NCBI RefSeq assembly: GCF_054482595.1
Contig: NZ_CM137008.1
Direction: 5' to 3' (one strand)
Length of the DNA stretch: 64,000 bases
Under the pieces are notes generated by a model. The model was not told the origin of the DNA. It did no database searches and saw only the letters and a program-made list of their open reading frames with translations. The translations under genes and the position numbers were made by a program. Positions 1 through 64,000 of the stretch are shown here, piece by piece. Within the stretch, counting starts at the first letter, position 1. Every line of letters begins with the position of its first letter.

Positions 1-350
1 AATTTGGCGAGAAATTGTTGCACGCCGGAGGTTTGTTTGGCTTTTAACTGACGTTTGTTCTGGGCGGCGATTTCTGCGGCATCCTGTACCGGTGCTTCTC
101 CCAGCAGCTCGCTCATCGCTTTTGCGGCACGATGCGCTTTACCAGGCCCAAAAACGACCTGCACCTGGTCACTGGTCAAAATGACGCCCTTCACGCCTTC
201 CAGCGTTTTGATATCGGGATCAACCAGTGAACTGTCATGTACACCCAGACGCAGGCGCGTCATACAGTTACCACAACTGGCGATATTTCCCGGTCCGCCG
301 ACACGGGTAAGAATGGTGTTCAGAAGTTCACTGCTGATCTCTTTGACCAT
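1..350 (-). CDS. murP: PTS N-acetylmuramic acid-specific EIIBC component, N-terminal part only (C-terminus lies beyond window start)
   Basis: Minus-strand translation from ATG at 350 gives [35 protein letters not shown] with the PTS EIIB cysteine motif; RBS AAGGA upstream; lies 3 nt downstream of murQ stop as in the murQP operon. Confidence 0.85.
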
Positions 351-353
351 GGG

Positions 354-1250
354 TTATTCCTTGTCTAAAACCTGACGAATAAAGCCGCCGTGTTGATCCA
401 GGCGTTTTTTAGCTTCTGCGGCATCGAGATTTTTCAGTACCATCACAATGGCCGTTTTACAGTTGCGCTCGCAGGCAATTAACGCCGCTTCCGCTTGTTC
501 GGCATTACATCCGGTGGCGTTTTTAACAATATTGACCTGGCGCACATGCAGTTTTTCGTTGGTGGCGACCACATCGACCATCAGGTTGCCGAACACTTTG
601 CCAGATTTAATCATCAGCCCGGTGGAGAGCATATTGAGCACCAGTTTCTGCGCTGTACCTGCTTTCATCCGCGAAGAACCGGTAACCACTTCGGCACCTA
701 CAATCGGTGTAATGGCAAACTCTGCGGTGGTTGAAACGGCGCTCCCCGGATTACAGGAAATTCCCACTGTGCGGCAGCCGAGCTGGCGTGCGTATTCCAG
801 TCCGGCAATTACATACGGCGTGCGACCACTGGCCGCAATGCCAACCACCACATCCTGCGCGGTTAAGCCGATGTTTTTCAGGTCGTTAACACCACCTTCC
901 CGGCTATCTTCAGCGCCTTCCACCGCGTGCTGAATGGCATATTCGCCTCCAGCAATCAAACCAACCACCAAACCCGGTTTCACGCCATAGGTGGGCGGAC
1001 ATTCGCTGGCATCCAGAATCCCCAGACGACCGGATGTTCCCGCACCGAGATAAATCAGACGACCGCCGCCGCTGACCTGGGCGTGGATAACATCGATCGC
1101 CGCGGCGATATCCGGCAGTACGCGCTCAACGGCGAGTGGTACAGTTTTATCTTCATCGTTGATAATCCGGCACATTTCCAGCGTTGATACGCGGTCAATT
1201 TCAGCCGAGGCGGCGTTCGAGCCTTCGGTAATCATCTTTTCAAGTTGCAT
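354..1250 (-). CDS. murQ: N-acetylmuramic acid 6-phosphate etherase (SIS domain)
   Basis: 298-aa ORF; sequence and length match MurQ as recalled; divergent from murR. Confidence 0.93.
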
Positions 1251-1413
1251 CGGTGGTGACCTTACTATTTACGATCAAATAATTGCAGATGTATGGAATC
1301 ATATATCCCGAATTGACAGACTTAAAGGAATCATTGAGTCTACACTCGCAGAGTGTGAAGAGCGTCATAAGAACTTAAGCGGAATTTTTGCTGCCAGCCC
1401 AGGAGAGTGGAAG

Positions 1414-2271
1414 ATGTTGTACCTGACGAAAATACGCAATGCGGAAAGTGAATTTACCGAGAACGAGCAAAAAATTGCTGACTTTCTGCGGGCCAACGTG
1501 AGTGAGCTGAAATCCGTCTCTTCGCGCAAGATGGCGAAACAGCTCGGCATCAGCCAGTCGAGTATTGTGAAGTTTGCCCAGAAGCTCGGCGCACAAGGAT
1601 TTACTGAATTGCGTATGGCGTTAATAGGCGAATACAGTGCCAGCCGGGAGAAAACGAATGCCACTGCGCTGCACCTGCACAGTTCGATTACCAGTGATGA
1701 TTCGCTGGAAGTGATTGCCCGCAAACTGAATCGCGAAAAAGAGCTGGCGCTGGAGCAAACCTGCACGTTGTTCGACTACGCGCGGCTGCAAAAAATCATT
1801 GAGGTCATCAGTAAAGCACCGTTTATCCAGATAACGGGCCTGGGCGGATCGGCGCTGGTGGGGCGCGATCTGTCGTTCAAACTGATGAAAATTGGCTATC
1901 GCGTGGCCTGCGAAGCCGACACGCACGTACAAGCCACCGTTTCCCAGGCGTTGAAAAAAGGCGATGTACAAATCGCTATCTCTTACAGCGGCAGTAAAAA
2001 AGAGATTGTCTTGTGCGCAGAAGCGGCACGAAAGCAGGGGGCAACGGTGATTGCCATTACTTCTCTGGCTGACTCTCCGCTGCGGCGGCTGGCGCATTTC
2101 ACGCTCGATACCGTTTCCGGTGAAACCGAATGGCGTAGCTCGTCGATGTCTACCCGCACGGCGCAAAATTCTGTTACCGATTTACTGTTTGTTGGTCTTG
2201 TGCAACTCAATGATGTGGAGTCATTGAAAATGATTCAGCGCAGCAGTGAGCTAACACAACGCCTGAAATGA
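1414..2271 (+). CDS. murR: RpiR/MurR-family HTH transcriptional repressor of murQP
   Basis: 285 aa from internal ATG at 1414 (MLYLTKIRN...), HTH plus SIS domain; ORF-track N-terminal extension rejected. Confidence 0.9.
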
Positions 2272-2399
2272 TGCATAAAGCAGCGACTGGATTGAGATTT
2301 TCCTGAATTAGTGAGCTGATCCGCAGCAATATTTTGTTTATCCTGTATTTTCAGAGGGAATGGAGTGTAACGCTCTGTATTAACAAGGAGAGCATTAAA

Positions 2400-3191
2400 A
2401 TGGGTAAACTCACGGGCAAGACAGCACTGATTACGGGCGCATTGCAGGGAATTGGCGAAGGAATTGCCAGAACTTTTGCGCGTCATGGCGCAAACCTAAT
2501 CTTGCTGGATATCTCCCCTGAGATCGAAAAGCTGGCGGACGAACTGTGTGGTCGTGGTCATCGCTGTACGGCGGTTGTCGCCGATGTGCGTGACCCGGCG
2601 TCGGTAGCCGCAGCTATCAAACGCGCGAAGGAAAAAGAAGGGCGCATTGATATCCTGGTGAATAACGCAGGCGTTTGTCGTCTGGGCAGTTTCCTCGATA
2701 TGAGCGATGACGATCGCGATTTCCATATTGACATCAATATTAAAGGCGTATGGAACGTCACGAAGGCGGTGCTGCCGGAGATGATTGCCCGCAAAGATGG
2801 TCGCATTGTGATGATGTCTTCGGTCACTGGCGATATGGTGGCCGATCCGGGTGAAACGGCGTACGCCTTAACGAAAGCGGCGATTGTTGGCCTGACAAAA
2901 TCGCTGGCGGTGGAGTATGCGCAGTCTGGTATTCGCGTTAACGCCATATGCCCTGGATACGTTCGCACACCAATGGCGGAAAGCATTGCCCGCCAGTCGA
3001 ACCCGGAAGATCCAGAGTCAGTGCTGACTGAAATGGCAAAAGCAATCCCGCTGCGTCGCCTCGCCGATCCGCTGGAAGTCGGCGAACTGGCGGCCTTCCT
3101 CGCATCGGATGAATCCAGCTATTTAACCGGTACACAGAATGTGATTGATGGCGGCAGCACACTGCCGGAGACGGTTAGCGTCGGTATCTGA
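2400..3191 (+). CDS. ucpA: Short-chain dehydrogenase/reductase (oxidoreductase UcpA)
   Basis: 263 aa from ATG at 2400; TGxxxGIG Rossmann motif (TGALQGIGEGIA) and YxxxK-type SDR fold; position between murR and cysP. Confidence 0.9.
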   Translation: MGKLTGKTALITGALQGIGEGIARTFARHGANLILLDISPEIEKLADELCGRGHRCTAVVADVRDPASVAAAIKRAKEKEGRIDILVNNAGVCRLGSFLDMSDDDRDFHIDINIKGVWNVTKAVLPEMIARKDGRIVMMSSVTGDMVADPGETAYALTKAAIVGLTKSLAVEYAQSGIRVNAICPGYVRTPMAESIARQSNPEDPESVLTEMAKAIPLRRLADPLEVGELAAFLASDESSYLTGTQNVIDGGSTLPETVSVGI

Positions 3192-3204
3192 TTCACCTCT
3201 GTTT

Positions 3205-3240
3205 CCTCCCTGCATGTGTGGGGAGGATTTCGTCTTATTC
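3205..3240 (+). terminator. Putative intrinsic terminator downstream of ucpA
   Basis: Inverted repeat cctccc-N9-ggggagg followed by a T-rich tract. Confidence 0.4.
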
Positions 3241-3348
3241 CCTTTTCAACTTCCAAATCACCAAACGGTATATAAAACCGTTACTCCTTTCACGTCCGTT
3301 ATAAATATGATGGCTATTAGAAAGTCATTAAATTTATAAGGGTGCGCA

Positions 3349-4365
3349 ATGGCCGTTAACTTACTGAAAAAGAACTCACTCGCGCTGGTCGCTTCTCTGC
3401 TGCTGGCGGGCCATGTACAGGCAACGGAACTGCTGAACAGTTCTTATGACGTCTCCCGCGAGCTGTTTGCCGCCCTGAACCCGCCGTTTGAACAGCAATG
3501 GGCCAAAGATAACGGCGGCGACAAACTGACGATAAAACAATCTCATGCCGGGTCATCAAAACAGGCGCTGGCAATTTTGCAGGGCTTAAAAGCCGACGTT
3601 GTCACTTATAACCAGGTGACCGACGTACAAATTCTGCACGATAAAGGCAAGCTTATCCCGGCGGACTGGCAGTCGCGCCTGCCGAATAATAGCTCGCCGT
3701 TCTACTCCACCATGGGCTTCCTGGTGCGTAAGGGCAACCCGAAGAATATCCACGACTGGAACGACCTGGTGCGCTCCGACGTGAAACTGATTTTCCCGAA
3801 CCCGAAAACGTCGGGTAACGCGCGTTATACCTATCTGGCGGCATGGGGCGCAGCGGATAAAGCTGACGGTGGCGACAAAGCCAAAACCGAACAGTTTATG
3901 ACCCAGTTCCTGAAAAACGTTGAAGTGTTCGATACTGGCGGTCGTGGCGCGACCACCACTTTTGCCGAGCGCGGCCTGGGCGATGTGCTGATCAGCTTCG
4001 AGTCGGAAGTGAACAACATCCGCAAACAGTATGAAGCGCAGGGCTTTGAAGTGGTGATTCCGAAAACCAACATTCTGGCGGAATTCCCGGTGGCGTGGGT
4101 CGATAAAAACGTGCAGGCCAACGGTACGGAAAAAGCAGCAAAAGCCTACCTGAACTGGCTCTACAGCCCGCAGGCGCAAACCATCATCACCGACTATTAC
4201 TACCGCGTGAATAACCCGGAAGTCATGGACAAACTGAAAGATAAATTCCCGCAGACCGAGCTGTTCCGCGTGGAAGACAAATTTGGCTCCTGGCCGGAAG
4301 TGATGAAAACCCACTTCACCAGCGGCGGCGAGTTAGACAAGCTGTTAGCGGCGGGGCGTAATTAA
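3349..4365 (+). CDS. cysP: Thiosulfate/sulfate-binding periplasmic protein
   Basis: 338 aa with signal peptide; first gene of cysPUWA(M) cluster. Confidence 0.95.
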
Positions 4366-5198
4366 TGTTTGCAGTTTCTTCAAGACGCGTGCTGCCGGGC
4401 TTTACCTTAAGCCTCGGCACCAGTCTGCTGTTTGTTTGCCTGATTTTGCTGCTGCCGCTTTCCGCGCTGGTGATGCAGCTTTCTGAGATGAGCTGGGCGC
4501 AGTACTGGGAAGTGATCACCAACCCGCAGGTGGTCGCGGCCTACAAAGTGACGCTGCTGTCGGCGTTTGTGGCATCAATTTTTAACGGCGTTTTCGGCCT
4601 GCTGATGGCGTGGATTTTAACCCGTTATCGCTTTCCGGGCCGCACGCTGCTTGATGCGCTGATGGATTTACCCTTTGCGCTGCCAACGGCAGTCGCCGGT
4701 TTAACGCTGGCCTCGCTCTTTTCTGTAAACGGTTTTTACGGTGAATGGCTGGCGAAGTTTGATATCAAAGTCACCTATACATGGCTGGGGATTGCGGTGG
4801 CGATGGCCTTTACTAGCATTCCGTTTGTGGTACGTACCGTGCAGCCGGTGCTGGAAGAGTTAGGCCCGGAATATGAAGAAGCGGCGGAAACGCTTGGTGC
4901 AACGCGCTGGCAGAGTTTCTGCAAAGTGGTGCTGCCGGAACTTTCTCCGGCGCTGGTGGCGGGCGTGGCGTTGTCGTTTACCCGTAGTCTTGGTGAGTTT
5001 GGCGCGGTGATATTTATCGCCGGGAACATCGCCTGGAAGACGGAAGTGACGTCGCTGATGATTTTTGTGCGCTTGCAGGAGTTTGATTACCCGGCGGCGA
5101 GCGCGATTGCTTCGGTGATCCTCGCGGCATCCCTGATACTGCTGTTCTCAATTAACACTCTGCAAAGTCGCTTTGGTCGGCGTGTGGTAGGTCATTAA
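4365..5198 (+). CDS. cysU: Sulfate/thiosulfate ABC transporter permease
   Basis: 277 aa multi-TM permease; start overlaps cysP stop (translational coupling). Confidence 0.95.
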   Translation: MFAVSSRRVLPGFTLSLGTSLLFVCLILLLPLSALVMQLSEMSWAQYWEVITNPQVVAAYKVTLLSAFVASIFNGVFGLLMAWILTRYRFPGRTLLDALMDLPFALPTAVAGLTLASLFSVNGFYGEWLAKFDIKVTYTWLGIAVAMAFTSIPFVVRTVQPVLEELGPEYEEAAETLGATRWQSFCKVVLPELSPALVAGVALSFTRSLGEFGAVIFIAGNIAWKTEVTSLMIFVRLQEFDYPAASAIASVILAASLILLFSINTLQSRFGRRVVGH

Positions 5199-6073
5199 TG
5201 GCGGAAGTTACCCAATTGAAGCGTTATGACGCGCGCCCGATTAACTGGGGCAAATGGTTTCTGATTGGCATCGGGATGCTGGTATCGGCGTTCATCCTGC
5301 TGGTGCCGATGATTTACATCTTCGTGCAGGCATTCAGCAAGGGGCTGATGCCGGTTTTACAGAATCTGGCCGATCCGGACATGCTGCACGCGATTTGGCT
5401 GACGGTGATGATCGCGCTGATTGCCGTACCGGTAAACCTGGTGTTCGGCATTCTGCTGGCCTGGCTGGTGACGCGCTTTAACTTCCCTGGACGCCAGTTA
5501 CTGCTGACGCTACTGGACATTCCGTTTGCCGTATCGCCGGTGGTTGCCGGTCTGGTGTATCTGCTGTTCTACGGCTCTAACGGCCCGCTGGGCGGCTGGC
5601 TGGATGAACATAATCTGCAAATTATGTTCTCCTGGCCGGGAATGGTGCTGGTCACCATCTTTGTGACGTGTCCGTTTGTGGTGCGCGAGCTGGTGCCGGT
5701 GATGTTAAGCCAGGGCAGCCAGGAAGACGAAGCGGCGATTTTGCTTGGCGCGTCTGGCTGGCAGATGTTTCGCCGCGTCACATTGCCGAACATTCGCTGG
5801 GCGCTGCTTTATGGCGTGGTGTTGACCAACGCCCGCGCAATTGGCGAGTTTGGCGCGGTGTCGGTGGTTTCCGGCTCGATTCGCGGCGAAACCCTGTCGC
5901 TGCCGTTACAGATTGAATTGCTGGAGCAGGACTACAACACCGTCGGCTCCTTTACCGCTGCGGCGCTGTTAACGCTGATGGCGATTATCACCCTGTTTTT
6001 AAAAAGTATGTTGCAGTGGCGCCTGGAGAATCAGGAAAAACGCGCACAGCAGGAGGAACATCATGAGCATTGA
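5198..6073 (+). CDS. cysW: Sulfate/thiosulfate ABC transporter permease
   Basis: 291 aa permease; start overlaps cysU stop. Confidence 0.95.
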
Positions 6074-7160
6074 GATTGCCAATATTAAGAAGTCGTTTGG
6101 TCGCACCCAGGTGCTGAACGATATCTCACTGGATATTCCTTCAGGTCAGATGGTCGCGTTGCTGGGGCCGTCCGGTTCCGGGAAAACCACGCTGCTGCGC
6201 ATTATCGCTGGGCTGGAGCATCAAACCAGCGGGCATATTCGCTTCCACGGCACCGACGTGAGCCGCCTGCACGCACGTGATCGTAAAGTCGGTTTCGTGT
6301 TCCAGCATTACGCGCTGTTCCGCCATATGACGGTGTTCGACAATATCGCTTTTGGCCTGACGGTGCTGCCGCGTCGCGAGCGCCCGAATGCCGCAGCCAT
6401 CAAAGCGAAAGTGACAAAATTGCTGGAAATGGTGCAGCTTGCCCATCTGGCGGATCGTTATCCGGCGCAGCTTTCCGGCGGCCAGAAACAGCGTGTGGCG
6501 CTGGCGCGCGCGCTGGCTGTGGAACCGCAAATTCTGCTGCTTGATGAACCGTTTGGCGCGTTGGATGCGCAGGTGCGTAAAGAGCTGCGTCGCTGGCTGC
6601 GTCAACTCCATGAAGAGCTGAAATTCACCAGCGTGTTCGTGACCCATGACCAGGAAGAAGCGACCGAAGTAGCTGATCGTGTAGTGGTGATGAGCCAGGG
6701 CAATATCGAGCAGGCTGATGCGCCGGACCAGGTATGGCGCGAACCAGCGACCCGTTTTGTACTCGAATTTATGGGCGAAGTGAACCGCCTGCAGGGAACC
6801 ATTCGCGGCGGGCAGTTCCATGTTGGCGCACATCGCTGGCCGCTGGGCTACACACCTGCGTATCAGGGGCCGGTGGATCTCTTCCTGCGCCCGTGGGAAG
6901 TGGATATCAGCCGCCGTACCAGTCTCGATTCGCCGCTGCCGGTACAGGTACTGGAAGCCAGCCCGAAAGGTCACTACACCCAATTAGTGGTGCAGCCGCT
7001 GGGGTGGTACAACGAACCGCTGACGGTCGTGATGCATGGCGACGATGCCCCGCAGCGTGGCGAGCGTTTATTCGTTGGTCTGCAACATGCGCGGCTGTAT
7101 AACGGCGACGAGCGTATCGAAACCCGAGATGAGGAACTTGCTCTCGCACAAAGCGCCTGA
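6063..7160 (+). CDS. cysA: Sulfate/thiosulfate ABC transporter ATP-binding protein
   Basis: 365 aa; Walker [13 protein letters not shown] signature LSGGQKQR; overlaps cysW by 11 nt. Confidence 0.95.
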
Positions 7161-7181
7161 TAGGTTGAGTGAATGTTAAAC

Positions 7182-7214
7182 GCCCGGAGGCGCTTCCCGC
7201 GATCCGGGCTTTTT
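7182..7214 (+). terminator. Terminator-like hairpin in cysA-cysM intergenic region
   Basis: gcccgga ... tccgggc stem followed by ttttt. Confidence 0.35.
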
Positions 7215-7237
7215 AATGGCAAGGTTTGTAACCTGTA

Positions 7238-7270
7238 GGCCTGATAAGACGCGCAAGCGTCGCATCAGGC
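7238..7270. repeat. REP (repetitive extragenic palindromic) element
   Basis: ggcctgataagacgcgcaagcgtcgcatcaggc, a typical E. coli REP palindrome; a near-identical copy at 29203..29234. Confidence 0.8.
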
Positions 7271-7293
7271 AACACCACGTATGGACAGAGATC

Positions 7294-8205
7294 GTGAGTA
7301 CATTAGAACAAACAATAGGCAATACGCCTCTGGTGAAGTTGCAGCGAATGGGGCCGAATAACGGCAGTGAAGTGTGGTTAAAACTGGAAGGCAATAACCC
7401 GGCCGGTTCGGTGAAAGATCGTGCGGCGCTTTCGATGATCGTCGAGGCGGAAAAGCGCGGGGAAATTAAACCGGGTGATGTGTTAATCGAAGCCACCAGT
7501 GGTAACACCGGCATTGCGCTGGCAATGATTGCCGCGCTTAAAGGCTATCGCATGAAATTGCTGATGCCCGACAACATGAGCCAGGAACGCCGTGCGGCGA
7601 TGCGTGCTTATGGTGCGGAACTGATTCTTGTCACCAAAGAGCAGGGCATGGAAGGTGCGCGCGATCTGGCGCTGGAGATGGCGAATCGTGGCGAAGGAAA
7701 GCTGCTCGATCAGTTCAATAATCCCGATAACCCTTATGCGCATTACACCACCACCGGGCCGGAAATCTGGCAGCAAACCGGCGGGCGCATCACTCATTTT
7801 GTCTCCAGCATGGGGACGACCGGCACTATCACCGGCGTTTCACGCTTTATGCGCGAACAATCCAAACCGGTAACGATTGTCGGCCTACAGCCGGAAGAGG
7901 GCAGCAGCATTCCCGGCATTCGCCGCTGGCCTGCGGAGTATATGCCGGGGATTTTCAACGCTTCGCTGGTGGATGAGGTGCTGGATATTCATCAGCGCGA
8001 TGCGGAAAACACCATGCGCGAACTGGCGGTGCGGGAAGGAATATTCTGTGGCGTCAGCTCCGGCGGCGCGGTTGCCGGAGCACTGCGGGTGGCAAAAGCT
8101 AACCCTGACGCGGTGGTGGTGGCGATCATCTGCGATCGTGGCGATCGCTACCTTTCTACCGGGGTGTTTGGGGAAGAGCATTTTAGCCAGGGGGCGGGGA
8201 TTTAA
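7294..8205 (+). CDS. cysM: Cysteine synthase B (O-acetylserine sulfhydrylase B)
   Basis: 303 aa from GTG at 7294 (VSTLEQTIGNTPLVKL...), PLP-dependent fold; ORF-track extension across the REP rejected. Confidence 0.92.
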   Translation: MSTLEQTIGNTPLVKLQRMGPNNGSEVWLKLEGNNPAGSVKDRAALSMIVEAEKRGEIKPGDVLIEATSGNTGIALAMIAALKGYRMKLLMPDNMSQERRAAMRAYGAELILVTKEQGMEGARDLALEMANRGEGKLLDQFNNPDNPYAHYTTTGPEIWQQTGGRITHFVSSMGTTGTITGVSRFMREQSKPVTIVGLQPEEGSSIPGIRRWPAEYMPGIFNASLVDEVLDIHQRDAENTMRELAVREGIFCGVSSGGAVAGALRVAKANPDAVVVAIICDRGDRYLSTGVFGEEHFSQGAGI

Positions 8206-8207
8206 GA

Positions 8208-8576
8208 TTATTGCGCAGGCACTGTTTTATCCGTCTGCGCAATTAACGCATGTAAAAAAGGCTGTGCATTCTCATCGCTCTTACCGGGCATCTTCACGAT
8301 ATACGGCTTCCCGGTAATCGATGATGACGAAGCAACCTTATCAATAAACTGCTCGGCAGTGTTAATGCGGTTACGGGTATTGCCGAGCTTCAGACGCAGA
8401 TGAGAAACCGCTTCATCGCAGGTATGTTCATCACCGTTGCGCACAAATATCAAATCCTTTTTCTGTGCTAATCCCTCCAGCATGGCGTTGATGCGGGCTT
8501 CTTCATGGGCAGTTAACTTCGCGTAAGCGGGGAGTGTCATTAGTAGTGTAATGACCAGACAAATGATTTTCTTCAT
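8208..8576 (-). CDS. yfeK: Secreted/lipoprotein-like protein YfeK (DUF5329-type)
   Basis: 122-aa ORF with signal peptide, matches YfeK as recalled; divergent from pdxK; its stop lies 2 nt from the cysM stop. Confidence 0.8.
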
Positions 8577-8601
8577 TGAATTACCTTATCCTTGTTTTGT
8601 G

Positions 8602-8667
<66 letters not shown>

Positions 8668-8680
8668 GAGAAAAAATTAA

Positions 8681-9532
8681 ATGAGTAGTTTGTTGTTGTT
8701 TAACGATAAGAGCAGGGCACTGCAGGCGGATATCGTCGCCGTGCAGTCGCAGGTAGTGTACGGCAGCGTAGGCAACAGCATTGCGGTGCCTGCTATCAAA
8801 CAGAACGGTCTGAATGTCTTTGCCGTGCCGACGGTATTGCTGAGCAATACGCCGCATTATGACACTTTCTACGGTGGTGCGATTCCGGACGAATGGTTTA
8901 GCGGCTATTTGCGTGCGCTTCAGGAGCGTGATGCGCTGCGCCAACTTCGAGCTGTAACCACGGGCTATATGGGAACGGCATCGCAAATCAAAATCCTTGC
9001 CGAGTGGCTGACTGCGCTACGCAAAGACCATCCTGACCTATTGATCATGGTCGATCCGGTGATTGGCGATATTGATAGCGGAATTTATGTCAAACCTGAC
9101 CTTCCCGAGGCGTATCGACAATATTTACTGCCACTAGCGCAGGGAATTACCCCCAATATCTTTGAGCTGGAAATCCTGACCGGTAAAAATTGCCGCGATC
9201 TCGACAGTGCCATTGCTGCCGCAAAAAGTCTGCTTTCAGACACATTAAAATGGGTGGTGATTACCAGCGCCTCCGGTAATGAAGAAAATCAGGAGATGCA
9301 GGTGGTGGTGGTCAGTGCCGACAGCGTGAATGTCATTTCCCATTCACGGGTAAAAACCGACCTTAAAGGGACTGGCGACCTGTTTTGTGCTCAGCTCATC
9401 AGTGGCTTGCTGAAAGGGAAGGCGTTAACCGATGCAGTGCACCGAGCGGGGTTGCGCGTACTGGAAGTGATGCGCTACACCCAGCAGCATGAGAGCGATG
9501 AATTGATTTTGCCGCCGCTGGCGGAAGCATAA
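8681..9532 (+). CDS. pdxK: Pyridoxal/pyridoxine/pyridoxamine kinase
   Basis: 283 aa, ribokinase-like fold; matches PdxK. Confidence 0.93.
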
Positions 9533-9560
9533 AAAAATGGCGCCGATGGGCGCCATTTTT
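9533..9560. terminator. Bidirectional intrinsic terminator between convergent pdxK and crr
   Basis: aaaaaaatggcgcc-gatg-ggcgccattttt perfect hairpin flanked by A and T runs. Confidence 0.8.
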
Positions 9561-9574
9561 CACTGCGGCAAGAA

Positions 9575-10084
9575 TTACTTCTTGATGCGGATAACCGGGG
9601 TTTCACCCACGGTTACGCTACCGGACAGTTTGATCAGTTCTTTGATTTCGTCCATGTTGGAGATAACAACCGGAGTCAGGGTAGACTTGGCTTTCTCTTC
9701 CAGCAGCGGCAGATCAAATTCAATGACAGTATCGCCAACTTTCACGCGCTGACCTTCTTCAGCAATACGCTTGAAGCCTTCGCCTTTCAGTTCAACGGTG
9801 TCGATACCGAAGTGGACGAACAGTTCAACGCCGCTATCAGATTCGATAGAGAATGCGTGGTTGGTTTCAAAGATTTTACCAATGGTGCCGTCTACAGGCG
9901 CGACCATTTTGTTACCCGTTGGTTTGATAGCAATACCATCACCAACGATTTTTTCCGCAAAAACGACATCCGGCACGTCTTCGATATTGACGATCTCGCC
10001 AGAGAGCGGAGCAATGATCTCAATAGTTCCGGTATCCTTCTTGTCGTCGGAAACCAGAGATTTCAGTTTATCGAACAAACCCAT
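9575..10084 (-). CDS. crr: PTS glucose-specific EIIA component (EIIA-Glc)
   Basis: 169 aa, sequence matches Crr. Confidence 0.97.
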
Positions 10085-10124
10085 GATCTTCTCCTAAGCA
10101 GTAAATTGGGCCGCATCTCGTGGA

Positions 10125-11852
10125 TTAGCAGATTGTTTTTTCTTCAATGAACTTGTTAACCAGCGTCATTAACTCGTCCGTTGTCGGTTGAGCAAGAGCC
10201 TGCTCTGCTAACACCTTCGCATCTTCGAAGTTCGTGTTACGGATAATCTTCTTAATGCGCGGGATAGAAATGGCGCTCATAGAGAATTCGTCCAGACCCA
10301 TCCCCAGCAACAGAAGTGTAGCACGTTCATCGCCAGCAAGCTCACCACACATGCCAGTCCATTTGCCTTCAGCATGAGAAGCATCAATAACTTGCTTGAT
10401 CAAGTTCAGCACGGACGGTGACATTGGCTGGTAAAGGTGTGAAATCATATCATTACCACGGTCAACTGCCAGAGTGTACTGCGTTAAATCATTGGTGCCG
10501 ATACTAAAGAAATCAACTTCTTTGGCTAAATGACGTGCAATTGTTGCGGCAGCCGGTGTTTCCACCATTACGCCGATTTCAATTGACTCGTCAAACGCTT
10601 TACCTTCGTCGCGCAGTTCCTGTTTGTAGATTTCGATCTCTTTGCGCAGTGCACGCACTTCTTCAACAGAGATGATCATCGGGAACATAATGCGCAATTT
10701 ACCGAAAGCCGAGGCACGCAGGATAGCGCGGAGCTGATCGCGCAGGATCTCTTTACGATCCATCGCGATACGGATAGCGCGCCAGCCGAGGAACGGGTTC
10801 TCTTCTTTCGGGAAGTTCATGTATGGCAGCTCTTTGTCGCCGCCGATGTCCATGGTACGAACGATAACCGCCTGCGAGCCACACGCTTCAGCCACTGCTT
10901 TGTAAGCAGCAAACTGTTCTTCTTCAGTGGGCAGCGCGTCGCGGTCCATGAACAGGAACTCAGTACGATACAGACCAACGCCTTCAGCGCCGTTACGCTC
11001 TGCACCTTCAACGTCACGAACCGTACCAATGTTAGCGCATACTTCTACCTGGTGACCGTCCAGCGTAATAGCTGGCAGATCTTTCAGTTTAGCAAGCTCT
11101 GCTTTTTCAGAAGCCACTTGCTCCTGAACAGCGCGCATTTTATCAATAACTTCGTTGGTTGGATTGACGTAAACCTGATTATTTACGGCATCCAGAATCA
11201 GATAGTCGTCATTTTTCACCTGAGAGGTGACGCTACCGGTACCCACGATAGCAGGCAGTTCCAGAGAACGCGCCATGATAGAGGTGTGGGAAGTACGGCC
11301 ACCCGCGTCGGTGATGAAACCCAGCACCTTCTTCAGGTTCAGCTGTGCGGTTTCGGACGGCGTCAGGTCAGCGGCAACCAGAATGACTTCATCCTGAATG
11401 GCGCTCAGGTCGATAATCTTCAGGCCCAGGATGTTGCGCAGCAGGCGCTTACCGATATCACGTACGTCAGCCGCACGTTCTTTCAGGTATTCATCATCCA
11501 GCTCTTCCAGGGCAGAAGCCTGACCTTCGATAACTTCATGAGCAGCTGCGTCAGCTGTCATGTGTTTATCTTTAATCAGGGCTATGATTTCCTGCTCCAG
11601 CTCCTCATCTTCGAGCAGCATAATATGCCCTTCAAAGATGGCTTCTTTTTCTTCACCGAACGTTTCACCAGCTTTCGTTTTGATCGTTTCCAGCTGGGCT
11701 GATGCCTTGGCACGACCGCTCAGAAAACGTTCAACTTCCTGATCAACCTGGTCGGCAGAAATTTTTTTCCGGTCAATGACAATTTCGTCTTCTTTCAGAA
11801 GCAGAGCTTTACCGAAAGCGATACCCGGGGATGCTAAAATGCCTGAAATCAT
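10125..11852 (-). CDS. ptsI: PTS phosphoenolpyruvate-protein phosphotransferase (Enzyme I)
   Basis: 575 aa; matches Enzyme I. Confidence 0.97.
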
Positions 11853-11896
11853 AACCCTACCTTACTTGTGACTGATTTTTAAAAGAACCCGGGAAA

Positions 11897-12154
11897 TTAC
11901 TCGAGTTCCGCCATCAGTTTAACCAGATGTTCAACCGCTTTCTGCTCGTCTTCGCCTTCTGCGGAGATAGTCACAACGGTACCTTGAGTCAGGCCCAGAG
12001 TCTGCAGTTTAAACAGGCTTTTCGCGCTGGCGCTTTTGCCGTTGGAAGTCACAGTAATTTCAGAAGTGAAGCCCTTAGCTTCTTTTACAAACTGGGCAGC
12101 AGGGCGGGTGTGCAGACCGTTCGGAGCGGTAATGGTAACTTCTTGCTGGAACAT
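11897..12154 (-). CDS. ptsH: PTS phosphocarrier protein HPr
   Basis: 85 aa [22 protein letters not shown]..., active-site His15 context. Confidence 0.97.
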
Positions 12155-12486
12155 TGTATTTCCCCAACTTATAGGTTTAGTGTTGTGGAACTAAAGTCTA
12201 GCCTGGCGGTTCGACTTTAGCCTGTATTGTTAGCGCCAGTTTTTAACAGACGCGACGCACGAAGAGCGCAATACAGTCCATTGCTGGCGGGTGTTGACCG
12301 CTGACGTTTCGTACGTCATTAAACATTATGCCGCTAAAGGAAGAATTGAACCAAATCATAAAATCGATTCAGCTTTGGCTTTTCCTGTAACGATTAATTT
12401 CGCGCATCAAAATAATTAGTCTGGTTAAATACCAGTTCCGACAGGCTGAATCAATGCCAGGAGGGGCGAAAGTTTGAAGCAGGCCA

Positions 12487-12515
12487 CAAAAAAGCACCTA
12501 AAAAGGTGCTTTTTT
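12487..12515. terminator. Intrinsic terminator downstream of cysK (bidirectional hairpin)
   Basis: aaaaaagcacc-taaaaa-ggtgctttttt. Confidence 0.75.
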
Positions 12516-12537
12516 ACGCATTTTTAACAAGCTGGCA

Positions 12538-13509
12538 TTACTGTTGCAATTCTTTCTCAGTGAAGAGATCGGCAAACAATGCGGTGCTTAAATAACGCTC
12601 ACCCGATGATGGTAGAATAACCACAATATTCTTGTTGGTAAAGCTTTCATCTTCTTGTAGTTTCAACGCCGCGGCAACAGCTGCTCCAGAAGAGATACCT
12701 GCAAGAATACCTTCTTCTTCCATTAGACGACGGGCGGTAGAAATGGCTTCTTCATTGGTGATGCCAATGACTTTATCGACCAGCTTGAGATCGAGGTTAG
12801 CCGGGATAAAACCAGCGCCAATACCCTGAATTTTATGCGGGCCAGGTTTAATCTCTTCACCTGCCAGCGCCTGGGCGATAACTGGAGAATCGGTTGGCTC
12901 AACGGCGACAGAGATAAGATCGGTCTTACCTTTGGTGCCTTTAATGTAGCGGCTGACGCCAGTCAGCGTACCGCCAGTCCCAACGCCAGCAATAAATACA
13001 TCAACCTGACCGTCGGTATCTTCCCAGATCTCCGGACCGGTGGTTTTTTCGTGAATTTCAGGGTTTGCCGGATTGCTGAATTGTTGCAGCAGCAGGTATT
13101 TCTCTGGATTGCTGGCGACAATTTCTTCTGCTTTTTGGATTGCGCCTTTCATGCCTTTAGCACCTTCGGTCAGCACCAGGTTTGCACCTAACGCTTTCAG
13201 CAGCTTGCGGCGTTCAATACTCATGGTTTCTGGCATGGTCAGGGTGAGTTTGTAACCGCGAGCGGCAGCTACATAGGCCAGTGCAATCCCGGTATTACCG
13301 CTGGTCGGTTCAACCAGTTCAACGCCTGGTTTCAGCACGCCGCGCTTTTCGGCATCCCAAATCATGTTGGCACCGATACGGCACTTAACGCTGAAGCTGG
13401 GGTTACGAGATTCCACCTTCGCCAGAATGCGTCCGTTACCGATGCGATTCAGGCGAACCAGCGGCGTGTGACCGATAGTCAGCGAGTTATCTTCAAAAAT
13501 CTTACTCAT
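12538..13509 (-). CDS. cysK: Cysteine synthase A (O-acetylserine sulfhydrylase A)
   Basis: 323 aa; matches CysK. Confidence 0.97.
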
Positions 13510-13693
13510 GGCCTGTCCTTAACTGTATGAAATTGGGATACAACAGGTAGCATACCCGCTCAGAGAATATGCGGAAGTAAGGATTTAGCATATCTATATA
13601 CAGAAGGGAAATAATGACATGCAAGATGGAATAAGGGGCGGCATAAGCTACCCCTGTTTCACACAAACGGTTTACAAAATAACCGGTAGATTG

Positions 13694-14455
13694 TTACCGC
13701 CACATCGCGTGTTTATCGCGATAGCAATCGACCCACATCGCCGTCGCGCCACAAACGGCAACGGGCATGATGAACAGATTAAGCAGCGGGATCATCGTAA
13801 ACAGGCTGGTTAAAGCACCAAACTGCATATTGGTGATTTTGCGTGTGCGCAGGGCGGTGCGCATCTCTTTAAACGGCACTTTGTGGTTATCGAAGGGGTA
13901 ATCGCAATACTGGATGGCTAACATCCAGGCGCTAAACAGGAACCACAGTACCGGCGCGACGGTTTGCCCAATACCAGGGATGAAGTAAAGAATTAGTAAT
14001 ACAATTGCGCGTGGCAGATACCAGGCAAATTTTTGCCATTCGCGTTTCATGATTCGCGGCACATCTTTCATGATACCGAAAATCCCGGTATCTGGCGGTG
14101 TAGCGCCAGTCAATCGTGCTTCCAGTTGTTCAGCCAATAAACCGTTGAACGGAGCGGCAATCCAGTTAGCAATCGTGGAGAAGAAATAGCCAAACACTAA
14201 CAGCACAGAGATGACAGCCAGAGGCCACAACAGATAGCTCAGCCATTGTAACCAGTCCGGAACATAACTCATGAGAGTCGGGATCCAGACATCGAGTTGC
14301 GTAAAGAGCCACCAGAATGCGCCCCCCATCAACAAAATATTGACCAGCAGCGGTAAAATAACGAAACGCCGAATCCCAGGTTGCGAGACGAGCTTCCAGC
14401 CTTGCGCAAAATAGTAAAAACCGCTGCGTGGGGCAGATGTGAATGATGAAACCAT
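13694..14455 (-). CDS. cysZ: Sulfate transporter CysZ
   Basis: 253 aa multi-TM protein; matches CysZ. Confidence 0.93.
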
Positions 14456-14684
14456 AATCAGGATGAGCTCCTTTTGACCAATCCCAGGAAAATTGTGCGT
14501 ATTTTACCGGGTAATTGCGCAATGGACAGTTAGGATATGTTCGAAAAAACAGCAAAAAGCACGATTTCATCTATCTTTGTGCTGTGAAAGTTAATAGTGC
14601 ACTTGCACTTGAGGTAATCGGCAAATACTCTTAGTGAGTAAATGTTTGCCGTGGTGGCAAGGTGTTAGAACAACAGAGAATATA

Positions 14685-15683
14685 ATGATGCAGGATTTGC
14701 GTCTGATATTAATCATTGTTGGCGCGATCGCCATAATCGCTTTACTGGTACATGGTTTCTGGACCAGCCGTAAAGAACGATCTTCTATGTTCCGCGATCG
14801 GCCATTAAAACGAATGAAGTCAAAACGTGACGACGATTCTTATGACGAGGATGTCGAAGATGATGAGGGCGTTGGTGAGGTTCGTGTTCACCGCGTGAAT
14901 CATGCCCCGGCTAACGCCCAGGAGCATGAGGCTGCTCGTCCGTCGCCGCAACACCAGTACCAACCGCCTTATGCGTCTGCGCAGCCGCGTCAACCGATCC
15001 AGCAGCCGCCTGAAGCGCAGGTACCGCCGCAACATGCTCCGCGTCCAGCGCAGCCGGTGCAGCAACCCGTGCAGCAGCCTGCCTATCAGCCGCAACCTGA
15101 ACAGCCGTTGCAGCAGCCAGTTTCGCCACAGGTCGCGCCAGCGCCGCAGCCAGTGCATTCAGCACCGCAACCGGCACAACAGGCTTTCCAGCCTGCAGAA
15201 CCCGTAGCGGCACCACAGCCTGAGCCTGTAGCGGAACCGGCTCCAGTTATGGATAAACCGAAGCGCAAAGAAGCGGTGATTATCATGAACGTCGCGGCGC
15301 ATCACGGTAGCGAGCTAAACGGTGAACTGCTTCTTAACAGCATTCAACAAGCGGGCTTCATTTTTGGCGATATGAATATTTACCATCGTCATCTTAGCCC
15401 GGATGGCAGCGGCCCGGCGTTATTCAGCCTGGCGAATATGGTGAAACCGGGAACCTTTGATCCTGAAATGAAGGATTTCACTACTCCGGGCGTCACTATC
15501 TTTATGCAGGTACCGTCTTACGGTGACGAGCTGCAGAACTTCAAGCTGATGCTGCAATCTGCGCAGCATATTGCCGATGAAGTGGGCGGTGTCGTGCTTG
15601 ACGATCAGCGCCGTATGATGACTCCGCAGAAATTGCGCGAGTACCAGGACATCATCCGCGAAGTTAAAGACGCCAACGCCTGA
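14685..15683 (+). CDS. zipA: Cell division protein ZipA (FtsZ membrane anchor)
   Basis: Starts [21 protein letters not shown] (N-terminal TM), long P/Q-rich linker, C-terminal FtsZ-binding domain; start taken at 14685, not the ORF-track 14634. Confidence 0.92.
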
Positions 15684-15714
15684 TACACTTAAGGCAAATT
15701 AACTCCTCTTCGAA

Positions 15715-15736
15715 CCCCCGCTTGTCGGGGGTTTTT
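15715..15736 (+). terminator. Intrinsic terminator after zipA
   Basis: cccccg-cttgt-cggggg followed by ttttt. Confidence 0.75.
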
Positions 15737-15744
15737 AGCATTGA

Positions 15745-17769
<2,025 letters not shown>

Positions 17770-17770
17770 G

Positions 17771-17989
17771 ATGGAAAAAGAGCAGCTGATTGAAATAGCC
17801 AATACGATAATGCCGTTTGGCAAATACAAAGGGCGTCGCTTAATCGACCTGCCGGAGGAGTATCTGCTGTGGTTTGCCCGCAAAGATGAGTTTCCGGCAG
17901 GGAAGCTCGGTGAGCTAATGCAAATCACGCTGCTGATTAAAACCGAGGGGCTGACGCAACTGGTCCAGCCCCTGAAGCGTCCGCTTTAA
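17771..17989 (+). CDS. ypeB: Small DUF3820-family protein YpeB
   Basis: 72 aa from ATG at 17771, 1 nt after ligA stop: MEKEQLIEIANTIMPFGKYKGRRLIDLPEEYLLWFARKDEFP... Confidence 0.8.
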   Translation: MEKEQLIEIANTIMPFGKYKGRRLIDLPEEYLLWFARKDEFPAGKLGELMQITLLIKTEGLTQLVQPLKRPL

Positions 17990-18984
17990 GCTTTATCGGT
18001 GCTGCTTTCCTGCTGCGCCTGTAACTGTTCGGTCTGGCGTTTGTATCGACGCGCCAGCACCGCACAGACCATCAATTGGATCTGATGGAAAATCATCAGG
18101 GGCAGCACCATCATACCGATCACCGATGTGGGGAACAGAATGTTTGCCATCGGGATGCCATTTGCCAGACTCTTTTTCGAACCACAAAAGACGATAGTAA
18201 TTTCATCTGCCTTATTGAAGCCCAGTCGGCGTGCCATAAAGACGTTAACTACAATCACGATAGCCAGAAGAACGCAGCTGACCACCACGATAAACAGCAA
18301 TGATCCCCAGCCAACTTTATGCCAGATACCATTAACGACGGCTTCGCTGAACGCTGTATAAACCACCAACAGAATGGACGTCTGGTCAGTTTTCGCAATC
18401 CATTTTTTATTGCGCGACACCCAGTCACCAATCCACGGCCGGGAAAGATGCCCCAACACAAACGGCAGCAGCAGTTGCAGCATAATTTTACCGACCTGCT
18501 CAAGGCTGCCCCCTGCACCGTGAACATTCATCACCAGACCAACCAGCAATGGTGAAAGGAAAATCCCCAGCAGGCTGGATGCTGACGCAGAACAAACCGC
18601 CGCCGCGACGTTACCGCCCGCCATTGACGTGAAGGCGATTGCAGACTGCACGGTAGCCGGGAGAATGCACAAGTAGAGAAAACCGGAGTAGAGCATCGGG
18701 TCGACATTTACCGGTTTCCACCAGGCAAACAGTACACCCAGAATCGGAAACAGCACGAAGGTGCTGCACATTACCCACAAATGCAGTCGCCAGTGACCAC
18801 CGCCAGCAATAATCGCCTCACGCGACAACTTCGCGCCGTGCATAAAGAACAGCAGGGCAATAGCTGCGGTGGTCAGATTTTCAAAGAAGGGGACGAAATC
18901 GCCTCTGGCCGGAAAGAAAGAGGCCAGCAACACCACCGTGATCAGGGTTAAGGTGAAAGGATCGAGGATACGAAAAAGTTTCAT
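17986..18984 (-). CDS. yfeH: Putative bile acid/sodium symporter-family inner membrane transporter
   Basis: 332 aa polytopic membrane protein; matches YfeH. Confidence 0.9.
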   Translation of the reverse strand: MKLFRILDPFTLTLITVVLLASFFPARGDFVPFFENLTTAAIALLFFMHGAKLSREAIIAGGGHWRLHLWVMCSTFVLFPILGVLFAWWKPVNVDPMLYSGFLYLCILPATVQSAIAFTSMAGGNVAAAVCSASASSLLGIFLSPLLVGLVMNVHGAGGSLEQVGKIMLQLLLPFVLGHLSRPWIGDWVSRNKKWIAKTDQTSILLVVYTAFSEAVVNGIWHKVGWGSLLFIVVVSCVLLAIVIVVNVFMARRLGFNKADEITIVFCGSKKSLANGIPMANILFPTSVIGMMVLPLMIFHQIQLMVCAVLARRYKRQTEQLQAQQESSTDKA

Positions 18985-19073
18985 AAAGACTCCAGATGAT
19001 CGATGGTTCTATTGTGCTTCTTCCAGTTTGAGAAATAAAATTGATTTATTGCATCCATTCATGAAGAAAACAG

Positions 19074-20000
19074 ATGAATTATTCTTTAAAACAATTAAAG
19101 GTTTTCGTCACAGTAGCGCAGGAGAAAAGTTTTAGTCGTGCAGGAGAGCGTATCGGCCTGAGCCAGTCGGCAGTAAGTCACAGTGTGAAGGAGCTGGAAA
19201 ATCATACTGGTGTTCGCCTGCTGGACAGAACCACGCGTGAAGTGGTGCTTACAGATGCAGGGCAGCAGTTGGCTTTGCGTCTTGAGCGACTGCTGGATGA
19301 ACTTAACAGCACGTTGCGCGATACCGGGCGTATGGGGCAACAACTGAGCGGAAAAGTTCGGGTCGCTGCCAGCCAGACCATTTCCGCGCATCTTATTCCG
19401 CAATGCATTGCTGAAAGCCATCGCCGCTATCCAGATATTCAGTTTGTCCTGCACGATCGTCCGCAGCAGTGGGTGATGGAAAGTATTCGCCAGGGAGATG
19501 TCGACTTTGGCATCGTCATCGATCCAGGCCCAGTGGGCGATCTGCAATGTGAAGCGATTCTTTCCGAGCCTTTCTTTCTGCTTTGCCATCGGGATAGCGC
19601 TTTGGCCGCGGAAGATTATGTACCCTGGCAGGCATTACAGGGAGCGAAATTGGTGTTGCAGGATTACGCGTCAGGCAGCCGACCGCTGATTGACGCAGCG
19701 CTGGCGCGCAATGGTATTCAGGCGAATATTGTGCAGGAGATTGGACATCCGGCGACGCTATTCCCGATGGTAGCCGCAGGCATCGGCATCAGTATTCTTC
19801 CCGCACTGGCGCTACCATTGCCTGAAGGTAGCCCGCTGGTGGTAAAGCGCATTACGCCGGTTGTTGAACGCCAGTTGATGCTGGTGCGCAGGAAGAACCG
19901 TTCACTTTCCACCGCCGCTGAAGCGTTATGGGACGTGGTACGAGACCAGGGCAATGCGCTAATGGCTGGGCGGGAAGGGGATCCGTTGTATCAGATATAG
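19074..20000 (+). CDS. yfeR: LysR-family transcriptional regulator
   Basis: 308 aa; N-terminal HTH ([32 protein letters not shown]); divergent from yfeH. Confidence 0.9.
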
Positions 20001-20332
20001 ATATCGATATGAGTCGTTTTTTCAACAGGATTTAGAAGGGATACATTCAGAGACAAACGCTGCTCTTTTTCCTGCGCCTTTTCTGCCTGCTGTCTCTGCA
20101 ACTGCGCCAGTTGTGTTTCCAGTAGGGTGATTTGCTGTTGAATCAATTCGGCCTGTTTTTGTTTGTCTTCAGCACTGCCGCTAGTGTCTACAATCTCTTT
20201 AATTTGTTGAGTGAGTTTGATGATTTGCTGACTTATCCGCGCGATTTGTGAAGCAACATCGCTACCTTGTGATGCCATGTTACTACTCTGTGTTTGTATG
20301 GAAGGAATTGAAGTTGAAGAGATAGTGGCCAT
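19991..20332 (-). CDS. FlxA-like coiled-coil protein (Q/L-rich heptad region), hypothetical
   Basis: 113-aa ORF with GAGGA RBS 7 nt upstream of ATG; S/T-rich N-terminus, coiled-coil core ([13 protein letters not shown]...[25 protein letters not shown]), hydrophobic C-terminus IDIYI; resemblance to prophage FlxA is from memory; 3' end overlaps yfeR by 10 nt. Confidence 0.6.
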
Positions 20333-20408
20333 TGTTCAGTCCTCGTCACTGTACGAGGTAATATCGGTAGAAGAACAAGGAACTTGAGAAGAAAAATCAA
20401 TCTTACAA

Positions 20409-20469
20409 ATCGCAGATAGCAAAAAAGCGCCTTTAGGGCGCTTTTTTACATTGGTGGGTCGTGCAGGAT
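20409..20469 (-). repeat. Distal copy of a 61-bp direct repeat: lysV 3'-terminal 18 nt plus downstream terminator (att-like scar)
   Basis: Identical to 20565..20625; contains tRNA-Lys 3' end (revcomp ATCCTGCACGACCCACCA) and the hairpin aaaagcgccctaaaggcgctttttt. Confidence 0.85.
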
Positions 20470-20564
20470 GACTCGCTTCGCTCGCCCTTCGGGCCGTCGC
20501 CGCGAGCGGCTCCGTTGTTTCGCTGCGCTCAACTCGAACCTGCTGCAGGTTCGAATCTTTGAGT

Positions 20565-20625
20565 ATCGCAGATAGCAAAAAAGCGCCTTTAGGGCGCTTT
20601 TTTACATTGGTGGGTCGTGCAGGAT
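20565..20625 (-). repeat. Proximal copy of the 61-bp direct repeat (overlaps the 3' end of intact lysV and its terminator)
   Basis: Exact 61/61 match to 20409..20469. Confidence 0.85.
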
Positions 20626-20683
20626 TCGAACCTGCGACCAATTGATTAAAAGTCAACTGCTCTACCAACTGAGCTAACGACCC
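20608..20683 (-). tRNA. lysV: tRNA-Lys (anticodon UUU)
   Basis: Reverse complement reads GGGTCGTTAGCTCAGTTGGTAGAGCAGTTGACTTTTAATCAATTGGTCGCAGGTTCGAATCCTGCACGACCCACCA. Confidence 0.97.
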
Positions 20684-20687
20684 GAAG

Positions 20688-20763
20688 TGGTGGGTGATGA
20701 CGGGATCGAACCGCCGACCCCCTCCTTGTAAGGGAGGTGCTCTCCCAGCTGAGCTAATCACCC
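20688..20763 (-). tRNA. valY: tRNA-Val (anticodon UAC)
   Basis: Reverse complement reads GGGTGATTAGCTCAGCTGGGAGAGCACCTCCCTTACAAGGAGGGGGTCGGCGGTTCGATCCCGTCATCACCCACCA; 4-nt spacer to lysV. Confidence 0.97.
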
Positions 20764-20809
20764 ACTTCGGTACTTCACATTGTTACAAGAAATTTAGCTG
20801 GCGAGAAAG

Positions 20810-20885
20810 TGGTGGGTGATGACGGGATCGAACCGCCGACCCCCTCCTTGTAAGGGAGGTGCTCTCCCAGCTGAGCTAATCACCC
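20810..20885 (-). tRNA. valX: tRNA-Val (anticodon UAC)
   Basis: Identical 76-nt tRNA-Val copy. Confidence 0.97.
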
Positions 20886-20929
20886 ACTTCTCAATTTCTT
20901 GCTACACGGCGGAGACTACATAAAGTAGT

Positions 20930-21005
20930 TGGTGGGTGATGACGGGATCGAACCGCCGACCCCCTCCTTGTAAGGGAGGTGCTCTCCCAGCTGAGCTAAT
21001 CACCC
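20930..21005 (-). tRNA. valU: tRNA-Val (anticodon UAC)
   Basis: Identical 76-nt tRNA-Val copy; first gene of the tRNA operon. Confidence 0.97.
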
Positions 21006-21022
21006 CCGCTGTGTGGAGTCGC

Positions 21023-21050
21023 ATTATAGGGAGAGTTCAAAATGAGTCAA
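21023..21050 (-). promoter_or_regulatory. Candidate sigma70 promoter of the valU-valX-valY-lysV tRNA operon
   Basis: On minus strand TTGACT (21050..21045), 16-nt spacer, TATAAT (21028..21023), then a GC-rich discriminator before the tRNA 5' end. Confidence 0.55.
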
Positions 21051-21263
21051 CGCATTTTCTAAAGAAATTGTTCGTTCGTCGTAAATTTAAGCAAGATGAT
21101 CGCAAAACAGACCGTGTTGCGCAATTTGTCAACGAAAACAATAATGCGTAAGGTAGAAACCCGAACTACATTGAGGAATCAGGCGGGAGTGATAGAATAT
21201 CGCCCACTCAATTTTTCCAGGATTTGCCGGTTGTCGGCATCTTTCTAAACGTAAGGCCATTTC

Positions 21264-22679
21264 ATGAAAATCAAAACTCGCTTCGCGCCAAGCCCAACAG
21301 GCTATCTGCACGTTGGCGGCGCGCGTACTGCTCTTTACTCCTGGCTTTTTGCACGTAACCACGGCGGTGAGTTCGTGCTGCGTATTGAAGACACCGATCT
21401 TGAGCGTTCCACGCCGGAAGCTATCGAAGCCATTATGGATGGCATGAACTGGCTGAGCCTGGAGTGGGATGAAGGTCCGTACTACCAGACCAAACGTTTT
21501 GATCGCTACAACGCAGTGATCGATCAGATGCTGGAGGAGGGCACTGCTTATAAATGCTATTGCTCTAAAGAGCGCCTGGAAGCGCTGCGCGAAGAACAAA
21601 TGGCGAAAGGTGAGAAGCCGCGTTATGACGGTCGCTGCCGCCACAGTCATGAGCATCACGCTGATGATGAGCCGTGTGTCGTACGTTTTGCTAACCCGCA
21701 GGAAGGTTCTGTTGTTTTTGACGATCAGATCCGTGGTCCGATCGAGTTCAGCAACCAGGAGCTGGATGATCTGATTATCCGCCGTACCGATGGTTCCCCA
21801 ACCTATAACTTCTGTGTGGTTGTCGATGACTGGGATATGGAAATCACCCACGTTATCCGTGGCGAAGACCATATCAACAACACGCCACGCCAGATCAACA
21901 TTCTTAAAGCCCTGAAAGCGCCGGTACCGGTTTACGCGCACGTTTCTATGATCAACGGCGATGACGGCAAAAAACTGTCCAAACGTCACGGGGCAGTCAG
22001 CGTAATGCAGTATCGTGATGACGGTTATTTGCCCGAAGCACTGCTGAACTATCTGGTGCGTCTGGGCTGGTCCCACGGCGATCAGGAAATCTTCACTCGT
22101 GAAGAGATGATCAAATACTTCACTCTGAATGCCGTCAGCAAATCTGCCAGTGCGTTCAACACCGACAAGTTGCTGTGGCTGAACCATCACTACATTAATG
22201 CGCTGCCGCCGGAGTATGTTGCTACTCACTTACAGTGGCACATTGAGCAGGAAAATATCGATACCCGTAACGGCCCGCAGCTGGCTGATCTGGTGAAACT
22301 GCTGGGCGAACGCTGCAAGACGCTGAAAGAGATGGCACAGAGCTGCCGTTATTTCTACGAAGATTTTGCTGAGTTCGATGCCGATGCCGCGAAAAAACAT
22401 CTGCGTCCGGTAGCGCGTCAGCCGCTGGAAGTAGTTCGTGACAAACTGGCCGCGATTACTGACTGGACAGCTGAAAACGTTCATCACGCTATTCAGGCGA
22501 CGGCGGATGAGCTGGAAGTGGGTATGGGTAAAGTTGGTATGCCGCTGCGTGTCGCCGTAACCGGTGCGGGGCAGTCTCCGGCACTGGATGTTACCGTTCA
22601 CGCAATCGGTAAGACACGTAGCATTGAGCGTATCAACAAAGCGCTGGCCTTTATTGCTGAACGCGAAAACCAGCAGTAA
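21264..22679 (+). CDS. gltX: Glutamyl-tRNA synthetase
   Basis: 471 aa; class I HIGH motif ([13 protein letters not shown]) and KMSKS variant KLSKR. Confidence 0.97.
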
Positions 22680-22697
22680 TTAGCGTGTAAAAAGATA

Positions 22698-22728
22698 AAC
22701 GGCAGGAGATAATATCCTGCCGTTTTTT
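22698..22728. terminator. Intrinsic terminator between convergent gltX and yfeD
   Basis: aacggcagga-gataatat-cctgccgtt followed by tttt. Confidence 0.75.
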
Positions 22729-22730
22729 AT

Positions 22731-23123
22731 TTATGCTGATTCGTCAATATCGAGACGGGCGAGGAAATTGCGAATTCCTTCACGTGACAAAAATTGCGCG
22801 ACTTTTTCCTGCTCAATGTCTGTCATATTATCTATCGCGTTGATGATTTGTCGATACGCCGGGGCGCGTGCTCCAGGAGCGTATTCAGCAATTCTCTCTT
22901 CAGCTTCCATCAACATTGGTGTGTTATGGAACGCAGGCGTGTTCTGAATAAACTCGCAAACTTGCGTATCGACCAGAATAAGTCTGGCACGACCGCCTTT
23001 CACGCCGGGAAATTTTTCCGTTTTCCAGCCTTTTTCTCTGATCCAACGGTTAACAGTTTGTTTAGCCACACCGAGGCATTCAGCCAGTTCTTCGGTGGTC
23101 ATTTTATTGCGTAATCTTTTCAT
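22731..23123 (-). CDS. yfeD: DUF1323-family putative DNA-binding protein
   Basis: 130 aa; matches YfeD; paralogous to adjacent yfeC (shared ...QTVNRWIREKGW... / ...QTINKWVRKEGW... motif). Confidence 0.85.
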   Translation of the reverse strand: MKRLRNKMTTEELAECLGVAKQTVNRWIREKGWKTEKFPGVKGGRARLILVDTQVCEFIQNTPAFHNTPMLMEAEERIAEYAPGARAPAYRQIINAIDNMTDIEQEKVAQFLSREGIRNFLARLDIDESA

Positions 23124-23124
23124 A

Positions 23125-23469
23125 TTATTTGCTATCGCGAATCCCTAAGCGTTGTAACAATCCGATAATCCCTTCCCGCAGAAGCAAGGATGTAAACTGT
23201 TTTTGTTCAACTGGCGTCATCTCTTTCGCCAGTGTCACCAGCAATACTTCAAGCGGCGCATCACCAGAAAGGGCAGGCGCTTCTCCCTGACCTTCTGGAC
23301 GTTCAGCATTACGAATATATTCACGAACCTGTTCATTGACGTGAACCAGTCGGGCTTTGCCACCCTGGACGCCTGGTTTTGGTGACGTCGTCCAGCCTTC
23401 CTTGCGTACCCATTTATTAATGGTCTGGCGGCTATAGCCGGTCAGTCTGGCAAGTTCATCTGGCGTCAT
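23125..23469 (-). CDS. yfeC: DUF1323-family putative DNA-binding protein
   Basis: ORF runs to 23484 (119 aa); 114-aa form from second ATG (MTPDELARL...) preferred from recalled length; start uncertain. Confidence 0.8.
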   Translation of the reverse strand: MTPDELARLTGYSRQTINKWVRKEGWTTSPKPGVQGGKARLVHVNEQVREYIRNAERPEGQGEAPALSGDAPLEVLLVTLAKEMTPVEQKQFTSLLLREGIIGLLQRLGIRDSK

Positions 23470-23643
23470 CCTCTCCTTGAACATAACAATTCCCTGAATG
23501 TATGTGGGTCTATTAGTAGTTCATTTTATAGCACCACTTTACAGGAAACCGTGACATGAATAACTACTGAATGCGAGCGGTTTTCCAAAATTGTTCATTT
23601 GCCTGATTTTTCAGCGATTGAAACTACACGTTGCAATTTGCCG

Positions 23644-23672
23644 TTGACACATTCGGGCGGAATTCATATGAT
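23644..23672 (+). promoter_or_regulatory. Candidate sigma70 promoter for the tRNA-Ala pair
   Basis: TTGACA (23644..23649), 17-nt spacer, TATGAT (23667..23672), then GC-rich discriminator gccgcccg. Confidence 0.55.
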
Positions 23673-23704
23673 GCCGCCCGTCAACTCGACAAGCTTTACG
23701 TGAC

Positions 23705-23780
<76 letters not shown>

Positions 23781-23819
23781 AATTTTGCACCCAGCAAATT
23801 TGGTACGTAAACGCATCGT

Positions 23820-23895
<76 letters not shown>

Positions 23896-23904
23896 AATTT
23901 CCAA

Positions 23905-23930
23905 CCCTCGCTGCAAAGCGGGGGTTTTTT
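23905..23930 (+). terminator. Intrinsic terminator after the tRNA-Ala pair
   Basis: ccctcgc-tgcaaa-gcggggg followed by tttttt. Confidence 0.7.
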
Positions 23931-24102
23931 GTCTCTGCTTTTTGCCGCTTTTGTAATACAGTCTACGTCCGGGTTAGCGCCGCCTGGTGAAAGCATCATT
24001 GGATGAAAAATCGGCAACAGGCTGGCCCTTGTTTGCTTCGCGATGCGAATAAACTTATTATTTGTGTGCCTGAAAACCCCGATCAGTGAGAGTAGTGTAC
24101 TC

Positions 24103-26292
24103 ATGTTTGTGGAGCATAACCTGATAAAAAATATCAAGATATTCACACTAGCGTTTACGCTCACCGTGGTACTTATTCAGCTTTCCCGTTTTATTTCGCC
24201 ACTTGCCATTATCCATTCCAGTTATATCTTTCTGGCGTGGATGCCACTGTGCGTAATGCTGTCAATCTTGTTTATCTTTGGCTGGCGCGGTGTCGTTCCC
24301 GTTTTATGCGGGATGTTTTGCACCAATCTGTGGAACTTTCATCTCTCTTTTTTACAGACTGCGGTCATGCTCAGCAGCCAGACGTTTGTCGTGTTATGTG
24401 CCTGCGCAATATTACGCTGGCAGCTGGGGACGCGTTGGCGTTATGGATTGACCAGCCGATATGTCTGGCAACGTCTGTTCTGGCTTGGTTTGGTGACGCC
24501 GATCGGCATCAAATGCAGCATGTATCTTGTGGGGAGCTTCTTTGATTTCCCGCTAAAGATATCCACCTTTTTCGGCGATGCGGATGCCATTTTCACGGTC
24601 GTTGATTTGCTAAGCCTTTTCACCGCGGTGCTGATTTACAACATGCTTTTCTACTATCTCACTCGCATGATTGTAAGTCCCCACTTTGCGCAGATATTGT
24701 GGCGCAGGGATATCGCTCCGTCGTTGGGCAAAGAGAAACGCGCATTTACCTTAAGCTGGCTGGCAGCGTTAAGCGTGCTGCTACTTCTGTTGTGCACACC
24801 TTATGAAAACGACTTTATTGCCGGTTACCTGGTACCCGTTTTCTTCATCATCTTTACCCTCGGGGTCGGTAAGCTTCGCTATCCGTTTTTAAATCTCACC
24901 TGGGCTGTTTCAACGCTTTGCCTGCTGAATTACAACCAGAACTTTTTGCAAGGGGTGGAAACCGAATATTCGCTGGCATTTATTCTTGCGGTGCTGATTT
25001 CCTTTAGCGTTTGCCTGCTCTATATGGTGCGCATTTATCATCGCAGTGAATGGCTTAATCGCCGCTGGCATTTGCAGGCGCTGACCGATCCGTTAACGCT
25101 CCTGCCCAACTTTCGTGCGTTGGAACAAGCGCCGGAGCAAGAGGCGGGCAAGAGTTTTTGCTGCCTGCGCATTGATAATCTTGAGTTTATGAGTCGTCAT
25201 TACGGGTTAATGATGCGCGTTCACTGTATCCGATCAATTTACCGTACGCTGCTGCCGTTGATGCAGGAAAACGAAAAGTTGTATCAATTGCCGGGTAGTG
25301 AACTGCTGTTAGTGCTGAGCGGGCCGGAAACGGAAGGGCGACTCCAGCATATGGTTAACATCCTGAATAGTCGGCAAATTCACTGGAACAATACCGGGCT
25401 GGATATGGGCTATGGTGCTGCCTGGGGGCGTTTTGATGGAAATCAGGAAACCCTGCAACCCTTGTTGGGGCAGTTAAGCTGGCTGGCGGAGCAATCCTGC
25501 GCACATCATCATGTGCTGGCGCTGGATAGCCGAGAGGAGATGGTTTCCGGGCAGACCACTAAACAGGTGCTATTGCTGAATACCATTCGCACGGCGTTAG
25601 ATCAGGGTGATTTGCTGCTCTACGCCCAGCCAATTCGCAACAAAGAGGGTGAAGGTTATGATGAGATCCTCGCGCGACTGAAATATGACGGCGGCATTAT
25701 GACCCCGGATAAGTTTCTGCCCCTTATTGCTCAGTTTAATCTTAGCGCGCGTTTTGATTTGCAAGTGCTGGAATCCTTGTTGAAGTGGCTGGCAACACAC
25801 CCTTGCGACAAAAAAGGCCCGCGCTTTTCAGTTAATTTAATGCCGCTCACGCTGCTGCAAAAGAATATTGCCGGGCGGATTATTCGTCTATTTAAGCGTT
25901 ATCACATCTCCCCGCAGGCGGTCATTCTTGAGATCACCGAGGAGCAGGCGTTTTCTAACGCAGAAAGCAGCATGTACAACATCGAGCAGCTGCATAAGTT
26001 TGGTTTCCGGATTGCGATTGATGACTTTGGCACCGGCTATGCCAACTACGAACGGTTAAAGCGTTTGCAGGCTGATATCATCAAAATTGATGGCGTCTTT
26101 GTGAAAGATATTGTCACGAATACGCTGGATGCGATGATTGTGAGATCAATTACCGATCTGGCGAAAGCGAAGTCATTGAGTGTGGTCGCGGAGTTTGTCG
26201 AGACGCAACAGCAGCAGGCGTTATTGCATAAGCTCGGGGTGCAATATCTGCAGGGGTATTTGATTGGTCGCCCGCAGCCATTAGCTGATTAA
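24103..26292 (+). CDS. pdeA: Membrane-anchored c-di-GMP phosphodiesterase (degenerate GGDEF plus EAL domains)
   Basis: 729 aa from ATG at 24103 (MFVEHNLIKN...); N-terminal multi-TM sensor domain, C-terminal EAL domain (QPIRNKEGE...EITEEQ); formerly yfeA. Confidence 0.9.
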   Translation: MFVEHNLIKNIKIFTLAFTLTVVLIQLSRFISPLAIIHSSYIFLAWMPLCVMLSILFIFGWRGVVPVLCGMFCTNLWNFHLSFLQTAVMLSSQTFVVLCACAILRWQLGTRWRYGLTSRYVWQRLFWLGLVTPIGIKCSMYLVGSFFDFPLKISTFFGDADAIFTVVDLLSLFTAVLIYNMLFYYLTRMIVSPHFAQILWRRDIAPSLGKEKRAFTLSWLAALSVLLLLLCTPYENDFIAGYLVPVFFIIFTLGVGKLRYPFLNLTWAVSTLCLLNYNQNFLQGVETEYSLAFILAVLISFSVCLLYMVRIYHRSEWLNRRWHLQALTDPLTLLPNFRALEQAPEQEAGKSFCCLRIDNLEFMSRHYGLMMRVHCIRSIYRTLLPLMQENEKLYQLPGSELLLVLSGPETEGRLQHMVNILNSRQIHWNNTGLDMGYGAAWGRFDGNQETLQPLLGQLSWLAEQSCAHHHVLALDSREEMVSGQTTKQVLLLNTIRTALDQGDLLLYAQPIRNKEGEGYDEILARLKYDGGIMTPDKFLPLIAQFNLSARFDLQVLESLLKWLATHPCDKKGPRFSVNLMPLTLLQKNIAGRIIRLFKRYHISPQAVILEITEEQAFSNAESSMYNIEQLHKFGFRIAIDDFGTGYANYERLKRLQADIIKIDGVFVKDIVTNTLDAMIVRSITDLAKAKSLSVVAEFVETQQQQALLHKLGVQYLQGYLIGRPQPLAD

Positions 26293-26300
26293 CAGGCGTA

Positions 26301-26331
26301 AAAAAACCGGGGAATTATCCCCGGCTTTTTT
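26301..26331. terminator. Bidirectional intrinsic terminator between convergent pdeA and nupC
   Basis: aaaaaaccgggg-aattat-ccccggctttttt. Confidence 0.8.
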
Positions 26332-26341
26332 ATGTATGGTC

Positions 26342-27544
26342 TTACAGCACCAGTGCTGCGATTGACGCAGACAGCACACTCACCAGGGTAGAGCCGTAAA
26401 CCAGTTTCAGACCGAAGCGAGAAACCACATTACCTTGCTCTTCATTCAGGCCTTTAACTGCACCTGCAATAATTCCGATTGAAGAGAAGTTAGCGAAGGA
26501 AACCAGGAACACAGAGATGATGCCTTCAGCACGCGGAGAGAGCGTGGAAGCAATTTTCTGCAGATCCATCATCGCAACGAACTCGTTAGAAACCAGTTTG
26601 GTCGCCATGATACTGCCCACTTGCAGTGCTTCGCTGGACGGAACACCCATCACCCATGCAATCGGATAGAAGATGTAGCCCAGGATGCCCTGGAAGGAGA
26701 TGCTGTAGCCAAACCAGCCAGTCACGGTGGCAAACAGTGCGTTCAGCGCGGCGATCAGGGCGATGAAGCCAATCAGCATTGCGGCAACGATAATGGCAAC
26801 TTTGAAACCTGCCAGAATGTATTCACCCAGCATTTCGAAGAAGCTCTGACCTTCGTGCAGGTTGGACATCTGAATGTTTTCTTCACTGGCATCAACACGG
26901 TAAGGGTTGATCAGCGACAGCACGATAAAGGTGCTGAACATGTTCAGTACCAGCGCCGCAACGACATATTTCGGCTCCAGCATGGTCATGTATGCACCAA
27001 CGATGGACATAGATACGGTGGACATCGCCGTTGCTGCCATGGTGTACATACGATTGCGGGAGATTTTGCCGAGGATATCTTTATAGGCAATAAAGTTTTC
27101 AGACTGACCCAGAATCAGAGAGCTGACGGCGTTAAAGGATTCCAGTTTGCCCATGCCGTTGACTTTGGAGAGCAGGAAACCAATTGCGCGGATAATCACC
27201 GGCAACACGCGAATGTGCTGGAGAATACCGATCAGTGCAGAGATAAAGACGATTGGGCACAGCACTTTCAGGAAGAAGAATGCCAGGCCTTGATCATTCA
27301 TGCTACCAAAGACGAAGTTAGTCCCTTCGTTGGCAAATCCGAGCAGTTTTTCGAACATTTCGGAGAAGCCTTTCACGAAGCCTAAACCAACGTCGGAGTT
27401 CAGGAAGAACCACGCCAGTAACACTTCGATAACAAGCAGTTGAATAACATAACGGATACGAATTTTTTTGCGGTCGCTGCTTACCAGCAGTGCGAGAATC
27501 GCAACAACGGCAAGTGCCAGTACAAAATGAAGGACGCGGTCCAT
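26342..27544 (-). CDS. nupC: Nucleoside:H+ symporter (CNT family)
   Basis: 400 aa from internal ATG ([20 protein letters not shown]...); ORF-track extension rejected. Confidence 0.93.
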
Positions 27545-27812
27545 ATTTGCTCCAAATATGAGGCAGGTTAAATTTCCGTGCACATTCTATGTAACATGGT
27601 TAAGGAAAACGAGATCTGACACACACTATAATGACGTCCTGTGACAAGCTTCAAAAATAGTGAGCTGTCATACATTTCTGCTATGTTGTGTATGGAAGCT
27701 GAAAGTTATGTAAATGTGCTAACATTAAACATAACCATAACATTCAAGTCATCAATCTTTTCGTAGTCATAATCCTGGTCTATCAGAGAAATCACCACAA
27801 CCCATTTAAATG

Positions 27813-27830
27813 AATTTGATAATCATTCTC
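27813..27830 (+). promoter_or_regulatory. Fur box in mntH promoter
   Basis: aatttgataatcattctc resembles the Fur consensus GATAATGATAATCATTATC. Confidence 0.6.
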
Positions 27831-27845
27831 GTTTGGCATAGCATG

Positions 27846-27867
27846 AAACATAGCAAAGGCTATGTTT
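27846..27867 (+). promoter_or_regulatory. MntR operator palindrome upstream of mntH
   Basis: aaacatagc-aaag-gctatgttt perfect inverted repeat 13 nt upstream of the mntH start. Confidence 0.65.
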
Positions 27868-27870
27868 TAG

Positions 27871-29118
<1,248 letters not shown>

Positions 29119-29145
29119 TTGAATGAGCGTCGCATCTGGCACTAT

Positions 29146-29234
<89 letters not shown>

Positions 29235-29258
29235 ATTGTGCTCCATTGGCGAATGTGT

Positions 29259-29585
29259 TTAATGGCGGTGTCCATGTCCGCGGCCTTTTCCGCGATGATC
29301 GTCACGATCGCGCCAGCCTTCACGATAGCCACGCTCATATGCTTTACGCTTATCCCAGCCACGATGGTAGCCATTATCATGACGCCACCAGCGGTTTTTA
29401 CGCCATTCATAATTGCGATGCCAGTAGTCACGGTCGCGCCAGTGACCACCGTCCCAGTAATTACCGTAATGATCGCGATCGCCAATTTGTAATTTGATTG
29501 ATGGCAGTAGGGTGATTTCGCCTGCGTTTGCTGCAAGCGGGGTAAATGCCATCAGGGCGGCCGCCAGAAACAGTGACCTGAACAT
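29259..29585 (-). CDS. ypeC: DUF2502-family periplasmic protein
   Basis: 108 aa with signal peptide and a W/R/D/H-rich low-complexity body; matches YpeC. Confidence 0.8.
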
Positions 29586-29699
29586 TGTTATTCTCCTTCA
29601 CGATCGAAGCCGTCAGCGGCCTGTTAACGCAATATTACGGGGAGGTAAAGCCCCGTATCATCGCCATAACTCTTAAATCATAAAGGAGAGCATTTTTTG

Positions 29700-30956
29700 C
29701 TAAACGTTATCGTGGGGGGGCTGTTGCTTCGGACGATTGACCATCATCATCGGCTTACCTGCTAATAACAGCCATGCCGGAAGCATGACGATACAGAGCA
29801 GCGGTAGCAATGTGGTATTGGGTACAACGACTGCCGCCATAAAAAGGCTTAACCAGCCATCGCGTGTTACCACCAGCACGATGCCGAGAATAGCGCAGGA
29901 AACGGTTATTGCCGCTGGAACGGCGGGGACGTGCTCATGCAGCATCAACCCTAATGCCACGCCGACGAACACTGCCGGGAAAATTCGTCCACCGCGAAAG
30001 CCACTGGCGGCAGCAACGACCAGGGCGGTCAGTTTAATCACCGCCAGCAAAAAGTAATCGCTGGTGCTGAAAGCCTGATTTGCCACCATCTGCTGCATCT
30101 CATCCAGCCCTTTAAACAGCGAAACTGGTCCACCAATAACCCCCAGAATACCGAGAATAAATCCGCCAATACCCAGCACGAGCACCGGATTTTTCATTTG
30201 ATGCATCATCGCGTGCAACCGTGGTAAGCACCATACGGCGACCATCCCTGCTGCGATGGCAATCGCCGCGACAATTGCACCGCTGAGAATATCGGTCATT
30301 TCCATCTGTCCGTAATGCGCAATGGGCAGTGAAAAATGGGGATGGAAAAATAATCCGGTAGTAAGTGCACCAGCTGCTGCCGCCATTAACGGCGCAAAAA
30401 GACGATCCCATAGCGGAACTTCACTACTGCCATTTAAGGTTTGCGAAAATATCAACGCCGCCGCAGCAGGTGTACCAAACAGCGCGCCGATGGTTCCGGC
30501 AGAGGCTAAAATAGTCCACTCCATTCGGTTGACGCGCGGTAACAGACGAGCGCCAATGGCAACCGCAAGGGCGATATTGACGGTCATGATCGGATGTTCC
30601 GGCCCCAGGCTGACGCCGCCAGCAAGACCGAGAATTAATGCTACGATAAGTCCTGGTAGCGCAGAGGGCGGAACCGGTGCGCCGATCAGCGGTTCACAGG
30701 CGGGGTCTGGTCCGGCATGACCCTGGCTGAAACGGATAACCAACCCCACCGCAATACCCGTTAGCGTTAATACACCGATGATCCAGAGGGGTGAATCCTG
30801 GGCTATCCCCAGAGTTCCCGGCAGTCGTTGCCAGAGCAAATTCTGTAATACCGAGGCGATTTTCATCACCACAATCAGAATAAGACTGGACGCAATCCCA
30901 ATTGCCACGGCGGGGAGCGATAATAACAACATGGTTCTGGCTCGCGGATGGAGCAT
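29700..30956 (-). CDS. yfeO: Putative ion channel / transporter (ClC-like) inner membrane protein
   Basis: 418 aa polytopic membrane protein; matches YfeO. Confidence 0.88.
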
Positions 30957-31159
30957 GTTCTATTCCTTATGCGGGGTCAGATACTTAGTTTGCCCAGCTT
31001 GCAAAAAGGCATCGCTGCAATTGGTGCTGAAACGATAAAGTAATTGTGTGACCCAGATCGATATTTACAGGGAGCCTGCCTTTCCGGCGTTGTTGTTATG
31101 CCCCCAGGTATTTACAGTGTGAGAAAGAATTATTTTGACTTTAGCGGAGCAGTTGAAGA

Positions 31160-32125
31160 ATGACAAAGTATGCATTAGTCGGTGATGTGGGCGGCACCAA
31201 CGCACGTCTTGCTCTGTGTGATATTGCCAGTGGTGAAATCTCGCAGGCTAAGACCTATTCAGGGCTTGATTACCCCAGCCTCGAAGCGGTCATTCGCGTT
31301 TATCTTGAAGAACATAAGGTCGAGGTGAAAGACGGCTGTATTGCCATCGCTTGCCCAATTACCGGTGACTGGGTGGCAATGACCAACCATACCTGGGCGT
31401 TCTCAATTGCCGAAATGAAAAAGAATCTCGGTTTTAGCCATCTGGAAATTATTAACGATTTTACCGCTGTATCGATGGCGATCCCGATGCTGAAAAAAGA
31501 GCATCTGATTCAGTTTGGTGGCGCAGAGCCGATAGAAGGTAAGCCTATTGCGGTTTACGGTGCCGGAACGGGGCTTGGGGTTGCGCATCTGGTCCATGTC
31601 GATAAGCGTTGGGTAAGCTTGCCGGGCGAAGGCGGTCACGTTGATTTTGCGCCGAATAGTGAAGAAGAGGCCATTATCCTCGAAATATTGCGTGCGGAAA
31701 TTGGTCATGTTTCGGCGGAACGCGTGCTTTCTGGCCCAGGGCTGGTGAATTTGTATCGCGCAATTGTGAAAGCTGACAACCGCCTGCCAGAAAATCTCAA
31801 GCCAAAAGATATTACCGAACGCGCGCTGGCTGACAGCTGCACCGATTGCCGCCGTGCGTTGTCGCTGTTTTGCGTCATTATGGGCCGTTTTGGCGGCAAT
31901 CTGGCGCTCAATCTCGGGACATTTGGGGGCGTGTTTATTGCGGGCGGTATCGTGCCGCGCTTCCTTGAGTTCTTCAAAGCCTCTGGTTTCCGTGCCGCAT
32001 TTGAAGATAAAGGGCGCTTTAAAGAATATGTCCATGATATTCCGGTGTATCTCATCGTCCATGACAATCCGGGGCTTCTCGGTTCCGGTGCACATTTACG
32101 CCAGACCTTAGGTCACATTCTGTAA
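31160..32125 (+). CDS. glk: Glucokinase
   Basis: 321 aa; [22 protein letters not shown]-binding N-terminus; matches Glk. Confidence 0.97.
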
Positions 32126-32137
32126 ATCCTTCCTGTT

Positions 32138-32170
32138 ATATCGGGAGGTAACTCTCCCGATAATCTTTTA
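32138..32170 (+). terminator. Intrinsic terminator after glk
   Basis: tatcgggag-gtaact-ctcccgata followed by a T-rich tract. Confidence 0.6.
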
Positions 32171-32344
32171 AATCATACAGTTAATTCAATTTTTCTTTGT
32201 GTCCCCCTCACAAGGCCGACCTGCGTCACACTTCCGTACAGCGGGATTAATTCTCCAGTAAATGCATTATTTGTCTGGTAACGGCGATTTGTTTTGCACG
32301 TTCATAATTTCACTCGTCAACTATCACTGAACGAGGAATTAACG

Positions 32345-32671
32345 ATGAGTAAGAAACTAATTGCCTTATGTGCCTGCCCAATGGGCCTGGCTCACACCTT
32401 TATGGCCGCTCAGGCGCTGGAAGAAGCAGCGGTAGAAGCCGGTTATGAAGTGAAAATTGAAACCCAGGGCGCGGACGGTATCCAGAATCGCCTGACGGCG
32501 CAGGATATCGCCGAAGCGACCATCATCATCCACTCCGTGGCAGTTACCCCGGAAGATAACGAACGTTTCGAATCACGCGACGTTTATGAAATCACTTTGC
32601 AGGACGCAATTAAAAACGCTGCGGGCATCATCAAAGAAATCGAAGAGATGATTGCCTCTGAACAACAGTAA
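32345..32671 (+). CDS. fryB: PTS fructose-like EIIB component
   Basis: 108 aa from ATG at 32345 (MSKKLIALCACPMGLAHTFMAA...), EIIB-Fru-type cysteine. Confidence 0.88.
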   Translation: MSKKLIALCACPMGLAHTFMAAQALEEAAVEAGYEVKIETQGADGIQNRLTAQDIAEATIIIHSVAVTPEDNERFESRDVYEITLQDAIKNAAGIIKEIEEMIASEQQ

Positions 32672-32692
32672 TATTCGACAGGGATAATTGTT

Positions 32693-33940
32693 ATGGCCAT
32701 TAAAAAACGCAGTGCAACCGTTGTGCCTGGCGCATCCGGTGCGGCAGCGGCAGTTAAGAATCCGCAGGCCTCTAAAAGCAGCTTCTGGGGTGAACTCCCG
32801 CAGCATGTGATGTCAGGGATTTCACGCATGGTGCCGACCTTAATTATGGGCGGTGTGATCCTCGCTTTCAGCCAGCTGATTGCTTATAGCTGGCTTAAAA
32901 TTCCTGCTGAGATCGGCATCATGGATGCTCTTAATAGCGGGAAATTCTCCGGTTTCGACCTCTCCTTACTGAAATTTGCCTGGTTGTCGCAGTCCTTCGG
33001 CGGCGTGTTGTTTGGTTTTGCCATTCCGATGTTTGCTGCTTTTGTGGCGAACTCTATCGGTGGCAAACTGGCGTTTCCGGCTGGTTTTATCGGCGGCTTG
33101 ATGTCTACCCAGCCGACGCAACTGCTGAACTTCGATCCCAGCACTATGCAATGGGCGACCTCTTCGCCGGTGCCGTCCACCTTTATTGGTGCGCTGATTA
33201 TTTCTATCGTTGCCGGTTACCTTGTGAAATGGATGAACCAGAAAATCCAGTTACCGGATTTCCTGTTAGCGTTCAAAACCACATTTTTGCTACCGATTCT
33301 TTCCGCTATTTTTGTCATGCTGGCGATGTACTACGTCATCACACCATTTGGTGGCTGGATCAACGGCGGTATCCGTACCGTGCTGACTGCCGCAGGTGAG
33401 AAGGGCGCGCTGATGTACGCAATGGGGATCGCCGCGGCGACAGCAATCGACCTTGGTGGCCCGATCAACAAAGCCGCAGGTTTTGTTGCCTTCAGCTTTA
33501 CCACTGACCACGTATTACCGGTCACCGCACGTTCTATCGCTATCGTTATTCCGCCGATTGGTCTGGGTCTGGCGACCATTATTGACCGTCGTTTAACCGG
33601 CAAACGCCTGTTCAACGCACAACTTTATCCGCAGGGTAAGACCGCGATGTTCCTTGCCTTTATGGGGATTAGTGAGGGTGCAATTCCGTTTGCACTGGAA
33701 AGCCCCATCACCGCCATTCCGTCGTATATGGTTGGCGCGATTGTCGGCTCAACCGCCGCTGTCTGGCTGGGCGCAGTGCAATGGTTCCCGGAATCCGCTA
33801 TCTGGGCATGGCCACTGGTCACTAACCTCGGCGTCTACATGGCGGGGATCGCGCTGGGGGCAGTCATAACTGCGCTGATGGTGGTGTTCCTGCGTCTGAT
33901 GATGTTCCGTAAAGGCAAATTGTTAATCGATAGCCTGTAA
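32693..33940 (+). CDS. fryC: PTS fructose-like EIIC permease
   Basis: 415 aa polytopic permease; matches FryC. Confidence 0.9.
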
Positions 33941-33954
33941 GAAGGAAAATCCAG

Positions 33955-35040
33955 ATGACATTACTCGCTTCGCTGCGCGACTGGCTTAAGGCGCAACAAC
34001 TGGATGCAGTGCTTCTCTCATCACGGCAGAACAAACAGCCGCATCTGGGGATCTCCACCGGATCTGGTTATGTGGTGATTAGCCGAGAAAGTGCGCACAT
34101 TCTGGTGGATTCGCGATATTACGCGGATGTGGAAGCCCGCACGCAAGGCTACCAGCTGCATTTGCTTGACGCGACGCACACGCTTGCAACCATCGCCAGG
34201 CAAATCATTGCCGATGAGCAGTTGCAAACGCTCGGTTTTGAAGGCCAGCAGGTGAGTTGGGAAACCGCGCACCGCTGGCAGTCTGAACTCAATGCGAAAC
34301 TGGTTAGCGCCACGCCGGATGTGCTGCGGCAAATCAAAACGCCAGAGGAGGTGGAGAAAATCCGCCTTGCCAGTGGGATTGCCGATCGCGGTGCAGAGCA
34401 TATTCGCCGCTTTATTCAGGCGGGGATGAGCGAGCGCGAGATTGCCGCTGAACTGGAGTGGTTTATGCGCCAGCAGGGCGCAGAAAAAACCTCTTTTGAC
34501 ACCATTGTCGCCAGTGGCTGGCGTGGGGCGCTGCCGCACGGCAAAGCCAGCGACAAGATTGTTGCAGCGGGCGAGTTTGTCACTCTCGATTTCGGTGCGC
34601 TGTATCAGGGCTACTGCTCTGATATGACGCGCACCTTGCTGGTGAATGGCGAAGGGGTGAGCGCCGAATCTCATCCGCTGTTTAACGTCTATCAGATTGT
34701 TTTGCAGGCACAGCTCGCAGCAATCTCTGCAATTCGCCCCGGCGTGCGCTGCCAGCAGGTTGACGACGCCGCGCGTCGGGTGATTACCGAGGCAGGATTT
34801 GGCGACTATTTTGGTCACAACACCGGTCATGCTATTGGCATTGAAGTACACGAAGATCCGCGCTTTTCACCGCGGGATACCACGACGCTACAGCCAGGCA
34901 TGTTACTGACCGTGGAGCCGGGGATTTATTTGCCAGGGCAAGGGGGCGTGCGCATCGAGGATGTTGTGCTGGTCACCCCGCAAGGCGCAGAAGTGCTCTA
35001 CGCCATGCCGAAAACAGTGTTGCTCACGGGAGAGGCATAA
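33955..35040 (+). CDS. ypdF: Xaa-Pro aminopeptidase (M24 family)
   Basis: 361 aa; M24 metal-binding His/Glu motifs ([13 protein letters not shown]); matches YpdF. Confidence 0.9.
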
Positions 35041-36077
35041 TGGATTTATCGCTATTAAAAGCGTTGAGCGAGGCAGATGCGATCGCCTCCTCGGAACAGG
35101 AAGTGCGGCAGATCCTGCTGGAAGAAGCGGATCGCCTGCAAAAAGAAGTGCGATTTGATGGTCTGGGATCGGTGCTGATCCGCCTCAATGAATCGACAGG
35201 TCCGAAAGTGATGATCTGTGCGCATATGGACGAAGTTGGATTTATGGTGCGCAGTATCTCCCGCGAAGGGGCGATTGATGTGCTGCCGGTTGGCAATGTA
35301 CGCATGGCTGCCCGCCAGCTGCAGCCGGTGCGCATCACCACCCGTGAAGAGTGCAAAATTCCAGGCCTGCTTGACGGCGACCGGCAGGGGAATGATGTCA
35401 GCGCCATGCGCGTGGATATTGGCGCGCGCTCGTATGACGAAGTGATGCAGGCGGGAATTCGTCCAGGCGATCGCGTCACGTTCGATACCACTTTTCAGGT
35501 TCTCCCTCACCAGCGGGTGATGGGGAAAGCCTTTGATGATCGCCTCGGTTGCTATCTGCTGGTGACGTTACTACGTGAGCTGCACGACGCCGAACTGCCT
35601 GCGGAAGTGTGGCTGGTGGCAAGTTCCAGCGAAGAGGTGGGATTACGCGGCGGGCAAACTGCCACCCGCGCGGTGTCGCCGGACGTCGCCATTGTGCTTG
35701 ATACCGCCTGCTGGGCGAAAAACTTTGATTATGGCGCGGCTAACCATCGCCAGATTGGTAACGGGCCGATGCTGGTGTTAAGCGACAAGTCGCTGATTGC
35801 GCCGCCAAAACTTACCGCCTGGGTCGAAACCGTGGCGGCAGAAATTGGCGTGCCGTTGCAGGCAGATATGTTCAGCAACGGCGGCACGGACGGCGGGGCG
35901 GTGCACTTAACCGGCACCGGCGTGCCCACAGTGGTGATGGGGCCAGCAACCCGCCATGGACATTGCGCCGCATCGATTGCCGATTGCCGCGACATTTTGC
36001 AGATGCAGCAACTTTTATCTGCCCTTATTCAACGTCTTACGCGTGAGACGGTTGTTCAACTGACGGATTTCAGATGA
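35040..36077 (+). CDS. ypdE: M42-family aminopeptidase
   Basis: 345 aa; start overlaps ypdF stop; matches YpdE. Confidence 0.9.
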
Positions 36078-36101
36078 TCTCCTGATTAACCCGGAGCGGT
36101 T

Positions 36102-38597
36102 ATGCTAACGATTCAATTTCTCTGTCCTTTGCCTAACGGTCTTCATGCCCGTCCGGCGTGGGAACTTAAAGAACAGTGCAGCCAGTGGCAAAGCGAAATC
36201 ACCTTCATCAACCATCGCCAGAACGCAAAGGCCGATGCCAAAAGCTCGCTGGCGCTGATTGGCACCGGCACCTTATTTAATGACAGTTGCAGCCTGAACA
36301 TTAGCGGCAGCGATGAAGAGCAGGCGCGGCGCGTGCTGGAAGAGTACATCCAGGTGTGCTTTATTGACAGCGACAGCGTTCAGCCAACGCAGGCAGAACT
36401 GACGGCGCATCCGCTGCCGCGTTCATTAAGCCGCCTTAACCCGGATTTACTGTACGGCAATGTGCTGGCAAGCGGCGTCGGCGTGGGTACGCTGACCCTG
36501 TTACAAAGCGACAGCCTCGACAGTTATCGGGCAATCCCCGCCAGTGCGCAAGACTCCACCCGGCTGGAGCACAGCCTGGCAACGCTTGCCGAGCAACTGA
36601 ACCAGCAATTGCGTGAGCGTGACGGCGAAAGCAAAACTATCCTCAGCGCCCATTTGTCGCTGATTCAGGATGATGAGTTCGCGGGCAATATCCGTCGCCT
36701 GATGACAGAACAGCATCAGGGGCTGGGGGCGGCGATCATCAGCAATATGGAGCAGGTTTGCGCCAAACTTTCTGCTTCTGCCAGCGATTATCTGCGCGAA
36801 CGTGTTAGCGACATTCGCGATATTAGCGAACAGTTGCTGCATATTACCTGGCCGGAACTGAAGCCGCGCAACAATCTGGTGCTGGAAAAACCGACTATTC
36901 TGGTGGCCGAGGATTTAGCCCCAAGCCAGTTTTTAAGCCTGGATTTAAAAAATCTTGCGGGCATGATTCTGGAGAAAACCGGGCGCACCTCGCATACCCT
37001 GATTCTGGCCCGCGCCTCGGCGATCCCGGTACTGAGCGGCCTGCCGCTGGATGCGATTGCCCGTTATGCCGGGCAACCTGCAGTGCTTGACGCCCAGTGC
37101 GGCGTGCTGGCGATTAACCCGAATGACGCGGTGAGCGGTTATTATCAGGTCGCGCAGACGCTGGCGGATAAACGCCAAAAACAACAGGCGCAGGCTGCCG
37201 CGCAGCTGGCTTATTCCCGTGATAACAAGCGTATTGATATCGCGGCGAATATTGGCACCGCTCTGGAAGCGCCTGGCGCGTTTGCCAACGGCGCGGAAGG
37301 CGTCGGGCTGTTCCGTACCGAAATGCTCTATATGGATCGCGACAGCGCGCCGGACGAGCAGGAGCAATTTGAAGCCTACCAGCAGGTGCTACTGGCAGCG
37401 GGCGACAAGCCGATTATCTTCCGCACAATGGACATCGGAGGCGATAAAAGCATTCCTTATCTGAATATTCCCCAGGAAGAGAACCCGTTCCTCGGCTATC
37501 GCGCGGTACGTATTTACCCGGAATTTGCTGGCCTGTTCCGCACTCAACTGCGGGCCATTTTGCGCGCAGCCAGTTTCGGCAACGCCCAGTTGATGATCCC
37601 AATGGTCCACAGTCTCGATCAGATCTTATGGGTGAAGGGCGAGATCCAGAAGGCGATCGTTGAGCTTAAGCGCGATGGTTTGCGTCACGCAGAAACGATC
37701 CCTCTGGGGATCATGGTGGAAGTACCGTCGGTGTGCTACATCATCGATCACTTCTGCGATGAGGTCGATTTCTTCAGTATCGGCTCCAACGATATGACCC
37801 AGTATCTGTATGCGGTCGATCGTAATAACCCGCGCGTATCGCCGCTATATAACCCGATTACGCCATCGTTCCTGCGCATGTTGCAGCAAATAGTTACCAC
37901 TGCGCATCAGCGGGGCAAATGGGTAGGCATTTGCGGTGAACTGGGCGGTGAAAGCCGTTATCTGTCGCTACTGCTTGGGCTGGGCCTGGATGAGCTGAGT
38001 ATGAGTAGCCCGCGCATTCCGGCGGTGAAAAGCCAGCTTCGTCAACTGGATAGCGAGGCGTGTCGGGAACTGGCACGTCAGGCGTGTGAATGTCGCAGCG
38101 CGCAGGAAATTGAAGCGTTACTCACCGCCTTTACGCCGGAAGAAGACGTTCGCCCACTGCTGGCGCTGGAGAATATCTTCGTTGATCAGGCCTTTAGCAA
38201 TAAAGAGCAGGCGATCCAGTTCCTGTGCGGTAACCTCGGCGTTAACGGGCGCACTGAACATCCGTTCGAGCTGGAAGAGGATGTCTGGCAGCGGGAAGAG
38301 ATTGTCACCACTGGCGTTGGTTTTGGCGTGGCGATCCCGCACACCAAATCTCAGTGGATCCGTCATTCCAGTATCAGCATTGCCCGGCTGGCGAAACCGG
38401 TTGACTGGCAGTCAGAAATGGGCGAAGTCGAACTGGTGATCATGCTGACGCTGGGTGCTAACGAAGGGATGAATCATGTGAAAGTCTTCTCGCAGCTGGC
38501 GCGTAAACTGGTGAATAAAAACTTCCGCCAGTCGTTGTTTGCCGCGCAAGATGCACAAAGTATCCTGACGCTGCTGGAAACAGAATTAACCTTCTGA
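36102..38597 (+). CDS. fryA: PTS multiphosphoryl transfer protein (HPr-like, Enzyme I-like and EIIA-Fru-like domains)
   Basis: 831 aa; N-terminal HPr-like (LPNGLHARPA), central EI-like (GGRTSHTLILARA; PEP-utilising), C-terminal EIIA; matches FryA. Confidence 0.9.
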   Translation: MLTIQFLCPLPNGLHARPAWELKEQCSQWQSEITFINHRQNAKADAKSSLALIGTGTLFNDSCSLNISGSDEEQARRVLEEYIQVCFIDSDSVQPTQAELTAHPLPRSLSRLNPDLLYGNVLASGVGVGTLTLLQSDSLDSYRAIPASAQDSTRLEHSLATLAEQLNQQLRERDGESKTILSAHLSLIQDDEFAGNIRRLMTEQHQGLGAAIISNMEQVCAKLSASASDYLRERVSDIRDISEQLLHITWPELKPRNNLVLEKPTILVAEDLAPSQFLSLDLKNLAGMILEKTGRTSHTLILARASAIPVLSGLPLDAIARYAGQPAVLDAQCGVLAINPNDAVSGYYQVAQTLADKRQKQQAQAAAQLAYSRDNKRIDIAANIGTALEAPGAFANGAEGVGLFRTEMLYMDRDSAPDEQEQFEAYQQVLLAAGDKPIIFRTMDIGGDKSIPYLNIPQEENPFLGYRAVRIYPEFAGLFRTQLRAILRAASFGNAQLMIPMVHSLDQILWVKGEIQKAIVELKRDGLRHAETIPLGIMVEVPSVCYIIDHFCDEVDFFSIGSNDMTQYLYAVDRNNPRVSPLYNPITPSFLRMLQQIVTTAHQRGKWVGICGELGGESRYLSLLLGLGLDELSMSSPRIPAVKSQLRQLDSEACRELARQACECRSAQEIEALLTAFTPEEDVRPLLALENIFVDQAFSNKEQAIQFLCGNLGVNGRTEHPFELEEDVWQREEIVTTGVGFGVAIPHTKSQWIRHSSISIARLAKPVDWQSEMGEVELVIMLTLGANEGMNHVKVFSQLARKLVNKNFRQSLFAAQDAQSILTLLETELTF

Positions 38598-38599
38598 CG

Positions 38600-39457
38600 T
38601 TAGCCCTGAAAACGGGCGCTGTACTCTCCCGGCGTCAGACCAAACTGACGCCGGAAAACGCGACAAAAATAGTCGCTATCCGGAAAACCGCAACGCTGTG
38701 CCACTTCATGAATTGACAGATGATATTTCTGCAAAATCATCCTCGCCTTCGCCATTCGCACCCAACGCACATATTCGATAAAACGCATTGTTCCATGCTG
38801 AGCAAACAGTTTTGACAGATGATTGGGCGTGATATTAAAAAACTGTGCCACGCTCTCGCGGGTGAGCTGCTGGGCATAATTATCCTGAACCCAGTTACAA
38901 ATGCTGTGATAGAGAAAATCGCCGCGCGGCTGCGAATTGCCCGGTGGCATATTCACCACGTTGCGGCAAAGATGCAGCAAACTTAACACCAGTGGCTGAA
39001 TGATATTCTGCTCCAGCGGCGAACGGCTAAGATGGGTGAGGGCGGTAAGTATCGCTTCACCTTCACCGCGTTGCAGGCTGGGAAGCTGGATCTGGCGAGC
39101 AGGATGCAACAACGACGTGGTGCGGCTATCGTAAAACGATAACCCAAGCCAGGTCGGTGCGAACACCAGACTTAACAGCATCACCGGTTTGTTGTTGATC
39201 GGTAAATTAGCCGCGCGCGCCGGAATAAACAGCATTTCTCCTTCCACCAAACGTTGCTGCTTTGCTTCCAGCAGATTGCCGTATTCGCCGCGCAGCACGA
39301 TATCCAGACGGGGAAAATCAATACATAAACTGCCCACCGGCAACGAGGCAGGCTGGCTGGCAAACCAGACGCGCCCCAGTAGTTGCGGGTTAAGCACCAG
39401 GCCGCTGAACAGATCGGCGAAAAATTGTTGATCGGCGGGCAAGCCTGGTGCTTTCAT
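38600..39457 (-). CDS. ypdC: AraC-family transcriptional regulator
   Basis: 285 aa; C-terminal AraC HTH; matches YpdC. Confidence 0.88.
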   Translation of the reverse strand: MKAPGLPADQQFFADLFSGLVLNPQLLGRVWFASQPASLPVGSLCIDFPRLDIVLRGEYGNLLEAKQQRLVEGEMLFIPARAANLPINNKPVMLLSLVFAPTWLGLSFYDSRTTSLLHPARQIQLPSLQRGEGEAILTALTHLSRSPLEQNIIQPLVLSLLHLCRNVVNMPPGNSQPRGDFLYHSICNWVQDNYAQQLTRESVAQFFNITPNHLSKLFAQHGTMRFIEYVRWVRMAKARMILQKYHLSIHEVAQRCGFPDSDYFCRVFRRQFGLTPGEYSARFQG

Positions 39458-39469
39458 GAAAGTTCCCGA

Positions 39470-40222
39470 TTAAAGATGCATTAACTGGCGAAATTCTTTT
39501 ACTTTGCTGCGGCTGACTGGCACTTCAAAATCCAGATCTTTCAGCCGCAGAATATAGGTGTTATTAAACCACGGTTCGATTTCGCGGATTTTGTTCAGAT
39601 TGACACAAAATGAGCGATGGCAGCGGAAAAAATGCGACGGCGGCAGTTTGCTGCAAAATTCGGTAATGTTCATCGGCATTACGTAGGATTCACGCCGCGT
39701 ATAGACAAAGGTCATTTTCTCGTGCGCTTCGGCGTAATAGATATCGTTAATTGGCGTGACGATTATTCGCTCATCTTTCACCAGATTAATGGTGTCATTC
39801 TCACGCGTTACCGTCGCGGCAGGCGTGCTGCTGGTCTGCTGTTGTTGCCAGGCCGCTTCCAGTTTTTGCAGCATCCCGGTAATGCGTGACTCCTGATACG
39901 GTTTGAGAATGTAGTCAAACGCCTCCAGTTCAAACGCTTCTACCGCATGTTCTTTCCACGCGGTGATGAACACAATAAACGGTTTATGGGCGAACTGGCT
40001 GATGTTTTGCGCCAGCAACACACCATCCAGCGACGGAATATTGATATCCAGAAAAATGGCGTCGACGCGGTTATGCTGCAAAAACTTCAACACGTCCAGA
40101 CCGTCGTCAAAGGTGCCGACAATCTCCATCTGGCTGTGCTCTTTAATTAGCCAGCTCAGTTCCTGTTGTGCCAGGAATTCGTCTTCAACAATGATGACTT
40201 TCACAATATCACTCCGGCTCAA
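39470..40222 (-). CDS. ypdB: LytTR-family two-component response regulator
   Basis: Receiver domain plus LytTR DNA-binding domain; ORF-track start 40222 (250 aa), alternative GTG at 40204 would give the 244-aa form I recall. Confidence 0.88.
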
Positions 40223-41916
40223 AGCAATAACGTAGCCTGTGAGGCGACTGGGGTGCGTTGGTTAGGAATGTAAAACGCAATTTCCGTTCCTGGTTCCAGG
40301 CGGCGGATATGCAGCCCCTCGCCATACAATAACTTCACGCGATGATGGACATTCAGCAGGCCAATTTTATTGCCCGGCATTTCATTCGCTTCGACCCGCT
40401 CAATCACCTTTGGATCGATGCCGTGCCCGGTATCCCGCACGGCAATGCGTACCCGATTGCCGCACTCTGCAACGCTGATGGTGACAACGCCTTTACCTTT
40501 GCAAGGCTGGATACCGTGGACAATGGCATTCTCCACCAACGGCTGGATCAGCAGGCTGGGAATGCAGCAATTCACCTCTTCATCAATATCATAGATAACC
40601 GTCAGCTTGTCGCCAAAGCGGGCCTGCTCAATGGCAATATAGTCTTTAATTTGATACAGCTCTTTTTTGATATCGATTTGCTCATCGTCTTTTAATTCAA
40701 TGTTATAGCGCAGATAACGCGACAGATTAAAGATCAGCTGGCGAGCAGTATCCGGATTCAGACGGATTGACGATGAAATAGCGTTCAAAGCGTTAAACAG
40801 GAAATGGGGATTAATTTTGCTTTGCAGGGCGCGAAGCTCTGCCTTATTTGCCATTTCACGTAGCTGCTCGGCGCGTGAAACCTCCAGTTGCGTGGAGATG
40901 ATTTGCGACAGACCAACCGCCATTTCCTGTAATGACGAGGTTATCTGATGCGCGTGGCAGTAGTAAATTTTCAGCGTTCCGGTCACAACGCCTTTCTCCC
41001 ACAATGGGATCACCAGCATGGAATGAATCTCTGGTGTGCGGTGGGCTTCATCATTGTTTTTAATGATGATTTTTCCGTAATTCATCGCCTGACGGGTAGT
41101 CGGGCTAATGAAGTCATCGCCATTCTGATAGTTATGTTCACCCACGCCAACATAGGCCAGCACATGATCGGTATTGGTAATCGCCACCGCATCGGCGTGA
41201 ATGTCATCGCGAATAATTTCACAAACTTTGCGTAATGACTCGCTATTGACATGGCGAAACAGAGGTAGCGTTTTGTTGGCGATATCCAGCGCCAACTTGG
41301 CCTGCCGCGCGGCGCTGGCCTCTTTTTCGCCCTCAACGCTTTGCACCAGAAGCACAATAAAGCCGATACAGACGCTGCCGAGGATCATTGGAATCCCGAT
41401 TTTAGAGACGATATCGATCCCCAACGCGGTAGTTGGTGCCCAGACAATCACCAGAATCATGGTCAACGTTTCACACAACATGCCGCCGAGAATACCGACG
41501 CGCCAGCGCTGTGCTTTGGGGATTTTCAGGTTGATCCAGCCCGATATACAACCAGCCAGAATGCTGGTGATAAAGCAGGGGATCGCCGTCACGCCACCGA
41601 TATCAATTAAATAACGATGAATACCCGCAATCACGCCGGTAATGATGCCCACCCACGGGCCAAACAGAATCCCGCCGGACATCACCGCGATAATACGTAC
41701 GTTCACCAGCGAGCCTTCTACGGGAACGCCGGACCAGGTGCTGAAGAGGGCGAACAGAGAGAAAATGGCGGTAACGGCGAGCAACTCTTTCGGTGAGTGT
41801 GCCGACTTGTGCAACAGTTCGCGAAACAGGCGGATACGGATGAGAAAGAACAGGCAGATAAGCATTAACGCTGCCCGATCGAAGACCGCCAGCAGCATGT
41901 TGAATATTTCGTGCAC
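40219..41916 (-). CDS. ypdA: LytS-type sensor histidine kinase (5TM-GAF-HK)
   Basis: 565 aa; N-terminal multi-TM, C-terminal His-kinase ([10 protein letters not shown]) and ATPase motifs; stop overlaps ypdB start. Confidence 0.9.
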
Positions 41917-42292
41917 GGGTGACTCTGAATAAGGATTAAACCTCTATGATAGGTAACCTGAAGGCTGATGACCAGCAGGCCGTTTTTGAGGAAAAACCAC
42001 AATTTTAAAAGGGGATTGATAGATAAATGGTGTATTAGCAATGCATCTCTTGATAATGCACTTCTGGTTGGTAAATTTATTGAAATTATTATGTTAATAA
42101 AATGAGTGGTAATTTTCTTGTTAGCGCAGATAATTTTCCTGTTTTTAAAGCAGAGTTCCTCATTTAACGTCATTAATAAAAATGTTCTAAAACGCTGGAC
42201 AGACAGAAATTAATCAGGCTATTTTCAAAACAGCCACCATCGTGGCAGCGTCGCTCGGACGGTCCGGGCGCTAACGTTAATCTGAGGAAATT

Positions 42293-43531
42293 ATGGCTGA
42301 CACTCGCCCTGAACGTCGCTTTACGCGCATTGATCGTCTCCCGCCCTATGTTTTTAACATTACCGCTGAACTGAAAATGGCTGCGCGTCGGCGCGGCGAA
42401 GATATTATCGATTTCAGTATGGGTAACCCGGACGGTGCGACTCCGCCGCATATCGTCGAAAAATTATGTACTGTGGCCCAGCGCCCGGACACGCATGGTT
42501 ACTCCACTTCACGCGGTATTCCGCGGCTACGTCGCGCCATTTCCCGCTGGTATCAGGATCGCTACGACGTTGAAATCGACCCGGAATCAGAAGCCATCGT
42601 CACTATTGGTTCGAAAGAGGGCCTGGCGCATCTGATGCTGGCGACACTGGATCACGGTGACACAGTGCTGGTGCCGAATCCAAGTTACCCCATTCATATT
42701 TACGGCGCGGTGATTGCCGGGGCTCAGGTACGCTCAGTGCCGCTGGTGGAAGGTGTCGATTTCTTCAACGAACTGGAGCGCGCCATTCGTGAAAGTTATC
42801 CGAAACCGAAGATGATGATCCTCGGCTTCCCGTCGAACCCAACCGCGCAATGCGTGGAACTGGAGTTCTTCGAAAAGGTTGTGGCGCTGGCGAAACGCTA
42901 CGATGTGCTGGTGGTCCATGACCTGGCCTATGCCGATATCGTCTACGATGGCTGGAAAGCGCCGTCAATCATGCAGGTGCCGGGTGCACGCGATGTGGCG
43001 GTCGAGTTCTTTACGCTGTCGAAAAGCTACAACATGGCGGGCTGGCGTATCGGCTTTATGGTTGGCAACAAAACGCTGGTCAGCGCCCTGGCACGTATTA
43101 AAAGCTATCACGATTACGGCACCTTTACGCCGTTGCAGGTGGCGGCGATTGCGGCACTCGAGGGCGATCAACAGTGCGTGCGCGACATTGCCGAACAGTA
43201 CAAACGCCGCCGTGATGTATTGGTTAAAGGGCTGCATGAAGCGGGCTGGATGGTCGAAATGCCGAAGGCTTCGATGTATGTCTGGGCGAAAATACCGGAA
43301 CCGTATGCTGCCATGGGCTCGCTGGAATTTGCCAAGAAATTGCTTAACGAAGCGAAGGTCTGTGTCTCTCCGGGGATTGGCTTTGGCGACTATGGTGATA
43401 CGCATGTGCGCTTTGCACTGATTGAAAACCGCGACCGTATTCGTCAGGCGATTCGTGGGATTAAAGCGATGTTCCGTGCCGACGGTTTACTACCCGCCAG
43501 CAGCAAACATATTCACGAAAACGCGGAATAA
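42293..43531 (+). CDS. alaC: Glutamate-pyruvate aminotransferase (class I PLP aminotransferase)
   Basis: 412 aa; PLP lysine context [10 protein letters not shown]; matches AlaC (YfdZ). Confidence 0.93.
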
Positions 43532-43550
43532 ACACCGACCTCAGAAATGC

Positions 43551-43580
43551 AAACAGGAGCCTGATGGCTCCTGTTTTTCA
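43551..43580. terminator. Bidirectional terminator between alaC and ypdK
   Basis: aaacaggagc-ctgatg-gctcctgttt followed by ttca. Confidence 0.7.
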
Positions 43581-43595
43581 TTGCACAGTTTGCTT

Positions 43596-43667
43596 TTAGA
43601 TCATCAGGGCAAAAGTACCGGCCCAAACGATGACCATAAAAGAAATGCCCATAAAGAAATATTTCAC
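43596..43667 (-). CDS. ypdK: Small hydrophobic membrane protein (23 aa)
   Basis: Manual translation: GTG-initiated MKYFFMGISFMVIVWAGTFALMI, stop TAA; not in the supplied ORF track (too short); matches the small protein YpdK as recalled. Confidence 0.5.
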   Translation of the reverse strand: MKYFFMGISFMVIVWAGTFALMI

Positions 43668-44022
43668 TTTACATCTCTCCGCGTAATTGCTGTTACGCCT
43701 GAATGACTTCATTACACCTGATACAGTGAGTTGACACCGGGCAAAACGACCTTAAAAGTCCTGTATTTTACCGTGGGCATCACCCCAGAATTCTGAGCTA
43801 AACTGCTCGAGACGGCGCTAATGTACGCCTAAAACTGAAACGAGACAAGAGGCATTTTCTTATTTACTTTTAGTAACTTACAGGTGTCTCATATCGGCGA
43901 CAGTTTAATTTCTGACGGTAATAATTAGATATTCAGCGAAGGAAAAAACCTTAAGAAAAAAGCCATAAAAACCATGAGGTTATTATGGCTTATGTGAGGA
44001 GGTAAAGAGTCAGAGCAGTTTG

Positions 44023-44943
44023 TTAAATGTATAACGACGATTCTCCCACCGGGCGCGTTTTAAAGCGACGGTGGATCCAGAGGTACTGCTCCGGTGCGCG
44101 CATGATTTCTTTCTCGATAATCTTGTTCATATAGGCAGCGGCTTGATTTTCATCTGTCGGGTAGCCTTCCATCTCTGGGGTGATGAACAAACGATATCCG
44201 CTGTAATCCGCTTTTCTTACCATCGTTACGGTCAACATGGCTGCGCCAGAGAGACGGGAGAGAACATAGGTGCCATTGGTTGTGGCGACATTTTCTACCG
44301 CAAAGAACGGCGCGAAGGAGCTGCCTTTACGACCATAATCCTGATCGGGAGCAAACCATACCGCTTCACCTTTCTTCAGTGCACTGACAATGCCGCGCAG
44401 ATTATTTCTGCCGATCATCGCTTTGTTAGAGCGCATGCGACCACGGGTCTGCACCCATTCCATCAGCTGATTATTATGTGGACGATAGGTAGCCATCATT
44501 GGCTGACAAAGTCCCATCACGCGGCCGCCCAGTTCCAGCGACATAAAATGGACGCCGACAACCATTACGCCGCGATTTTGCATTTGTGCGCGTTTAAGGT
44601 TATCCAGCCCTTCAACATCAAACCATTTACGTACGCGACTGTCGGGCCAGAACCACGCCATGCCGGTTTCTACCAGCGCCATGCCGAGTGAACGAAAGTT
44701 TTCGGCAATCATCTTCTCGCGTTCTTCCGCAGAATGCTGCGGGAAGCAAAGTTCCAGGTTTTTACGGGCGATAGATTCACGCCGTTTCAGGAATGGTCGC
44801 GCCATTGCGCCAATACGCGTGCCGAGAAAGCAGAGAACAGGATAAGGAAGCTGTACCCAAAGCCAGAGTACACCAAGCCCAAACCATGTGAGCCAGTAGC
44901 GAGGATGTAGAAACTCGCGGGAAAATTTGCATTGTGGAAACAT
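44023..44943 (-). CDS. lpxP: Lipid A palmitoleoyltransferase (cold-induced LpxL paralogue)
   Basis: 306 aa from internal ATG (MFPQCKFSREFLHPRYWLTW...); matches LpxP. Confidence 0.9.
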   Translation of the reverse strand: MFPQCKFSREFLHPRYWLTWFGLGVLWLWVQLPYPVLCFLGTRIGAMARPFLKRRESIARKNLELCFPQHSAEEREKMIAENFRSLGMALVETGMAWFWPDSRVRKWFDVEGLDNLKRAQMQNRGVMVVGVHFMSLELGGRVMGLCQPMMATYRPHNNQLMEWVQTRGRMRSNKAMIGRNNLRGIVSALKKGEAVWFAPDQDYGRKGSSFAPFFAVENVATTNGTYVLSRLSGAAMLTVTMVRKADYSGYRLFITPEMEGYPTDENQAAAYMNKIIEKEIMRAPEQYLWIHRRFKTRPVGESSLYI

Positions 44944-45295
44944 AGTTACCTTCTGTAGATACGAATTGTTGTATCGCAGAAGATTCCATGTCGACAGCGG
45001 TACACTCAATTGGTTGGGCCATCATGTACGACAATGGTTCCTGTAAAGAGTGTAAAGACTAGTCAGGACATAACCACGAGGAGCATGAATGCGGTGGCTC
45101 TACTTTATCACTGGCTGACTGCTTTCAGCTACTGATTATTAATCGTGCAAAGTAAATATTTTTCCGTACATAACAGTCTTGCATTTAACATACTGTTTTC
45201 ATTGATGCTTAGCAAAAATTGCCAGAGGTTAAGGATTGTCTTACTATTAAAGTGACTGAAGTTACAGGTTTTTTAGCGCGGCAGGAGGTTGAGCT

Positions 45296-45538
45296 ATGAT
45301 TTATTTATGGATGTTTCTCGCCCTGTGTATTGTCTGCGTAAGCGGCTACATCGGTCAGGTACTGAACGTGGTATCGGCGGTCTCTTCTTTCTTCGGCATG
45401 GTGATCCTCGCTGCACTCATTTATTACTTCACCATGTGGTTAACAGGCGGTAATGAACTGGTGACGGGGATATTTATGTTTCTTGCCCCGGCTTGTGGCT
45501 TGATGATTCGCTTTATGGTGGGGTATGGCAGGCGGTAG
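45296..45538 (+). CDS. yfdY: Small DUF2545 inner membrane protein
   Basis: 80 aa, two TM helices; matches YfdY. Confidence 0.8.
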   Translation: MIYLWMFLALCIVCVSGYIGQVLNVVSAVSSFFGMVILAALIYYFTMWLTGGNELVTGIFMFLAPACGLMIRFMVGYGRR

Positions 45539-45614
45539 TGGGTCAGGATGGCTCATTTGGGCAGGTGTTCACATCAGCATCAGACATGATTGCTCACCTG
45601 CCATGTGACAGACG

Positions 45615-45890
45615 CTATCGCACAGGATGAATAAGATAACTCGCCTTTGTCGGATAAGTGGGCGTGGTTTCTTCTGTGAGGTTTAATGGTGGCGCATCTT
45701 CTCTCATCTTAAACAAAATCGCCTGTGATGGCTGAAATTTTGTAGAGTGAGTTGTCGTCATCGCTGACGTTTTTTCCGTCTCTTTATAGCTCGCCTCACT
45801 ACCACCACCAGAAATAGAAAATGCAAAAACATTGCATGCCATAATAGAGACCAATAAAAATAAGCTAAAAAGCATTAAGTTTACTTTCAT
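45615..45890 (-). CDS. ypdI: Small lipoprotein YpdI
   Basis: 91 aa with lipoprotein signal (LLVSIMAC); matches YpdI. Confidence 0.8.
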   Translation of the reverse strand: MKVNLMLFSLFLLVSIMACNVFAFSISGGGSEASYKETEKTSAMTTTHSTKFQPSQAILFKMREDAPPLNLTEETTPTYPTKASYLIHPVR

Positions 45891-46032
45891 AGAAAGTTAT
45901 CCTGAAAATGGTTCACTGAAAACCTACGACGTTATGGCTGTATTTACATATAATTAATCAGTATTTACATCGATATAATAAATGACATCTCTTTGTGGTA
46001 TATAAGAATAGTTCTCTGTGACAGGAAGCAGA

Positions 46033-46050
46033 TTCCTACAACTGTAAGAT
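46033..46050 (+). promoter_or_regulatory. EvgA box upstream of yfdX
   Basis: TTCCTACA-AC-TGTAAGAT, 17/18 match to the EvgA 18-bp inverted-repeat consensus TTCYTACA-N2-TGTARGAA; a second half-site-like copy at 46073..46090. Confidence 0.6.
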
Positions 46051-46185
46051 TAAAATACTTCTTGCGATAATAACTACAAGTGTAAGATAACCCTTTCAAA
46101 ATGACCGTTGCTCTCTGATTTCTCATTTCATGCTCACCCAATATGATGGCGGCGTTTTCTAAAACTGTTAAAGAATGAGGTAAGT

Positions 46186-46818
46186 ATGAAACGTTTAATT
46201 ATGGCTACGATGGTCACAGCTATTCTGGCATCTTCAACTGTATGGGCTGCTGATAATGCACCGGTAGCGGCACAACAGCAAACTCAGCAAGTTCAGCAAA
46301 CCCAGAAAACGGCAGCAGCAGAGCGTATCTCTGAACAAGGTTTATATGCGATGCGTGACGTGCAGGTAGCGCGCCTGGCTCTGTTTCATGGCGATCCGGA
46401 AAAGGCAAAAGAACTGACCAATGAAGCTTCCGCTTTGTTGTCAGATGACAGTACCGAATGGGCAAAGTTCGCTAAGCCAGGTAAAAAGACCAATCTCAAT
46501 GATGACCAATATATTGTCATTAATGCATCTGTCGGAATTTCTGAGAGTTATGTAGCGACACCCGAAAAAGAAGCCGCGATAAAAATTGCCAATGAAAAAA
46601 TGGCGAAAGGGGATAAAAAGGGCGCAATGGAAGAGCTTCGCCTGGCCGGTGTTGGTGTAATGGAAAACCAATATCTGATGCCGCTTAAACAGACTCGTAA
46701 TGCACTTGCTGATGCGCAGAAACTGCTTGATAAAAAGCAATACTACGAGGCAAACCTGGCGCTTAAAGGTGCGGAAGATGGAATCATCGTCGATAGCGAA
46801 GCACTGTTTGTGAACTAA
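46186..46818 (+). CDS. yfdX: EvgA-regulated periplasmic protein YfdX
   Basis: 210 aa with signal peptide; matches YfdX. Confidence 0.9.
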
Positions 46819-46872
46819 TGCTGACTGGCAGTATATTGAGGTAAAGGATTTAACTCCCTCCAGACGACAATT

Positions 46873-46909
46873 TTTTATGACCACAATACGACAGGTTGTG
46901 GTCATAAAA
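46873..46909. terminator. 14-bp perfect inverted repeat (hairpin) downstream of yfdX
   Basis: ttttatgaccacaa-tacgacagg-ttgtggtcataaaa; could be a terminator or a protein-binding palindrome. Confidence 0.4.
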
Positions 46910-47061
46910 TTATTTGGCGCTCGCTGTTCTATAAACTCGCATTTTATATTCCTCAAAGTAAACCGCAATAATCCCGTGTCATCACAAATCATTTAATATG
47001 TTATATTTTATGGTACGCTTTAAAAAGCGTAATCATACCCTTACTTGTAAATCACCGGCGC

Positions 47062-47079
47062 TTCTTACAGTTGTAAGAA
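47062..47079 (+). promoter_or_regulatory. Perfect EvgA-box palindrome upstream of frc
   Basis: TTCTTACA-GT-TGTAAGAA, 18/18 symmetric match to the EvgA consensus, about 250 bp upstream of the frc start. Confidence 0.55.
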
Positions 47080-47329
47080 TAACATCACAAATGTCGCGAC
47101 TCTCTCTGATTACCACGAACCAATATTTATCATATTCTTCTTTTCGTCCTCACTACTTACCATGCAGAAAGGAATTGGAAGTAGCGATGAAATGATTTTC
47201 AGCACTTGATACAGGAATGTAAAAATATCGAGTGCAGCTACGACGATATTTTGCGGATTATTTATAGAGGCGTTATGCCTTAAATAAACGCTAAATTAAC
47301 ACATATTTAATTAACTAATAGGTATTGCT

Positions 47330-48580
47330 ATGTCAACTCCACTTCAAGGAATTAAAGTTCTCGATTTCACCGGTGTGCAATCTGGCCCATCTTGTACTCA
47401 AATGCTGGCCTGGTTTGGCGCTGACGTTATTAAAATTGAACGTCCCGGCGTTGGTGACGTAACGCGTCACCAGCTGCGAGATATTCCTGATATCGATGCG
47501 CTTTACTTCACCATGCTTAACAGTAACAAACGTTCTATTGAGTTAAATACCAAAACAGCGGAAGGCAAAGAGGTAATGGAAAAGCTGATCCGCGAAGCTG
47601 ATATCTTAGTCGAGAACTTTCATCCAGGGGCCATTGATCACATGGGTTTCACCTGGGAGCATATTCAAGAAATCAATCCACGTCTGATTTTTGGTTCGAT
47701 CAAAGGGTTTGATGAGTGTTCGCCTTATGTGAATGTAAAAGCCTATGAAAACGTTGCTCAGGCAGCGGGTGGCGCGGCATCCACTACGGGTTTTTGGGAC
47801 GGTCCGCCGCTGGTAAGCGCTGCAGCGTTGGGTGACAGCAACACCGGAATGCATTTACTGATCGGTTTACTTGCTGCTTTGCTGCATCGCGAAAAAACGG
47901 GGCGTGGGCAACGAGTCACCATGTCAATGCAGGATGCCGTATTGAACCTTTGCCGCGTGAAATTACGCGACCAGCAGCGTCTCGATAAATTGGGTTATCT
48001 GGAAGAATACCCGCAGTATCCGAATGGCACATTTGGTGATGCAGTTCCCCGCGGAGGTAATGCGGGTGGTGGCGGTCAGCCTGGCTGGATCCTGAAATGT
48101 AAAGGTTGGGAAACCGATCCTAACGCCTATATTTATTTCACTATTCAGGAGCAAAACTGGGAAAACACCTGCAAAGCCATCGGCAAACCAGATTGGATTA
48201 CCGATCCGGCATACAGTACAGCCCATGCCCGACAGCCACATATTTTCGATATTTTTGCTGAAATCGAAAAATACACTGTCACTATTGATAAACATGAAGC
48301 GGTGGCCTATTTGACTCAATTTGATATTCCTTGTGCACCGGTTTTAAGTATGAAAGAAATTTCACTTGATCCCTCTTTGCGCCAAAGTGGCAGTGTTGTC
48401 GAAGTGGAACAACCGTTGCGTGGAAAATATCTGACAGTTGGTTGTCCAATGAAATTCTCTGCCTTTACGCCAGATATTAAAGCTGCGCCGCTATTAGGTG
48501 AACATACCGCTGCTGTATTGCAGGAGCTGGGTTATAGCGACGATGAAATTGCTGCAATGAAGCAAAACCACGCCATCTGA
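47330..48580 (+). CDS. frc: Formyl-CoA:oxalate CoA-transferase (family III CoA transferase)
   Basis: 416 aa; matches Frc (YfdW). Confidence 0.95.
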
Positions 48581-48633
48581 TATTAACGGGGGCTTCTGGC
48601 TCCCAATTTATAAAAATTTCGAGGTTATTAATC

Positions 48634-50328
48634 ATGTCAGATCAACTTCAAATGACAGATGGTATGCATATCATCGTTGAAGCATTAAAACAGAATAATA
48701 TTGACACTATTTATGGTGTTGTAGGTATTCCTGTGACGGATATGGCGCGCCATGCCCAGGCGGAAGGCATTCGTTATATTGGTTTTCGTCATGAGCAGTC
48801 GGCAGGCTATGCCGCTGCGGCAAGCGGTTTTCTTACCCAAAAACCAGGGATCTGCCTGACAGTGTCTGCGCCAGGATTCCTCAATGGTTTGACCGCATTG
48901 GCCAACGCAACGGTAAATGGTTTTCCGATGATCATGATTAGCGGCTCCAGCGACCGCGCGATCGTCGACCTACAGCAAGGTGATTATGAAGAGCTGGACC
49001 AAATGAATGCGGCAAAACCGTATGCCAAAGCAGCATTTCGCGTTAATCAGCCGCAGGATCTTGGCATTGCATTGGCACGCGCTATCCGGGTCTCAGTATC
49101 GGGTCGCCCTGGCGGAGTTTATCTTGATTTGCCAGCAAATGTCCTGGCCGCGACGATGGAAAAAGACGAAGCGTTAACCACGATTGTAAAAGTTGAAAAT
49201 CCGTCGCCAGCATTATTGCCATGCCCGAAGTCAGTCACTAGCGCAATTTCGCTTTTAGCAAAAGCTGAACGGCCATTAATTATCCTTGGCAAAGGCGCGG
49301 CGTATTCACAAGCTGACGAACAGCTTCGTGAATTTATTGAAAGTGCCCAGATTCCATTCCTGCCAATGTCTATGGCGAAAGGGATCCTCGAAGATACGCA
49401 TCCACTTTCTGCGGCAGCTGCGCGTTCGTTTGCCCTGGCAAATGCTGACGTTGTCATGCTTGTTGGTGCACGACTGAATTGGTTACTGGCACACGGTAAA
49501 AAAGGATGGGCGGCAGATACACAGTTTATTCAACTGGATATTGAACCGCAGGAAATTGACAGCAACCGCCCCATTGCTGTGCCAGTCGTTGGCGATATTG
49601 CATCCAGTATGCAAGGTATGCTGGCAGAACTGAAACAAAACACATTTACGACTCCACTGGTATGGCGCGATATTTTAAATATCCACAAGCAGCAAAATGC
49701 ACAAAAAATGCATGAAAAATTGAGTACAGATACCCAACCATTAAATTACTTTAATGCATTGAGTGCTGTGCGCGATGTATTGCGTGAGAACCAGGATATT
49801 TATTTAGTTAATGAAGGGGCAAATACCCTGGATAATGCACGAAATATTATTGATATGTATAAACCACGTCGTCGTCTGGATTGTGGCACCTGGGGTGTCA
49901 TGGGCATCGGTATGGGCTATGCCATCGGTGCTAGCGTGACTTCTGGTTCTCCGGTTGTCGCCATTGAAGGTGATAGTGCTTTTGGTTTCAGTGGGATGGA
50001 AATTGAAACGATTTGTCGATATAACCTGCCGGTGACAATCGTTATTTTTAATAATGGCGGCATCTACAGAGGAGACGGTGTTGATCTCAGTGGCGCTGGT
50101 GCACCATCACCAACGGATCTGTTGCACCATGCAAGGTATGACAAATTAATGGATGCGTTTCGTGGCGTTGGCTATAACGTCACCACGACAGATGAACTTC
50201 GTCATGCTTTAACCACCGGTATTCAGTCGCGCAAACCGACCATTATTAACGTGGTCATCGACCCTGCAGCAGGAACTGAAAGTGGCCATATTACCAAACT
50301 GAACCCAAAACAAGTCGCTGGTAATTAA
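48634..50328 (+). CDS. oxc: Oxalyl-CoA decarboxylase (ThDP-dependent)
   Basis: 564 aa; ThDP-binding motif GDSAFGFSGMEIETICRYNLP; matches Oxc (YfdU). Confidence 0.95.
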   Translation: MSDQLQMTDGMHIIVEALKQNNIDTIYGVVGIPVTDMARHAQAEGIRYIGFRHEQSAGYAAAASGFLTQKPGICLTVSAPGFLNGLTALANATVNGFPMIMISGSSDRAIVDLQQGDYEELDQMNAAKPYAKAAFRVNQPQDLGIALARAIRVSVSGRPGGVYLDLPANVLAATMEKDEALTTIVKVENPSPALLPCPKSVTSAISLLAKAERPLIILGKGAAYSQADEQLREFIESAQIPFLPMSMAKGILEDTHPLSAAAARSFALANADVVMLVGARLNWLLAHGKKGWAADTQFIQLDIEPQEIDSNRPIAVPVVGDIASSMQGMLAELKQNTFTTPLVWRDILNIHKQQNAQKMHEKLSTDTQPLNYFNALSAVRDVLRENQDIYLVNEGANTLDNARNIIDMYKPRRRLDCGTWGVMGIGMGYAIGASVTSGSPVVAIEGDSAFGFSGMEIETICRYNLPVTIVIFNNGGIYRGDGVDLSGAGAPSPTDLLHHARYDKLMDAFRGVGYNVTTTDELRHALTTGIQSRKPTIINVVIDPAAGTESGHITKLNPKQVAGN

Positions 50329-50397
50329 ATACTGACATCGTCTCCTCTTGCCAACTCATTATGCGATGGTGAGGGGACCCTTATCGGAAATACTATT

Positions 50398-51342
50398 ATG
50401 CTAACATTTTTTATTGGCGATTTATTGCCTATTATCGTAATCATGCTGTTGGGTTATTTTAGCGGCAGACGAGAAACATTTTCAGAAGATCAAGCTCGGG
50501 CATTTAATAAACTGGTATTAAACTACGCGCTTCCTGCGGCTCTATTTGTATCTATTACCCGGGCAAACAGGGAAATGATTTTTGCGGACACTCGTCTGAC
50601 CCTTGTATCACTTGTGGTTATTGTCGGATGTTTCTTTTTCTCCTGGTTCGGTTGCTACAAATTTTTTAAACGTACTCATGCAGAAGCAGCTGTATGTGCA
50701 TTAATTGCAGGTTCACCTACTATTGGATTCCTGGGATTTGCAGTTCTCGATCCTATTTATGGTGATTCCGTATCAACAGGTTTAGTGGTAGCAATTATTT
50801 CTATTATTGTTAACGCAATTACTATTCCTATTGGTCTGTATTTGCTGAATCCTTCCTCAGGAGCGGATGGTAAGAAGAATAGTAATCTGAGCGCATTAAT
50901 TTCTGCGGCAAAGGAGCCTGTAGTATGGGCACCTGTTCTGGCAACGATCCTGGTGCTGGTTGGGGTAAAAATTCCGGCAGCATGGGACCCAACCTTTAAT
51001 CTGATTGCGAAGGCTAACTCAGGGGTAGCGGTATTCGCTGCGGGGTTGACTCTGGCTGCACATAAATTCGAGTTCAGTGCCGAAATTGCTTATAACACCT
51101 TCCTGAAGCTGATTCTGATGCCACTGGCGCTGCTTCTTGTTGGTATGGCATGTCATCTGAACAGCGAACATCTGCAGATGATGGTACTGGCAGGCGCATT
51201 ACCGCCGGCATTCTCCGGAATCATTATTGCCAGCCGGTTTAATGTCTACACCCGCACTGGTACAGCGTCATTGGCTGTGAGCGTACTGGGTTTTGTCGTC
51301 ACGGCTCCCTTGTGGATTTATGTCAGTCGACTGGTTTCATAA
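50398..51342 (+). CDS. yfdV: AEC-family putative transporter
   Basis: 314 aa polytopic membrane protein; matches YfdV. Confidence 0.9.
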
Positions 51343-51370
51343 TTAATCATGTTATTGATTTTACATAAAT

Positions 51371-51401
51371 GCCGAAGTGTCTTTTCACCTTCGGCTTTTT
51401 T
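51371..51401 (+). terminator. Terminator/attenuator-like hairpin between yfdV and yfdE
   Basis: gccgaag-N11-cttcggc followed by tttttt, ending 15 nt upstream of the yfdE start. Confidence 0.45.
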
Positions 51402-51415
51402 CAAGGCATAAGCAA

Positions 51416-52561
51416 ATGACAAATAATGAAAGCAAAGGGCCGTTTGAAGGCTTATTAGTTATCGATATGACACATGTCCTTAATGGACCTTTCGGAACTC
51501 AACTTCTTTGTAATATGGGCGCAAGGGTAATTAAAGTTGAGCCACCAGGTCATGGTGATGATACCCGCACATTTGGTCCCTATGTGGATGGACAGTCACT
51601 CTATTACAGTTTTATTAATCATGGTAAAGAGAGTGTGGTTCTTGATTTAAAGAATGATCACGATAAAAGTATATTTATAAATATGCTTAAACAAGCTGAT
51701 GTATTAGCTGAGAATTTTCGCCCAGGTACAATGGAAAAACTGGGGTTTTCATGGGAAAGGTTACAAGAAATCAACCCGCGCCTCATATATGCTTCATCGT
51801 CAGGTTTCGGACATACCGGTCCGCTAAAAGATGCTCCTGCCTACGATACCATCATTCAGGCAATGAGCGGGATAATGATGGAAACAGGGTACCCTGATGC
51901 TCCGCCAGTGCGTGTTGGTACCTCTCTTGCGGATCTATGCGGCGGTGTTTATTTATTCAGCGGAATAGTGAGTGCACTTTATGGCCGCGAAAAGAGCCAA
52001 AGAGGGGCGCATGTCGATATAGCGATGTTTGATGCCACGCTGAGTTTTCTGGAGCATGGTCTGATGGCATATATTGCGACAGGGAAGTCACCACAACGCC
52101 TGGGAAATCGCCATCCCTACATGGCACCTTTTGATGTTTTCGATACTCAGGATAAGCCGATTACGATTTGTTGTGGTAATGACAAGCTTTTTTCTGCGTT
52201 ATGCCAGGCACTGGAGCTTACGGAACTGGTTAATGATCCCAGATTTAGCAGCAATATTTTACGCGTACAAAACCAGGCTATTCTTAAACAATATATTGAG
52301 CGGACGTTAAAAACGCAGGCAGCTGAAGTTTGGTTAGCCAAAATACATGAAGTCGGTGTGCCCGTCGCGCCGTTATTAAGTGTGGCTGAGGCCATTAATT
52401 TGCCACAAACTCAGGCGAGAAATATGTTGATTGAAGCCGGGGGAATAATGATGCCGGGTAATCCGATAAAAATCAGTGGCTGCGCGGACCCGCATGTTAT
52501 GCCGGGAGCGGCAACGCTCGACCAGCATGGGGAGCAAATTCGCCAGGAGTTCTCATCATAA
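51416..52561 (+). CDS. yfdE: Acetyl-CoA:oxalate CoA-transferase (family III CoA transferase)
   Basis: 381 aa from internal ATG (MTNNESKGPFEGLLVIDMTH...); paralogous to frc. Confidence 0.9.
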   Translation: MTNNESKGPFEGLLVIDMTHVLNGPFGTQLLCNMGARVIKVEPPGHGDDTRTFGPYVDGQSLYYSFINHGKESVVLDLKNDHDKSIFINMLKQADVLAENFRPGTMEKLGFSWERLQEINPRLIYASSSGFGHTGPLKDAPAYDTIIQAMSGIMMETGYPDAPPVRVGTSLADLCGGVYLFSGIVSALYGREKSQRGAHVDIAMFDATLSFLEHGLMAYIATGKSPQRLGNRHPYMAPFDVFDTQDKPITICCGNDKLFSALCQALELTELVNDPRFSSNILRVQNQAILKQYIERTLKTQAAEVWLAKIHEVGVPVAPLLSVAEAINLPQTQARNMLIEAGGIMMPGNPIKISGCADPHVMPGAATLDQHGEQIRQEFSS

Positions 52562-52582
52562 ATGTAAGATGTGCTGGTAAAT

Positions 52583-52610
52583 AGCTCCCACATTTGAACA
52601 TTGTGGGAGC
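52583..52610. terminator. Hairpin between convergent yfdE and evgS
   Basis: agctcccaca-tttgaacat-tgtgggagc. Confidence 0.4.
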
Positions 52611-52616
52611 CGCTAT

Positions 52617-55600
52617 TTAGTCATTTTGCTGACAGAAAACAGCAATCTCCTGGTCCAGCTCTGCAATGTGTTCTTTTACAGAGTTCAGCAACTGAAGAAT
52701 TTCAGGCTTACTGTCATCTGAAACAGGTGTTATTTCTAACTGATGGCTAATATTAATCAACTTTTGCAAATTCAGGATGTTAGCCGCACCGTGGATGCGA
52801 TGAATACATTGATGGAAAGTTCTGTTATCGCCAGCTTCTAGTGCATGAAACGCAGCGGGTAGATCTTTATGCGTTTCATGCTGGAAAGTCATGAGAATCT
52901 CCTGCATCAGTTGTAGATCGTTCGCCGTATTATTTTTCAGGGCTTCGATATCAAGGTGGCGATACTGAGGTGCAATATGCGCAACCTGGTGTAACTGACT
53001 TAAATGTGTTTTCAGTACATCCAGGGTCAACGGTTTGAACAAACATAAGTTCATGCCGCAATTTAACCCTTTTTCACGTTCGTTAGCCTGTGCGTTGGCT
53101 GTAAGCCCCCAGATGGGTAAGGAAGAATTTTGCTCACGGAGTTTGCGAGTCAACTCAAAACCATCCATATTCGGCATATTAACGTCAGTAATAAGCAGAT
53201 CATAATGTTGCATACTGACTTTGTGTAGCGCTTGCACACCATCAGTGGCTTCATCAACATCATATCCTAATAGATTTAGCTGGCGTTTGAGTAATAGCCT
53301 GTTGGTCGGATGATCATCCGCGATTAATATGCTCAACTTTTCAGGTAGTGTGATGGGTTGTTCTGCTTTTGCCTCGACAGTCGCCACTTGTTGGATAATT
53401 TCTACCGGGATTGTGATCGTAAATGTTGTTCCTATGCCTGGATGACTTTCTAATGACAAATCACCCTGCATGTTTTTAATTAATTCTTTGCAGATCATTA
53501 AGCCTAAACCAGAACCTGTTTGCTGACGACCTGCACTTGTTTGGCTATAGCGTTTAAACAGTTGTTGTTGTTCTTCCTGCGATAATCCACTTCCAGAATC
53601 CATAATCGTCATTTTGATTACAGCGTGGTTGTCATCAATGTGAACCAGGGAGGTCGTAATTTTTACTGCCCCCTCGGTGGTAAATTTGAGAGCATTACTC
53701 AGTAAATTTGATAAGACCTGCTTAAACGCCTGAGGGTCGATCTTAACCAGGTAATGTTCAGGAAACGTACTGCTGCAACTTAATGCGATCGATTTGCTTG
53801 CAGCAATCGCACCGAAAGAGTGACAAGTGTTCTGGACTAAAGTAGGGATATCGACCCATTGTGGTTGAAGTTGATAGTTACCCGATTCAATTTTGTCGAC
53901 ATCAAGGATTTCACCAATTAAGCCGAGGAGTGATTGTCCGGTGGCGTAGGCAAGTGAAATCGCCTCCACCCGTTGCTCCTTGCTAAGACCAGAACCCGAC
54001 AGAAGTTCCAGGAAGCCCATAATGGAGCTTATTGGTGTTCTTATTTCGTGACTCATTGTTGCCAGAAACTGACTTTTTGCGACAGTTGCATTGATCGCTT
54101 TATTTCTCTCTACTTCGAGTGCATGAATTAAATCACGCGTCTCGGTAATATCTTGCCAACCACAAATATAAACAGCATGATCGCTGGCTGGCAGATTGCA
54201 TAATGTATGCCAGTGATTAATGCATCTTTTCTCGATGCCATTATCAATTTCAAATACCTGTGTGTATATTGTTCGATTTTCTTTCGTTTCTGCTGTGACT
54301 TCATGCGCATTAGAAAAAACATCTTTAAAGGGTGATTCACTGTTTTCTAATGGCAACATTGCATTTTTGTAGTAATCAGCAGTGAAATAATGTTCAAATG
54401 CACTATTGTGACTAATGACATTACCTTGCCAGTTTACAACATAAGTTGGATTCGGTAAGGAGTCCGAGAGCGCTTTCCGGAATGATATTTGGTTTTCTAA
54501 ATCACCCTGAATGACTTTACGACGACGAACTGAGCGTAACAGGTAGAATCCCCATAAAAGGCTACTGCCAACTAATAAAACGGATAATGTCGTAACAATA
54601 TAAAATTGCTCGCTATAGAGGTCCCATGTGTCAATGGTCACATTGGGCATTTTAATCCATTTTTCGGTCAGGCGCAGAACTTCGCTTGGGGGGATTGCAT
54701 TCAGTGCTTTATTAATAATATCCTTAAGTTCCGGTTCTCCGCGAGGAAAAGCGAACGAAAGCGATGCATTCGGAACGCCGGGAATAAGAAAATGATACAG
54801 TTCATTAGGATAGTAATGGTCGATCATGTAACGCGAATTTAACTGTGTCGCGACCAGAGCATCAAGTTCGCCTTCCTTGACCTTGTGAAATGCAGCGCTG
54901 GCGTTATCGACTTTTATCCACTCTACCTCCGGATACATCTCTTTTAATTGCGAATGAAGCTCATAATAATATGGAATGGCAACTTTCATTCCTTTTTTTA
55001 ATGTTTGTTCACTGTCAGGCGCTTTTTGCATGACAAAAACGTAAGGCGTTGTTATGAAGGCTTCAGCAAATAAAACATTATTTTCTCTATCTTCACTATA
55101 AATAGCACCGGGTAATATATCCCATCCGCCGGGATTCAGCTGTGTTCCAGCATGGATATTGTGTGAAACGGTGATCGGAGAAAAATTTAAACCTGTTTGC
55201 AAAGTAATAATATTAAGAATATCCCCCATAACGCCCCGAACCGAGCCATTTTCATCCGTCATAGAATAGGGAGGGGAGTAAGGATTTTCCAGCACCTTTA
55301 AATCGGGATGCTGCTTAATCCATTGTTTTTCATGTTCAGTGAGTTCTAATGGTTTGTTCAGAAAGGCCAGGTTTCCTGTATCAAGCCAATTTTGTGATAC
55401 TTCATAGCGAACTTCATTTGTCAAAGCATCAACAAATCGATTGAGTACTTCATTAAGAACGACAGATTCTTTTCTGGTCAAGAAAAAATTATATTGACGC
55501 GGTGAGTTATAATATTTCACTACATTTAAGGAGTGAGTGAAATAGCGGGAAATCATACTGCTGGTAATGATGTTACTACCAATAAAGTAATCATTCTGTC

Positions 55601-56210
55601 CGGCTGAGACGGATGCTAATGCCTGATATAAATTTGTAAAAGAGATAATTGTTGCTTTTGGAAATGATTGATGAATTACCTCGTCAGGGGGATAATTTGC
55701 TACTCGAGCAATATTTACTGGTTTTGATGAGGTAAGCGGTCGCATTGAATCGTGAAGGGTGGTGACCAGCGCCGGAAAGGTAATTATCAGTGGTTTGGTT
55801 GCAGCAATGTCATCATTAAGAGGCGGCGAAGCAACTAAATGTGATAACACTATATCGACTTCACCTTCTTCCAGCGCGTCCATTGCTTTTTGATGATCGG
55901 CGTATTCCCGGAGTGTTAATTTGATATTTAACGCTCTTTTTAAAAGATTTAAATAATCAGCATTAATACCACGCACCCGTTGCTGCGAATCGGTATGCAA
56001 CAACGTAGCCGTTTGGGACTTGTGTACTGCAATCACAAGATTTTTTTTGCTCGCTAACCAACGTAATTCCTTGTTGCTCAGACGTAGTGGATCAAGTGTG
56101 ACACGGTTGTTACTACTGATGCCACGATATTCGATGTAATCTTCGTCTGCGAAACTTATGGTCGACCAAAGACCACAACAGAGAAGAAAAATATAGGGTA
56201 AAAACTTCAT
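52617..56210 (-). CDS. evgS: Hybrid sensor histidine kinase EvgS (two periplasmic binding domains, PAS, HK, receiver, HPt)
   Basis: 1197 aa; H-box SHEIRTPISSIMG, receiver ILIADDHPTNRLLL; matches EvgS. Confidence 0.95.
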   Translation of the reverse strand: MKFLPYIFLLCCGLWSTISFADEDYIEYRGISSNNRVTLDPLRLSNKELRWLASKKNLVIAVHKSQTATLLHTDSQQRVRGINADYLNLLKRALNIKLTLREYADHQKAMDALEEGEVDIVLSHLVASPPLNDDIAATKPLIITFPALVTTLHDSMRPLTSSKPVNIARVANYPPDEVIHQSFPKATIISFTNLYQALASVSAGQNDYFIGSNIITSSMISRYFTHSLNVVKYYNSPRQYNFFLTRKESVVLNEVLNRFVDALTNEVRYEVSQNWLDTGNLAFLNKPLELTEHEKQWIKQHPDLKVLENPYSPPYSMTDENGSVRGVMGDILNIITLQTGLNFSPITVSHNIHAGTQLNPGGWDILPGAIYSEDRENNVLFAEAFITTPYVFVMQKAPDSEQTLKKGMKVAIPYYYELHSQLKEMYPEVEWIKVDNASAAFHKVKEGELDALVATQLNSRYMIDHYYPNELYHFLIPGVPNASLSFAFPRGEPELKDIINKALNAIPPSEVLRLTEKWIKMPNVTIDTWDLYSEQFYIVTTLSVLLVGSSLLWGFYLLRSVRRRKVIQGDLENQISFRKALSDSLPNPTYVVNWQGNVISHNSAFEHYFTADYYKNAMLPLENSESPFKDVFSNAHEVTAETKENRTIYTQVFEIDNGIEKRCINHWHTLCNLPASDHAVYICGWQDITETRDLIHALEVERNKAINATVAKSQFLATMSHEIRTPISSIMGFLELLSGSGLSKEQRVEAISLAYATGQSLLGLIGEILDVDKIESGNYQLQPQWVDIPTLVQNTCHSFGAIAASKSIALSCSSTFPEHYLVKIDPQAFKQVLSNLLSNALKFTTEGAVKITTSLVHIDDNHAVIKMTIMDSGSGLSQEEQQQLFKRYSQTSAGRQQTGSGLGLMICKELIKNMQGDLSLESHPGIGTTFTITIPVEIIQQVATVEAKAEQPITLPEKLSILIADDHPTNRLLLKRQLNLLGYDVDEATDGVQALHKVSMQHYDLLITDVNMPNMDGFELTRKLREQNSSLPIWGLTANAQANEREKGLNCGMNLCLFKPLTLDVLKTHLSQLHQVAHIAPQYRHLDIEALKNNTANDLQLMQEILMTFQHETHKDLPAAFHALEAGDNRTFHQCIHRIHGAANILNLQKLINISHQLEITPVSDDSKPEILQLLNSVKEHIAELDQEIAVFCQQND

Positions 56211-56214
56211 GTGG

Positions 56215-56829
56215 TTAGCCGATTTTGTTACGTTGTGCGAATGTGTAAAGATCCATCAGTGATTTACATTCTAATTTTTCCATCAGGCGACTTTTATAAG
56301 TGCTGACAGTTTTGTTGCTGATGAACATTTTTTCAGCAATGTCATTATTATCCTTGCCATCAAGAATATAGCGCATGACACTAATTTCTTGTTTCGATAA
56401 GGAGTCGAGTTTTTGCTGGTCGGACGTTAAACTTCCAACAAACCGGTTGAGAGAGAAGGGGAAATAGCAGTAGCCATTTTTTGCAGCTTCAATAGCCGCA
56501 ATGATATTGTTCATGCCTTCTTTTTTACTCACGAAACCATTAGCGCCAGCATCAGCACAATGTTTCCCGTAAAAATGGTCATTTTTAGCGGAGACGATAA
56601 TAATAATTCCGCTATATTGGCGCTTCCTCAGCGTTTCTAACACCTGGATACCGTTAACTCCGGGGATATCGACATCAATGATGACGATATCAGGCTTAAG
56701 TGTTTCCACCCGCTGAACGGCACTTCCGCCTTCAGTCAACTCTGCTAAGATTTCAATATCGTTTTTGATCAATAAATTACGAATTGCTGCGATAGCAAGA
56801 GGATGGTCATCAATAATTATTGCGTTCAT
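56215..56829 (-). CDS. evgA: Response regulator EvgA (NarL/FixJ family)
   Basis: 204 aa; MNAIIIDDHPLAIAAIRNLL receiver plus LuxR-type HTH. Confidence 0.95.
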   Translation of the reverse strand: MNAIIIDDHPLAIAAIRNLLIKNDIEILAELTEGGSAVQRVETLKPDIVIIDVDIPGVNGIQVLETLRKRQYSGIIIIVSAKNDHFYGKHCADAGANGFVSKKEGMNNIIAAIEAAKNGYCYFPFSLNRFVGSLTSDQQKLDSLSKQEISVMRYILDGKDNNDIAEKMFISNKTVSTYKSRLMEKLECKSLMDLYTFAQRNKIG

Positions 56830-57053
56830 AGATTATTCCCTTTGCAATGAAGCATCTCCCTTCTCCCTGTAGTAATACAGACATAAGGCATCATCTCATT
56901 TTCTCAATAAAAATAAGAAAATTTGAGCTTCCTTTAAGATAATTCGACAAGTATACCATATAAATAGTCGGCATATATGAAATGTCAACAATAAAATCAG
57001 GGATTGTACCGATGATTTATAGTTTCACATTAGCACTATAAGTCTTCTCACTA

Positions 57054-57071
57054 ATCCTACAGGCGTAAGAA
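57054..57071 (+). promoter_or_regulatory. EvgA box in the evgA-emrK divergent intergenic region
   Basis: ATCCTACA-GG-CGTAAGAA, 16/18 match to the EvgA consensus. Confidence 0.55.
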
Positions 57072-57244
57072 TTGTATTGCAAAAGCCACGGTTTAGTCCT
57101 CTGTTGTTTTTTTTGCACCTCATTTAAATTAGGCCTCCAACGTTCCTGGGATAATGTGCAACACATGCACTGTGTTTGATATGAAGAATGAATACTCTTT
57201 TCATTCAATTCATAAATTTCATCTATGCGAAATGAGAGATAAAA

Positions 57245-58408
57245 GTGGAACAGATTAATTCAAATAAAAAACATTCTAACAGAAGAAAATACTTTTCTTT
57301 ATTGGCGGTAGTTTTATTTATTGCGTTTTCAGGTGCCTATGCCTATTGGTCAATGGAATTAGAAGACATGATTAGTACAGATGACGCCTATGTCACGGGG
57401 AATGCAGATCCAATTTCTGCACAAGTCTCAGGTAGTGTCACTGTCGTTAATCATAAAGATACGAACTACGTTCGACAAGGTGACATTTTAGTTTCACTGG
57501 ATAAAACTGATGCCACTATCGCACTCAATAAAGCTAAAAATAATCTGGCAAATATTGTTCGGCAAACGAATAAACTGTACTTACAGGATAAACAATACAG
57601 TGCCGAAGTCGCTTCAGCACGTATTCAGTATCAACAATCTTTAGAAGATTATAACCGTCGTGTGCCTTTAGCGAAGCAGGGGGTTATTTCAAAAGAAACG
57701 CTGGAGCATACCAAAGATACGTTAATAAGTAGCAAAGCGGCATTGAATGCCGCTATCCAGGCTTATAAAGCGAATAAAGCTTTAGTAATGAACACACCAT
57801 TAAACCGTCAGCCACAAGTCGTGGAAGCGGCGGATGCAACCAAAGAAGCCTGGTTGGCGCTTAAACGTACGGATATTAAGAGTCCGGTTACCGGCTATAT
57901 TGCCCAGAGAAGTGTTCAGGTCGGCGAAACAGTGAGCCCCGGACAATCGTTAATGGCTGTCGTACCGGCACGTCAAATGTGGGTTAATGCCAACTTTAAA
58001 GAAACACAACTCACGGATGTACGGATTGGTCAATCGGTCAATATTATCAGCGATCTTTATGGTGAAAATGTTGTGTTTCATGGTCGGGTGACAGGGATCA
58101 ATATGGGAACCGGCAATGCGTTCTCCTTATTACCTGCACAAAATGCGACAGGGAACTGGATCAAAATCGTTCAGCGTGTACCGGTTGAAGTTTCTCTTGA
58201 TCCAAAAGAACTCATGGAACACCCCTTGCGCATTGGTTTATCGATGACTGCAACTATTGATACGAAGGACGAAGACATTGCTGAGATGCCTGATCTGGCT
58301 TCAACCGTGACCTCCATGCCTGCTTATACCAGTAAGGCTTTAGTTATCGATACCAGTCCGATAGAAAAAGAAATTAGCAACATTATTTCGCATAATGGAC
58401 AACTTTAA
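57245..58408 (+). CDS. emrK: Multidrug efflux membrane fusion protein (EmrA paralogue)
   Basis: 387 aa; N-terminal TM anchor then coiled-coil/HlyD fold; matches EmrK. Confidence 0.93.
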   Translation: MEQINSNKKHSNRRKYFSLLAVVLFIAFSGAYAYWSMELEDMISTDDAYVTGNADPISAQVSGSVTVVNHKDTNYVRQGDILVSLDKTDATIALNKAKNNLANIVRQTNKLYLQDKQYSAEVASARIQYQQSLEDYNRRVPLAKQGVISKETLEHTKDTLISSKAALNAAIQAYKANKALVMNTPLNRQPQVVEAADATKEAWLALKRTDIKSPVTGYIAQRSVQVGETVSPGQSLMAVVPARQMWVNANFKETQLTDVRIGQSVNIISDLYGENVVFHGRVTGINMGTGNAFSLLPAQNATGNWIKIVQRVPVEVSLDPKELMEHPLRIGLSMTATIDTKDEDIAEMPDLASTVTSMPAYTSKALVIDTSPIEKEISNIISHNGQL

Positions 58409-59946
58409 TGGCAATCACTAAATCAACTCCGGCACCATTAACCGGTGGGACGTTATGGTGCGTCACTATTGCATTGTCATTAGCGACGTTTATGCAAATG
58501 TTGGATTCCACTATTTCTAACGTCGCAATACCGACAATATCTGGCTTTCTGGGAGCGTCAACAGACGAAGGCACCTGGGTTATCACCTCGTTTGGCGTAG
58601 CAAATGCCATTGCGATCCCTGTTACCGGCAGGCTGGCACAAAGAATAGGCGAATTAAGGTTATTTTTACTTTCAGTCACTTTTTTTTCGCTGTCTTCCTT
58701 AATGTGTAGTTTATCGACCAATCTTGATGTTCTGATATTTTTTAGAGTCGTTCAGGGGTTAATGGCGGGGCCGTTAATTCCACTGTCACAGAGTTTATTA
58801 TTAAGGAATTATCCACCAGAAAAAAGGACATTTGCTCTGGCATTATGGTCAATGACCGTGATTATCGCTCCGATATGTGGGCCGATATTGGGCGGCTATA
58901 TTTGTGATAACTTTAGCTGGGGTTGGATATTTTTAATCAATGTCCCTATGGGGATTATCGTCCTGACATTATGCTTAACCTTACTTAAAGGAAGAGAAAC
59001 TGAGACTTCACCGGTCAAAATGAATCTACCAGGACTGACCCTGTTAGTGCTCGGTGTTGGTGGCTTGCAAATTATGCTTGATAAAGGGCGCGATCTGGAT
59101 TGGTTCAACTCGAGTACAATAATAATATTAACAGTAGTATCAGTTATTTCTCTGATCTCTTTAGTTATTTGGGAGTCGACCTCAGAGAACCCGATTCTTG
59201 ATCTCAGTTTGTTTAAGTCCCGTAATTTCACCATTGGTATAGTGAGTATCACATGCGCGTATTTATTTTACTCTGGAGCGATCGTCCTTATGCCGCAGTT
59301 ACTCCAGGAAACGATGGGGTATAATGCGATATGGGCCGGACTTGCTTATGCGCCCATCGGCATCATGCCACTATTAATTTCACCTTTGATAGGACGTTAT
59401 GGCAACAAAATAGACATGCGGTTGTTAGTGACATTTAGTTTTTTGATGTATGCGGTTTGCTATTACTGGCGTTCTGTGACATTTATGCCAACGATTGATT
59501 TTACAGGCATCATTTTGCCACAGTTTTTCCAGGGATTCGCCGTTGCCTGTTTCTTTTTACCCTTAACAACGATTTCGTTTTCAGGGTTGCCAGATAATAA
59601 ATTTGCCAATGCCTCGAGTATGAGTAATTTTTTTCGTACCTTGTCAGGATCAGTTGGTACGTCGTTGACAATGACGCTGTGGGGACGACGCGAATCGTTA
59701 CACCATAGTCAGTTGACAGCAACCATCGATCAATTTAACCCCGTGTTTAATTCATCGTCACAAATTATGGATAAATACTATGGTTCGCTTTCAGGAGTTC
59801 TTAATGAAATTAATAATGAAATAACCCAGCAGTCACTTTCTATTTCTGCAAATGAGATTTTCCGTATGGCGGCTATTGCTTTTATCTTACTTACGGTTTT
59901 GGTGTGGTTTGCGAAACCGCCGTTTACAGCGAAAGGCGTTGGGTGA
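58408..59946 (+). CDS. emrY: MFS multidrug efflux pump (EmrB paralogue, 14-TM)
   Basis: 512 aa; start overlaps emrK stop; matches EmrY. Confidence 0.93.
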   Translation: MAITKSTPAPLTGGTLWCVTIALSLATFMQMLDSTISNVAIPTISGFLGASTDEGTWVITSFGVANAIAIPVTGRLAQRIGELRLFLLSVTFFSLSSLMCSLSTNLDVLIFFRVVQGLMAGPLIPLSQSLLLRNYPPEKRTFALALWSMTVIIAPICGPILGGYICDNFSWGWIFLINVPMGIIVLTLCLTLLKGRETETSPVKMNLPGLTLLVLGVGGLQIMLDKGRDLDWFNSSTIIILTVVSVISLISLVIWESTSENPILDLSLFKSRNFTIGIVSITCAYLFYSGAIVLMPQLLQETMGYNAIWAGLAYAPIGIMPLLISPLIGRYGNKIDMRLLVTFSFLMYAVCYYWRSVTFMPTIDFTGIILPQFFQGFAVACFFLPLTTISFSGLPDNKFANASSMSNFFRTLSGSVGTSLTMTLWGRRESLHHSQLTATIDQFNPVFNSSSQIMDKYYGSLSGVLNEINNEITQQSLSISANEIFRMAAIAFILLTVLVWFAKPPFTAKGVG

Positions 59947-60053
59947 TGGTAAAAGCAGGGGGTTATAGCGGGTAAGACCGGGGATCTTAAGTCTGCGCCA
60001 TCGGCAGCATCGCTCACCCAGGGAAAGGATTGCGATGCTGCGTTGAAACGTTA

Positions 60054-61382
60054 TTAACGGCCTTTTGCCAGATATTGATTCATCTCTTCTTCCGGCACCA
60101 TTCCACCTCCCGTCGCCCACACCAGATGAGTGGTATTACGCAGTTGTTCTGCGCTGAAACCGTGCATCTGTTGGTAACTTACTGATGCACACACGCGCTG
60201 AGGTCCGGTCATACCCGCCAGTGCCGAAGGTTCAAGACGAATACCTTCTTCCTGCGCCAGCCAGCCAAGCATGTCATACATGGTTTGATCGCTAAGGGTA
60301 TAGAAGCCATCCAGCAGACGCTCCATTGCCCGCCCGACAAAGCCTGATGCGCGACCAACTGCAAGGCCATCCGCTGCGGTAAGGTTGTCGATACCAATAT
60401 CCTGAACAGAAATCTGATCGTGTAATCCTGTATGGATGCCTAACAGCATACAAGGGGAGTGCGTTGGTTCGGCAAAAAAGCAGTGAACATGATCGCCAAA
60501 CGCCAGTTTAAGTCCGAATGCGACGCCACCAGGACCACCGCCAACACCACACGGCAGATAGACAAACAGAGGGTTATCAGCATCGACGATACGGCCTTGC
60601 TGGGCAAATTGCGCTTTAAGACGCTGGCCAGCGACGGAATACCCAAGGAACAACGTGCGGGAATTTTCGTCATCAATAAAGAAACAGTTCGGGTCAGACT
60701 GCGCTGCTTTACGTCCTTCCTCGACGGCAACACCATAATCTTGCTCATATTCCACGACCGTAACGCCATGGCTGCGCAGTTTCGCTTTTTTCCATGCCCG
60801 GGCATCAGCAGACATATGCACTGTCACCTTAAAGCCAATGCGGGCGCTCATAATGCCGATTGATAACCCCAGATTTCCGGTTGAGCCCACAGCAATGCTG
60901 TATTGGCTAAAGAACTGTTTAAACTCCGGAGAAAGCAGTTTGCTGTAGTCATCATCAAGCGTCAGCAACCCCGCTTCCAGAGCCAGTTTTTCTGCGTGTG
61001 CCAGAACTTCATAAATCCCGCCGCGTGCTTTTATGGAGCCGGAAATGGGCAAATGGCTATCTTTTTTCAGTAACAGTTGCCCGCTGATCGGTTGTTGATA
61101 TTCCTTTTCCAGCCGTTTTTGCATAGCCGGAATGGCAACCAGTTCTGATTCAATAATCCCCCCAGTAGCAGCAGTTTCAGGAAATGCTTTTGCCAGATAG
61201 GGTGCAAAACGGGATAAGCGCGCATGGGCGTCCTGAACATCCTGTTCGGTCAGGCCAACATAAGGTAAACCTTCAGCCAATGAGGTCGTGCCAGGATTAA
61301 ACCAGGTGGTTTCTTTAAGAGCAACCAGATCCTTTACCAACGGATACTGGGCGATGAGCGAGTTCATTTTAGCGTTTTCCAT
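60054..61382 (-). CDS. dsdA: D-serine dehydratase (PLP-dependent)
   Basis: 442 aa; PLP lysine context SGSIKARGG; matches DsdA. Confidence 0.95.
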
Positions 61383-61399
61383 AGTACGTCTCTTTGCGC

Positions 61400-61630
61400 T
61401 TAGATGATAAATGACAGCAGGAATGTGCCCGCCAGAGCGACGACTGAAGCGATAAATGTCGCTGTCGTATAGTATTTAAATGTTTCATTGAGCGTAGCGC
61501 CGCAATATTGCTTCACCAGCCAGAAAAGCGAGTCCGTAACGATCGTGCAGCCAATTGCGCCTGAACCGATAGCAATCGCAATAATTTCCGGGCTGATGTC
61601 GGGATACAGCGGCAGCACAATGATCCATAT
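61400..61630 (-). pseudogene. dsdX: 5'-truncated remnant of D-serine permease dsdX (GntP family), C-terminal ~75 codons only
   Basis: Minus-strand frame reads ...[76 protein letters not shown] then stop 17 nt upstream of dsdA; frame closes with a stop at 61631..61633, and unrelated sequence follows; a full dsdX would be ~445 codons. Confidence 0.7.
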
Positions 61631-61848
61631 TTATATTTTCTTCTCCAGGTTGGCGATGCCAGTTGGCATGTTTTTCTTACTTGCCTATATGGTTACTCGT
61701 TGGCGAGAACAGAGGCGGAATTGGGGACAATTGGCCGGGAATTATTGTTATTTTTTATTGTATTGCCGTGTCAGGTGATAGGGCGTTGGATCTCGCCAGT
61801 GACGTCTGTTTCTGCTACAGTGCCCGTTTTACGACAAACGGCTTGGGT

Positions 61849-62844
61849 ATGGCTTCATTAAAGGATGTCGCACGCCTGGCGGGAGTGTCGATGATGACAG
61901 TCTCCCGGGTGATGCATAATGCAGAATCTGTGCGTCCTGCAACGCGTGACCGCGTATTGCAGGCAATCCAGACCCTGAATTATGTTCCTGATCTTTCCGC
62001 CCGTAAGATGCGCGCTCAAGGACGTAAGCCGTCGACTCTCGCCGTGCTGGCGCAGGACACTGCTACCACTCCTTTCTCTGTTGATATTCTGCTTGCCATT
62101 GAGCAAACCGCCAGCGAGTTCGGCTGGAATAGTTTTTTAATCAATATTTTTTCTGAAGATGACGCTGCCCGCGCGGCACGTCAGCTGCTTGCTCACCGTC
62201 CGGATGGCATTATCTATACTACAATGGGGCTGCGACATATCACGCTGCCTGAGTCTCTGTATGGTGAAAATATTGTATTGGCGAACTGTGTGGCGGATGA
62301 CCCAGCGTTACCCAGTTATATCCCTGATGATTACACTGCACAATATGAATCAACACAGCATTTGCTCGCGGCGGGCTATCGTCAACCGTTATGCTTCTGG
62401 CTACCGGAAAGTGCGTTGGCAACAGGGTATCGTCGGCAGGGATTTGAGCAGGCCTGGCGTGATGCTGGACGAGATCTGGCTGAGGTGAAACAATTTCACA
62501 TGGCAACAGGTGATGATCACTACACCGATCTCGCAAGTTTACTCAATGACCACTTCAAATCGGGCAAACCAGATTTTGATGTTCTGATATGTGGTAACGA
62601 TCGCGCAGCCTTTGTGGCTTATCAGGTTCTCCTGGCGAAGGGGGTACGTATCCCGCAGGATGTCGCCGTAATGGGCTTTGATAATCTGGTTGGCGTCGGG
62701 CATCTGTTTTTACCGCCGCTGACCACAATTCAGCTTCCACATGACATTATCGGGCGGGAAGCTGCATTGCATATTATTGAAGGTCGTGAAGGGGGAAGTG
62801 TGACGCGGATCCCTTGCCCGCTGTTGATCCGTTGTTCCACCTGA
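61849..62844 (+). CDS. cscR: LacI-family sucrose operon repressor
   Basis: 331 aa from internal ATG at 61849 (MASLKDVARLAGVSMMTVSRVMHN..., LacI HTH) plus periplasmic-binding-like sugar domain; matches CscR. Confidence 0.88.
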   Translation: MASLKDVARLAGVSMMTVSRVMHNAESVRPATRDRVLQAIQTLNYVPDLSARKMRAQGRKPSTLAVLAQDTATTPFSVDILLAIEQTASEFGWNSFLINIFSEDDAARAARQLLAHRPDGIIYTTMGLRHITLPESLYGENIVLANCVADDPALPSYIPDDYTAQYESTQHLLAAGYRQPLCFWLPESALATGYRRQGFEQAWRDAGRDLAEVKQFHMATGDDHYTDLASLLNDHFKSGKPDFDVLICGNDRAAFVAYQVLLAKGVRIPQDVAVMGFDNLVGVGHLFLPPLTTIQLPHDIIGREAALHIIEGREGGSVTRIPCPLLIRCST

Positions 62845-62851
62845 TATTATG

Positions 62852-64000
62852 CTAACCCAGTTGCCAGAGTGCTCCATGTTGCACCACAGCCACTCCGTGG
62901 GAGGCATAAAGCGACAGTTCCCGTTCTTCTGGCTGCGGATAGATTCGACTACTCATCACCGCTTCCCCGTCGTTAATAAATACTTCCACGGATGATGTAT
63001 CGATAAATATCCTTAGGGCGAGCGTCTCACCCTGCGGGAGGAGAATACTACGGTAGCCGTCTAAATTCTCGTGTGGGTAATACCGCCACAAAACAAGTCG
63101 CTCAGATTGGTTATCAATATACAGCCGCATTCCAGTGCCGAGCTGTAATCCGTAATGTTCGGCATCACTGTTCTTCAGCGCCCACTGCAACTGAATCTCA
63201 ACTGCTTGCGCGTTTTCCTGCAAAACATATTTATTGCTGATTGTGCGGGGAGAGATAGATTGATGCTGCTGGCGTAACGACTCAGCTTCGTGTACCGGGC
63301 GTTGTAGGAGTTTGCCATTGCTCTCTGATAGCTCACGCGCCAGCGTCATGCAGCCTGCCCAGCCTTCACGTTTTGAGGGCATTGGCGATTCCCACATATC
63401 CATCCAGCCGATAACAATACGCCGACCATCCTTCGCTAAAAAGCTTTGTGGTGCATAAAAGTCATGCCCGTTATCAAGTTCAGTAAAATGCCCGGATTGT
63501 GCAAAAAGTCGTCCTGGCGACCACATTCCGGGTATTACGCCACTTTGAAAGCGATTTCGATAACTGTATCCCTCGGCATTCATTCCCTGCGGGGAAAACA
63601 TCAGATAATGCTGATCGCCAAGGCTGAAAAAGTCCGGACATTCCCACATATAGCTTTCACCCGCATCAGCGTGGGCCAGTACGCGATCGAAAGTCCATTC
63701 ACGTAATGAACTGCCGCGATAAAGCAGGATCTGCCCCGTGTTGCCTGGGTCTTTCGCCCCGACTACCATCCACCATGAGTCGGCTTCACGCCACACTTTA
63801 GGATCGCGGAAGTGCATGATTCCTTCTGGTGGAGTGAGGATCACACCCTGTTTCTCGAAATGAATACCATCCCGACTGGTAGCCAGACATTGTACTTCGC
63901 GAATTGCATCGTCATTACCTGCACCATCGAGCCAGACGTGTCCGGTGTAGATAAGTGAGAGGACACCATTGTCATCGACAGCACTACCTGAAAAACACCC
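62852..64000 (-). CDS. cscA: Sucrose-6-phosphate hydrolase / invertase (GH32), C-terminal part; N-terminus beyond window end
   Basis: Frame open from window edge to stop at 62852; GH32 motifs FRDPKV and WECPD; edge translation ...DGCFSGSAVDDNGVLSLIYTGHVW... matches CscA. Confidence 0.88.
   Translation of the reverse strand, partial: GCFSGSAVDDNGVLSLIYTGHVWLDGAGNDDAIREVQCLATSRDGIHFEKQGVILTPPEGIMHFRDPKVWREADSWWMVVGAKDPGNTGQILLYRGSSLREWTFDRVLAHADAGESYMWECPDFFSLGDQHYLMFSPQGMNAEGYSYRNRFQSGVIPGMWSPGRLFAQSGHFTELDNGHDFYAPQSFLAKDGRRIVIGWMDMWESPMPSKREGWAGCMTLARELSESNGKLLQRPVHEAESLRQQHQSISPRTISNKYVLQENAQAVEIQLQWALKNSDAEHYGLQLGTGMRLYIDNQSERLVLWRYYPHENLDGYRSILLPQGETLALRIFIDTSSVEVFINDGEAVMSSRIYPQPEERELSLYASHGVAVVQHGALWQLG

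Follow-up and report, generated by a model that had tools for sequence, protein, structure and literature searches.

Gene content and junctions of the window

The stretch of DNA analysed here, referred to as the window, is a 64,000-nucleotide segment of a non-K-12 Escherichia coli chromosome that spans murP to cscA. Over positions 3000-8000 it was 100% identical to E. coli XH990 (NZ_CP019359.1); comparison over the whole 64 kb gave 5 SNPs within the initial 32 kb, an additional A in the window at 58373, and a single SNP past that position. All complete annotated CDSs carried over from the XH990 RefSeq record (56/56) were intact open reading frames in the window. An Rfam scan of the whole window returned six tRNAs and RtT only, with no match at any junction. 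Junction distances are given as the number of nucleotides from stop to start, with negative values for overlaps and positive values for spacers (Table 1).

Table 1. Coding sequences, gene junctions and associated signals in the window
Feature	Position	Strand	Distance (nt)	Details
murQ/murP junction	350..356	-	+3	absent from the first-pass annotation
cysP CDS	3349..4365	+		operon's first gene, encoding the periplasmic thiosulfate/sulfate-binding protein; XH990 RefSeq; intact ORF, ATG...TAA
cysP/cysU junction	4363..4367	+	-1	TAATG; TAA 4363-4365, ATG 4365-4367, shared A 4365
cysU (cysT) CDS	4365..5198	+		ABC permease subunit; RefSeq annotation, intact ORF
cysU/cysW junction	5196..5200	+	-1	TAATG; TAA 5196-5198, ATG 5198-5200, shared A 5198
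cysW CDS	5198..6073	+		ABC permease subunit; RefSeq annotation, intact ORF
Shine-Dalgarno (SD) for cysA	6051..6056	+		AGGAGG within cysW codons, 6 nt 5' of ATG
cysW/cysA overlap	6063..6073	+	-11	11 nt; cysA ATG 6063-6065, cysW TGA 6071-6073
cysA CDS	6063..7160	+		ABC ATPase subunit; RefSeq annotation, intact ORF
cysA-cysM spacer	7161..7293	+		uncoupled; GC hairpin 7182-7209 then U5; REP-like palindrome 7239-7270
ligA/ypeB junction	17767..17773	+	+1	TGA-G-ATG; TGA end 17769, G 17770, ATG 17771
yfeC/yfeD junction	23121..23127	-	+1	absent from the first-pass annotation
ypdF/ypdE junction	35038..35042	+	-1	TAATG; shared A 35040, GGAGAGG upstream
ypdA/ypdB junction	40202..40222	-	+14	ypdA TGA 40221-40219, 14-nt spacer with GGAG, ypdB GTG 40204-40202
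evgA/evgS junction	56208..56217	-	+4	absent from the first-pass annotation
evgL ORF (MLHCKGNNL)	56826..56855	-	-4	9 codons; TGA overlaps evgA ATG as ATGA (56829-56826)
emrK/emrY junction	58406..58410	+	-1	TAATG; shared A 58408, weak SD

The content and order of cysP-cysU-cysW-cysA-cysM matched the reference: the XH990 RefSeq arrangement was identical, E. coli K-12 MG1655 has the same layout, and the cysPUWAM operon of K-12 and Salmonella comprises the same genes in the same order. From cysP to cysA, nucleotide identity with K-12 was 97.3%, and the interval from ucpA to the cysP promoter region is 146 bp longer in K-12. The K-12 junction distances (-1, -1, -11, and 133) are those of the window; although cysP/cysU reads TGATG in K-12 and TAATG in the window, the -1 spacing is preserved in both. 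The first-pass annotation, made from the sequence alone, had described one shared nucleotide at each of cysP/cysU and cysU/cysW and an 11-nt overlap at cysW/cysA; read directly, with the ORFs intact, all three proved exact. Its view that such overlaps back the operon calls was also sound, since they leave no room for a terminator and a promoter between genes. Between positions 3000 and 8700, a crude consensus scan, which promoters inside upstream genes could escape, found 0 sigma-70-like sites against 3.7 expected, and no convincing internal terminator was found in the same interval. The spacer between cysA and cysM folded at -48.8 kcal/mol (z=-3.0).

Elsewhere in the window, the overlaps reported at ypdF/ypdE and emrK/emrY and the 1-nt gap at ligA/ypeB were likewise exact. 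In XH990, emrK has lost 1 nt at a site 35 nt ahead of the emrK/emrY junction, whereas the allele of the window is intact. For ypeB, the longest-ORF rule would create a false 92-nt overlap; Pfam PF12843 begins at residue 3 of the 72-aa YpeB, a position that speaks for the ATG at 17771 and against the start of the longest ORF, which lies 93 nt further upstream. Thus six of the seven junctions first listed were correct to the nucleotide and one, ypdA/ypdB, was wrong, while five further tight junctions had been missed: murQ/murP, yfeC/yfeD, evgA/evgS, evgL/evgA, and the junction of an 18-aa uORF with mntH at -20. The overlap of evgL (b4781) with evgA is also found at -4 in the K-12 distance table (PMC10666635 supplement).

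Tight junctions were not enriched in the window over the E. coli baseline. Within -8 to +6 nt we counted 8 of the 31 co-directional pairs, as compared to 707 of 2987 (24%) genome-wide (PMC10666635; binomial P=0.46), and 6 of the 31 pairs overlapped (baseline about 15%; P=0.32).

Start codon of ypdB

The overlap first reported for ypdA/ypdB, a TTGA at 40219..40222, was rejected; it needs ypdB to start at the TTG (40222-40220) that comes first in frame in the longest ORF. The RefSeq start is instead the GTG at 40204, 14 nt past the ypdA stop and with GGAG 7 nt on its 5' side, and the same +14 is given for this pair in the K-12 distance table (Huber 2023, PMC10666635 supplement). Position 1 of the Pfam receiver profile (PF00072) aligned with residue 9 of the 250-aa TTG form and with residue 3 of the 244-aa GTG form, and the Klebsiella homologue (PDB 2qv0) has Met where the window has GTG. 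For YpdB (PyrR), a LytTR-type response regulator, a receiver domain that begins within the first few residues supports GTG 40204 and speaks against TTG. The reported overlap was created by the longest-ORF rule. To choose the longest ORF and then cite its NTGA overlap in support of the start is circular, and in this case displaced the start by 18 nt. The general proposition that overlaps back the chosen starts therefore failed at ypdB; the starts of cysU, cysW, and cysA were upheld by a different line of evidence, their conservation in 76-78 species.

Conservation of the cys junctions

The cys junctions were surveyed in 80 Enterobacterales loci (CysW identity 79-100%), with junction counts out of 78. 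The cysP/cysU distance was -1 in 66 loci, 0 in ten loci of the Citrobacter clade, +2 in one, and -4 in one. At cysU/cysW it was -1 in 76, even as the stop alternated between TAA and TGA, and at cysW/cysA it was -11 in 77, with -4 in Shimwellia. More broadly, the median distance for the CysU-to-CysW COG pair was -1 (516 pairs, 1,695 species surveyed; PMC10666635 supplement). Because this geometry is kept across genera, the overlaps are not accidental as features. The AGGAGG columns were near-invariant among 76 species, and the bases of the cysW/cysA overlap were invariant. Synonymous variation was low at the same places: third-codon-position entropy in the last 10 codons of cysW was 0.355, the lowest of 282 windows of the gene (gene mean 0.996), and the last 10 codons of cysU (0.755; 11 of 268 windows as low) and of cysP (0.80; 11 of 329) were also low, as compared to 1.287 (282 of 356) in the control, the last 10 codons of cysA. 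Low synonymous variation at the ends of cysP, cysU, and cysW points to initiation signals lying within the upstream coding sequences. Judging from these alignments, purifying selection acts across Enterobacterales on both the geometry of the cys junctions and their embedded ribosome-binding signals.

The cysA/cysM spacer drifted in length from 63 to 227 nt across loci, and its hairpin and T-run were present in 65 of 71 species. All of these junction distances are already listed for K-12 (Huber et al. 2023, PMC10666635), and the arrangement is an ordinary, textbook one by which the translation of neighbouring genes is usually tied together; beyond annotation quality its importance is small, as it confirms how well-studied E. 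coli loci are organised into operons. The comparative data make a small quantitative addition, namely that the cys junctions are constrained and that the spacer separating cysA from cysM is variable and holds a terminator-like hairpin.

A separate stretch within cysW (5759-5869) gave a low consensus energy (-19.8 kcal/mol) and was rejected as a structure: it is near-invariant with an unfavourable covariance term, and its paired columns were nearly all invariant or carried one-sided changes (G-C to G-U).

Probable translational coupling at the junctions

Distances of -8 to +10 nt are regarded as predictive of termination-reinitiation (PMC10666635). Five of the junctions fall within this range: cysP/cysU, cysU/cysW, ypdF/ypdE, and emrK/emrY (-1 each) and ligA/ypeB (+1). 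The first-pass annotation had called all seven of its junctions translationally coupled; for these five the geometry is indeed canonical for coupled cistrons, but cysW/cysA (-11) and ypdA/ypdB (+14) lie outside the range, and Huber and co-authors set the +14 range aside as gene-specific (PMC10666635). An SD-like motif in the 3' end of the upstream gene was strong for cysA and ypdE, moderate for cysU and cysW, and weak for emrY and ypeB; in the termination-reinitiation class such motifs are common but not obligatory (Huber et al. 2019/2023).

Precedents for this arrangement are close. Coupling was first demonstrated at trpE/trpD (PMC12548453), which has the same -1 spacing as cysP/cysU, cysU/cysW, ypdF/ypdE, and emrK/emrY, and trpE/trpD and trpB/trpA are the classical coupled stop/start overlaps, co-directional within the E. 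coli trp operon and encoding subunits of one complex (PMC12548453); coupling of trpE/trpD was shown genetically, however, whereas for the pairs in the window it is predicted. Among native overlapping E. coli pairs tested, four of five were coupled (PMC6728339). The pairs hyfHI, astDB, ydbH/ynbE, and menDH (Huber et al. 2019, 2023) resemble those of the window in having short overlaps with an SD inside the upstream gene, although the pairs tested by Huber were all at -4 (ATGA) and the junctions here are at -1, +1, and -11. The two studies of native E. coli pairs, one covering five (PMC6728339) and the other three of the same set (PMC10666635), include no pair from the window, and a full-text search of the accessible papers for cysPUWAM together with translational coupling returned none. 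Heteromeric complexes are overrepresented 4.5-fold among short overlaps (PMC6728339, PMC10666635), and the junctions fit the general rule that overlapping cistrons encode subunits of one complex: cysP/U, cysU/W, cysW/A, and emrK/Y are marked as complex subunits in the K-12 table, with emrK/Y at -1 (PMC10666635 supplement). YpdF/YpdE and LigA/YpeB are listed there as proteins that are not complex subunits, so a stoichiometry rationale does not apply to either.

These are normal internal junctions of known polycistronic E. coli operons, namely cysPUWA(M), fryBC-ypdFE-fryA, emrKY, and ligA-ypeB, and we infer that they are probably coupled by termination-reinitiation. In each, the downstream start lies on or 1-2 bases from the upstream stop, and the closing codons of the upstream gene carry the ribosome-binding signal of the downstream one. 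Where the distance is -1 or +1, a ribosome would end the upstream cistron, free its peptide, and stay on the mRNA to restart at the neighbouring ATG, while whatever SD-like contact is present would hold the terminated ribosome near that ATG. Output of the downstream protein would thus be tied to that of the upstream protein, a linkage that would suit subunits of one complex, such as those of the EmrK-EmrY pump or of the CysU-CysW-CysA transporter and CysP, the protein that binds its substrate.

The cysA start at cysW/cysA would be expected to be served partly by de novo initiation and partly by reinitiation after short back-scanning. The strong AGGAGG suggests that de novo initiation accounts for a substantial share of cysA translation, and since coupling in synthetic constructs declines as overlaps grow past -4 (review, PMC12548453), this junction, at -11, may couple poorly. 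A more elaborate possibility, to which we give little credence, is that cysW/cysA is a dedicated stoichiometry device, in which reinitiation plus recruitment by the strong SD would yield about two CysA per CysW while the -1 junctions enforce 1:1. Such a ratio would suit the transporter if, in keeping with the general architecture of ABC importers, it has a CysA dimer seated on a CysU-CysW heterodimer.

Perhaps the most serious alternative to coupling by termination-reinitiation is that the overlaps carry no obligatory coupling, being by-products of compaction (TAATG, TGATG, and NTGA arise easily) at which 30S subunits initiate de novo on each gene's own SD-like element. The bioBF pair, the one uncoupled case among the five tested, shows that this can happen: it overlaps at -4 and yet is fully translated downstream without upstream translation (PMC6728339), by purely de novo initiation. 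A review credits the abundance of such spacings partly to their easy evolution (PMC12548453). Duplexes with the 3' end of 16S rRNA would serve independent initiation at cysA (-10.3 kcal/mol, the strongest in the window), at ypdE (-7.4), and at the G-rich, conserved elements of cysU and cysW (about -6 each). Spacing is also not rigid, as seen at cysP/cysU with its 0-nt and +2 loci and in the paralogous K-12 pump pair emrA/emrB; like emrK/emrY, this pair consists of a membrane-fusion protein gene followed by an MFS pump gene, both encoding subunits of one tripartite pump, but it is separated by a +16 nt spacer, and overlap is thus no requirement of the pump family. Nor does the sequence evidence, conservation included, separate coupling from independent initiation driven by an SD: conserved geometry and SD-like elements are expected with or without coupling. 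The shared A is part of an indispensable ATG, and a lost stop would extend the upstream protein. Against free initiation stand the weak duplexes at emrY (-3.0 kcal/mol), ypeB (-3.7), and evgS (-1.7) and the undetectable SD of yfeD (+0.3), where efficient independent initiation is unlikely, together with the coupling of most tested native pairs and of trpE/trpD at the same -1 spacing. On balance, we consider an absence of obligatory coupling rather unlikely.

Coupling could also operate by RNA unfolding, with the downstream ribosome-binding site paired to upstream coding sequence in a hairpin that opens only when ribosomes translate the upstream gene; this is an established model (PMC12548453). 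Opening energies at cysU (11.0 kcal/mol), cysW (14.9), and cysA (12.7) exceeded the window median of about 9.4, but tight junctions as a group did not differ from the other starts of the window (Mann-Whitney P=0.28). RNAalifold consensus energies for 76 species at the three cys junctions (-5.8, -7.4, and -1.7 kcal/mol) were like those of 62 operon control windows (-6.25 +/- 4.0), and hence no conserved structure, and no conserved sequestering hairpin, is present there. Unfolding is accordingly an improbable basis for coupling at these junctions.

That the tight junctions are annotation artefacts, with starts called too far upstream and the real junctions spaced, was true of ypdA/ypdB (a false -4 for a real +14) and of the longest ORF of ypeB, but is scarcely credible for the others, given that the ATGs of cysU, cysW, and cysA are retained in 76-78 species with homology from residue 1, that in-frame stops lie 2 codons 5' of the cysU ATG and 5 codons 5' of that of emrY, and that the RefSeq and K-12 annotations agree on all six junctions.

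Tight gene junctions

Six of the seven stop/start junctions that the first-pass annotation had listed as translationally coupled were borne out by direct reading of the sequence (see table); the seventh, ypdA/ypdB, was a start-codon artefact, and the list itself was incomplete, lacking five equally tight junctions. Among these five, evgL (b4781)/evgA also stands at -4 in the published K-12 distance table (Huber et al. 2023, PMC10666635), and the 18-codon ORF before mntH, a hypothetical protein in the PGAP annotation of strain XH990, might serve mntH as a leader peptide or uORF.

Junctions and related features in the window. Distances run from upstream stop to downstream start; negative values are overlaps.
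Feature	Position (nt)	Distance (nt)	Detail
cysP/cysU	stop 4363-4365; start 4365-4367	-1	TAATG
cysU/cysW	stop 5196-5198; start 5198-5200	-1	TAATG
cysW/cysA	ATG 6063; TGA 6071-6073	-11	AGGAGG ahead at 6051-6056
ligA/ypeB	17770 (single spacer base)	+1	TGA-G-ATG
ypdF/ypdE	35040 (common A)	-1	TAATG
emrK/emrY	58408 (common A)	-1	TAATG
murQ/murP		+3	missing from earlier list
yfeC/yfeD		+1	missing from earlier list
evgA/evgS		+4	missing from earlier list
evgL/evgA	56826-56855	-4	minus strand; 9-codon ORF MLHCKGNNL; TGA overlaps evgA ATG as ATGA; missing from earlier list
18-codon ORF/mntH	27843-27899		overlaps mntH start (27880) by 20 nt; missing from earlier list
Hairpin	7182-7209		GC-rich, then U5; cysA-cysM spacer
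REP-like palindrome	7239-7270		cysA-cysM spacer, after hairpin and U5

The overlap proposed for ypdA/ypdB (TTGA, 40219..40222) is real only if ypdB starts at the first start-like codon of its longest ORF. Evidence points to GTG 40204 rather than TTG 40222 as the start: GTG 40204 is the RefSeq start and is preceded by GGAG at 7 nt, while no Shine-Dalgarno (SD)-like element was seen before the TTG; the first residue of the Pfam receiver domain is number 3 if translation starts at the GTG and number 9 if it starts at the TTG; a Klebsiella homologue of known crystal structure (2qv0) has Met at the GTG; and the published K-12 distance for this pair, there named pyrS/pyrR, is +14 nt (PMC10666635). 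The longest ypeB ORF likewise begins 93 nt farther upstream, within ligA (17678-17771), and the annotated ATG at 17771, with its +1 spacing, is supported by the 72-aa form, in which Pfam PF12843 starts at the third residue. The argument that the overlaps support the operon calls holds insofar as they leave no intergenic room for a terminator and promoter; as support for the chosen start codons it is circular.

Tight junctions were not enriched in the window. Eight of its 31 co-directional adjacent pairs lay within -8 to +6 nt, as compared with 707 of 2,987 (24%) in E. coli (Huber et al. 2023, PMC10666635), and six overlapped, as compared with about 15% in most prokaryotic groups (Huber et al. 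2019); the binomial tail probabilities were 0.46 and 0.32, respectively. The most frequent distances among 2.66 million prokaryotic gene pairs are -4 and -1 (PMC10666635).

Conservation of the cys operon junctions

With each species represented by one genome, a scan yielded 80 Enterobacterales loci (CysW identity 79-100%), in which all five genes were placed by tblastn. The cysU/cysW distance was -1 in 76 of 78 loci and +2 in one; an apparent +189 and a nonsensical -873 reflected disrupted or truncated loci, and one further locus was unscorable. The cysW/cysA overlap was -11 in 77 of 78 loci (-4 in Shimwellia), and cysP/cysU was -1 in 66, with 10 loci from a Citrobacter-like clade at 0 and one locus each at +2 and -4. 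The stop codon alternated freely between TAA and TGA with the -1 register retained, even within E. coli, where cysP/cysU reads TGATG in K-12 and TAATG in the window. Across these loci, the cys junctions are maintained features, not accidents.

Third-codon-position entropy was calculated for the last ten codons of each gene in a 76-sequence cysP-cysA alignment and ranked among all 10-codon windows. Values were 0.80 for cysP (gene mean 1.07; 11 of 329 windows as low), 0.755 for cysU (1.04; 11 of 268) and 0.355 for cysW (1.00; the lowest of 282), as compared with 1.29 for the control cysA, which lacks a coupled neighbor (1.08; 282 of 356). The conserved bases match G-rich SD-like elements, GCGGGGCG before cysU, GGTAGG before cysW and AGGAGG before cysA, and they extend over the dual-coding cysW/cysA overlap, ATGAGCATTGA. 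The SD duplexes computed for the tight junctions had energies (kcal/mol) ranging from -10.3 (cysA), -7.4 (ypdE) and about -6 (cysU and cysW) to -3.7 (ypeB), -3.0 (emrY), -1.7 (evgS) and +0.3 (yfeD).

A tiling-array study handled cysP-cysU-cysW-cysA-cysM as a single polycistronic operon (PMC3082872). Our crude scan of 3000-8700 placed the ucpA terminator at 3204-3227 and returned no sigma-70-like match, against 3.7 expected from shuffles. The cysA/cysM boundary differs in kind, with a 133-nt spacer (7161-7293) that varied from 63 to 227 nt across loci. A hairpin and T-run were present there in 65 of 71 Enterobacterales species, the stem sequence being clade-dependent, which suggests a conserved attenuator or terminator between the transporter genes and cysM.

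Probable coupling and its alternatives

By precedent, translational coupling is the likeliest reading of these junctions: it was first demonstrated at trpE/trpD, which has the same -1 spacing, and galT/galK is coupled at +3 (PMC12548453). We found no experimental test of it for the window's pairs, either in the two studies of native E. coli pairs (PMC6728339 and PMC10666635) or by full-text search. Conserved geometry and conserved SDs are also expected with independent initiation, and bioBF, one of five native overlapping E. coli pairs tested, was uncoupled (PMC6728339). A review names two coupling models as current (PMC12548453): one in which RNA is unfolded, and one in which the terminating ribosome reinitiates. 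Unfolding found no support at the cys junctions, where consensus folding energies were -5.8, -7.4 and -1.7 kcal/mol, as compared with -6.25 ± 4.0 for 62 control windows. Nor did initiation regions at tight junctions differ in opening energy from the window's remaining starts (P = 0.28). Within the operon, consensus folding was strongest at 5759-5869 in cysW (-19.8 kcal/mol); this was rejected as RNA structure, and the near-invariant nucleotides of that stretch, essentially without compensatory changes, represent sequence conservation only.

Since unfolding is unsupported there, reinitiation is the more plausible of the two at -1 and +1 junctions, above all where the SD is weak. At cysW/cysA, a sizeable de novo initiation component would be expected given its consensus SD; the -11 overlap exceeds the -8 to +10 class, and larger overlaps lower coupling in synthetic constructs (PMC12548453). 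The paralogous emrA/emrB pair has a +16 spacer, in contrast to -1 in emrK/emrY, so overlap is dispensable for that pump family. An extra A at 58373 gives the window an intact 387-aa emrK ORF, whereas XH990, the closest genome, is frameshifted (one A fewer in the A-run, position 26373 of L002, its sequence) 35 nt upstream of the emrK/emrY junction, a natural test case for emrY coupling.

In substance and detail the junctions are already known: the K-12 supplementary table contains every one treated here at identical distances, and the cross-phylum table gives a median of -1 over 516 pairs for the CysU-to-CysW COG pair (PMC10666635). In E. coli, subunits of heteromeric complexes are enriched 4.5-fold among short overlaps, and the K-12 table marks cysP/U, cysU/W, cysW/A and emrK/Y as complex subunits (PMC10666635).

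Strain background

Of 5,426 complete E. coli genomes, 5,425 contained region 3000-8000 by megablast; it was 100% identical to XH990, whose annotation there reads cysP-cysT(U)-cysW-cysA-cysM. The XH990 RefSeq annotation was transferred to the whole window, a segment spanning murP to cscA; all 56 complete CDSs carried over are full ORFs. Besides the extra A in emrK, the window differs from XH990 by five SNPs within the first 32 kb and one past 58373. It is not K-12, given the absence of yfeS, the presence of csc genes and 97.3% identity to K-12 across cysP-cysA. At 8205-8576, yfeS, the neighbor of cysM in K-12, is missing, and yfeK (opposite strand) directly follows cysM. In region 61400-62844, dsdX is cut down to a 72-codon remnant beside cscA and a LacI-family regulator gene (61849-62844), provisionally named cscR as it adjoins cscA; this region is a sucrose-utilization insertion absent from K-12. 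The stretch from the ucpA terminator to the cysP promoter region is 146 bp longer in K-12 MG1655 (303 vs. 157 nt), the additional sequence falling at 3232-3233 of the window. Two convergent 3'-end overlaps were also observed, ypeB/yfeH (4 nt, 17986-17989) and yfeR/flxA-like (10 nt, 19991-20000).

What the first reader, a model, noticed from the sequence alone, without database searches (positions are those of the whole stretch)
7161..7293. cysA-cysM spacer carries a terminator-like hairpin and a REP element
cysM is generally considered cotranscribed with cysPUWA, yet the 133-bp spacer holds a hairpin followed by a T tract (7182..7214) and a REP palindrome (7238..7270). These could cause partial termination or transcript stabilisation and so uncouple cysM levels from the transporter genes.
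Basis: partly seen in the sequence, partly recalled or inferred. Interest (0 to 1): 0.25.

Follow-up and report, generated by a model that had tools for sequence, protein, structure and literature searches.

The report
Terminator hairpin and REP before cysM
The gap between the E. coli sulfate-transporter gene cysA and the cysteine synthase gene cysM holds a terminator-like hairpin, found at this position across most enterobacteria, plus a later-inserted REP repeat; together they probably lower cysM expression relative to the transporter, an ordinary kind of operon fine-tuning that has not been tested by experiment.

Summary
The window is E. coli. cysA ends at 7160 and cysM starts with GTG at 7294, so the spacer is 133 nt. 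It holds a GC hairpin (7182-7209, -19 kcal/mol) followed by TTTTT (7210-7214), and a canonical REP (GTAG 7235-7238 plus palindrome 7239-7270, -22.5 kcal/mol).

The two elements differ in kind.
- **Hairpin:** it is single-copy and nearly invariant in 5,425 of 5,426 E. coli genomes. A GC hairpin with a T-rich tail lies between cysA and cysM in 44-52 of 57-59 Enterobacterales species, although its sequence differs by genus. In several Enterobacteriaceae that hairpin is itself a REP.
- **REP:** it is multi-copy and is an Escherichia-lineage insertion between the hairpin and the cysM ribosome site.

In relatives only 18-36 nt separate the T run from the GTG. That leaves no room for a promoter, so cysM must be reached by read-through.

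Best reading: a moderate intrinsic terminator acts as an attenuator after cysA, and the REP is a secondary barrier to 3' exonucleases.

No 3'-end or transcription-start data for this locus could be retrieved, so the function is inferred. This is a new member of a known kind, of low to moderate interest.

The parts
6063..7160 (+). cysA, the last transporter gene; stop TGA at 7158-7160, followed at once by an in-frame TAG
   Evidence: ORF list. RefSeq annotation on an identical record. 100% tblastn identity to MG1655 CysA.
7161..7293 (+). cysA-cysM spacer, 133 nt
   Evidence: The whole spacer folds at -48.8 kcal/mol, z = -3.0.
7182..7209 (+). GC-rich hairpin: a 7-bp outer stem plus a 3-bp inner stem. 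It is single-copy in E. coli and, by sequence and position, related to a REP family of other Enterobacteriaceae.
   Evidence: Fold of -19.1 kcal/mol. One place per genome and at least 95% identity in 5,425 of 5,426 E. coli genomes. Aligned with hairpins at the same position in 18 other loci, 95% of cells are paired and two pairs show compensatory changes.
7210..7214 (+). T5 tract (TTTTTAAT) immediately 3' of the stem. Together with the hairpin it forms an intrinsic-terminator-like unit.
   Evidence: Sequence. Terminator score d = +14.6, rank 13 of 21 positive sites in the window.
7235..7270 (+). REP element: GTAG at 7235-7238 plus an imperfect palindrome at 7239-7270
   Evidence: Fold of -22.5 kcal/mol, z = -5. 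Second copy at 29198-29235. Multiple places per genome. Partial naRNA4 match. Absent from the Citrobacter and Lelliottia spacers.
7283..7291 (+). Putative weak Shine-Dalgarno region (GGACAGAGA) of cysM, predicted to be unpaired
   Evidence: The 3' end of the spacer is unpaired in the minimum-energy and centroid folds. Its assignment as the ribosome site is an inference.
7294..8205 (+). cysM (cysteine synthase B), GTG start
   Evidence: A GTG start is found in nearly all 59 orthologous loci.

Best explanation
**Proposed mechanism.**
- The hairpin with its U tract (7182-7214) is an intrinsic terminator of moderate strength at the end of cysA.
- Some RNA polymerases stop there. This yields a cysPUWA mRNA whose 3' end is protected by the hairpin.
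- The remaining polymerases read through and are the source of cysM mRNA.
- Read-through, a weak ribosome site and a GTG start together would set CysM synthesis below that of the transporter.
- The REP (7235-7270) was inserted later in the Escherichia lineage, between the terminator and the cysM ribosome site.
- On read-through transcripts the REP can act as a second barrier to 3'-to-5' exonucleases. In about three quarters of E. coli genomes the cysM 3' end has no terminator hairpin of its own, so decay from that end would remove cysM and spare cysPUWA.

**Shown here:** the structures, their copy number, their conservation and their positions.

**Inferred:** termination in vivo, the read-through fraction, and any stabilising effect.
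For: **Terminator anatomy.** A stable GC hairpin is directly followed by T5, 21 nt after the cysA stop. Its terminator score of +14.6 falls within the range of the positive sites in the same window, but below the strongest ones, which score 28-45.

**Conservation.**
- The hairpin is single-copy and at least 95% identical in 5,425 of 5,426 E. coli genomes.
- The variant seen, C to T at the last stem base, keeps a G-U pair and lengthens the T run.
- 52 of 57 Enterobacterales spacers have a closed GC hairpin with at least 5 T in the next 8 nt.
- 44 of 59 score d > 0, with a median of 20, even though the sequences are unrelated between genera.
- Within Enterobacteriaceae, 95% of cells are paired, with compensatory C-G/G-C and U-A/A-U changes.

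**Dependence on read-through.** In spacers without insertions the stem ends 18-36 nt from the GTG. No sigma-70-like promoter was found anywhere in 2500-9500.

**REP as a late addition.** It is absent from the 66-68-nt spacers of Citrobacter and Lelliottia. At the same place, locus L003 carries a two-REP unit.

**No terminator after cysM.** The cysM and yfeK stop codons are 2 nt apart in the window and in 4,038 of 5,426 genomes.

**Transcript hints.** In two E. coli RNA-seq lists cysW and cysA are induced, and in one of them also cysU (3.4, 6.9 and 9.9-fold). cysM is not listed in either (PMC13393413). Authors disagree on whether cysM is a separate operon (PMC4705995, versus PMC3082872).
Against: - No mapped 3' end, transcription start or read-through measurement for this locus could be retrieved.
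- The hairpin's apical region is 14 nt with an internal mini-helix, and the U tract has only 5 U. The simple scanner did not call it, so termination may be inefficient.
- In Salmonella Weltevreden cysM (4.46-fold) is induced almost as much as cysAWTP (5.56-fold).
- In three species the same unit (hairpin, T run, about 19 nt, GTG) follows a different gene. It follows a rhamnosidase gene in L013 and L021, and a divergently oriented DUF5329 gene in L018. The unit therefore travels with the 5' side of cysM, and in L018 it would lie in a cysM leader.
- Stem covariation may reflect maintenance or replacement of REP palindromes at the DNA level rather than selection on RNA.
- The d-score formula was recalled from memory and used with modern energy parameters, so only ranks within the window are meaningful.
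Confidence: 0.55

Rival explanations
1. **RNA stability or processing element, or a neutral relic.** The hairpin is a decayed REP that terminates little or nothing. It and the REP affect only mRNA decay: as a barrier to 3' exonucleases, or as a 5' stem-loop that protects a processed cysM mRNA. Alternatively they have no measurable effect on cysM.
For: - The hairpin aligns with GTAG-bearing REPs at the same position in other Enterobacteriaceae. That palindrome family is dispersed in Klebsiella, Enterobacter, Salmonella and Citrobacter replicons.
- The hairpin unit stays next to cysM when the upstream gene is different.
- cysM is co-induced with cysAWTP in Salmonella.
- The large apical loop and the failure of the scanner.
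Against: - A T-rich tail accompanies the hairpin in 52 of 57 species. This includes genera whose hairpins are not REP-like and look like strong textbook terminators, such as Cedecea, Siccibacter, Xenorhabdus and Acerihabitans, with d of 39-50. A mere stabiliser needs no U tract.
- The hairpin is nearly invariant in E. coli, although it is single-copy there and so is not maintained by REP mobility.
Confidence: 0.22
2. **Full terminator with an independent cysM promoter.** cysPUWA ends at the hairpin, and cysM is a separate transcription unit. In E. coli its promoter would lie in the 84 nt downstream of the T run, or would overlap the hairpin.
For: - One paper lists cysPUWA and cysM as separate operons (PMC4705995).
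- cysM is absent from lists in which cysW and cysA are induced.
- cysM is found behind unrelated genes in L013, L018 and L021.
Against: - No sigma-70-like promoter was found in 2500-9500.
- In 17 Enterobacteriaceae only 18-21 nt separate the stem from the GTG, which is too short for a promoter plus a leader.
- The 65 nt added in E. coli are mostly a REP.
- cysM responds together with the transporter genes in Salmonella.
Confidence: 0.1
3. **Small RNA from the cysA 3' UTR.** The end of cysA together with the terminator is released as a regulatory small RNA, as happens at other terminators inside operons.
For: - The terminator lies inside an operon.
- The roughly 20 nt between the stop codon and the hairpin are partly conserved in Enterobacteriaceae (TAGGTT..ATGTTTATC).
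Against: - The U tract has only 5 U, which is short for Hfq-dependent small RNAs (established knowledge).
- The region upstream of the hairpin is not conserved beyond the family.
- No Rfam family matches other than the REP-derived partial hit.
- Nothing was found in the literature searches.
Confidence: 0.04

Closest known systems
Attenuating terminators inside operons (rplL-rpoB attenuator; T1 between rpsU and dnaG; the frd terminator upstream of ampC). Recalled from established knowledge, not tested here.
   Same: An intrinsic-terminator-like hairpin lies between two co-oriented genes, and the downstream gene has no evident promoter of its own. Its expression would therefore be set by read-through.
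   Different: Termination at the cysA-cysM hairpin has not been measured. The hairpin here appears to derive from a REP palindrome and has a large, structured apical region.
REP stabilisers between the genes malE-malF and hisJ-hisQ (Newbury, Higgins and colleagues, 1987). Recalled from established knowledge.
   Same: A REP lies in the spacer between genes of an ABC-transporter operon, downstream of the gene expected to be more highly expressed. The predicted effect is protection of the upstream mRNA segment from 3'-to-5' exonucleases.
   Different: There is a single REP here, and it lies behind a terminator-like hairpin that could do the same job. Its insertion is restricted to the Escherichia lineage.
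BIME-associated transcription attenuation (Espeli and colleagues, 2001). Recalled from established knowledge.
   Same: Repetitive palindromes between genes of one operon lower downstream transcription.
   Different: That effect involves pairs of inverted REPs and depends on Rho. E. coli has one canonical REP here. True inverted REP pairs occupy this spacer in Enterobacter, Pluralibacter, Pseudescherichia and L003.
REP-dependent translational down-regulation when a REP lies within about 15 nt of a stop codon (Liang, Rudd and Deutscher, 2015). Recalled from established knowledge.
   Same: A REP lies downstream of a coding gene.
   Different: The REP starts 74 nt after the cysA stop and the hairpin 21 nt after it. 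Both are outside the distance given for that mechanism.

Membership tests
Intrinsic (Rho-independent) terminator | Stable GC-rich stem-loop on the transcribed strand | tested here: met
   7-bp outer stem with 6 G-C pairs plus a 3-bp inner stem; -19.1 kcal/mol, z = -2.7.
Intrinsic (Rho-independent) terminator | U-rich tract immediately 3' of the stem | tested here: met
   TTTTTAAT starts at the base after the stem. T-tail score 3.88, against 3.8-5.2 for the stronger sites in the window.
Intrinsic (Rho-independent) terminator | Compact hairpin with a loop of 3-8 nt | tested here: not met
   The apical region is 14 nt with an internal 3-bp helix, and the consensus scanner did not report the site. 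On the composite score it is positive (d = 14.6) but below the best terminators in the window, which score 28-45.
Intrinsic (Rho-independent) terminator | Position downstream of a stop codon, beyond the reach of the terminating ribosome | tested here: met
   The stem starts 21 nt after the TGA. In spacers without insertions in other species the distance is 17-32 nt.
Intrinsic (Rho-independent) terminator | RNA 3' ends mapped at the U tract, or termination shown in vitro | not testable with these tools
   No usable 3'-end tables were held.
REP (repetitive extragenic palindromic) element | Imperfect palindrome of about 30-40 nt | tested here: met
   7239-7270: two helices of 7 and 5 bp with symmetric 2-nt internal loops; -22.5 kcal/mol, z = -5.
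REP (repetitive extragenic palindromic) element | Conserved GTAG tetranucleotide at the foot of the palindrome | tested here: met
   GTAG at 7235-7238; the same in the second copy at 29198-29235.
REP (repetitive extragenic palindromic) element | Many dispersed copies in the same genome | tested here: met
   A second copy in the window. A median of 5 and up to 18 megablast places per E. coli genome for a query containing it, whereas the hairpin segment gives 1.
REP (repetitive extragenic palindromic) element | Location outside genes | tested here: met
   It lies between cysA and cysM. The second copy lies about 80 nt after ORF 27880-29118.
REP (repetitive extragenic palindromic) element | The hairpin 7182-7209 as a REP in its own right | tested here: not met
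   It is single-copy in E. coli and has no GTAG. It aligns with GTAG-bearing, dispersed palindromes of other genera at the same position. It is therefore best described as REP-derived, not as a current REP family member in E. coli.
BIME (a pair of inverted REPs) | Two or more REPs in alternating orientation | tested here: not met
   The E. coli spacer has only one canonical REP. Pairs occur in L002, L003, L011, L012, L015-L017, L019 and L048.
REP-mediated ribosome stalling | REP within about 15 nt of the stop codon | tested here: not met
   The distance is 74 nt for the REP and 21 nt for the hairpin.
Hfq-dependent small RNA derived from a 3' UTR | Terminator with a long U tail, and a conserved seed region upstream | tested here: not met
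   There are only 5 U. The upstream 20 nt are not conserved beyond Enterobacteriaceae. No Rfam small-RNA match other than the partial REP-derived hit.

The most novel reading that the evidence does not exclude
The terminator between cysA and cysM is a conserved and regulated gate, not a fixed attenuator. Read-through, and therefore thiosulfate-dependent cysteine synthesis by CysM, would be switched by a condition or factor such as sulfur source, anaerobiosis or an anti-termination protein. This would explain two observations. A terminator-like hairpin has been kept directly upstream of cysM across Enterobacterales. It also stays with cysM when the upstream gene changes.
Probability: 0.1. Interest if true: 0.55.

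Novelty: new member of a known kind. Interest (0 to 1): 0.28.

Why it matters
cysPUWAM is usually treated as one uniform operon. If the hairpin terminates a substantial share of transcripts, then CysM, the enzyme that lets enterobacteria use thiosulfate and grow without CysK, is expressed by read-through. Its level would be set or modulated separately from the transporter. That would explain inconsistent operon assignments and the RNA-seq lists in which cysA responds and cysM does not.

The comparison across species also gives a clear case of a terminator position being kept while its sequence turns over. It shows REP palindromes serving as, or decaying into, terminator-like hairpins, and a spacer that repeatedly collects mobile repeats.

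None of this changes current concepts. It refines the annotation of a well-known locus.

Tried and rejected
**Literature.**
- Searches for any description of a cysA-cysM terminator or REP found nothing specific.
- The original sequence paper (Sirko et al. 1990, PMC209146) is not held.

**Transcript data.**
- Two data sets have supplements held as text, and neither contains cysA, cysM or the coordinates 25396xx: Adams 2021 and SMRT-Cappable-seq 2018.
- Five other data sets have no supplements held as text: Choe 2022, the 2025 3'-seq comparison, the nanopore 2022 study, Dar and Sorek 2018, and Conway 2014.
- The transcription-start papers (Thomason 2015, Kroger 2012) are not held.

**Other checks.**
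- The RefSeq MG1655 record in this collection lists no feature in the spacer. My attempt to see whether it lists REPs at all, at the malE-malF spacer, used wrong coordinates and landed inside malG. Whether K-12 annotation already names this REP is therefore unknown.
- The consensus scanner found no sigma-70 promoter in 2500-9500 and did not flag the hairpin.
- The first Python terminator scan timed out and was rewritten.

**Ideas rejected.**
- A bidirectional terminator: the minus-strand tail is GTTTAACA, with only 3 T.
- An N-terminal extension of CysM from the in-frame ATG at 7216: the spacers of relatives differ in length and frame, and the GTG start is conserved.
- REP-dependent ribosome stalling: the distance from the stop codon is too large.

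Full report
**Observation**

The window is E. coli. An 0.9-kb stretch around the finding is 100% identical to strain XH990 and 96-100% identical in 5,422 of 5,426 complete genomes, where RefSeq annotates cysA and cysM. The ORFs at 3349-4365, 4365-5198, 5198-6073 and 6063-7160 have the order and sizes expected for cysP, cysU, cysW and cysA; only cysA was checked directly. cysM starts with GTG at 7294 and ends at 8205. The spacer 7161-7293 is 133 nt and differs from MG1655 at two bases.

The hairpin is GCCCGGA (7182-7188) paired with TCCGGGC (7203-7209), with an inner 3-bp helix, followed by TTTTT at 7210-7214. It folds at -19.1 kcal/mol (z = -2.7).

The REP is GTAG (7235-7238) plus the imperfect palindrome 7239-7270. 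It folds at -22.5 kcal/mol (z = -5.0; 0 of 200 shuffles as good).

**Is it more than chance?**

I computed the classical composite terminator score (hairpin energy per nucleotide plus a weighted T tail). The formula of d'Aubenton-Carafa et al. 1990 was recalled from memory and used with ViennaRNA energies, so only ranks within the window are used. Only 21 sites on both strands of the 64-kb window score above 0, and those I placed against genes lie at gene ends. The cysA hairpin scores +14.6, rank 13, against 28-45 for the strongest. The chance of such a site in a given 133-nt stretch is about 0.02. The tool's simple scanner did not list it, because the apical region exceeds its 3-8 nt loop rule.

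The REP has a 92% identical second copy at 29198-29235, with 0 expected by chance. It accounts for the multiple megablast places per genome, a median of 5. It also gives a partial hit to Rfam's REP-derived naRNA4 model, E = 9e-5, below the gathering score.

**The two elements are different things**

A 64-nt query covering only the hairpin finds one place per genome, at least 95% identical, in 5,425 of 5,426 E. coli genomes and identical in most. It is therefore a fixed, single-copy feature. The common variant, C to T at the last stem base, keeps a G-U pair and lengthens the T run. E. albertii has the same change. The REP, by contrast, is a dispersed repeat.

**Comparison across species**

One scan of species-representative genomes with CysM returned 80 loci. 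cysA lies directly upstream of cysM in about 60 of them, all of the order Enterobacterales by their record titles; two are metagenome bins named only to a higher rank.

- Spacers range from 50 to 375 nt, plus one of 1,378 nt.
- 52 of 57 usable spacers contain a closed GC hairpin followed by at least 5 T in 8 nt, usually better than their own dinucleotide shuffles.
- On the composite score, 44 of 59 are above 0, the median is 20, and 22 exceed 25.
- The hairpin sequences are unrelated between genera. Examples are GCGGCC..GGCCGC in Cedecea, Siccibacter and Shimwellia, GGGCGGG..CCCGCCC in Pantoea, and GGCAACC..GGTTGCC in Serratia. What is kept is a structure at a position, not a sequence.
- In spacers without insertions, the stem starts 17-32 nt after the cysA stop and ends 18-36 nt before the GTG.

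**The hairpin derives from a REP**

In Enterobacter, Pluralibacter, Pseudescherichia, Phytobacter and others, the hairpin next to the T run is preceded by GTAG (GTAG-GCCSGGTAAGCG..CCSGGC-TTTTTT). It is often paired with an inverted copy upstream, forming a pair of inverted REPs. That palindrome is dispersed at 71 places, nearly all with no annotated gene under the match, in 36 plasmid-collection records of Klebsiella, Enterobacter, Salmonella, Citrobacter and Escherichia.

Citrobacter and Lelliottia have a single such palindrome without GTAG in a 66-68-nt spacer. The E. coli hairpin sits at the same distance from the stop, with similar flanks, and aligns with these palindromes. Across the 23 sequences, 95% of cells are paired. 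There are compensatory C-G/G-C changes in 7 sequences and U-A/A-U changes in 4. The structure exceeds all 500 shuffles on percentage paired, cells changed on both sides and covariation score, though not on the two counts of pairs or pair types, and it exceeds all slid controls.

The caveat is that REP palindromes can be maintained or replaced at the DNA level. This covariation is therefore not independent proof of selection on the RNA.

**The E. coli REP is a later insertion**

In 17 Enterobacteriaceae the stem ends 18-21 nt from the GTG. In Escherichia the distance is 84-85 nt, because about 65 nt containing the REP lie in between. Locus L003 carries two REPs at that place.

The spacer is a general sink for repeats and insertions:
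- a roughly 130-150-nt repeat in Yersinia and Serratia, and a 1.4-kb insertion in Rahnella bruchi;
- IS200C immediately after the T run in E. coli strain AST205.

**Mechanism**

The best-supported reading is an attenuating intrinsic terminator after cysA.
- Polymerases that stop give cysPUWA mRNA with a protective 3' hairpin.
- Polymerases that read through give cysM mRNA. Read-through, a GTG start and a weak ribosome site together would keep CysM low.
- Read-through is required because relatives have no room for a promoter between the T run and the GTG, and no sigma-70-like promoter was detected.
- The cysM ribosome site is predicted to be unpaired, so neither structure should block translation.
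- The REP would matter only on read-through transcripts, as a second exonuclease barrier.

The exonuclease barrier is plausible because in this window, and in 4,038 of 5,426 E. coli genomes, the cysM and yfeK stop codons are 2 nt apart with no terminator hairpin after cysM. K-12 instead has yfeS and two REPs there.

All functional steps are inferred. Nothing here measures transcripts.

**Hints from published data are mixed**
- In two E. coli RNA-seq tables cysW and cysA are induced, and in one also cysU (3.4, 6.9 and 9.9-fold). cysM is not listed as changed in either (PMC13393413 Tables S3 and S4).
- In Salmonella Weltevreden cysM rises 4.46-fold against 5.56-fold for cysAWTP (PMC4265072).
- Papers disagree on whether cysM is part of the operon (PMC3082872; PMC4705995).

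**Evidence against the simple model**

In L013 and L021 a rhamnosidase gene replaces cysA upstream of the same spacer, with the junction at the stop codon. In L018 a divergently oriented DUF5329 gene lies upstream. All three keep the unit of hairpin, T run, about 19 nt and GTG. The unit therefore travels with cysM, and in L018 it would be a leader structure. This favours either weak termination or a role in cysM mRNA processing or stability. I keep that as the main rival (0.22). The other rivals are a full terminator with a separate cysM promoter (0.10) and a small RNA from the cysA 3' UTR (0.04).

**Comparison with known systems** (from established knowledge)

The arrangement works like the terminators inside operons at rplL-rpoB, rpsU-dnaG and frd-ampC, and like the REP stabilisers between malE-malF and hisJ-hisQ.
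- It is not a pair of inverted REPs in E. coli, because there is only one canonical REP.
- It is not a case of REP-dependent ribosome stalling, because the REP is 74 nt from the stop.
- It lacks the long U tail typical of Hfq-dependent small RNAs.

**Verdict**

This is an ordinary kind of element: a new member of a known kind. The modest additions are these:
- The terminator position is conserved across the order.
- The hairpin is REP-derived.
- The REP is a late passenger.

Interest is about 0.28.

Noticed in passing
window 8203-8210: The cysM stop (TAA, 8203-8205) and the stop of the convergent yfeK (8208-8210 on the minus strand) are 2 nt apart. There is no yfeS gene and no terminator hairpin between them. 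The same junction occurs in 4,038 of 5,426 E. coli genomes. K-12 instead carries yfeS and two REPs there.
   Followed up: partly
window 7216-7293: An ATG at 7216, right after the T run, is in frame with cysM and gives a mechanical 329-aa ORF that runs through the REP. A gene caller could mis-start cysM here. Relatives keep the GTG start while their spacers differ in length and frame.
   Followed up: partly
L084 and L086 (E. coli AST205, NZ_AP043614.1 2599541-2599999): An IS200C element, with an annotated tnpA, is inserted immediately after the T run of the cysA hairpin. It separates the hairpin from cysM and offers a natural test of whether cysM needs read-through.
   Followed up: partly
L013 249-2930, L021 252-2933, L018 3-2776: In Kluyvera genomosp. 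1, Enterobacteriaceae RIT691 and Enterobacter sp. ENT03, an alpha-L-rhamnosidase gene lies upstream of cysM instead of cysA. ENT03 also has a divergent DUF5329 gene there. In L013 and L021 the junction is at the stop codon (TGATAG, then GTT or CTT), and the hairpin and T run are kept.
   Followed up: partly
L033 2774-3000, L039 2773-3000, L053 2768-3000, L034 1623-3000: The cysA-cysM spacer collects insertions. Yersinia and Serratia plymuthica have a roughly 130-150-nt structured repeat, flanked in Serratia by two copies of the hairpin. Rahnella bruchi has a 1.4-kb insertion.
   Followed up: no
L007 2956-2981 versus L008 2956-2981: Two Citrobacter species carry the same outer stem, but the inner part of the palindrome is in opposite orientation (TGGCGCTACGCTTA versus TAAGCGCTGCGCC). 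This suggests inversion or replacement of the REP core at a fixed site.
   Followed up: no
window 29198-29235: A second copy of the same REP type (GTAT plus palindrome, 92% identical) lies about 80 nt downstream of ORF 27880-29118.
   Followed up: partly
L001 (MG1655) versus window 7239: K-12 MG1655 has A instead of G at the first base of the REP stem (GTAGAC versus GTAGGC), which weakens the outer helix by one pair. There is also a C to T change near the cysM ribosome site.
   Followed up: no
window 3204-3227: A terminator-like hairpin (TCCTCCC..GGGAGGA followed by a T-rich tail, d = +4.7) lies between the upstream ORF, which ends at 3191, and cysP. It probably insulates the cysP promoter.
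   Followed up: no
window 20421-20447 and 20577-20603: Identical symmetric hairpins (AAAAAAGCGCCTTTAGGGCGCTTTTTT) that score as terminators on both strands are repeated within a cluster of repeated tRNA-like sequences.
   Followed up: no
PMC13393413 Table S3 (E. coli APEC94 lsrR deletion): The reported fold changes rise along the operon: cysU 3.4, cysW 6.9, cysA 9.9. cysP and cysM are not listed. This gradient would fit 3'-proximal stabilisation up to the cysA hairpin, but it comes from a single data set.
   Followed up: no

Follow-up and report, generated by a model that had tools for sequence, protein, structure and literature searches.

In E. coli K-12 the genes at this locus run cysM-yfeS-yfeK-pdxK (b2421-b2418), whereas in the 64,000-nt stretch of DNA analyzed here (the window) cysM and yfeK meet tail to tail and yfeS is missing. 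This raises the question of whether the compact junction is the scar left by the loss of yfeS, as a first-pass annotation of the window had proposed, or the unoccupied form of a site that has been filled in K-12. A second question is how two transcripts that converge on so short a spacer come to an end.

Structure of the cysM/yfeK junction

The cysM gene, which encodes cysteine synthase B and is the last gene of cysPUWAM, occupies 7294..8205 on the plus strand according to the ORF list and the RefSeq annotation of E. coli XH990. Direct reading and the ORF list place its GTG start at 7294 and its TAA stop at 8203..8205, and its product shares 99% amino-acid identity with K-12 CysM. The yfeK gene (8208..8576, minus strand; ORF list and RefSeq annotation) encodes a signal-peptide-like DUF5329 protein of 122 aa, and its TAA stop is read as TTA at 8208..8210 on the plus strand. 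The two stop codons are separated by a 2-nt spacer, GA (8206..8207, direct reading), and the sequence around 8195-8215 is ...GGGGCGGGGATTTAA GA TTATTGCGCAGGCAC.... E. coli XH990 is identical to the window at 49,995 of the first 50,000 positions, and its RefSeq annotation gives the same coordinates for both genes. The convergent arrangement with stops 2 nt apart, as described in the first-pass annotation, is therefore confirmed by direct reading, the ORFs and the XH990 annotation. The absence of yfeS relative to K-12 was likewise borne out, since a tblastn search with K-12 YfeS against all 64 kb of the window returned no yfeS (best E = 2.3).

We then considered the C-terminus of YfeK, which had been flagged for comparison in case it was a fusion product. 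The last sense codon of yfeK is CAA (Gln; 8211..8213, minus strand), as read by eye against K-12 and from the junction strings, and the protein ends in ..TDKTVPAQ*. The Pfam DUF5329 domain spans residues 24-115 (E = 1e-31), and the C-terminal tail, which differs among genera, lies outside it. The ..TVPAQ* ending proved to be the common allele and the K-12 ending ..TVPAEGN* the altered one, indicating that the C-terminus in the window is native and not a fusion.

The yfeS-bearing allele of K-12

The MG1655 locus has the same flanking genes as the window, in the same order and orientation, with the same CysM ending (..SQGAGI*), flanks about 98% identical and a sigmaE-type promoter motif upstream of yfeK. 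Unlike the window, it carries an extra 955 nt from stop to stop, made up of a REP/BIME pair and yfeS: cysM is followed by 188 nt with two REPs, then by yfeS, 32 nt and yfeK. K-12 yfeS (735 nt, 244 aa, with an N-terminal WGR domain) thus sits exactly here, between yfeK and cysM, as the first-pass annotation had stated, and not elsewhere alongside a 2-nt spacing. At the position of window 8211..8213, K-12 has about 960 nt instead, reading ATAGCAT...REP/BIME...yfeS...GCGGATTAATTTCCTTC, and its YfeK has 124 aa and ends in ..PAEGN*, compared with 122 aa and ..PAQ* in the window. The extra segment is bordered on both sides by an 8-bp direct repeat, GGATTAAT (positions 2007-2014 and 2959-2966 of the K-12 locus, L001). 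Beyond the right-hand GGATTA copy K-12 reads ATTTCCTTC, not TTG, and the match to the empty site fails. A MAFFT alignment of the window with K-12 and B misplaced the gap, and these cassette boundaries were read by hand. No transposase, integrase or tRNA was found at the junction site.

The composition and history of yfeS conflict with those of its neighbors. Its GC content is 39%, compared with 56.5% for cysM and 46% for yfeK. Between K-12 and a Pseudocitrobacter MAG, DNA identity was 95.9% for yfeS, 89.6% for cysM and 80.5% for yfeK; this yfeS record comes from a MAG that may be chimeric, with flanks that are clearly non-E. coli. Since yfeS is more alike in these two genomes than its flanks are, it has the appearance of acquired DNA. 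The gene differs by 2.7% between K-12 and B and by 4.1% between K-12 and the Pseudocitrobacter MAG. K-12 and B showed no differences over about 1.8 kb rightwards of mid-yfeK (through pdxK and crr), whereas leftwards, through yfeS, cysM and cysA, they diverged by 2-5%. This step in identity, near L001 position 3200 inside yfeK, indicates a recombination breakpoint and is the signature of an imported tract. Taken together, the low GC content, the cross-genus identity above that of the flanks and the recombination tract make yfeS look like an acquired newcomer. K-12 and B also differ by a 16-nt indel in the cysM-yfeS spacer.

Searches for yfeS beyond the chromosome found it on no phage and, among plasmids, returned just one paralogue of about 70% identity and distant WGR matches. 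The paralogue is an unannotated ORF at 3366-4067 of the 50-kb E. coli plasmid NZ_CP098226.1, with about 70% identity to YfeS across 96% of its length. Fusobacterium replicons carry full-length YfeS homologues of about 40% identity. With no phage carrier and a single plasmid paralogue, allelic exchange would be the most likely route by which yfeS spread.

Distribution of the two alleles in E. coli

An 85-nt probe spanning both stops detected the contiguous junction in 4029 of 5426 complete E. coli genomes (74%), and yfeS DNA was present in 1387 of the same 5426. Together the two classes make up 5416 of the 5425 genomes with this locus and are thus essentially complementary. The contiguous junction occurs in phylogroups B2 (the type strain ATCC 11775, Nissle 1917 and ST131), E (O157:H7) and B1 (O104:H4). 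The spacer GA recurs in E. coli ATCC 11775, in O157:H7 and in the divergent Escherichia SCPM-O-B-8794 (L005), while Pseudocitrobacter faecalis has GT; strain FCI29 has an extra G, giving the spacer GGA and a 3-nt gap. An alignment of these junctions (A2) showed that GGGATTTAAG(A/T)TTATTGCGC(A/G)GGCAC is kept in the E. coli phylogroups, the divergent Escherichia and P. faecalis. In O157:H7 Z852, yfeK is annotated as a frameshifted pseudogene; a run of six A is shortened to five near its 3' end (equivalent to window 8253-8258), and the 2-nt junction is unchanged.

The junction in other Enterobacteriaceae

A YfeK scan based on exact peptide words, with one genome per species, returned 16 loci, in a sample that left out E. 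fergusonii, Salmonella and most Citrobacter, Klebsiella and Enterobacter. The results showed that yfeS is missing from the site in 11 of the 12 non-E. coli loci with both flanks, the exception being one Pseudocitrobacter MAG, where the gap is 941 nt and the cassette has the K-12 boundaries. In the divergent Escherichia labelled E. coli SCPM-O-B-8794 and in P. faecalis, the gap is 2 nt and YfeK ends in ..VPAQ*, as in the window. Gaps in seven other Enterobacteriaceae genomes ranged from -12 to 99 nt. The gap is 1 nt in Enterobacteriaceae UBA5654, 31-32 nt in Citrobacter amalonaticus and Superficieibacter sp., and 57 and 99 nt in Entomohabitans and Intestinirhabdus, respectively. In Escherichia sp. 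E1V33 the two genes overlap (gap -12 nt, L004:1417-1428), which shows that the junction is continually remodelled by small indels. YfeK of E1V33 ends in ..TVPSNP*, and its cysM stop is TGA.

In other genomes this point is occupied by other cargo. In Klebsiella spallanzanii and Superficieibacter electus the gaps are 426 and 516 nt, respectively, and contain a SnoaL-like ORF. This SnoaL-like/DUF4440 ORF (135-140 aa; L008:4398-4805 and L013:4473-4895) ends in a 4-nt overlap with the stop of the convergent cysM, which thus again abuts a convergent gene. E. albertii NBRC 107761 has a gap of 1819 nt (L010:4331-6149) with 34.5% GC and two unrelated ORFs, both co-oriented with cysM; one (280 aa) has no Pfam match and the other (175 aa) has a weak match to DKNYY. 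Enterobacter sp. ENT03 has another gene order, with cysM next to pdxK in the same orientation and yfeK divergent from cysM on its upstream side; the convergent junction is therefore missing from that genome. A reading of the cargo as a defence island was tried and rejected, as PADLOC matched neither YfeK nor any of the cargo proteins (YfeS, the SnoaL-like ORF and the two E. albertii ORFs).

Origin of the compact and the yfeS-bearing alleles

If yfeS were ancestral, as in K-12, and had been deleted in the lineage of the window, a fusion-like junction would have been left behind. The position of K-12 yfeS exactly at this point, the 8-bp repeats flanking the K-12 segment, which could mediate a deletion, and the different YfeK C-termini of the two alleles all agree with such a loss. 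However, the product of such an event can be predicted. Collapse of the GGATTAAT repeats would give TAAGGATTAATTTCC, with YfeK ending in ..PAEGN* and a 3-nt gap; the full collapsed site, with yfeS gone, would read TTTAAGGATTAATTTCCTTCCGCAGG. The junction observed in the window is TAAGATTATTGCG (in longer form, TAAGATTATTGCGC...), with YfeK ending in ..PAQ*. A synthetic 120-nt version of the collapsed allele had no full-length match at ≥95% in the 5426 E. coli genomes; all full-length matches were the ordinary empty junction (113-114 nt, ≤94.2%). Direct-repeat-mediated deletion was therefore rejected, since the predicted allele differs from the window and was found in 0 of 5426 genomes, and the window is no deletion derivative of a K-12-like allele. 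The observed junction is moreover the majority form and is near-identical across phylogroups and P. faecalis, which excludes independent deletions and requires that any single deletion predate the split of the genera. The composition of yfeS and its cross-genus identity are also typical of acquired DNA. An ancestral yfeS lost by deletion is thus largely refuted, and we regard it as highly improbable.

The same comparisons give no support to the description of the site as a deletion junction. It is the majority E. coli state, it is common to phylogroups B2, E and B1, the divergent Escherichia and P. faecalis, other genera have tiny gaps, and it is not derivable from the K-12 repeats. Three features would mark a deletion, namely an ancestral gene-bearing state, a junction derivable from it and a minority distribution, and none of them was found. 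An empty site should instead be conserved in sequence across lineages and outgroups and should, where occupied, hold cargo whose GC content and history conflict with those of the flanks, and both were observed. These results indicate that the window very probably carries the unoccupied, ancestral form of the cysM/yfeK tail-to-tail junction and that K-12 carries an insertion. This polarity follows from parsimony, applied to 15 loci from about 10 genera, and not from formal ancestral-state reconstruction.

From this we infer insertion rather than deletion, with the following course of events. Convergent cysM and yfeK would have abutted, 2 nt apart or down to overlapping, since before the split of Escherichia and Pseudocitrobacter. 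The REP/BIME pair and yfeS, together a cassette of about 0.95 kb with low GC content, would then have been inserted just inside the end of yfeK in what is now a minority of E. coli (K-12, B and their relatives) and in at least one Pseudocitrobacter. In yfeK, Glu-Gly-Asn would have taken the place of the final Gln codon, and yfeS would have come under sigmaE control as part of the yfeK operon. Homologous recombination via the conserved flanks would then have disseminated the filled allele. As the right-hand end, past the GGATTA copy, does not have the form of a clean insertion, the original target site, which was not found, probably lay in another lineage.

The occurrence of both alleles in Escherichia and Pseudocitrobacter, each with the same boundaries, counts against this reading, as both forms could be old. 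They might represent a long-lived polymorphism of two ancient forms recombining among Enterobacteriaceae, in which case neither would be derived on the time-scale of E. coli and no polarity could be assigned. The divergence of yfeS between K-12 and B, which nearly reaches that between K-12 and the Pseudocitrobacter MAG, and the recombination breakpoint inside yfeK are consistent with such a polymorphism, whereas the small gaps without yfeS in more distant genera, the low GC content of yfeS and its identity above that of the flanks point to a later arrival of the gene. We consider an ancient polymorphism unlikely; it differs from insertion into an ancestral compact junction mainly in the timing of events.

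The presence of different cargo at the junction in other genera is as expected of a permissive insertion site. We consider it much more likely that the junction is a recurrent hotspot for small-cargo insertion across Enterobacteriaceae than that it is a bidirectional terminator, a reading taken up below. As at known sites of accessory-gene insertion, empty and filled alleles occur at a fixed point, the cargo is low in GC and varies (yfeS, the SnoaL-like ORF, the two AT-rich E. albertii ORFs), and the cassette is bounded by a short direct repeat. Unlike at such sites, there is no integrase, transposase, tRNA or defence match here, and the cargo amounts to one small gene and not to an island. 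In contrast to the cargo of mobile elements, yfeS, which is essentially absent from plasmids and phages, probably spread by allelic recombination.

The cysM/yfeK junction without yfeS is ordinary, and nothing about it departs from known biology. For this locus, the reference state of E. coli is not that of K-12, and yfeS is an accessory gene of roughly a quarter of complete genomes. As the compact junction is the norm, annotators should flag neither a deletion nor a fusion. Studies of a sigmaE "yfeKS operon" and of yfeS phenotypes, such as the boric-acid sensitivity of Keio mutants (PMC11502571), hold only for strains that carry yfeS.

Transcription across the junction

A pattern search identified a sigmaE-type promoter-like motif, GAAACTT-N16-TCAAA, upstream of yfeK (8610..8637, minus strand), the single match in the window against 0.03 expected. 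This putative promoter, assigned to sigmaE from the motif and published reports, would drive transcription toward cysM. The motif fits the reported membership of yfeK(S) in the sigmaE regulon, as an operon in K-12 (PMC2685091, PMC11502571, PMC3326320).

The first-pass annotation had held that the junction leaves no room for a terminator and implies convergent read-through. This is true of the 2-nt spacer; however, an 11-bp hairpin lies inside yfeK at 8210..8243, formed by the inverted repeat ATTGCGCAGGC (8210-8220) and GTCTGCGCAAT (8233-8243) with a 12-nt loop. It lies 5 nt past the cysM stop and overlaps the yfeK stop and last 11 codons. The predicted folding energy was -16.3 kcal/mol on the plus strand (z -2.1) and -13.5 kcal/mol on the minus strand (z -1.8), and 7/200 and 9/200 shuffles, respectively, folded as well. 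No U-tract follows it on either strand, the sequence being UUAACGCAUG on the plus and UAAUCUUAAAUC on the minus strand. A consensus scan of 8100-8300 on both strands found no intrinsic terminator and did not flag the hairpin. With its 12-nt loop, the missing U-tract and the empty scan, an intrinsic (Rho-independent) terminator at the junction was rejected.

A conserved or covarying RNA structure at the junction found no support. The hairpin is conserved in the empty-site alleles, and the only variant, in SCPM-O-B-8794, has an uncompensated mismatch; because the arms code for IAQ and PAQ, their conservation cannot be separated from coding constraint. Rfam returned nothing at the junction (E up to 1). 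The true bidirectional terminator of pdxK/crr, 1.3 kb away (9533-9574; -22.9 kcal/mol, z -4.65), looks quite different from this hairpin. In K-12, the BIME downstream of cysM folds at -50.7 kcal/mol (z -4.96) and separates the convergent transcripts with a strong structure that the window does not have.

It is plausible, judging from the DNA, that convergent read-through makes the 3' ends of the cysM and yfeK transcripts overlap. Lacking an intergenic terminator, the cysPUWAM transcript and the sigmaE-driven yfeK transcript would each end within the opposing coding region, by the action of Rho, by collision of RNA polymerases or at the weak hairpin at 8210-8243. In E. coli, Rho keeps antisense read-through in check. 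Published maps of E. coli RNA 3' ends are from K-12, which carries the yfeS allele.

In one further reading, the hairpin would be a bidirectional terminator or pause site that needs no U-tract, and collisions between CysB-driven cysPUWAM and sigmaE-driven yfeK transcription would set both 3' ends. According to Ju et al. 2019, as cited in bioRxiv 10.1101/2022.10.23.513370, hundreds of E. coli convergent pairs end at shared stem-loops through RNA polymerase collisions, a termination that needs neither Rho nor a classical terminator sequence. Those terminators resemble the present case in the convergent pair, the single stem-loop possible in both transcripts and the lack of a classical U-tract; they differ in that the stem-loop here lies inside the yfeK coding sequence, is of modest stability (z about -2) and shows no covariation. 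We hold a terminator role for the hairpin to be unlikely. If true, it would couple sulfur assimilation to envelope stress in most E. coli, and the yfeS/BIME insertion would have uncoupled cys and sigmaE transcription in K-12. Strains with and without the BIME between cysM and yfeK could provide a small natural experiment on the termination of convergent transcripts.

Other convergent pairs in the window

Among the 10 convergent gene pairs in the first 50 kb of the window, 4 are tight, with ≤2 nt between stops or an overlap. Besides cysM/yfeK, these are ypeB/yfeH (4-nt overlap, 17986-17989), yfeR and a flxA-like gene (10-nt overlap, 19991-20000) and ptsP(fryA)/ypdC (2 nt apart, 38598-38599). 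The remaining six have gaps of 42-140 nt, mostly with obvious hairpin terminators. As four of ten pairs are equally tight, the tightness of cysM/yfeK is unremarkable, and an inference of read-through would apply equally elsewhere.

Upstream of cysM, the cysA-cysM spacer (7161-7293) contains a hairpin, gcccgga (7182-7188) and tccgggc (7203-7209), followed by TTTTT. It also contains a REP-like palindrome (7239-7271) that matches naRNA4 (RF02564) below the gathering score. These elements could possibly represent an internal attenuator or a REP within the cysPUWAM operon.

Follow-up and report, generated by a model that had tools for sequence, protein, structure and literature searches.

We found that the interval between yfeR and lysV holds an intact gene of the FlxA family that probably is an ancestral chromosomal resident, carried by one of two alternative haplotypes of this site, driven by σ28 and encoding a coiled-coil accessory protein. 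In the window (the whole stretch of 64,000 nucleotides analysed), the minus strand carries the gene at positions 19991-20332, stop codon included, as defined from the list of open reading frames and the Pfam FlxA match; its product of 113 residues begins with MATISS and ends with HIDIYI. A Shine-Dalgarno sequence, GAGGA (20340-20344, minus strand), was read from the sequence 7 nt before the ATG, and the orthologues have one at the corresponding position. The gene is convergent with yfeR, which codes for a LysR-type regulator (19074-20000, plus strand), and the two 3' ends overlap by 10 nt; frame, ribosome-binding site and overlap were all described correctly in an earlier note on this DNA. Upstream and in the same orientation lies the tRNA-Lys(UUU) gene lysV (20608-20683, minus strand; identified by ARAGORN, with an Rfam tRNA score of 79.2 bits), the last gene of a tRNA operon, and the annotation of strain XH990 gives the neighbours of the gene as ligA, ypeB, yfeH, yfeR, tRNAs and gltX. 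The last element of this valU-valX-valY-lysV operon is a palindromic, terminator-like hairpin, AAAAAAGCGCC-TTTA-GGGCGCTTTTTT (20421-20447, unstranded), with U-tracts in both directions, which our simple terminator scan did not list. The earlier note had treated the gene as unannotated, but RefSeq had already named the identical gene of strain XH990 'FlxA-like family protein' (WP_001625605.1), and the O157 Sakai equivalent, ECs_3279, is there named flxA. The gene is an ordinary, previously annotated member of a family to which no function has so far been assigned, and a search of a literature library found no paper naming 'FlxA-like', ECs3279, WP_000201407 or WP_001625605.

Profile and pairwise searches agreed with the family identity that had been proposed from the coiled-coil pattern. 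Specifically, residues 15-92 matched positions 4-82 of the 101 positions of the Pfam FlxA model (PF14282; E = 3.6e-14, 53.2 bits), 28 out of 28 aligned relatives matched the same model at E ≤ 0.001, and BLASTP against K-12 FlxA gave 43% identity over 74 residues (E = 3e-12); the NCBIfam search returned no specific model. The protein has the features of the family, namely a length of 113 residues, a predicted central two-helix coiled coil and a C-terminal (I/V)D(I/V)Y(I/V). The C-terminal IDIYI, correctly taken by the earlier note for a family motif, recurred in the alignment of relatives as (Q)IDIYI, with Y112 shared by 90% or more of the sequences aligned, while the N-terminus is Ser/Thr-rich, predicted to be disordered and begins in the family with a conserved MTTI. 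The product is about 12 kDa, soluble and without a Sec signal. In the AlphaFold2 model, helices span residues 24-49 and 54-99 (pLDDT 77-88) and the tails fall below 50, suggesting an antiparallel two-helix coiled-coil hairpin with disordered tails; searches of solved structures and folds returned generic or designed coiled coils and nothing at E ≤ 0.001. A search of 1.84 billion cluster representatives gave 79 relatives, E ≤ 0.001 again being the threshold. Purifying selection acts on the protein between genera, with dN/dS values of 0.05 to 0.22, and since these low values are accompanied by conserved N- and C-terminal peptide motifs, it is the protein itself that is selected.

A candidate σ28 (FliA) promoter precedes the gene on the minus strand. 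Its -35 element, TCAAGTTC (20380-20387; consensus TAAAGTTT), is separated by a spacer of 11 nt from the -10 element, ACCGATAT (20361-20368; consensus GCCGATAA), which stops 28 nt short of the ATG. The first position of the -10 element is A in the present allele, where the consensus has G, and the O157 and Pseudocitrobacter alleles have GCCGATAT. The arrangement TCAAGTTC-N11-ACCGATAT (20387-20361) is the single occurrence of the degenerate pattern in the window, with 0.01 expected, and it gave the top score on both strands of the window with a FliA matrix made from the ChIP-seq FliA sites of PMC4183435. Since 13-14 of 50 shuffled windows contained a site scoring as high (15.4-15.8 bits), the motif by itself is not decisive, and position and conservation carry the argument. 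A GCCGATA-type -10 box was found to end 25-34 nt before the ATG in 35 of the 37 listed loci (counted with corrected start codons), 31 of the 37 had upstream matrix scores above the 95th percentile for random windows of 160 nt, and the -35 TCAAG is kept in most orthologues. In addition, a box of this type precedes relatives in unrelated contexts, including prophage, traI-adjacent and other loci (L043, L050, L052, L054 and L055). A FliA promoter, which the earlier note had proposed looking for upstream of the gene, is thus present and conserved at the level of sequence, as it is in the founding FlxA. We infer that the gene would be transcribed from this promoter in the present strain, most likely as a late gene of the flagellar regulon.

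The stretch from the -10 element to the ATG contains an inverted repeat, CCTCGT-N6-ACGAGG (20341-20358, minus strand; RNAfold -8.6 kcal/mol), whose 3' arm holds the Shine-Dalgarno sequence and which is kept in two Pseudocitrobacter loci. The 'fold-back inhibition' of IS10 is a model for a 5' hairpin that would mask the Shine-Dalgarno sequence and silence read-through from the tRNA operon. As a family-wide device such a hairpin was rejected: over 33 orthologues the native duplexes had a mean of -3.84 versus -3.80 for cross-paired arms, and 2114 of 5000 permutations were as low as the native value. The duplex energies between the 5' arm and the Shine-Dalgarno sequence in these orthologues were about 1.4 sd below those of shuffled arms, and the 5' arm probably sits at or before the σ28 start site, which is predicted 7-9 nt past the -10 box, at about 20352-20354 (minus strand). 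From these sequence comparisons, the hairpin would be a local matter of E. coli and Pseudocitrobacter.

In the E. coli pangenome, the interval between yfeR and lysV comes in two haplotypes, which is nothing out of the ordinary. A segment of 404 bp (20002-20405) containing the flxA-like gene alternates with a 4.4-kb segment containing yfeN-xapA-xapB-DUF1427-xapR; homology to the xap-type genomes ends one base past the yfeR stop codon and restarts at about 20404, before the lysV terminator repeat. K-12 MG1655 has the order yfeR-yfeN-xapA-xapB-xapR-lysV without such an open reading frame, and L003 is arranged alike. The genome comparison confirmed that xapR-xapB-xapA-yfeN is present in K-12 and absent here, as the earlier note had stated, and K-12 does not carry the same gene at this position, a possibility that the note had raised against itself. 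The 404-bp segment was present in 1316 of 5426 complete E. coli genomes and the xap segment in 4099, so that the two are near-exclusive alternatives. The survey of flanking genes that had been proposed for Escherichia as a whole is answered by these counts for E. coli. Of the 1307 genomes with the full segment, all rows sampled showed the frame unbroken and annotated as coding. A search for remnants of the flxA-like gene in the K-12-type segment, or the reverse, gave chance words of 9-13 nt only. Three quarters of E. coli strains live without the flxA-like gene at this site. Strain HH97 (L005), considered as an intermediate with fragments of both haplotypes, carries 1.2 kb in which duplicated fragments are jumbled together with long stretches of poly-A; it was not used because this looks like an assembly artefact.

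A profile scan of genome contigs, with an alignment of nine sequences as the query, placed the gene in a conserved neighbourhood. The order ligA-yfeH-yfeR-gene-gltX was found in at least about 20 enterobacterial genera among the matches listed, and the gene lay between yfeR/yfeH/ligA and gltX in 34 of the 37 loci listed, from about 20 genera, its divergence running parallel to that of the flanking genes. The orthologues adjacent to yfeR in Pseudocitrobacter faecalis (81-82% identical) and Kluyvera (55-60%) have the same position, orientation and length, with promoter and Shine-Dalgarno spacing as in the E. coli gene. Most other genera have 'GVNxPS' before the IDIYI end, whereas E. coli and Pseudocitrobacter have another stretch of 11 letters there. 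Among the matches listed, the overlap with yfeR is restricted to Escherichia, Pseudocitrobacter and Kluyvera, the genes being apart in other genera. Unlike the alternation seen in E. coli, some yfeR-adjacent orthologues keep xapABR beside the gene, and at least four species among the matches listed (L019, L023, L026 and L038) have the flxA-like gene together with xapA-xapB-xapR. The comparison covers the listed loci, to the exclusion of Salmonella, Citrobacter, E. albertii and E. fergusonii as nearest outgroups; over this range, the gene would be the original occupant, in Enterobacteriaceae, of the interval from yfeR to lysV/gltX. Judged by gene order and selection, and by the searches for phage and integration traces described below, the chromosomal copy looks like an old resident and the K-12 prophage flxA like a mobile paralogue.

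Such residence bears on the suggestion, made in the earlier note, that the gene may be a remnant of mobile DNA. Spelled out, such a remnant would be a 'moron' of a prophage or island left at lysV after an integration and decay that removed xapRBA-yfeN. The idea has in its favour that K-12 flxA is located in the Qin prophage, that a close relative of K-12 FlxA adjoins traI on a conjugative element and that the protein matches phrog_11044 (E = 4e-8), as well as the G+C content of the 404-bp segment, 42.5% versus 51-57% in the flanks, and the duplication of a tRNA 3' end nearby. The G+C content suits a Q/K/I/T-rich coiled-coil gene with an AT-rich promoter and is by itself no sign of foreign DNA. 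The 'duplicated lysV end' was real, consisting of a 61-nt exact direct repeat (20409-20469 and 20565-20625), but as a sign of integration it did not stand, since the two copies enclose only the 95-nt spacer of an RtT repeat and not the open reading frame. The RtT repeat (Rfam RF00391; 20452-20577, minus strand) matched over the full model length with 51.6 bits versus a gathering score of 45 (E = 9e-9) and is annotated at this site by RefSeq as RtT sRNA; because it is present in xap-type genomes, yet absent from the ORF-bearing O157, it is unrelated to the replacement of the segment. The left junction, moreover, falls at the stop codon of yfeR and outside the tRNA, and the frame is not bracketed by att-like copies of the tRNA 3' end. 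The annotated neighbours include no integrase, phage or transfer genes, integrases and phage genes are absent within 6 kb, and a tblastn search of 50,697 phage records gave no match. With the same position in at least about 20 genera, a divergence parallel to that of the flanking genes, purifying selection, and the occurrence of the gene side by side with xapABR, an origin as a mobile remnant appears largely refuted by synteny, and we consider it highly improbable.

Two further explanations concern the E. coli locus itself. The locus might act through transcription, with a σ28-dependent antisense transcript running into yfeR and yfeR antisense running back, coupling the flagellar state to YfeR/YfeH. 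This would fit the 10-nt overlap of the 3' ends, the failure of the simple scan to find a terminator on either strand from 19600 to about 20420, the position of the sole hairpin with U-tracts on both sides at 20421-20447, 33 nt upstream of the -35 element, and the state of yfeR in O157, where it is a pseudogene. However, the dN/dS values and conserved terminal motifs argue for selection on the protein, the overlap has the narrow distribution given above for the matches listed, and family members distant from yfeR still have the promoter; we regard such interference as improbable. The other explanation is that of a spurious or decaying frame, arisen by chance in leftover intergenic DNA and functionless in E. 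coli, to which its absence from 76% of E. coli genomes and the presence of frameshifted (159-residue) and truncated (95-residue) variants of the protein in public assemblies might lend support. The O157 allele, in addition, has four amino-acid changes (4 non-synonymous versus 2 synonymous differences), one of which turns the conserved D of IDIYI into G, and hints, on the sequence, at relaxed constraint in some lineages. Against this stand the frame found intact and annotated throughout the rows sampled from the 1307 genomes, the Pfam match, the 79 relatives, the conserved motifs, the low dN/dS, and the conservation of promoter and Shine-Dalgarno sequence, so that the worry voiced in the earlier note, of a frame without homologues, is answered and a spurious origin deserves hardly any credence.

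The closest studied relative of the gene is K-12 flxA, which is FliA-dependent and whose product is reported to be dispensable for motility. K-12 FlxA (b1566, Qin prophage, PF14282) has 110 residues versus 113 here, belongs to the same Pfam family and has the same layout, with a Ser/Thr-rich N-terminus, a two-helix core and a C-terminal IDIY(I/V). Its promoter, TAAAGATT-N11-GCCGATAG, lies 26 nt upstream of the ATG, compared with 28 nt for the flxA-like gene. K-12 flxA belongs to a cryptic prophage and turns up in 1200 of 5426 genomes without regard to the yfeR-lysV locus, whereas the flxA-like gene is chromosomal and syntenic; strain ABW_A19 has both. The FliA dependence of K-12 flxA has been measured (PMC4183435, PMC1935009), deletion of fliA lowering its expression from 280 to 2 (PMC1935009).

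Other likenesses were less close. The C-terminal motif of the YjfB_motility family (PF14070), N-P-P-x-L-G-x-x-(I/V)-D-V-x-A, looks like the N-x-P-S-x3-Q-I-D-I-Y-I of FlxA, and yjfB of B. subtilis is σD-dependent. The YjfB proteins, annotated 'putative motility protein', are likewise small and so far without an assigned function, but they are half the size of FlxA and lack the long hairpin; homology was rejected, with an hhalign probability of 4.8% over 15 C-terminal columns only and none of the 28 relatives matching PF14070. The FliJ/CdsO-type hairpins of type III secretion and flagellar export are antiparallel two-helix coiled coils of similar length, a likeness of shape only: CdsO chains were among the top Foldseek matches (E = 0.27-0.85), amid ING4, LSD1, prefoldin and designed proteins, and these matches were not significant. 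One relative (P0064) gave a weak Flagellin_C match (E = 1.2e-4), and mimicry of flagellin or FliD was rejected when the FlxA family profile was compared with K-12 FliC and FliD (probability 0.1%). An anti-phage defence protein was also rejected, the best PADLOC match (E = 0.0013) being noise from coiled-coil parts of large proteins.

For the ancestral FlxA-family gene, we propose that completion of the hook-basal body would let FlgM exit the cell and so free FliA, which would transcribe the gene from its own σ28 promoter, as expected of a late (class 3) member of the flagellar regulon. The protein would work by protein-protein contacts, through self-association or with a flagellar or motility partner, and by analogy with K-12 FlxA it may have a role in motility as an accessory, not an essential, factor. 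A bolder and rather unlikely extension is that FlxA-like proteins are an overlooked ancient late-flagellar component, that K-12 lost the original and has the prophage flxA as a stand-in, and that the protein is exported or binds a chaperone, FliA or FlgM. Flagellar type III export or such binding would be compatible with the disordered N-terminus, the absence of a Sec signal and the expected class-3 timing.

The practical weight of these observations is small, since the gene was already annotated, the FlxA family has so far no assigned function and the two-haplotype site is ordinary. The RtT repeat, mistaken for a scar of integration at a tRNA end, serves as a cautionary example. Because K-12 lacks the chromosomal FlxA gene and has the prophage paralogue only, the regulon maps of K-12 miss a likely FliA target that O157:H7, B strains and about one E. 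coli strain in four carry. The σ28 promoter is kept across the FlxA family in all contexts examined, which would rank these genes among the uncharacterised ones that most consistently belong to the late flagellar regulon. Under the bolder and rather unlikely reading above, a σ28 promoter on every mobile copy, whether in a prophage or adjacent to traI, would mean that mobile elements exploit the motility state of the host, and the flxA-like protein may tune late assembly or motility.

We found that the flxA-like ORF (19991-20332, minus strand; ATG start, 113 codons) had been correctly located and described in the earlier note, as judged by re-reading the sequence and by an ORF listing. It is preceded by a Shine-Dalgarno sequence, GAGGA (20340-20344, minus strand), 7 nt 5' of the ATG, is convergent with yfeR (19074-20000, plus strand), with a 10-nt 3' overlap, and lies downstream of, and co-oriented with, the valU-valX-valY-lysV tRNA operon (20608-21005, minus strand), beyond which gltX occupies the opposite strand. 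The gene of E. coli strain XH990, 100% identical over 1 kb, is named 'FlxA-like family protein' in RefSeq (WP_001625605.1), and the equivalent gene of O157 Sakai, ECs_3279, carries the name flxA in its record; the gene is an annotated member of a known family of unknown function. In two O157:H7 loci (L002, 5375-6633, and L048, 5113-6371), an internal stop makes yfeR a pseudogene, and the flxA-like protein differs from that of the window at four residues, one of the differences being a D-to-G change in the conserved IDIYI end.

The protein matches Pfam FlxA (PF14282) over residues 15-92 (E 3.6e-14) and shares 43% identity over 74 residues with K-12 FlxA (BLASTP E 3e-12), bearing out the family guess for which the earlier note had proposed BLASTP/HHpred; its C-terminal IDIYI, also likened there to this family, corresponds to the (Q)IDIY(I/V) that ends family members in our alignments. 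No specific NCBIfam model was found for it, and in PHROGs it matched phrog_11044 (unknown function; E 4e-8). When 1.84 billion cluster representatives were searched exhaustively with phmmer, 79 relatives reached E <= 0.001, almost all of them 100-125 aa long, and Pfam FlxA was matched by all 28 aligned relatives. In the alignments, a conserved MTTI(S/Q/N) is followed by about 20 Ser/Thr/Gly-rich residues and two heptad-rich helices, the first being ASQIxRIxxQIxKLTQQLK, separated by a short G-S-x-E-E-K turn, and then by a variable linker, often with GVNxPS. AlphaFold2 (53-sequence alignment) modelled helices at 24-49 and 54-99, packed as an antiparallel hairpin (block pLDDT 77-88), with pLDDT below 50 at residues 1-22 and about 96-113. 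A Foldseek search of the PDB with this model returned generic hairpins only, none at E <= 0.001, and a profile search of PDB sequences returned designed antiparallel coiled coils; the predicted fold gives little indication of function, and fits a small self-associating or partner-binding protein. The tail of YjfB_motility, N-P-P-x-L-G-N-x-V-D-V-x-A, resembles the FlxA-family tail, N-x-P-S-x3-Q-I-D-I-Y-I (alignments A3 and A4), but hhalign paired only those 15 C-terminal columns (single-comparison E 0.008, probability 4.8%), so that homology was dropped; the likeness could be a common short motif or chance. Similarity to flagellin or FliD also failed as a lead, as did a defence role, for which PADLOC profiles gave coiled-coil noise only.

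In K-12 MG1655 the gene order is lysV-xapR-xapB-xapA-yfeN-yfeR, as in the xap-type E. coli strain L003, which agrees with the earlier statement that the ORF sits where K-12 has the xap genes and yfeN. Homology between the two haplotypes breaks one base past the yfeR stop codon (20001/20002) and returns at about 20404, directly before the lysV terminator repeat, and no recognisable trace of one segment was found inside the other in either direction. When the proposed survey was run on E. coli, the 404-bp flxA-like segment (20002-20405) was present in 1316 of 5426 complete genomes, with 1307 copies nearly full length (96.5-100% identity) and always chromosomal, and the 4.4-kb yfeN-xapA-xapB-DUF1427-xapR segment in 4099, a total of 5415, indicating that the two segments are almost mutually exclusive. 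The flxA-like segment occurs, among others, in O157:H7, O55:H7 and B-strain derivatives, and in many isolates from humans, animals and the environment. The xap segment (L003, 8303-12700) itself forms two deep allele classes in E. coli, identity being at least 99% in 2386 genomes and 90-95% (about 93%) in 1480. The flanking core genes diverge far less, which suggests an old polymorphism or import at this interval. Strain HH97 (L005, 6644-7860, NZ_CP116409.1) has a 1.2-kb scramble between yfeR and lysV, comprising duplicated, diverged fragments of the flxA-like gene and its promoter, a xapB-like piece and long stretches of poly-A; an assembly artefact or mixed sample seems a better reading than a third haplotype, and the strain was rejected as an evolutionary intermediate.

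To find relatives' loci, a single genome of each species was scanned. At least 37 loci encode relatives, those listed lying outside Salmonella, Citrobacter and the Escherichia species other than E. coli, and tblastn with neighbouring E. coli proteins recovered the order gltX ... flxA-like, yfeR, yfeH, ligA in almost all of the 37 listed, from Pseudocitrobacter, Kluyvera, Pluralibacter, Enterobacter, Leclercia, Lelliottia, Cedecea, Buttiauxella, Superficieibacter, Phytobacter, Atlantibacter, Kosakonia, Siccibacter and Pantoea, among others. Four of these, in Enterobacter asburiae (L019), E. soli (L023), Atlantibacter (L026) and Enterobacter sp. (L038), carry both the flxA-like gene and xapA-xapB-xapR, without yfeN; there xapA and the flxA-like gene point away from one common intergenic region that retains the CCAATACA(C/G)TTT repeat found 5' of xapA in K-12-type genomes, so that yfeN of the K-12 type occupies the exact place and orientation of the flxA-like gene. 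Identity is 81-88% in Pseudocitrobacter and 55-60% in Kluyvera, divergence parallels that of the neighbour genes, and dN/dS between genera is 0.05-0.22. For a MAG labelled Pseudocitrobacter sp. (L006), dS to the E. coli allele is 0.13, versus 0.61 for Pseudocitrobacter faecalis, with YfeR 96% identical; this may reflect a closer relative, mis-binning of the contig or a recent exchange affecting the locus.

We weighed several readings of the ORF. That it is a remnant of mobile DNA, as the earlier note had proposed, is contradicted by the synteny, the parallel divergence and the low dN/dS, by the lack of any match among 50,697 phage records (tblastn) and by the absence of an integrase or phage gene within 6 kb, and we consider it very improbable; the segment's G+C content of 42.5%, versus 51-57% in the flanks, fits a Gln/Lys/Ile/Thr-rich gene with an AT-rich promoter. 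The flxA-like gene is very likely an old chromosomal resident of the interval. K-12 flxA, which lies in the Qin prophage, occurs in 1200 of the 5426 genomes irrespective of this locus (one strain is in both lists), and we read it as a mobile paralogue. A main role in antisense coupling with yfeR would draw on the overlap of the two genes and on a simple scan that found no terminator between them, but selection acts on the protein and the overlap is confined to one clade, making this unlikely. We regard the ORF as almost certainly a real FlxA-family gene, and the chance of its being spurious as negligible.

The duplicated lysV end mentioned in the earlier note is real, as an exact 61-nt direct repeat (20409-20469 and 20565-20625, 156-nt spacing). 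Each copy consists of the terminator hairpin AAAAAAGCGCC-TTTA-GGGCGCTTTTTT and the final 18 nt of lysV, and the repeat with its 95-nt spacer matches Rfam RtT (20452-20577, 51.6 bits versus a gathering score of 45), RtT sRNA being the RefSeq label of this repeat. The unit was found in xap-type genomes too, once in the window and XH990, as two annotations in strain MLI023K1 and not at all in O157 AR-0429 and a B-strain derivative, both with the ORF; it is thus a tRNA-operon repeat of variable copy number, and no integration scar.

A putative sigma-28 promoter, for which the earlier note had proposed a search, was located on the coding (minus) strand 28 nt 5' of the ATG as TCAAGTTC (-35, 20387-20380; consensus TAAAGTTT), N11 and ACCGATAT (-10, 20368-20361; consensus GCCGATAA). 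A single match to the degenerate pattern TNAAGTT-N12-CCGATA exists in the 64-kb window, at this position (0.01 expected). With a weight matrix derived from FliA ChIP-seq sites (Fitzgerald et al. 2014; PMC4183435, Table 2), it had the top score of both strands (15.4-15.8 bits, inside the training-site range), although 13-14 of 50 shuffled windows also reached such a score at some point, so that the score alone is not decisive; position and conservation are what decide for the predicted promoter. The second-best match, TCAACTTCAACCACAATGGGTCGATATC (53847-53874, minus strand), is identical to the K-12 intragenic evgS ChIP-seq site (PMC4183435, Table 2) and, being part of the training set, is a mere consistency check. 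Of the 37 listed loci, 31 had a best upstream score above the 95th percentile for random 160-nt windows and 26 one above the 99th; with start codons corrected, a GCCGATA-type -10 box ended 25-34 nt before the MTTI start in 35, mostly preceded by TCAAG at the correct spacing. The first-position A of the window's -10 is the consensus G in the O157 (L002 and L048, GCCGATAT) and Pseudocitrobacter alleles, and ACCGATAA also occurs in ChIP-bound K-12 promoters such as ycgR and fliD (PMC4183435). Family members in unrelated contexts (L043, L050, L052, L054, L055) have the same -10 box, including L043, adjoining folB/plsY/rpoD (TCAAGTTT-N11-GACGATAA), and L052, between a chb-like operon and smpB. In L055 (4001-4321) and L056 (3074-3394), a close K-12 FlxA relative lies just 3' of traI and a scsC-like gene, a setting that looks like a conjugative element, with its own promoter, TAAGTTTT-N11-ACCGATAT, suggesting that mobile family copies retain sigma-28 control. 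Many Enterobacter-group orthologues (L017, L023, L030, L034, L042) share the motif TTTTATGGC(A/G)A(G/A)AGGA 5' of the MTTI start, which provides an in-frame ATG 6-9 codons before the family start, about 9 nt past the -10 box, and overlaps the Shine-Dalgarno sequence of the main start.

K-12 flxA has TAAAGATT-N11-GCCGATAG 26 nt before its ATG, versus 28 nt here; it is bound by FliA, deletion of fliA lowers its expression from 280 to 2 units (PMC4183435), and an independent study gave a 28-fold fall (PMC1935009). Based on promoter position, conservation and this parallel, transcription of the gene by FliA holoenzyme, as a late flagellar gene, is a strong inference, and we hold sigma-28 dependence of the gene to be very likely. 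Between the -10 box and the ATG, an inverted repeat, CCTCGT-N6-ACGAGG (20341-20358, minus strand; -8.6 kcal/mol), carries the Shine-Dalgarno sequence in its 3' arm and is retained in Pseudocitrobacter. A sigma-28 transcript would probably start inside or after the 5' arm, so that masking would affect read-through transcripts only; as a family-wide masking device the hairpin was not supported.

In the proposed model, FliA, freed upon hook-basal-body completion, would drive transcription from the gene's own promoter, which the terminator hairpin at 20421-20447 would insulate from the tRNA operon, and the 12-kDa hairpin protein would work through protein-protein contact during late assembly or the motility phase. 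K-12 FlxA is reported as 'dispensable for motility development' in work cited in PMC4183435, and by analogy the role of the protein is probably accessory; no single specific molecular role is likely. A speculative idea, drawn from the disordered conserved N-terminus, the class-3 timing and the absence of a Sec signal, is that the protein is exported via the flagellar type III apparatus or binds a chaperone of that apparatus. Its sequence has no hydrophobic leader. No paper dealing with this gene was found in the literature searched, and three modest inferences may therefore be new: the deep synteny of the locus, the retention of the sigma-28 promoter across the family, and the lack of the chromosomal copy in K-12.

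What the first reader, a model, noticed from the sequence alone, without database searches (positions are those of the whole stretch)
27813..27867. Dual metal-regulatory architecture upstream of mntH (Fur box plus MntR palindrome)
A Fur-box-like sequence (27813..27830) and a perfect MntR-type palindrome AAACATAGC-N4-GCTATGTTT (27846..27867) lie in tandem just upstream of the mntH start, consistent with iron- and manganese-dependent repression. They sit at the end of a 335-bp region shared with divergent nupC.
Basis: partly seen in the sequence, partly recalled or inferred. Interest (0 to 1): 0.25.

Follow-up and report, generated by a model that had tools for sequence, protein, structure and literature searches.

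The report
Known Fur/MntR operators of mntH promoter
This is the well-characterised control region of the E. coli manganese importer gene mntH, where an iron sensor (Fur) and a manganese sensor (MntR) each bind their own DNA site to shut the gene off; it is real, conserved and already in the textbooks.

Summary
The window is Escherichia coli; the nupC-mntH intergenic region is identical to O157:H7. A 19-mer at 27812-27830 matches the Fur consensus at 15 of 19 positions. A perfect 9-N4-9 palindrome, AAACATAGC-AAAG-GCTATGTTT, lies at 27846-27867, 12 nt before the mntH ATG (27880). The intergenic region is exactly 335 bp. Both boxes are far beyond chance and are kept at the same positions upstream of mntH in all 80 other Enterobacteriaceae species fetched. 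The palindrome core ATAGC-N4-GCTAT recurs at the mntS/rybA start and twice upstream of mntP, the other MntR targets.

The Fur box covers the -35 hexamer (TTGATA, 27816-21). The MntR box fills the gap between the conserved -10 (TAGCAT, 27839-44) and the Shine-Dalgarno sequence. Either metal-loaded repressor should therefore block RNA polymerase on its own.

All of this was published for E. coli and Salmonella in 2000-2002 and is curated in RegulonDB. Verdict: interpretation supported, already known, low interest.

Side note: the annotated small ORF YpeD (27810-27899) is written across both operators. Its apparent conservation is largely operator conservation.

The parts
26342..27544 (-). nupC coding sequence (nucleoside permease), divergent neighbour
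   Evidence: ORF list; RefSeq annotation of the identical O157:H7 locus; Pfam Nucleos_tra2_N/C
27545..27879 (.). 335-bp nupC-mntH intergenic region. The nupC-proximal half (27545 to about 27720) and the mntH-proximal part (27769-27879) are conserved and are separated by a poorly conserved trough at 27720-27768.
   Evidence: Per-column conservation over 80 Enterobacteriaceae sequences; present in 5424 of 5426 complete E. coli genomes
27769..27805 (+). OxyR-like 37-mer (ATAATCCTGGTCTAT-CAGAGAA-ATCACCACAACCCAT), immediately upstream of the -35; the H2O2-responsive activator site
   Evidence: It matches 13/20 specified positions of ATAGnTnnnAnCTAT-N7-ATAGnTnnnAnCTAT. That ties for the top score in the whole window (11 positions per strand score 13; none scores higher). 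The block 27780-27794 is strongly conserved. Literature: separate MntR, Fur and OxyR sites in the mntH promoter; OxyR activates mntH in RegulonDB.
27812..27830 (+). Fur box GAATTTGATAATCATTCTC (15/19 to consensus), overlapping the -35 hexamer and spacer
   Evidence: The core TTGATAATCATTC is kept at about -66 to -69 in nearly all 80 species; columns 27816-27830 are almost all at 95% or more. A Fur cluster is predicted at -56 of mntH in PMC2189734.
27816..27821 (+). -35 hexamer TTGATA of the proximal mntH promoter (inferred)
   Evidence: Promoter scan, 17-nt spacer; invariant across species; distance to the palindrome fixed at 29-30 nt
27839..27844 (+). -10 hexamer TAGCAT (inferred); it predicts a transcription start near 27851, inside the left arm of the palindrome
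   Evidence: Promoter scan. The TAnnnT pattern is kept in the species variants (TAGCAT, TAACAT, TAATAT, TAGCTT, TAGTTT, TAGCCT). No experimental TSS for this promoter could be retrieved.
27846..27867 (.). MntR operator: perfect palindrome AAACATAGC-AAAG-GCTATGTTT between the -10 and the Shine-Dalgarno sequence
   Evidence: Present with 0-3 mismatches at -31 to -35 from the ATG in 79 of the 80 other species and at -50 in one, L030. The left arm, the core and, with one exception, the AAAG spacer do not vary. The same core ATAGC-N4-GCTAT lies at the rybA/mntS 5' end and twice upstream of mntP in K-12.
27870..27873 (+). Shine-Dalgarno GAGG, 6 nt before the mntH ATG
   Evidence: Sequence; conserved GAGGCA block
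27880..29118 (+). mntH coding sequence (Nramp-family Mn2+/Fe2+:H+ importer)
   Evidence: ORF; Pfam Nramp E=2e-128; RefSeq annotation
27810..27899 (+). Annotated small ORF YpeD (29 aa), overlapping the Fur box, the MntR box and the first 20 nt of mntH; probably not part of the mechanism
   Evidence: RefSeq CDS; Pfam PF23644; ribosome-profiling paper; ORF integrity is not conserved

Best explanation
This is the core promoter/operator region of E. coli mntH, which encodes the Nramp-type manganese importer. It carries three independent transcription-factor sites on one sigma-70 promoter.

- Fe2+-loaded Fur binds the Fur box (27812-27830). This box contains the -35 hexamer TTGATA, so Fur competes with RNA polymerase for the promoter when iron is sufficient.
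- Mn2+-loaded MntR, a DtxR-family dimer, binds the palindrome AAACATAGC-N4-GCTATGTTT (27846-27867). The palindrome starts 2 bp after the -10 hexamer and spans the predicted transcription start. MntR therefore blocks open-complex formation or promoter escape when manganese is sufficient.
- The two operators are separated by 15 bp of variable sequence and do not overlap. Either repressor should suffice alone, so the gene is on only when both metals are low.
- Oxidised OxyR binds the 37-mer that abuts the -35 (27769-27805) and activates transcription under H2O2 stress.

Shown here: the sequences, their statistical excess, their position relative to conserved -35/-10/SD elements, their conservation in 80 species, and the recurrence of the MntR core at mntS and mntP. 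Taken from the literature: actual protein binding and Fe/Mn/H2O2-dependent regulation. Inferred: the exact transcription start (about 27851) and the steric mechanism.
For: Sequence and statistics.

Identity of the locus: the intergenic region is 100% identical to E. coli O157:H7, with mntH, nupC, ypeC and yfeO annotated; Pfam Nramp.

Phylogenetic footprint over 80 Enterobacteriaceae genomes: the palindrome has 0-3 mismatches and the Fur core TTGATAATCATTC is kept, both at fixed distances from the ATG. Conserved blocks at 27780-94, 27810-32, 27839-68 and 27870-75 are flanked by variable sequence.

Within E. coli, variation concentrates at 27831-27845 between the boxes, while the boxes themselves are invariant in the variant haplotypes examined.

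Promoter elements: -35 TTGATA and -10 TAGCAT with a 17-nt spacer. TAnnnT and a 16-17 nt spacer are kept across species.

Non-circular test of 'MntR-type': ATAGC-N4-GCTAT lies across the annotated rybA/mntS 5' end (L083 1555-1576) and twice at about 360-420 bp upstream of mntP (L084 1266-1287 and 1306-1327).

OxyR motif: top-scoring in the window.

Literature: separate MntR, Fur and OxyR sites, and independent action of Fur and MntR (PMC8632737; PMC9315381). RegulonDB interactions OxyR(+), Fur(-) and MntR(-) on mntH (PMC4207228). Fur repression of an mntH-lacZ fusion (PMC4676285). Fur cluster at -56 (PMC2189734). Fur/MntR double-mutant data in Salmonella (PMC8970401).
Against: No experimental transcription start for the proximal promoter could be retrieved. 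The one genome-wide TSS table I could read (Kim et al. 2012) lists only two weak mntH-strand starts, at -147 and -186. That would fit a proximal promoter that was repressed under their growth conditions (which I did not check), but it is not proof.

The primary papers (Patzer & Hantke 2001; Kehres et al. 2002; Waters et al. 2011) are not in the held library. The exact footprint limits therefore rest on reviews and on my memory of the abstracts.

The Fur match is 15/19, not perfect. The OxyR match is only 13/20.
Confidence: 0.95

Rival explanations
1. The palindrome acts mainly or additionally at the RNA level. In this reading, transcribed as AAACAUAGCAAAGGCUAUGUUUU, it forms a hairpin followed by U's in the mntH leader. 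That hairpin would be a terminator-like, Mn2+-responsive 'riboswitch', as proposed for Salmonella mntH (Shi, Zhao & Kong 2014). From my memory of the abstract, GCUAUG pairs alternatively with a duplicated CAUAGC.
For: [quoted passage not shown] The RNA hairpin is predicted at -9.4 kcal/mol, z = -5 against shuffles. A second CATAGC copy exists at 27837-27842. Weak distal TSSs at -147 and -186 would yield leaders that contain the whole palindrome.
Against: The conserved -10 (27839-44) places the proximal TSS inside the left arm. RNA starting at 27851 keeps only a 4-bp stem (-2.7 kcal/mol, z = +0.3).

There is no covariation. The left arm is invariant, and the right arm changes on one side only: C-G becomes C.A in about 60 of 81 sequences, and outer pairs are also lost. 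No compensatory change occurs.

The upstream CATAGC copy is present in only about 9 of 81 species and is mutated (CGTAGC/CGTAAC) in many E. coli.

The terminator scan found nothing. No Rfam family matches. A perfect DNA palindrome necessarily folds as RNA, so the z-score is not independent evidence.
Confidence: 0.15
2. The conservation of 27810-27899 reflects selection on the small protein YpeD (29 aa), whose ORF covers both boxes, rather than selection on operators.
For: YpeD is annotated in RefSeq and has a Pfam family, PF23644. It was called from ribosome-profiling data, with putative homologues in Salmonella and Citrobacter koseri (bioRxiv 10.1101/2021.07.02.450978).
Against: The ORF is cut to 8-11 codons in 44 of 83 sequences. 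In others it shifts frame, from KHSKGYV to LNIAKAIF, while the DNA of both boxes stays the same. A TAA-at-codon-9 haplotype with intact boxes occurs in 727 complete E. coli genomes. The conserved peptide stretches LIIIL and KHSKGY are simply the translations of TTGATAATCATTCTC and AAACATAGCAAAGGCTAT. The ATG lies upstream of the predicted proximal TSS.
Confidence: 0.03
3. The boxes are chance matches in an AT-rich intergenic region and have no regulatory role.
For: The region is AT-rich. The Fur consensus is AT-rich and degenerate, and a second 15/19 match occurs inside a coding region. Perfect 9-bp inverted repeats occur at about 11 places in the window.
Against: About 0.001 Fur-like hits are expected in 335 bp (scaled). 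Position and sequence are conserved across 80 species while neighbouring bases vary. The palindrome core recurs at the other MntR targets. The genetics are published.
Confidence: 0.01

Closest known systems
E. coli K-12 / Salmonella Typhimurium mntH promoter (Patzer & Hantke 2001, J Bacteriol 183:4806; Kehres et al. 2000, 2002)
   Same: It is the same locus. The K-12-like sequence is 99.1% identical over the intergenic region and identical across both boxes. The layout is the one described: OxyR site upstream of the -35, Fur box over the -35, and an inverted repeat between the -10 and the RBS. That layout is from my recollection of the Kehres 2002 abstract; the existence of three separate sites is confirmed in PMC8632737.
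   Different: Nothing substantive differs. This strain (O157:H7-like) differs from K-12 at about 3 of 334 intergenic positions, none in the boxes.
Other enterobacterial MntR operators: mntS/rybA promoter, mntP upstream sites, Salmonella/Shigella sitABCD
   Same: They share the core ATAGC-N4-GCTAT(A/G)T: AGATATAGCACAGGCTATATTA at mntS; GAATTTAGCCAAAGCTATGTTT and AGACATAGCTTAGGCTATATTA at mntP. sitABCD is also reported to carry MntR, Fur and OxyR elements (PMC9315381).
   Different: The mntH site is the only perfect 9+9 palindrome of the four. At mntP the sites lie far upstream and mediate activation rather than repression. I did not examine sitABCD.
Canonical Fur boxes (e.g. fhuA, fepA, entC promoters)
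   Same: The 19-bp AT-rich motif is built on GATAAT-type hexamers, overlaps the core promoter and mediates Fe2+-dependent repression.
   Different: The match is weaker (15/19). The predicted cluster is small: 2 sites over 25 bp and 19.9 bits, against up to 10 sites at the other Fur clusters listed in the same table.
yybP-ykoY Mn2+ riboswitch (mntP, alx leaders)
   Same: It provides manganese-responsive control of a manganese transporter gene in the same organism.
   Different: It is not present here. No Rfam match was found in 27400-28100 even at E<=1. The mntH leader from the proximal promoter would be only about 29 nt.

Membership tests
Fur operator (Fur box) | Match to the 19-bp consensus GATAATGATAATCATTATC / 7-1-7 TGATAATnATTATCA | tested here: met
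   15/19 at 27812-27830, against 0.19 such hits expected per 64 kb; 12/14 to the 7-1-7 form by direct reading
Fur operator (Fur box) | Overlaps the core promoter of a metal-acquisition gene | tested here: met
   It contains the -35 hexamer TTGATA found by the promoter scan, and the downstream gene is the Nramp importer mntH. The promoter assignment is inferred, not mapped.
Fur operator (Fur box) | Conserved in orthologous promoters | tested here: met
   The core TTGATAATCATTC is kept in nearly all 80 species at -64 to -69
Fur operator (Fur box) | Fur binding and Fe2+-dependent repression | not testable with these tools
   Literature only:
Enterobacterial MntR (DtxR-family) operator | Inverted repeat with core ATAGC-N4-GCTAT | tested here: met
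   Perfect 9-N4-9 at 27846-27867
Enterobacterial MntR (DtxR-family) operator | The same motif at other members of the MntR regulon | tested here: met
   Found at the rybA/mntS 5' end and twice upstream of mntP in K-12. About 0.01 such hits are expected per 3 kb at 4 or fewer mismatches (my calculation).
Enterobacterial MntR (DtxR-family) operator | Position compatible with repression (overlapping the -10/+1 region) | tested here: met
   It starts 2 bp after the -10 hexamer and ends 2 bp before the SD. The TSS is inferred.
Enterobacterial MntR (DtxR-family) operator | MntR binding and Mn2+-dependent repression | not testable with these tools
   Literature only:
OxyR binding site | Match to ATAGnTnnnAnCTAT-N7-ATAGnTnnnAnCTAT adjacent to the -35 | tested here: inconclusive
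   13/20 at 27769-27805, equal to the best score in the window, with the site ending 10 bp before the -35. Only the central part, 27780-94, is strongly conserved. Literature supports OxyR activation.
mntH-leader Mn2+ 'riboswitch'/terminator (Shi et al. 2014) | Leader RNA contains the whole hairpin plus the upstream CAUAGC copy | tested here: inconclusive
   This is true only for transcripts that start upstream of 27837. The conserved -10 predicts a start near 27851. Weak distal TSSs exist at 27694 and 27733.
mntH-leader Mn2+ 'riboswitch'/terminator (Shi et al. 2014) | Stem supported by compensatory changes; alternative pairing partner conserved | tested here: not met
   There are no compensatory changes, and one-sided changes break up to 4 outer pairs. 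The upstream CATAGC is present in about 9 of 81 species. No terminator call.
yybP-ykoY riboswitch | Match to Rfam covariance model | tested here: not met
   No match at E<=1 in 27400-28100

The most novel reading that the evidence does not exclude
Besides being DNA operators, the two boxes might matter at the RNA level. They are transcribed on rare long-leader mRNAs from the distal starts at -147 and -186. On those mRNAs they form the coding sequence of a translated upstream ORF (YpeD, which ends 20 nt inside mntH) and an 11-bp hairpin. uORF translation or hairpin formation could then add a post-transcriptional layer to mntH control in the E. coli/Salmonella lineages that keep the full ORF.
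Probability: 0.08. Interest if true: 0.3.

Novelty: already known. Interest (0 to 1): 0.07.

Why it matters
It matters little as a discovery. The Fur/MntR/OxyR control of mntH has been a standard example of combinatorial metalloregulation since 2000-2002 and is curated in RegulonDB. The check is still useful in two ways. It confirms that the first-stage reader can recognise true operators from sequence alone. It also gives a clean cross-species footprint, from 80 other species' genomes, of a promoter in which three regulators share about 100 bp. A small practical by-product concerns YpeD. The RefSeq 'YpeD' CDS and the Pfam family PF23644 sit exactly on these operators, so their sequence conservation should not be read as evidence for a conserved protein.

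Tried and rejected
1. Primary papers could not be read. Patzer & Hantke 2001, Kehres 2002, Anjem 2009, Waters 2011, Shi 2014 and Thomason 2015 are not held. I relied on reviews and curated summaries instead.
2. A full-text search for the half-site string AAACATAGC returned only unrelated papers. A search for 'mntHp' gave nothing useful.
3. I looked for an experimental proximal TSS. The Kim 2012 table lists only distal weak starts, and the Beauchene 2015 supplements are not held. The TSS therefore stays inferred.
4. The Fur consensus search with 3 or fewer mismatches found nothing. The box has 4 mismatches, which I found by script.
5. The Rfam scan gave only a chance snoRNA hit at E=0.88, so there is no known RNA family here.
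6. Alternative -10 hexamer: I considered GATAAT (27818-23) as a -10, which would give a longer leader compatible with the riboswitch model. I rejected it as the main promoter. By direct reading its -35 would be CCACAA (1/6), and the TAGCAT position shows the TAnnnT conservation.
7. YpeD coding constraint as the cause of conservation: rejected.
8. I first miscounted the intergenic length as 334 bp. This was corrected to 335 bp from the annotation and reading frame.

Full report
**Identity of the locus.** The window around the finding reads nupC (26342-27544, minus strand), a 335-bp intergenic region (27545-27879), and mntH (27880-29118, plus strand). The intergenic sequence is 100% identical to E. 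coli O157:H7 and is present in 5424 of 5426 complete E. coli genomes. RefSeq annotates the flanking genes as nucleoside permease NupC and an Nramp-family divalent metal transporter, MntH. Pfam agrees: Nramp at E=2e-128, and Nucleos_tra2_N/C for NupC. My first count of 334 bp was off by one, because the nupC ATG is at 27544-27542.

**The observation.** 27813-27830 is AATTTGATAATCATTCTC. With the preceding G (27812), the 19-mer matches the classical Fur consensus at 15 of 19 positions. The window holds two such matches with 4 or fewer mismatches, against 0.19 expected. The other match lies inside a 671-aa ORF. The expectation for the 335-bp intergenic region alone is about 0.001.

27846-27867 is AAACATAGC-AAAG-GCTATGTTT, a perfect 9+9 inverted repeat. 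Perfect 9-bp inverted repeats as a class are not rare in the window: about 11 places, against roughly 2 in shuffles. I did not characterise the other ones. The palindrome alone is therefore not decisive. The tests below are.

**Phylogenetic footprint.** I fetched mntH loci from 80 other Enterobacteriaceae species, including Escherichia, Citrobacter, Salmonella, Enterobacter, Klebsiella, Raoultella, Buttiauxella, Kosakonia and Atlantibacter.
- MntR box: the palindrome is present with 0-3 mismatches in all 81 sequences, at -31 to -35 from the ATG in all but one (L030, at -50). The left arm and the core ATAGC...GCTAT never vary, and the AAAG spacer varies in only one sequence (L048).
- Fur box: the core TTGATAATCATTC is kept at about -64 to -69 in nearly all sequences.
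- Conserved blocks: per-column conservation shows discrete blocks at 27780-94, 27810-32, 27839-68 and 27870-75. A poorly conserved trough at 27720-27768 separates the mntH control region from the well-conserved nupC control region.
- Within E. coli: variation in this 74-bp stretch concentrates at 27831-27845, between the two boxes, and the boxes are untouched in the variant haplotypes examined.

**Is the palindrome 'MntR-type'?** As a non-circular test I fetched the two other E. coli K-12 loci known to be MntR-controlled and searched them. The same core ATAGC-N4-GCTAT lies across the annotated 5' end of rybA/mntS (AGATATAGCACAGGCTATATTA). It also occurs twice about 360-420 bp upstream of mntP (GAATTTAGCCAAAGCTATGTTT and AGACATAGCTTAGGCTATATTA). 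About 0.01 hits per 3 kb are expected at that stringency (my calculation). The motif is therefore a regulon-wide operator.

**Promoter anatomy and mechanism.** The consensus scan finds -35 TTGATA (27816-21) and -10 TAGCAT (27839-44) with a 17-nt spacer. Across species the -35 is invariant. The -10 keeps TAnnnT in all variants (TAGCAT, TAACAT, TAATAT, TAGCTT and others), and the spacer stays at 16-17 nt.

This layout puts the Fur box over the -35 and spacer. It puts the MntR palindrome from 2 bp after the -10 to 2 bp before the Shine-Dalgarno GAGG (27870-73), spanning a predicted start near 27851. Each repressor can thus exclude or trap RNA polymerase on its own. That matches the published finding that Fur and MntR act independently (PMC8632737) and the Salmonella fur/mntR mutant data (PMC8970401). 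From memory, the Kehres et al. 2002 abstract describes this same layout: OxyR motif just upstream of the likely -35, Fur motif overlapping the -35, and inverted repeat between the likely -10 and the RBS. I could not open that paper.

The 37-mer at 27769-27805 matches the OxyR consensus at 13 of 20 specified positions. That equals the best score anywhere in the window. It ends 10 bp before the -35, and its centre is strongly conserved. Reviews and RegulonDB curation list OxyR as a direct activator of mntH. The architecture therefore has three parts: OxyR(+), Fur(-) and MntR(-).

**Literature status.** Dual repression of E. coli mntH by Fe-Fur and Mn-MntR is the title of Patzer & Hantke 2001. 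It is repeated in every review I opened. Chen et al. 2007 independently predicted a Fur cluster centred at -56 from the mntH start, which is about window 27824. The finding is already known.

**RNA-level rival.** Reviews cite Shi, Zhao & Kong 2014 for a terminator-like Mn2+-responsive element in the Salmonella mntH 5' UTR. From memory of that abstract, the switch sequence GCUAUG pairs with a duplicated CAUAGC. Those are the palindrome arms plus the extra CATAGC at 27837-42.

The palindrome does fold as RNA (-9.4 kcal/mol, z=-5), but any perfect DNA palindrome would. Several results count against the RNA reading:
- An RNA starting at the predicted +1 keeps only a 4-bp stem, no better than shuffles.
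- There are no compensatory changes. The right arm alone drifts (C-G becomes C.A in about 60 of 81 sequences).
- The upstream CATAGC is present in about 9 of 81 species and is mutated in many E. coli.
- There is no terminator call and no Rfam match.

Weak distal starts at -147 and -186 (window 27733 and 27694; Kim et al. 2012) could supply long leaders. A minor RNA role therefore cannot be excluded, and I give it about 0.15 as an additional layer.

**YpeD.** RefSeq annotates a 29-codon ORF, YpeD, at 27810-27899. It comes from a ribosome-profiling study that noted homologues in Salmonella and Citrobacter, and it has a Pfam family. It is written across both operators: LIIIL is the translation of the Fur core, and KHSKGY is the translation of the MntR box. 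In 44 of 83 sequences the ORF stops after 8-11 codons. In others it changes frame while the operator DNA is unchanged. 727 complete E. coli genomes carry a TAA at codon 9 with both boxes intact. Conservation of 'YpeD' is thus largely operator conservation. Translation may still occur, but it would have to come from the distal transcripts.

**Verdict.** The novelty class is 'already known', and interest is about 0.07.

Noticed in passing
window 27810-27899 (+): The annotated small ORF YpeD (29 aa; Pfam PF23644) overlaps the Fur box, the MntR box and the mntH start. The ORF is truncated to 8-11 codons or frame-shifted in most other enterobacteria, and 727 E. coli genomes carry a TAA at codon 9, while the operator DNA stays constant. 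Its conservation therefore appears to be a by-product of the operators.
   Followed up: yes
window 27694 and 27733 (+): A published TSS table (Kim et al. 2012, E. coli K-12) lists two weak mntH-strand starts at -186 and -147 from the ATG (11 and 5 reads) and none at the proximal Fur/MntR promoter. These long leaders would carry the YpeD start and the whole palindrome as RNA.
   Followed up: partly
window 27892 (-): The same table lists a nupC-strand TSS inside mntH codon 5 (13 reads, a 348-nt nupC leader). It would give an RNA antisense to the whole mntH promoter and operators. The main nupC TSS is at 27577 (-), 33 nt before the nupC ATG.
   Followed up: no
window 27831-27845: Within E. coli, the 15 bp between the Fur and MntR boxes is a local polymorphism hotspot: GTTTGGCATAGCATG versus ATTTAACGTAGCATG versus AATTAACGTAACATA. 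About 1000 genomes are 90-95% identical over the 74-bp query. The -10 positions T1, A2 and T6 are spared.
   Followed up: partly
window 27640-27700: The nupC-proximal half of the intergenic region is strongly conserved. By direct reading it contains two CRP-like half-palindromes: TGTGAcaagctTCAAA at about 27640-55 and AGTGAgctgtcATACA at about 27659-74. This would fit the known CytR/CRP control of nupC (from memory; not tested). It also contains an isolated MntR-like half-site, GCTATGTTG, at 27680-88 with no partner arm.
   Followed up: no
window 26293-26341: Here nupC and the convergent pdeA (yfeA) are only about 50 bp apart. In a K-12-like genome an IS4-like IS421-family transposase gene lies at this position just past the nupC 3' end (compare), so this window lacks that insertion.
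   Followed up: no
window 15802-15820: This is the only other 15/19 match to the Fur consensus in the window (CATCATGAATATCTTTATC, minus orientation). It lies about 50 nt inside a 671-aa ORF (15754-17769) and is probably a chance match.
   Followed up: partly
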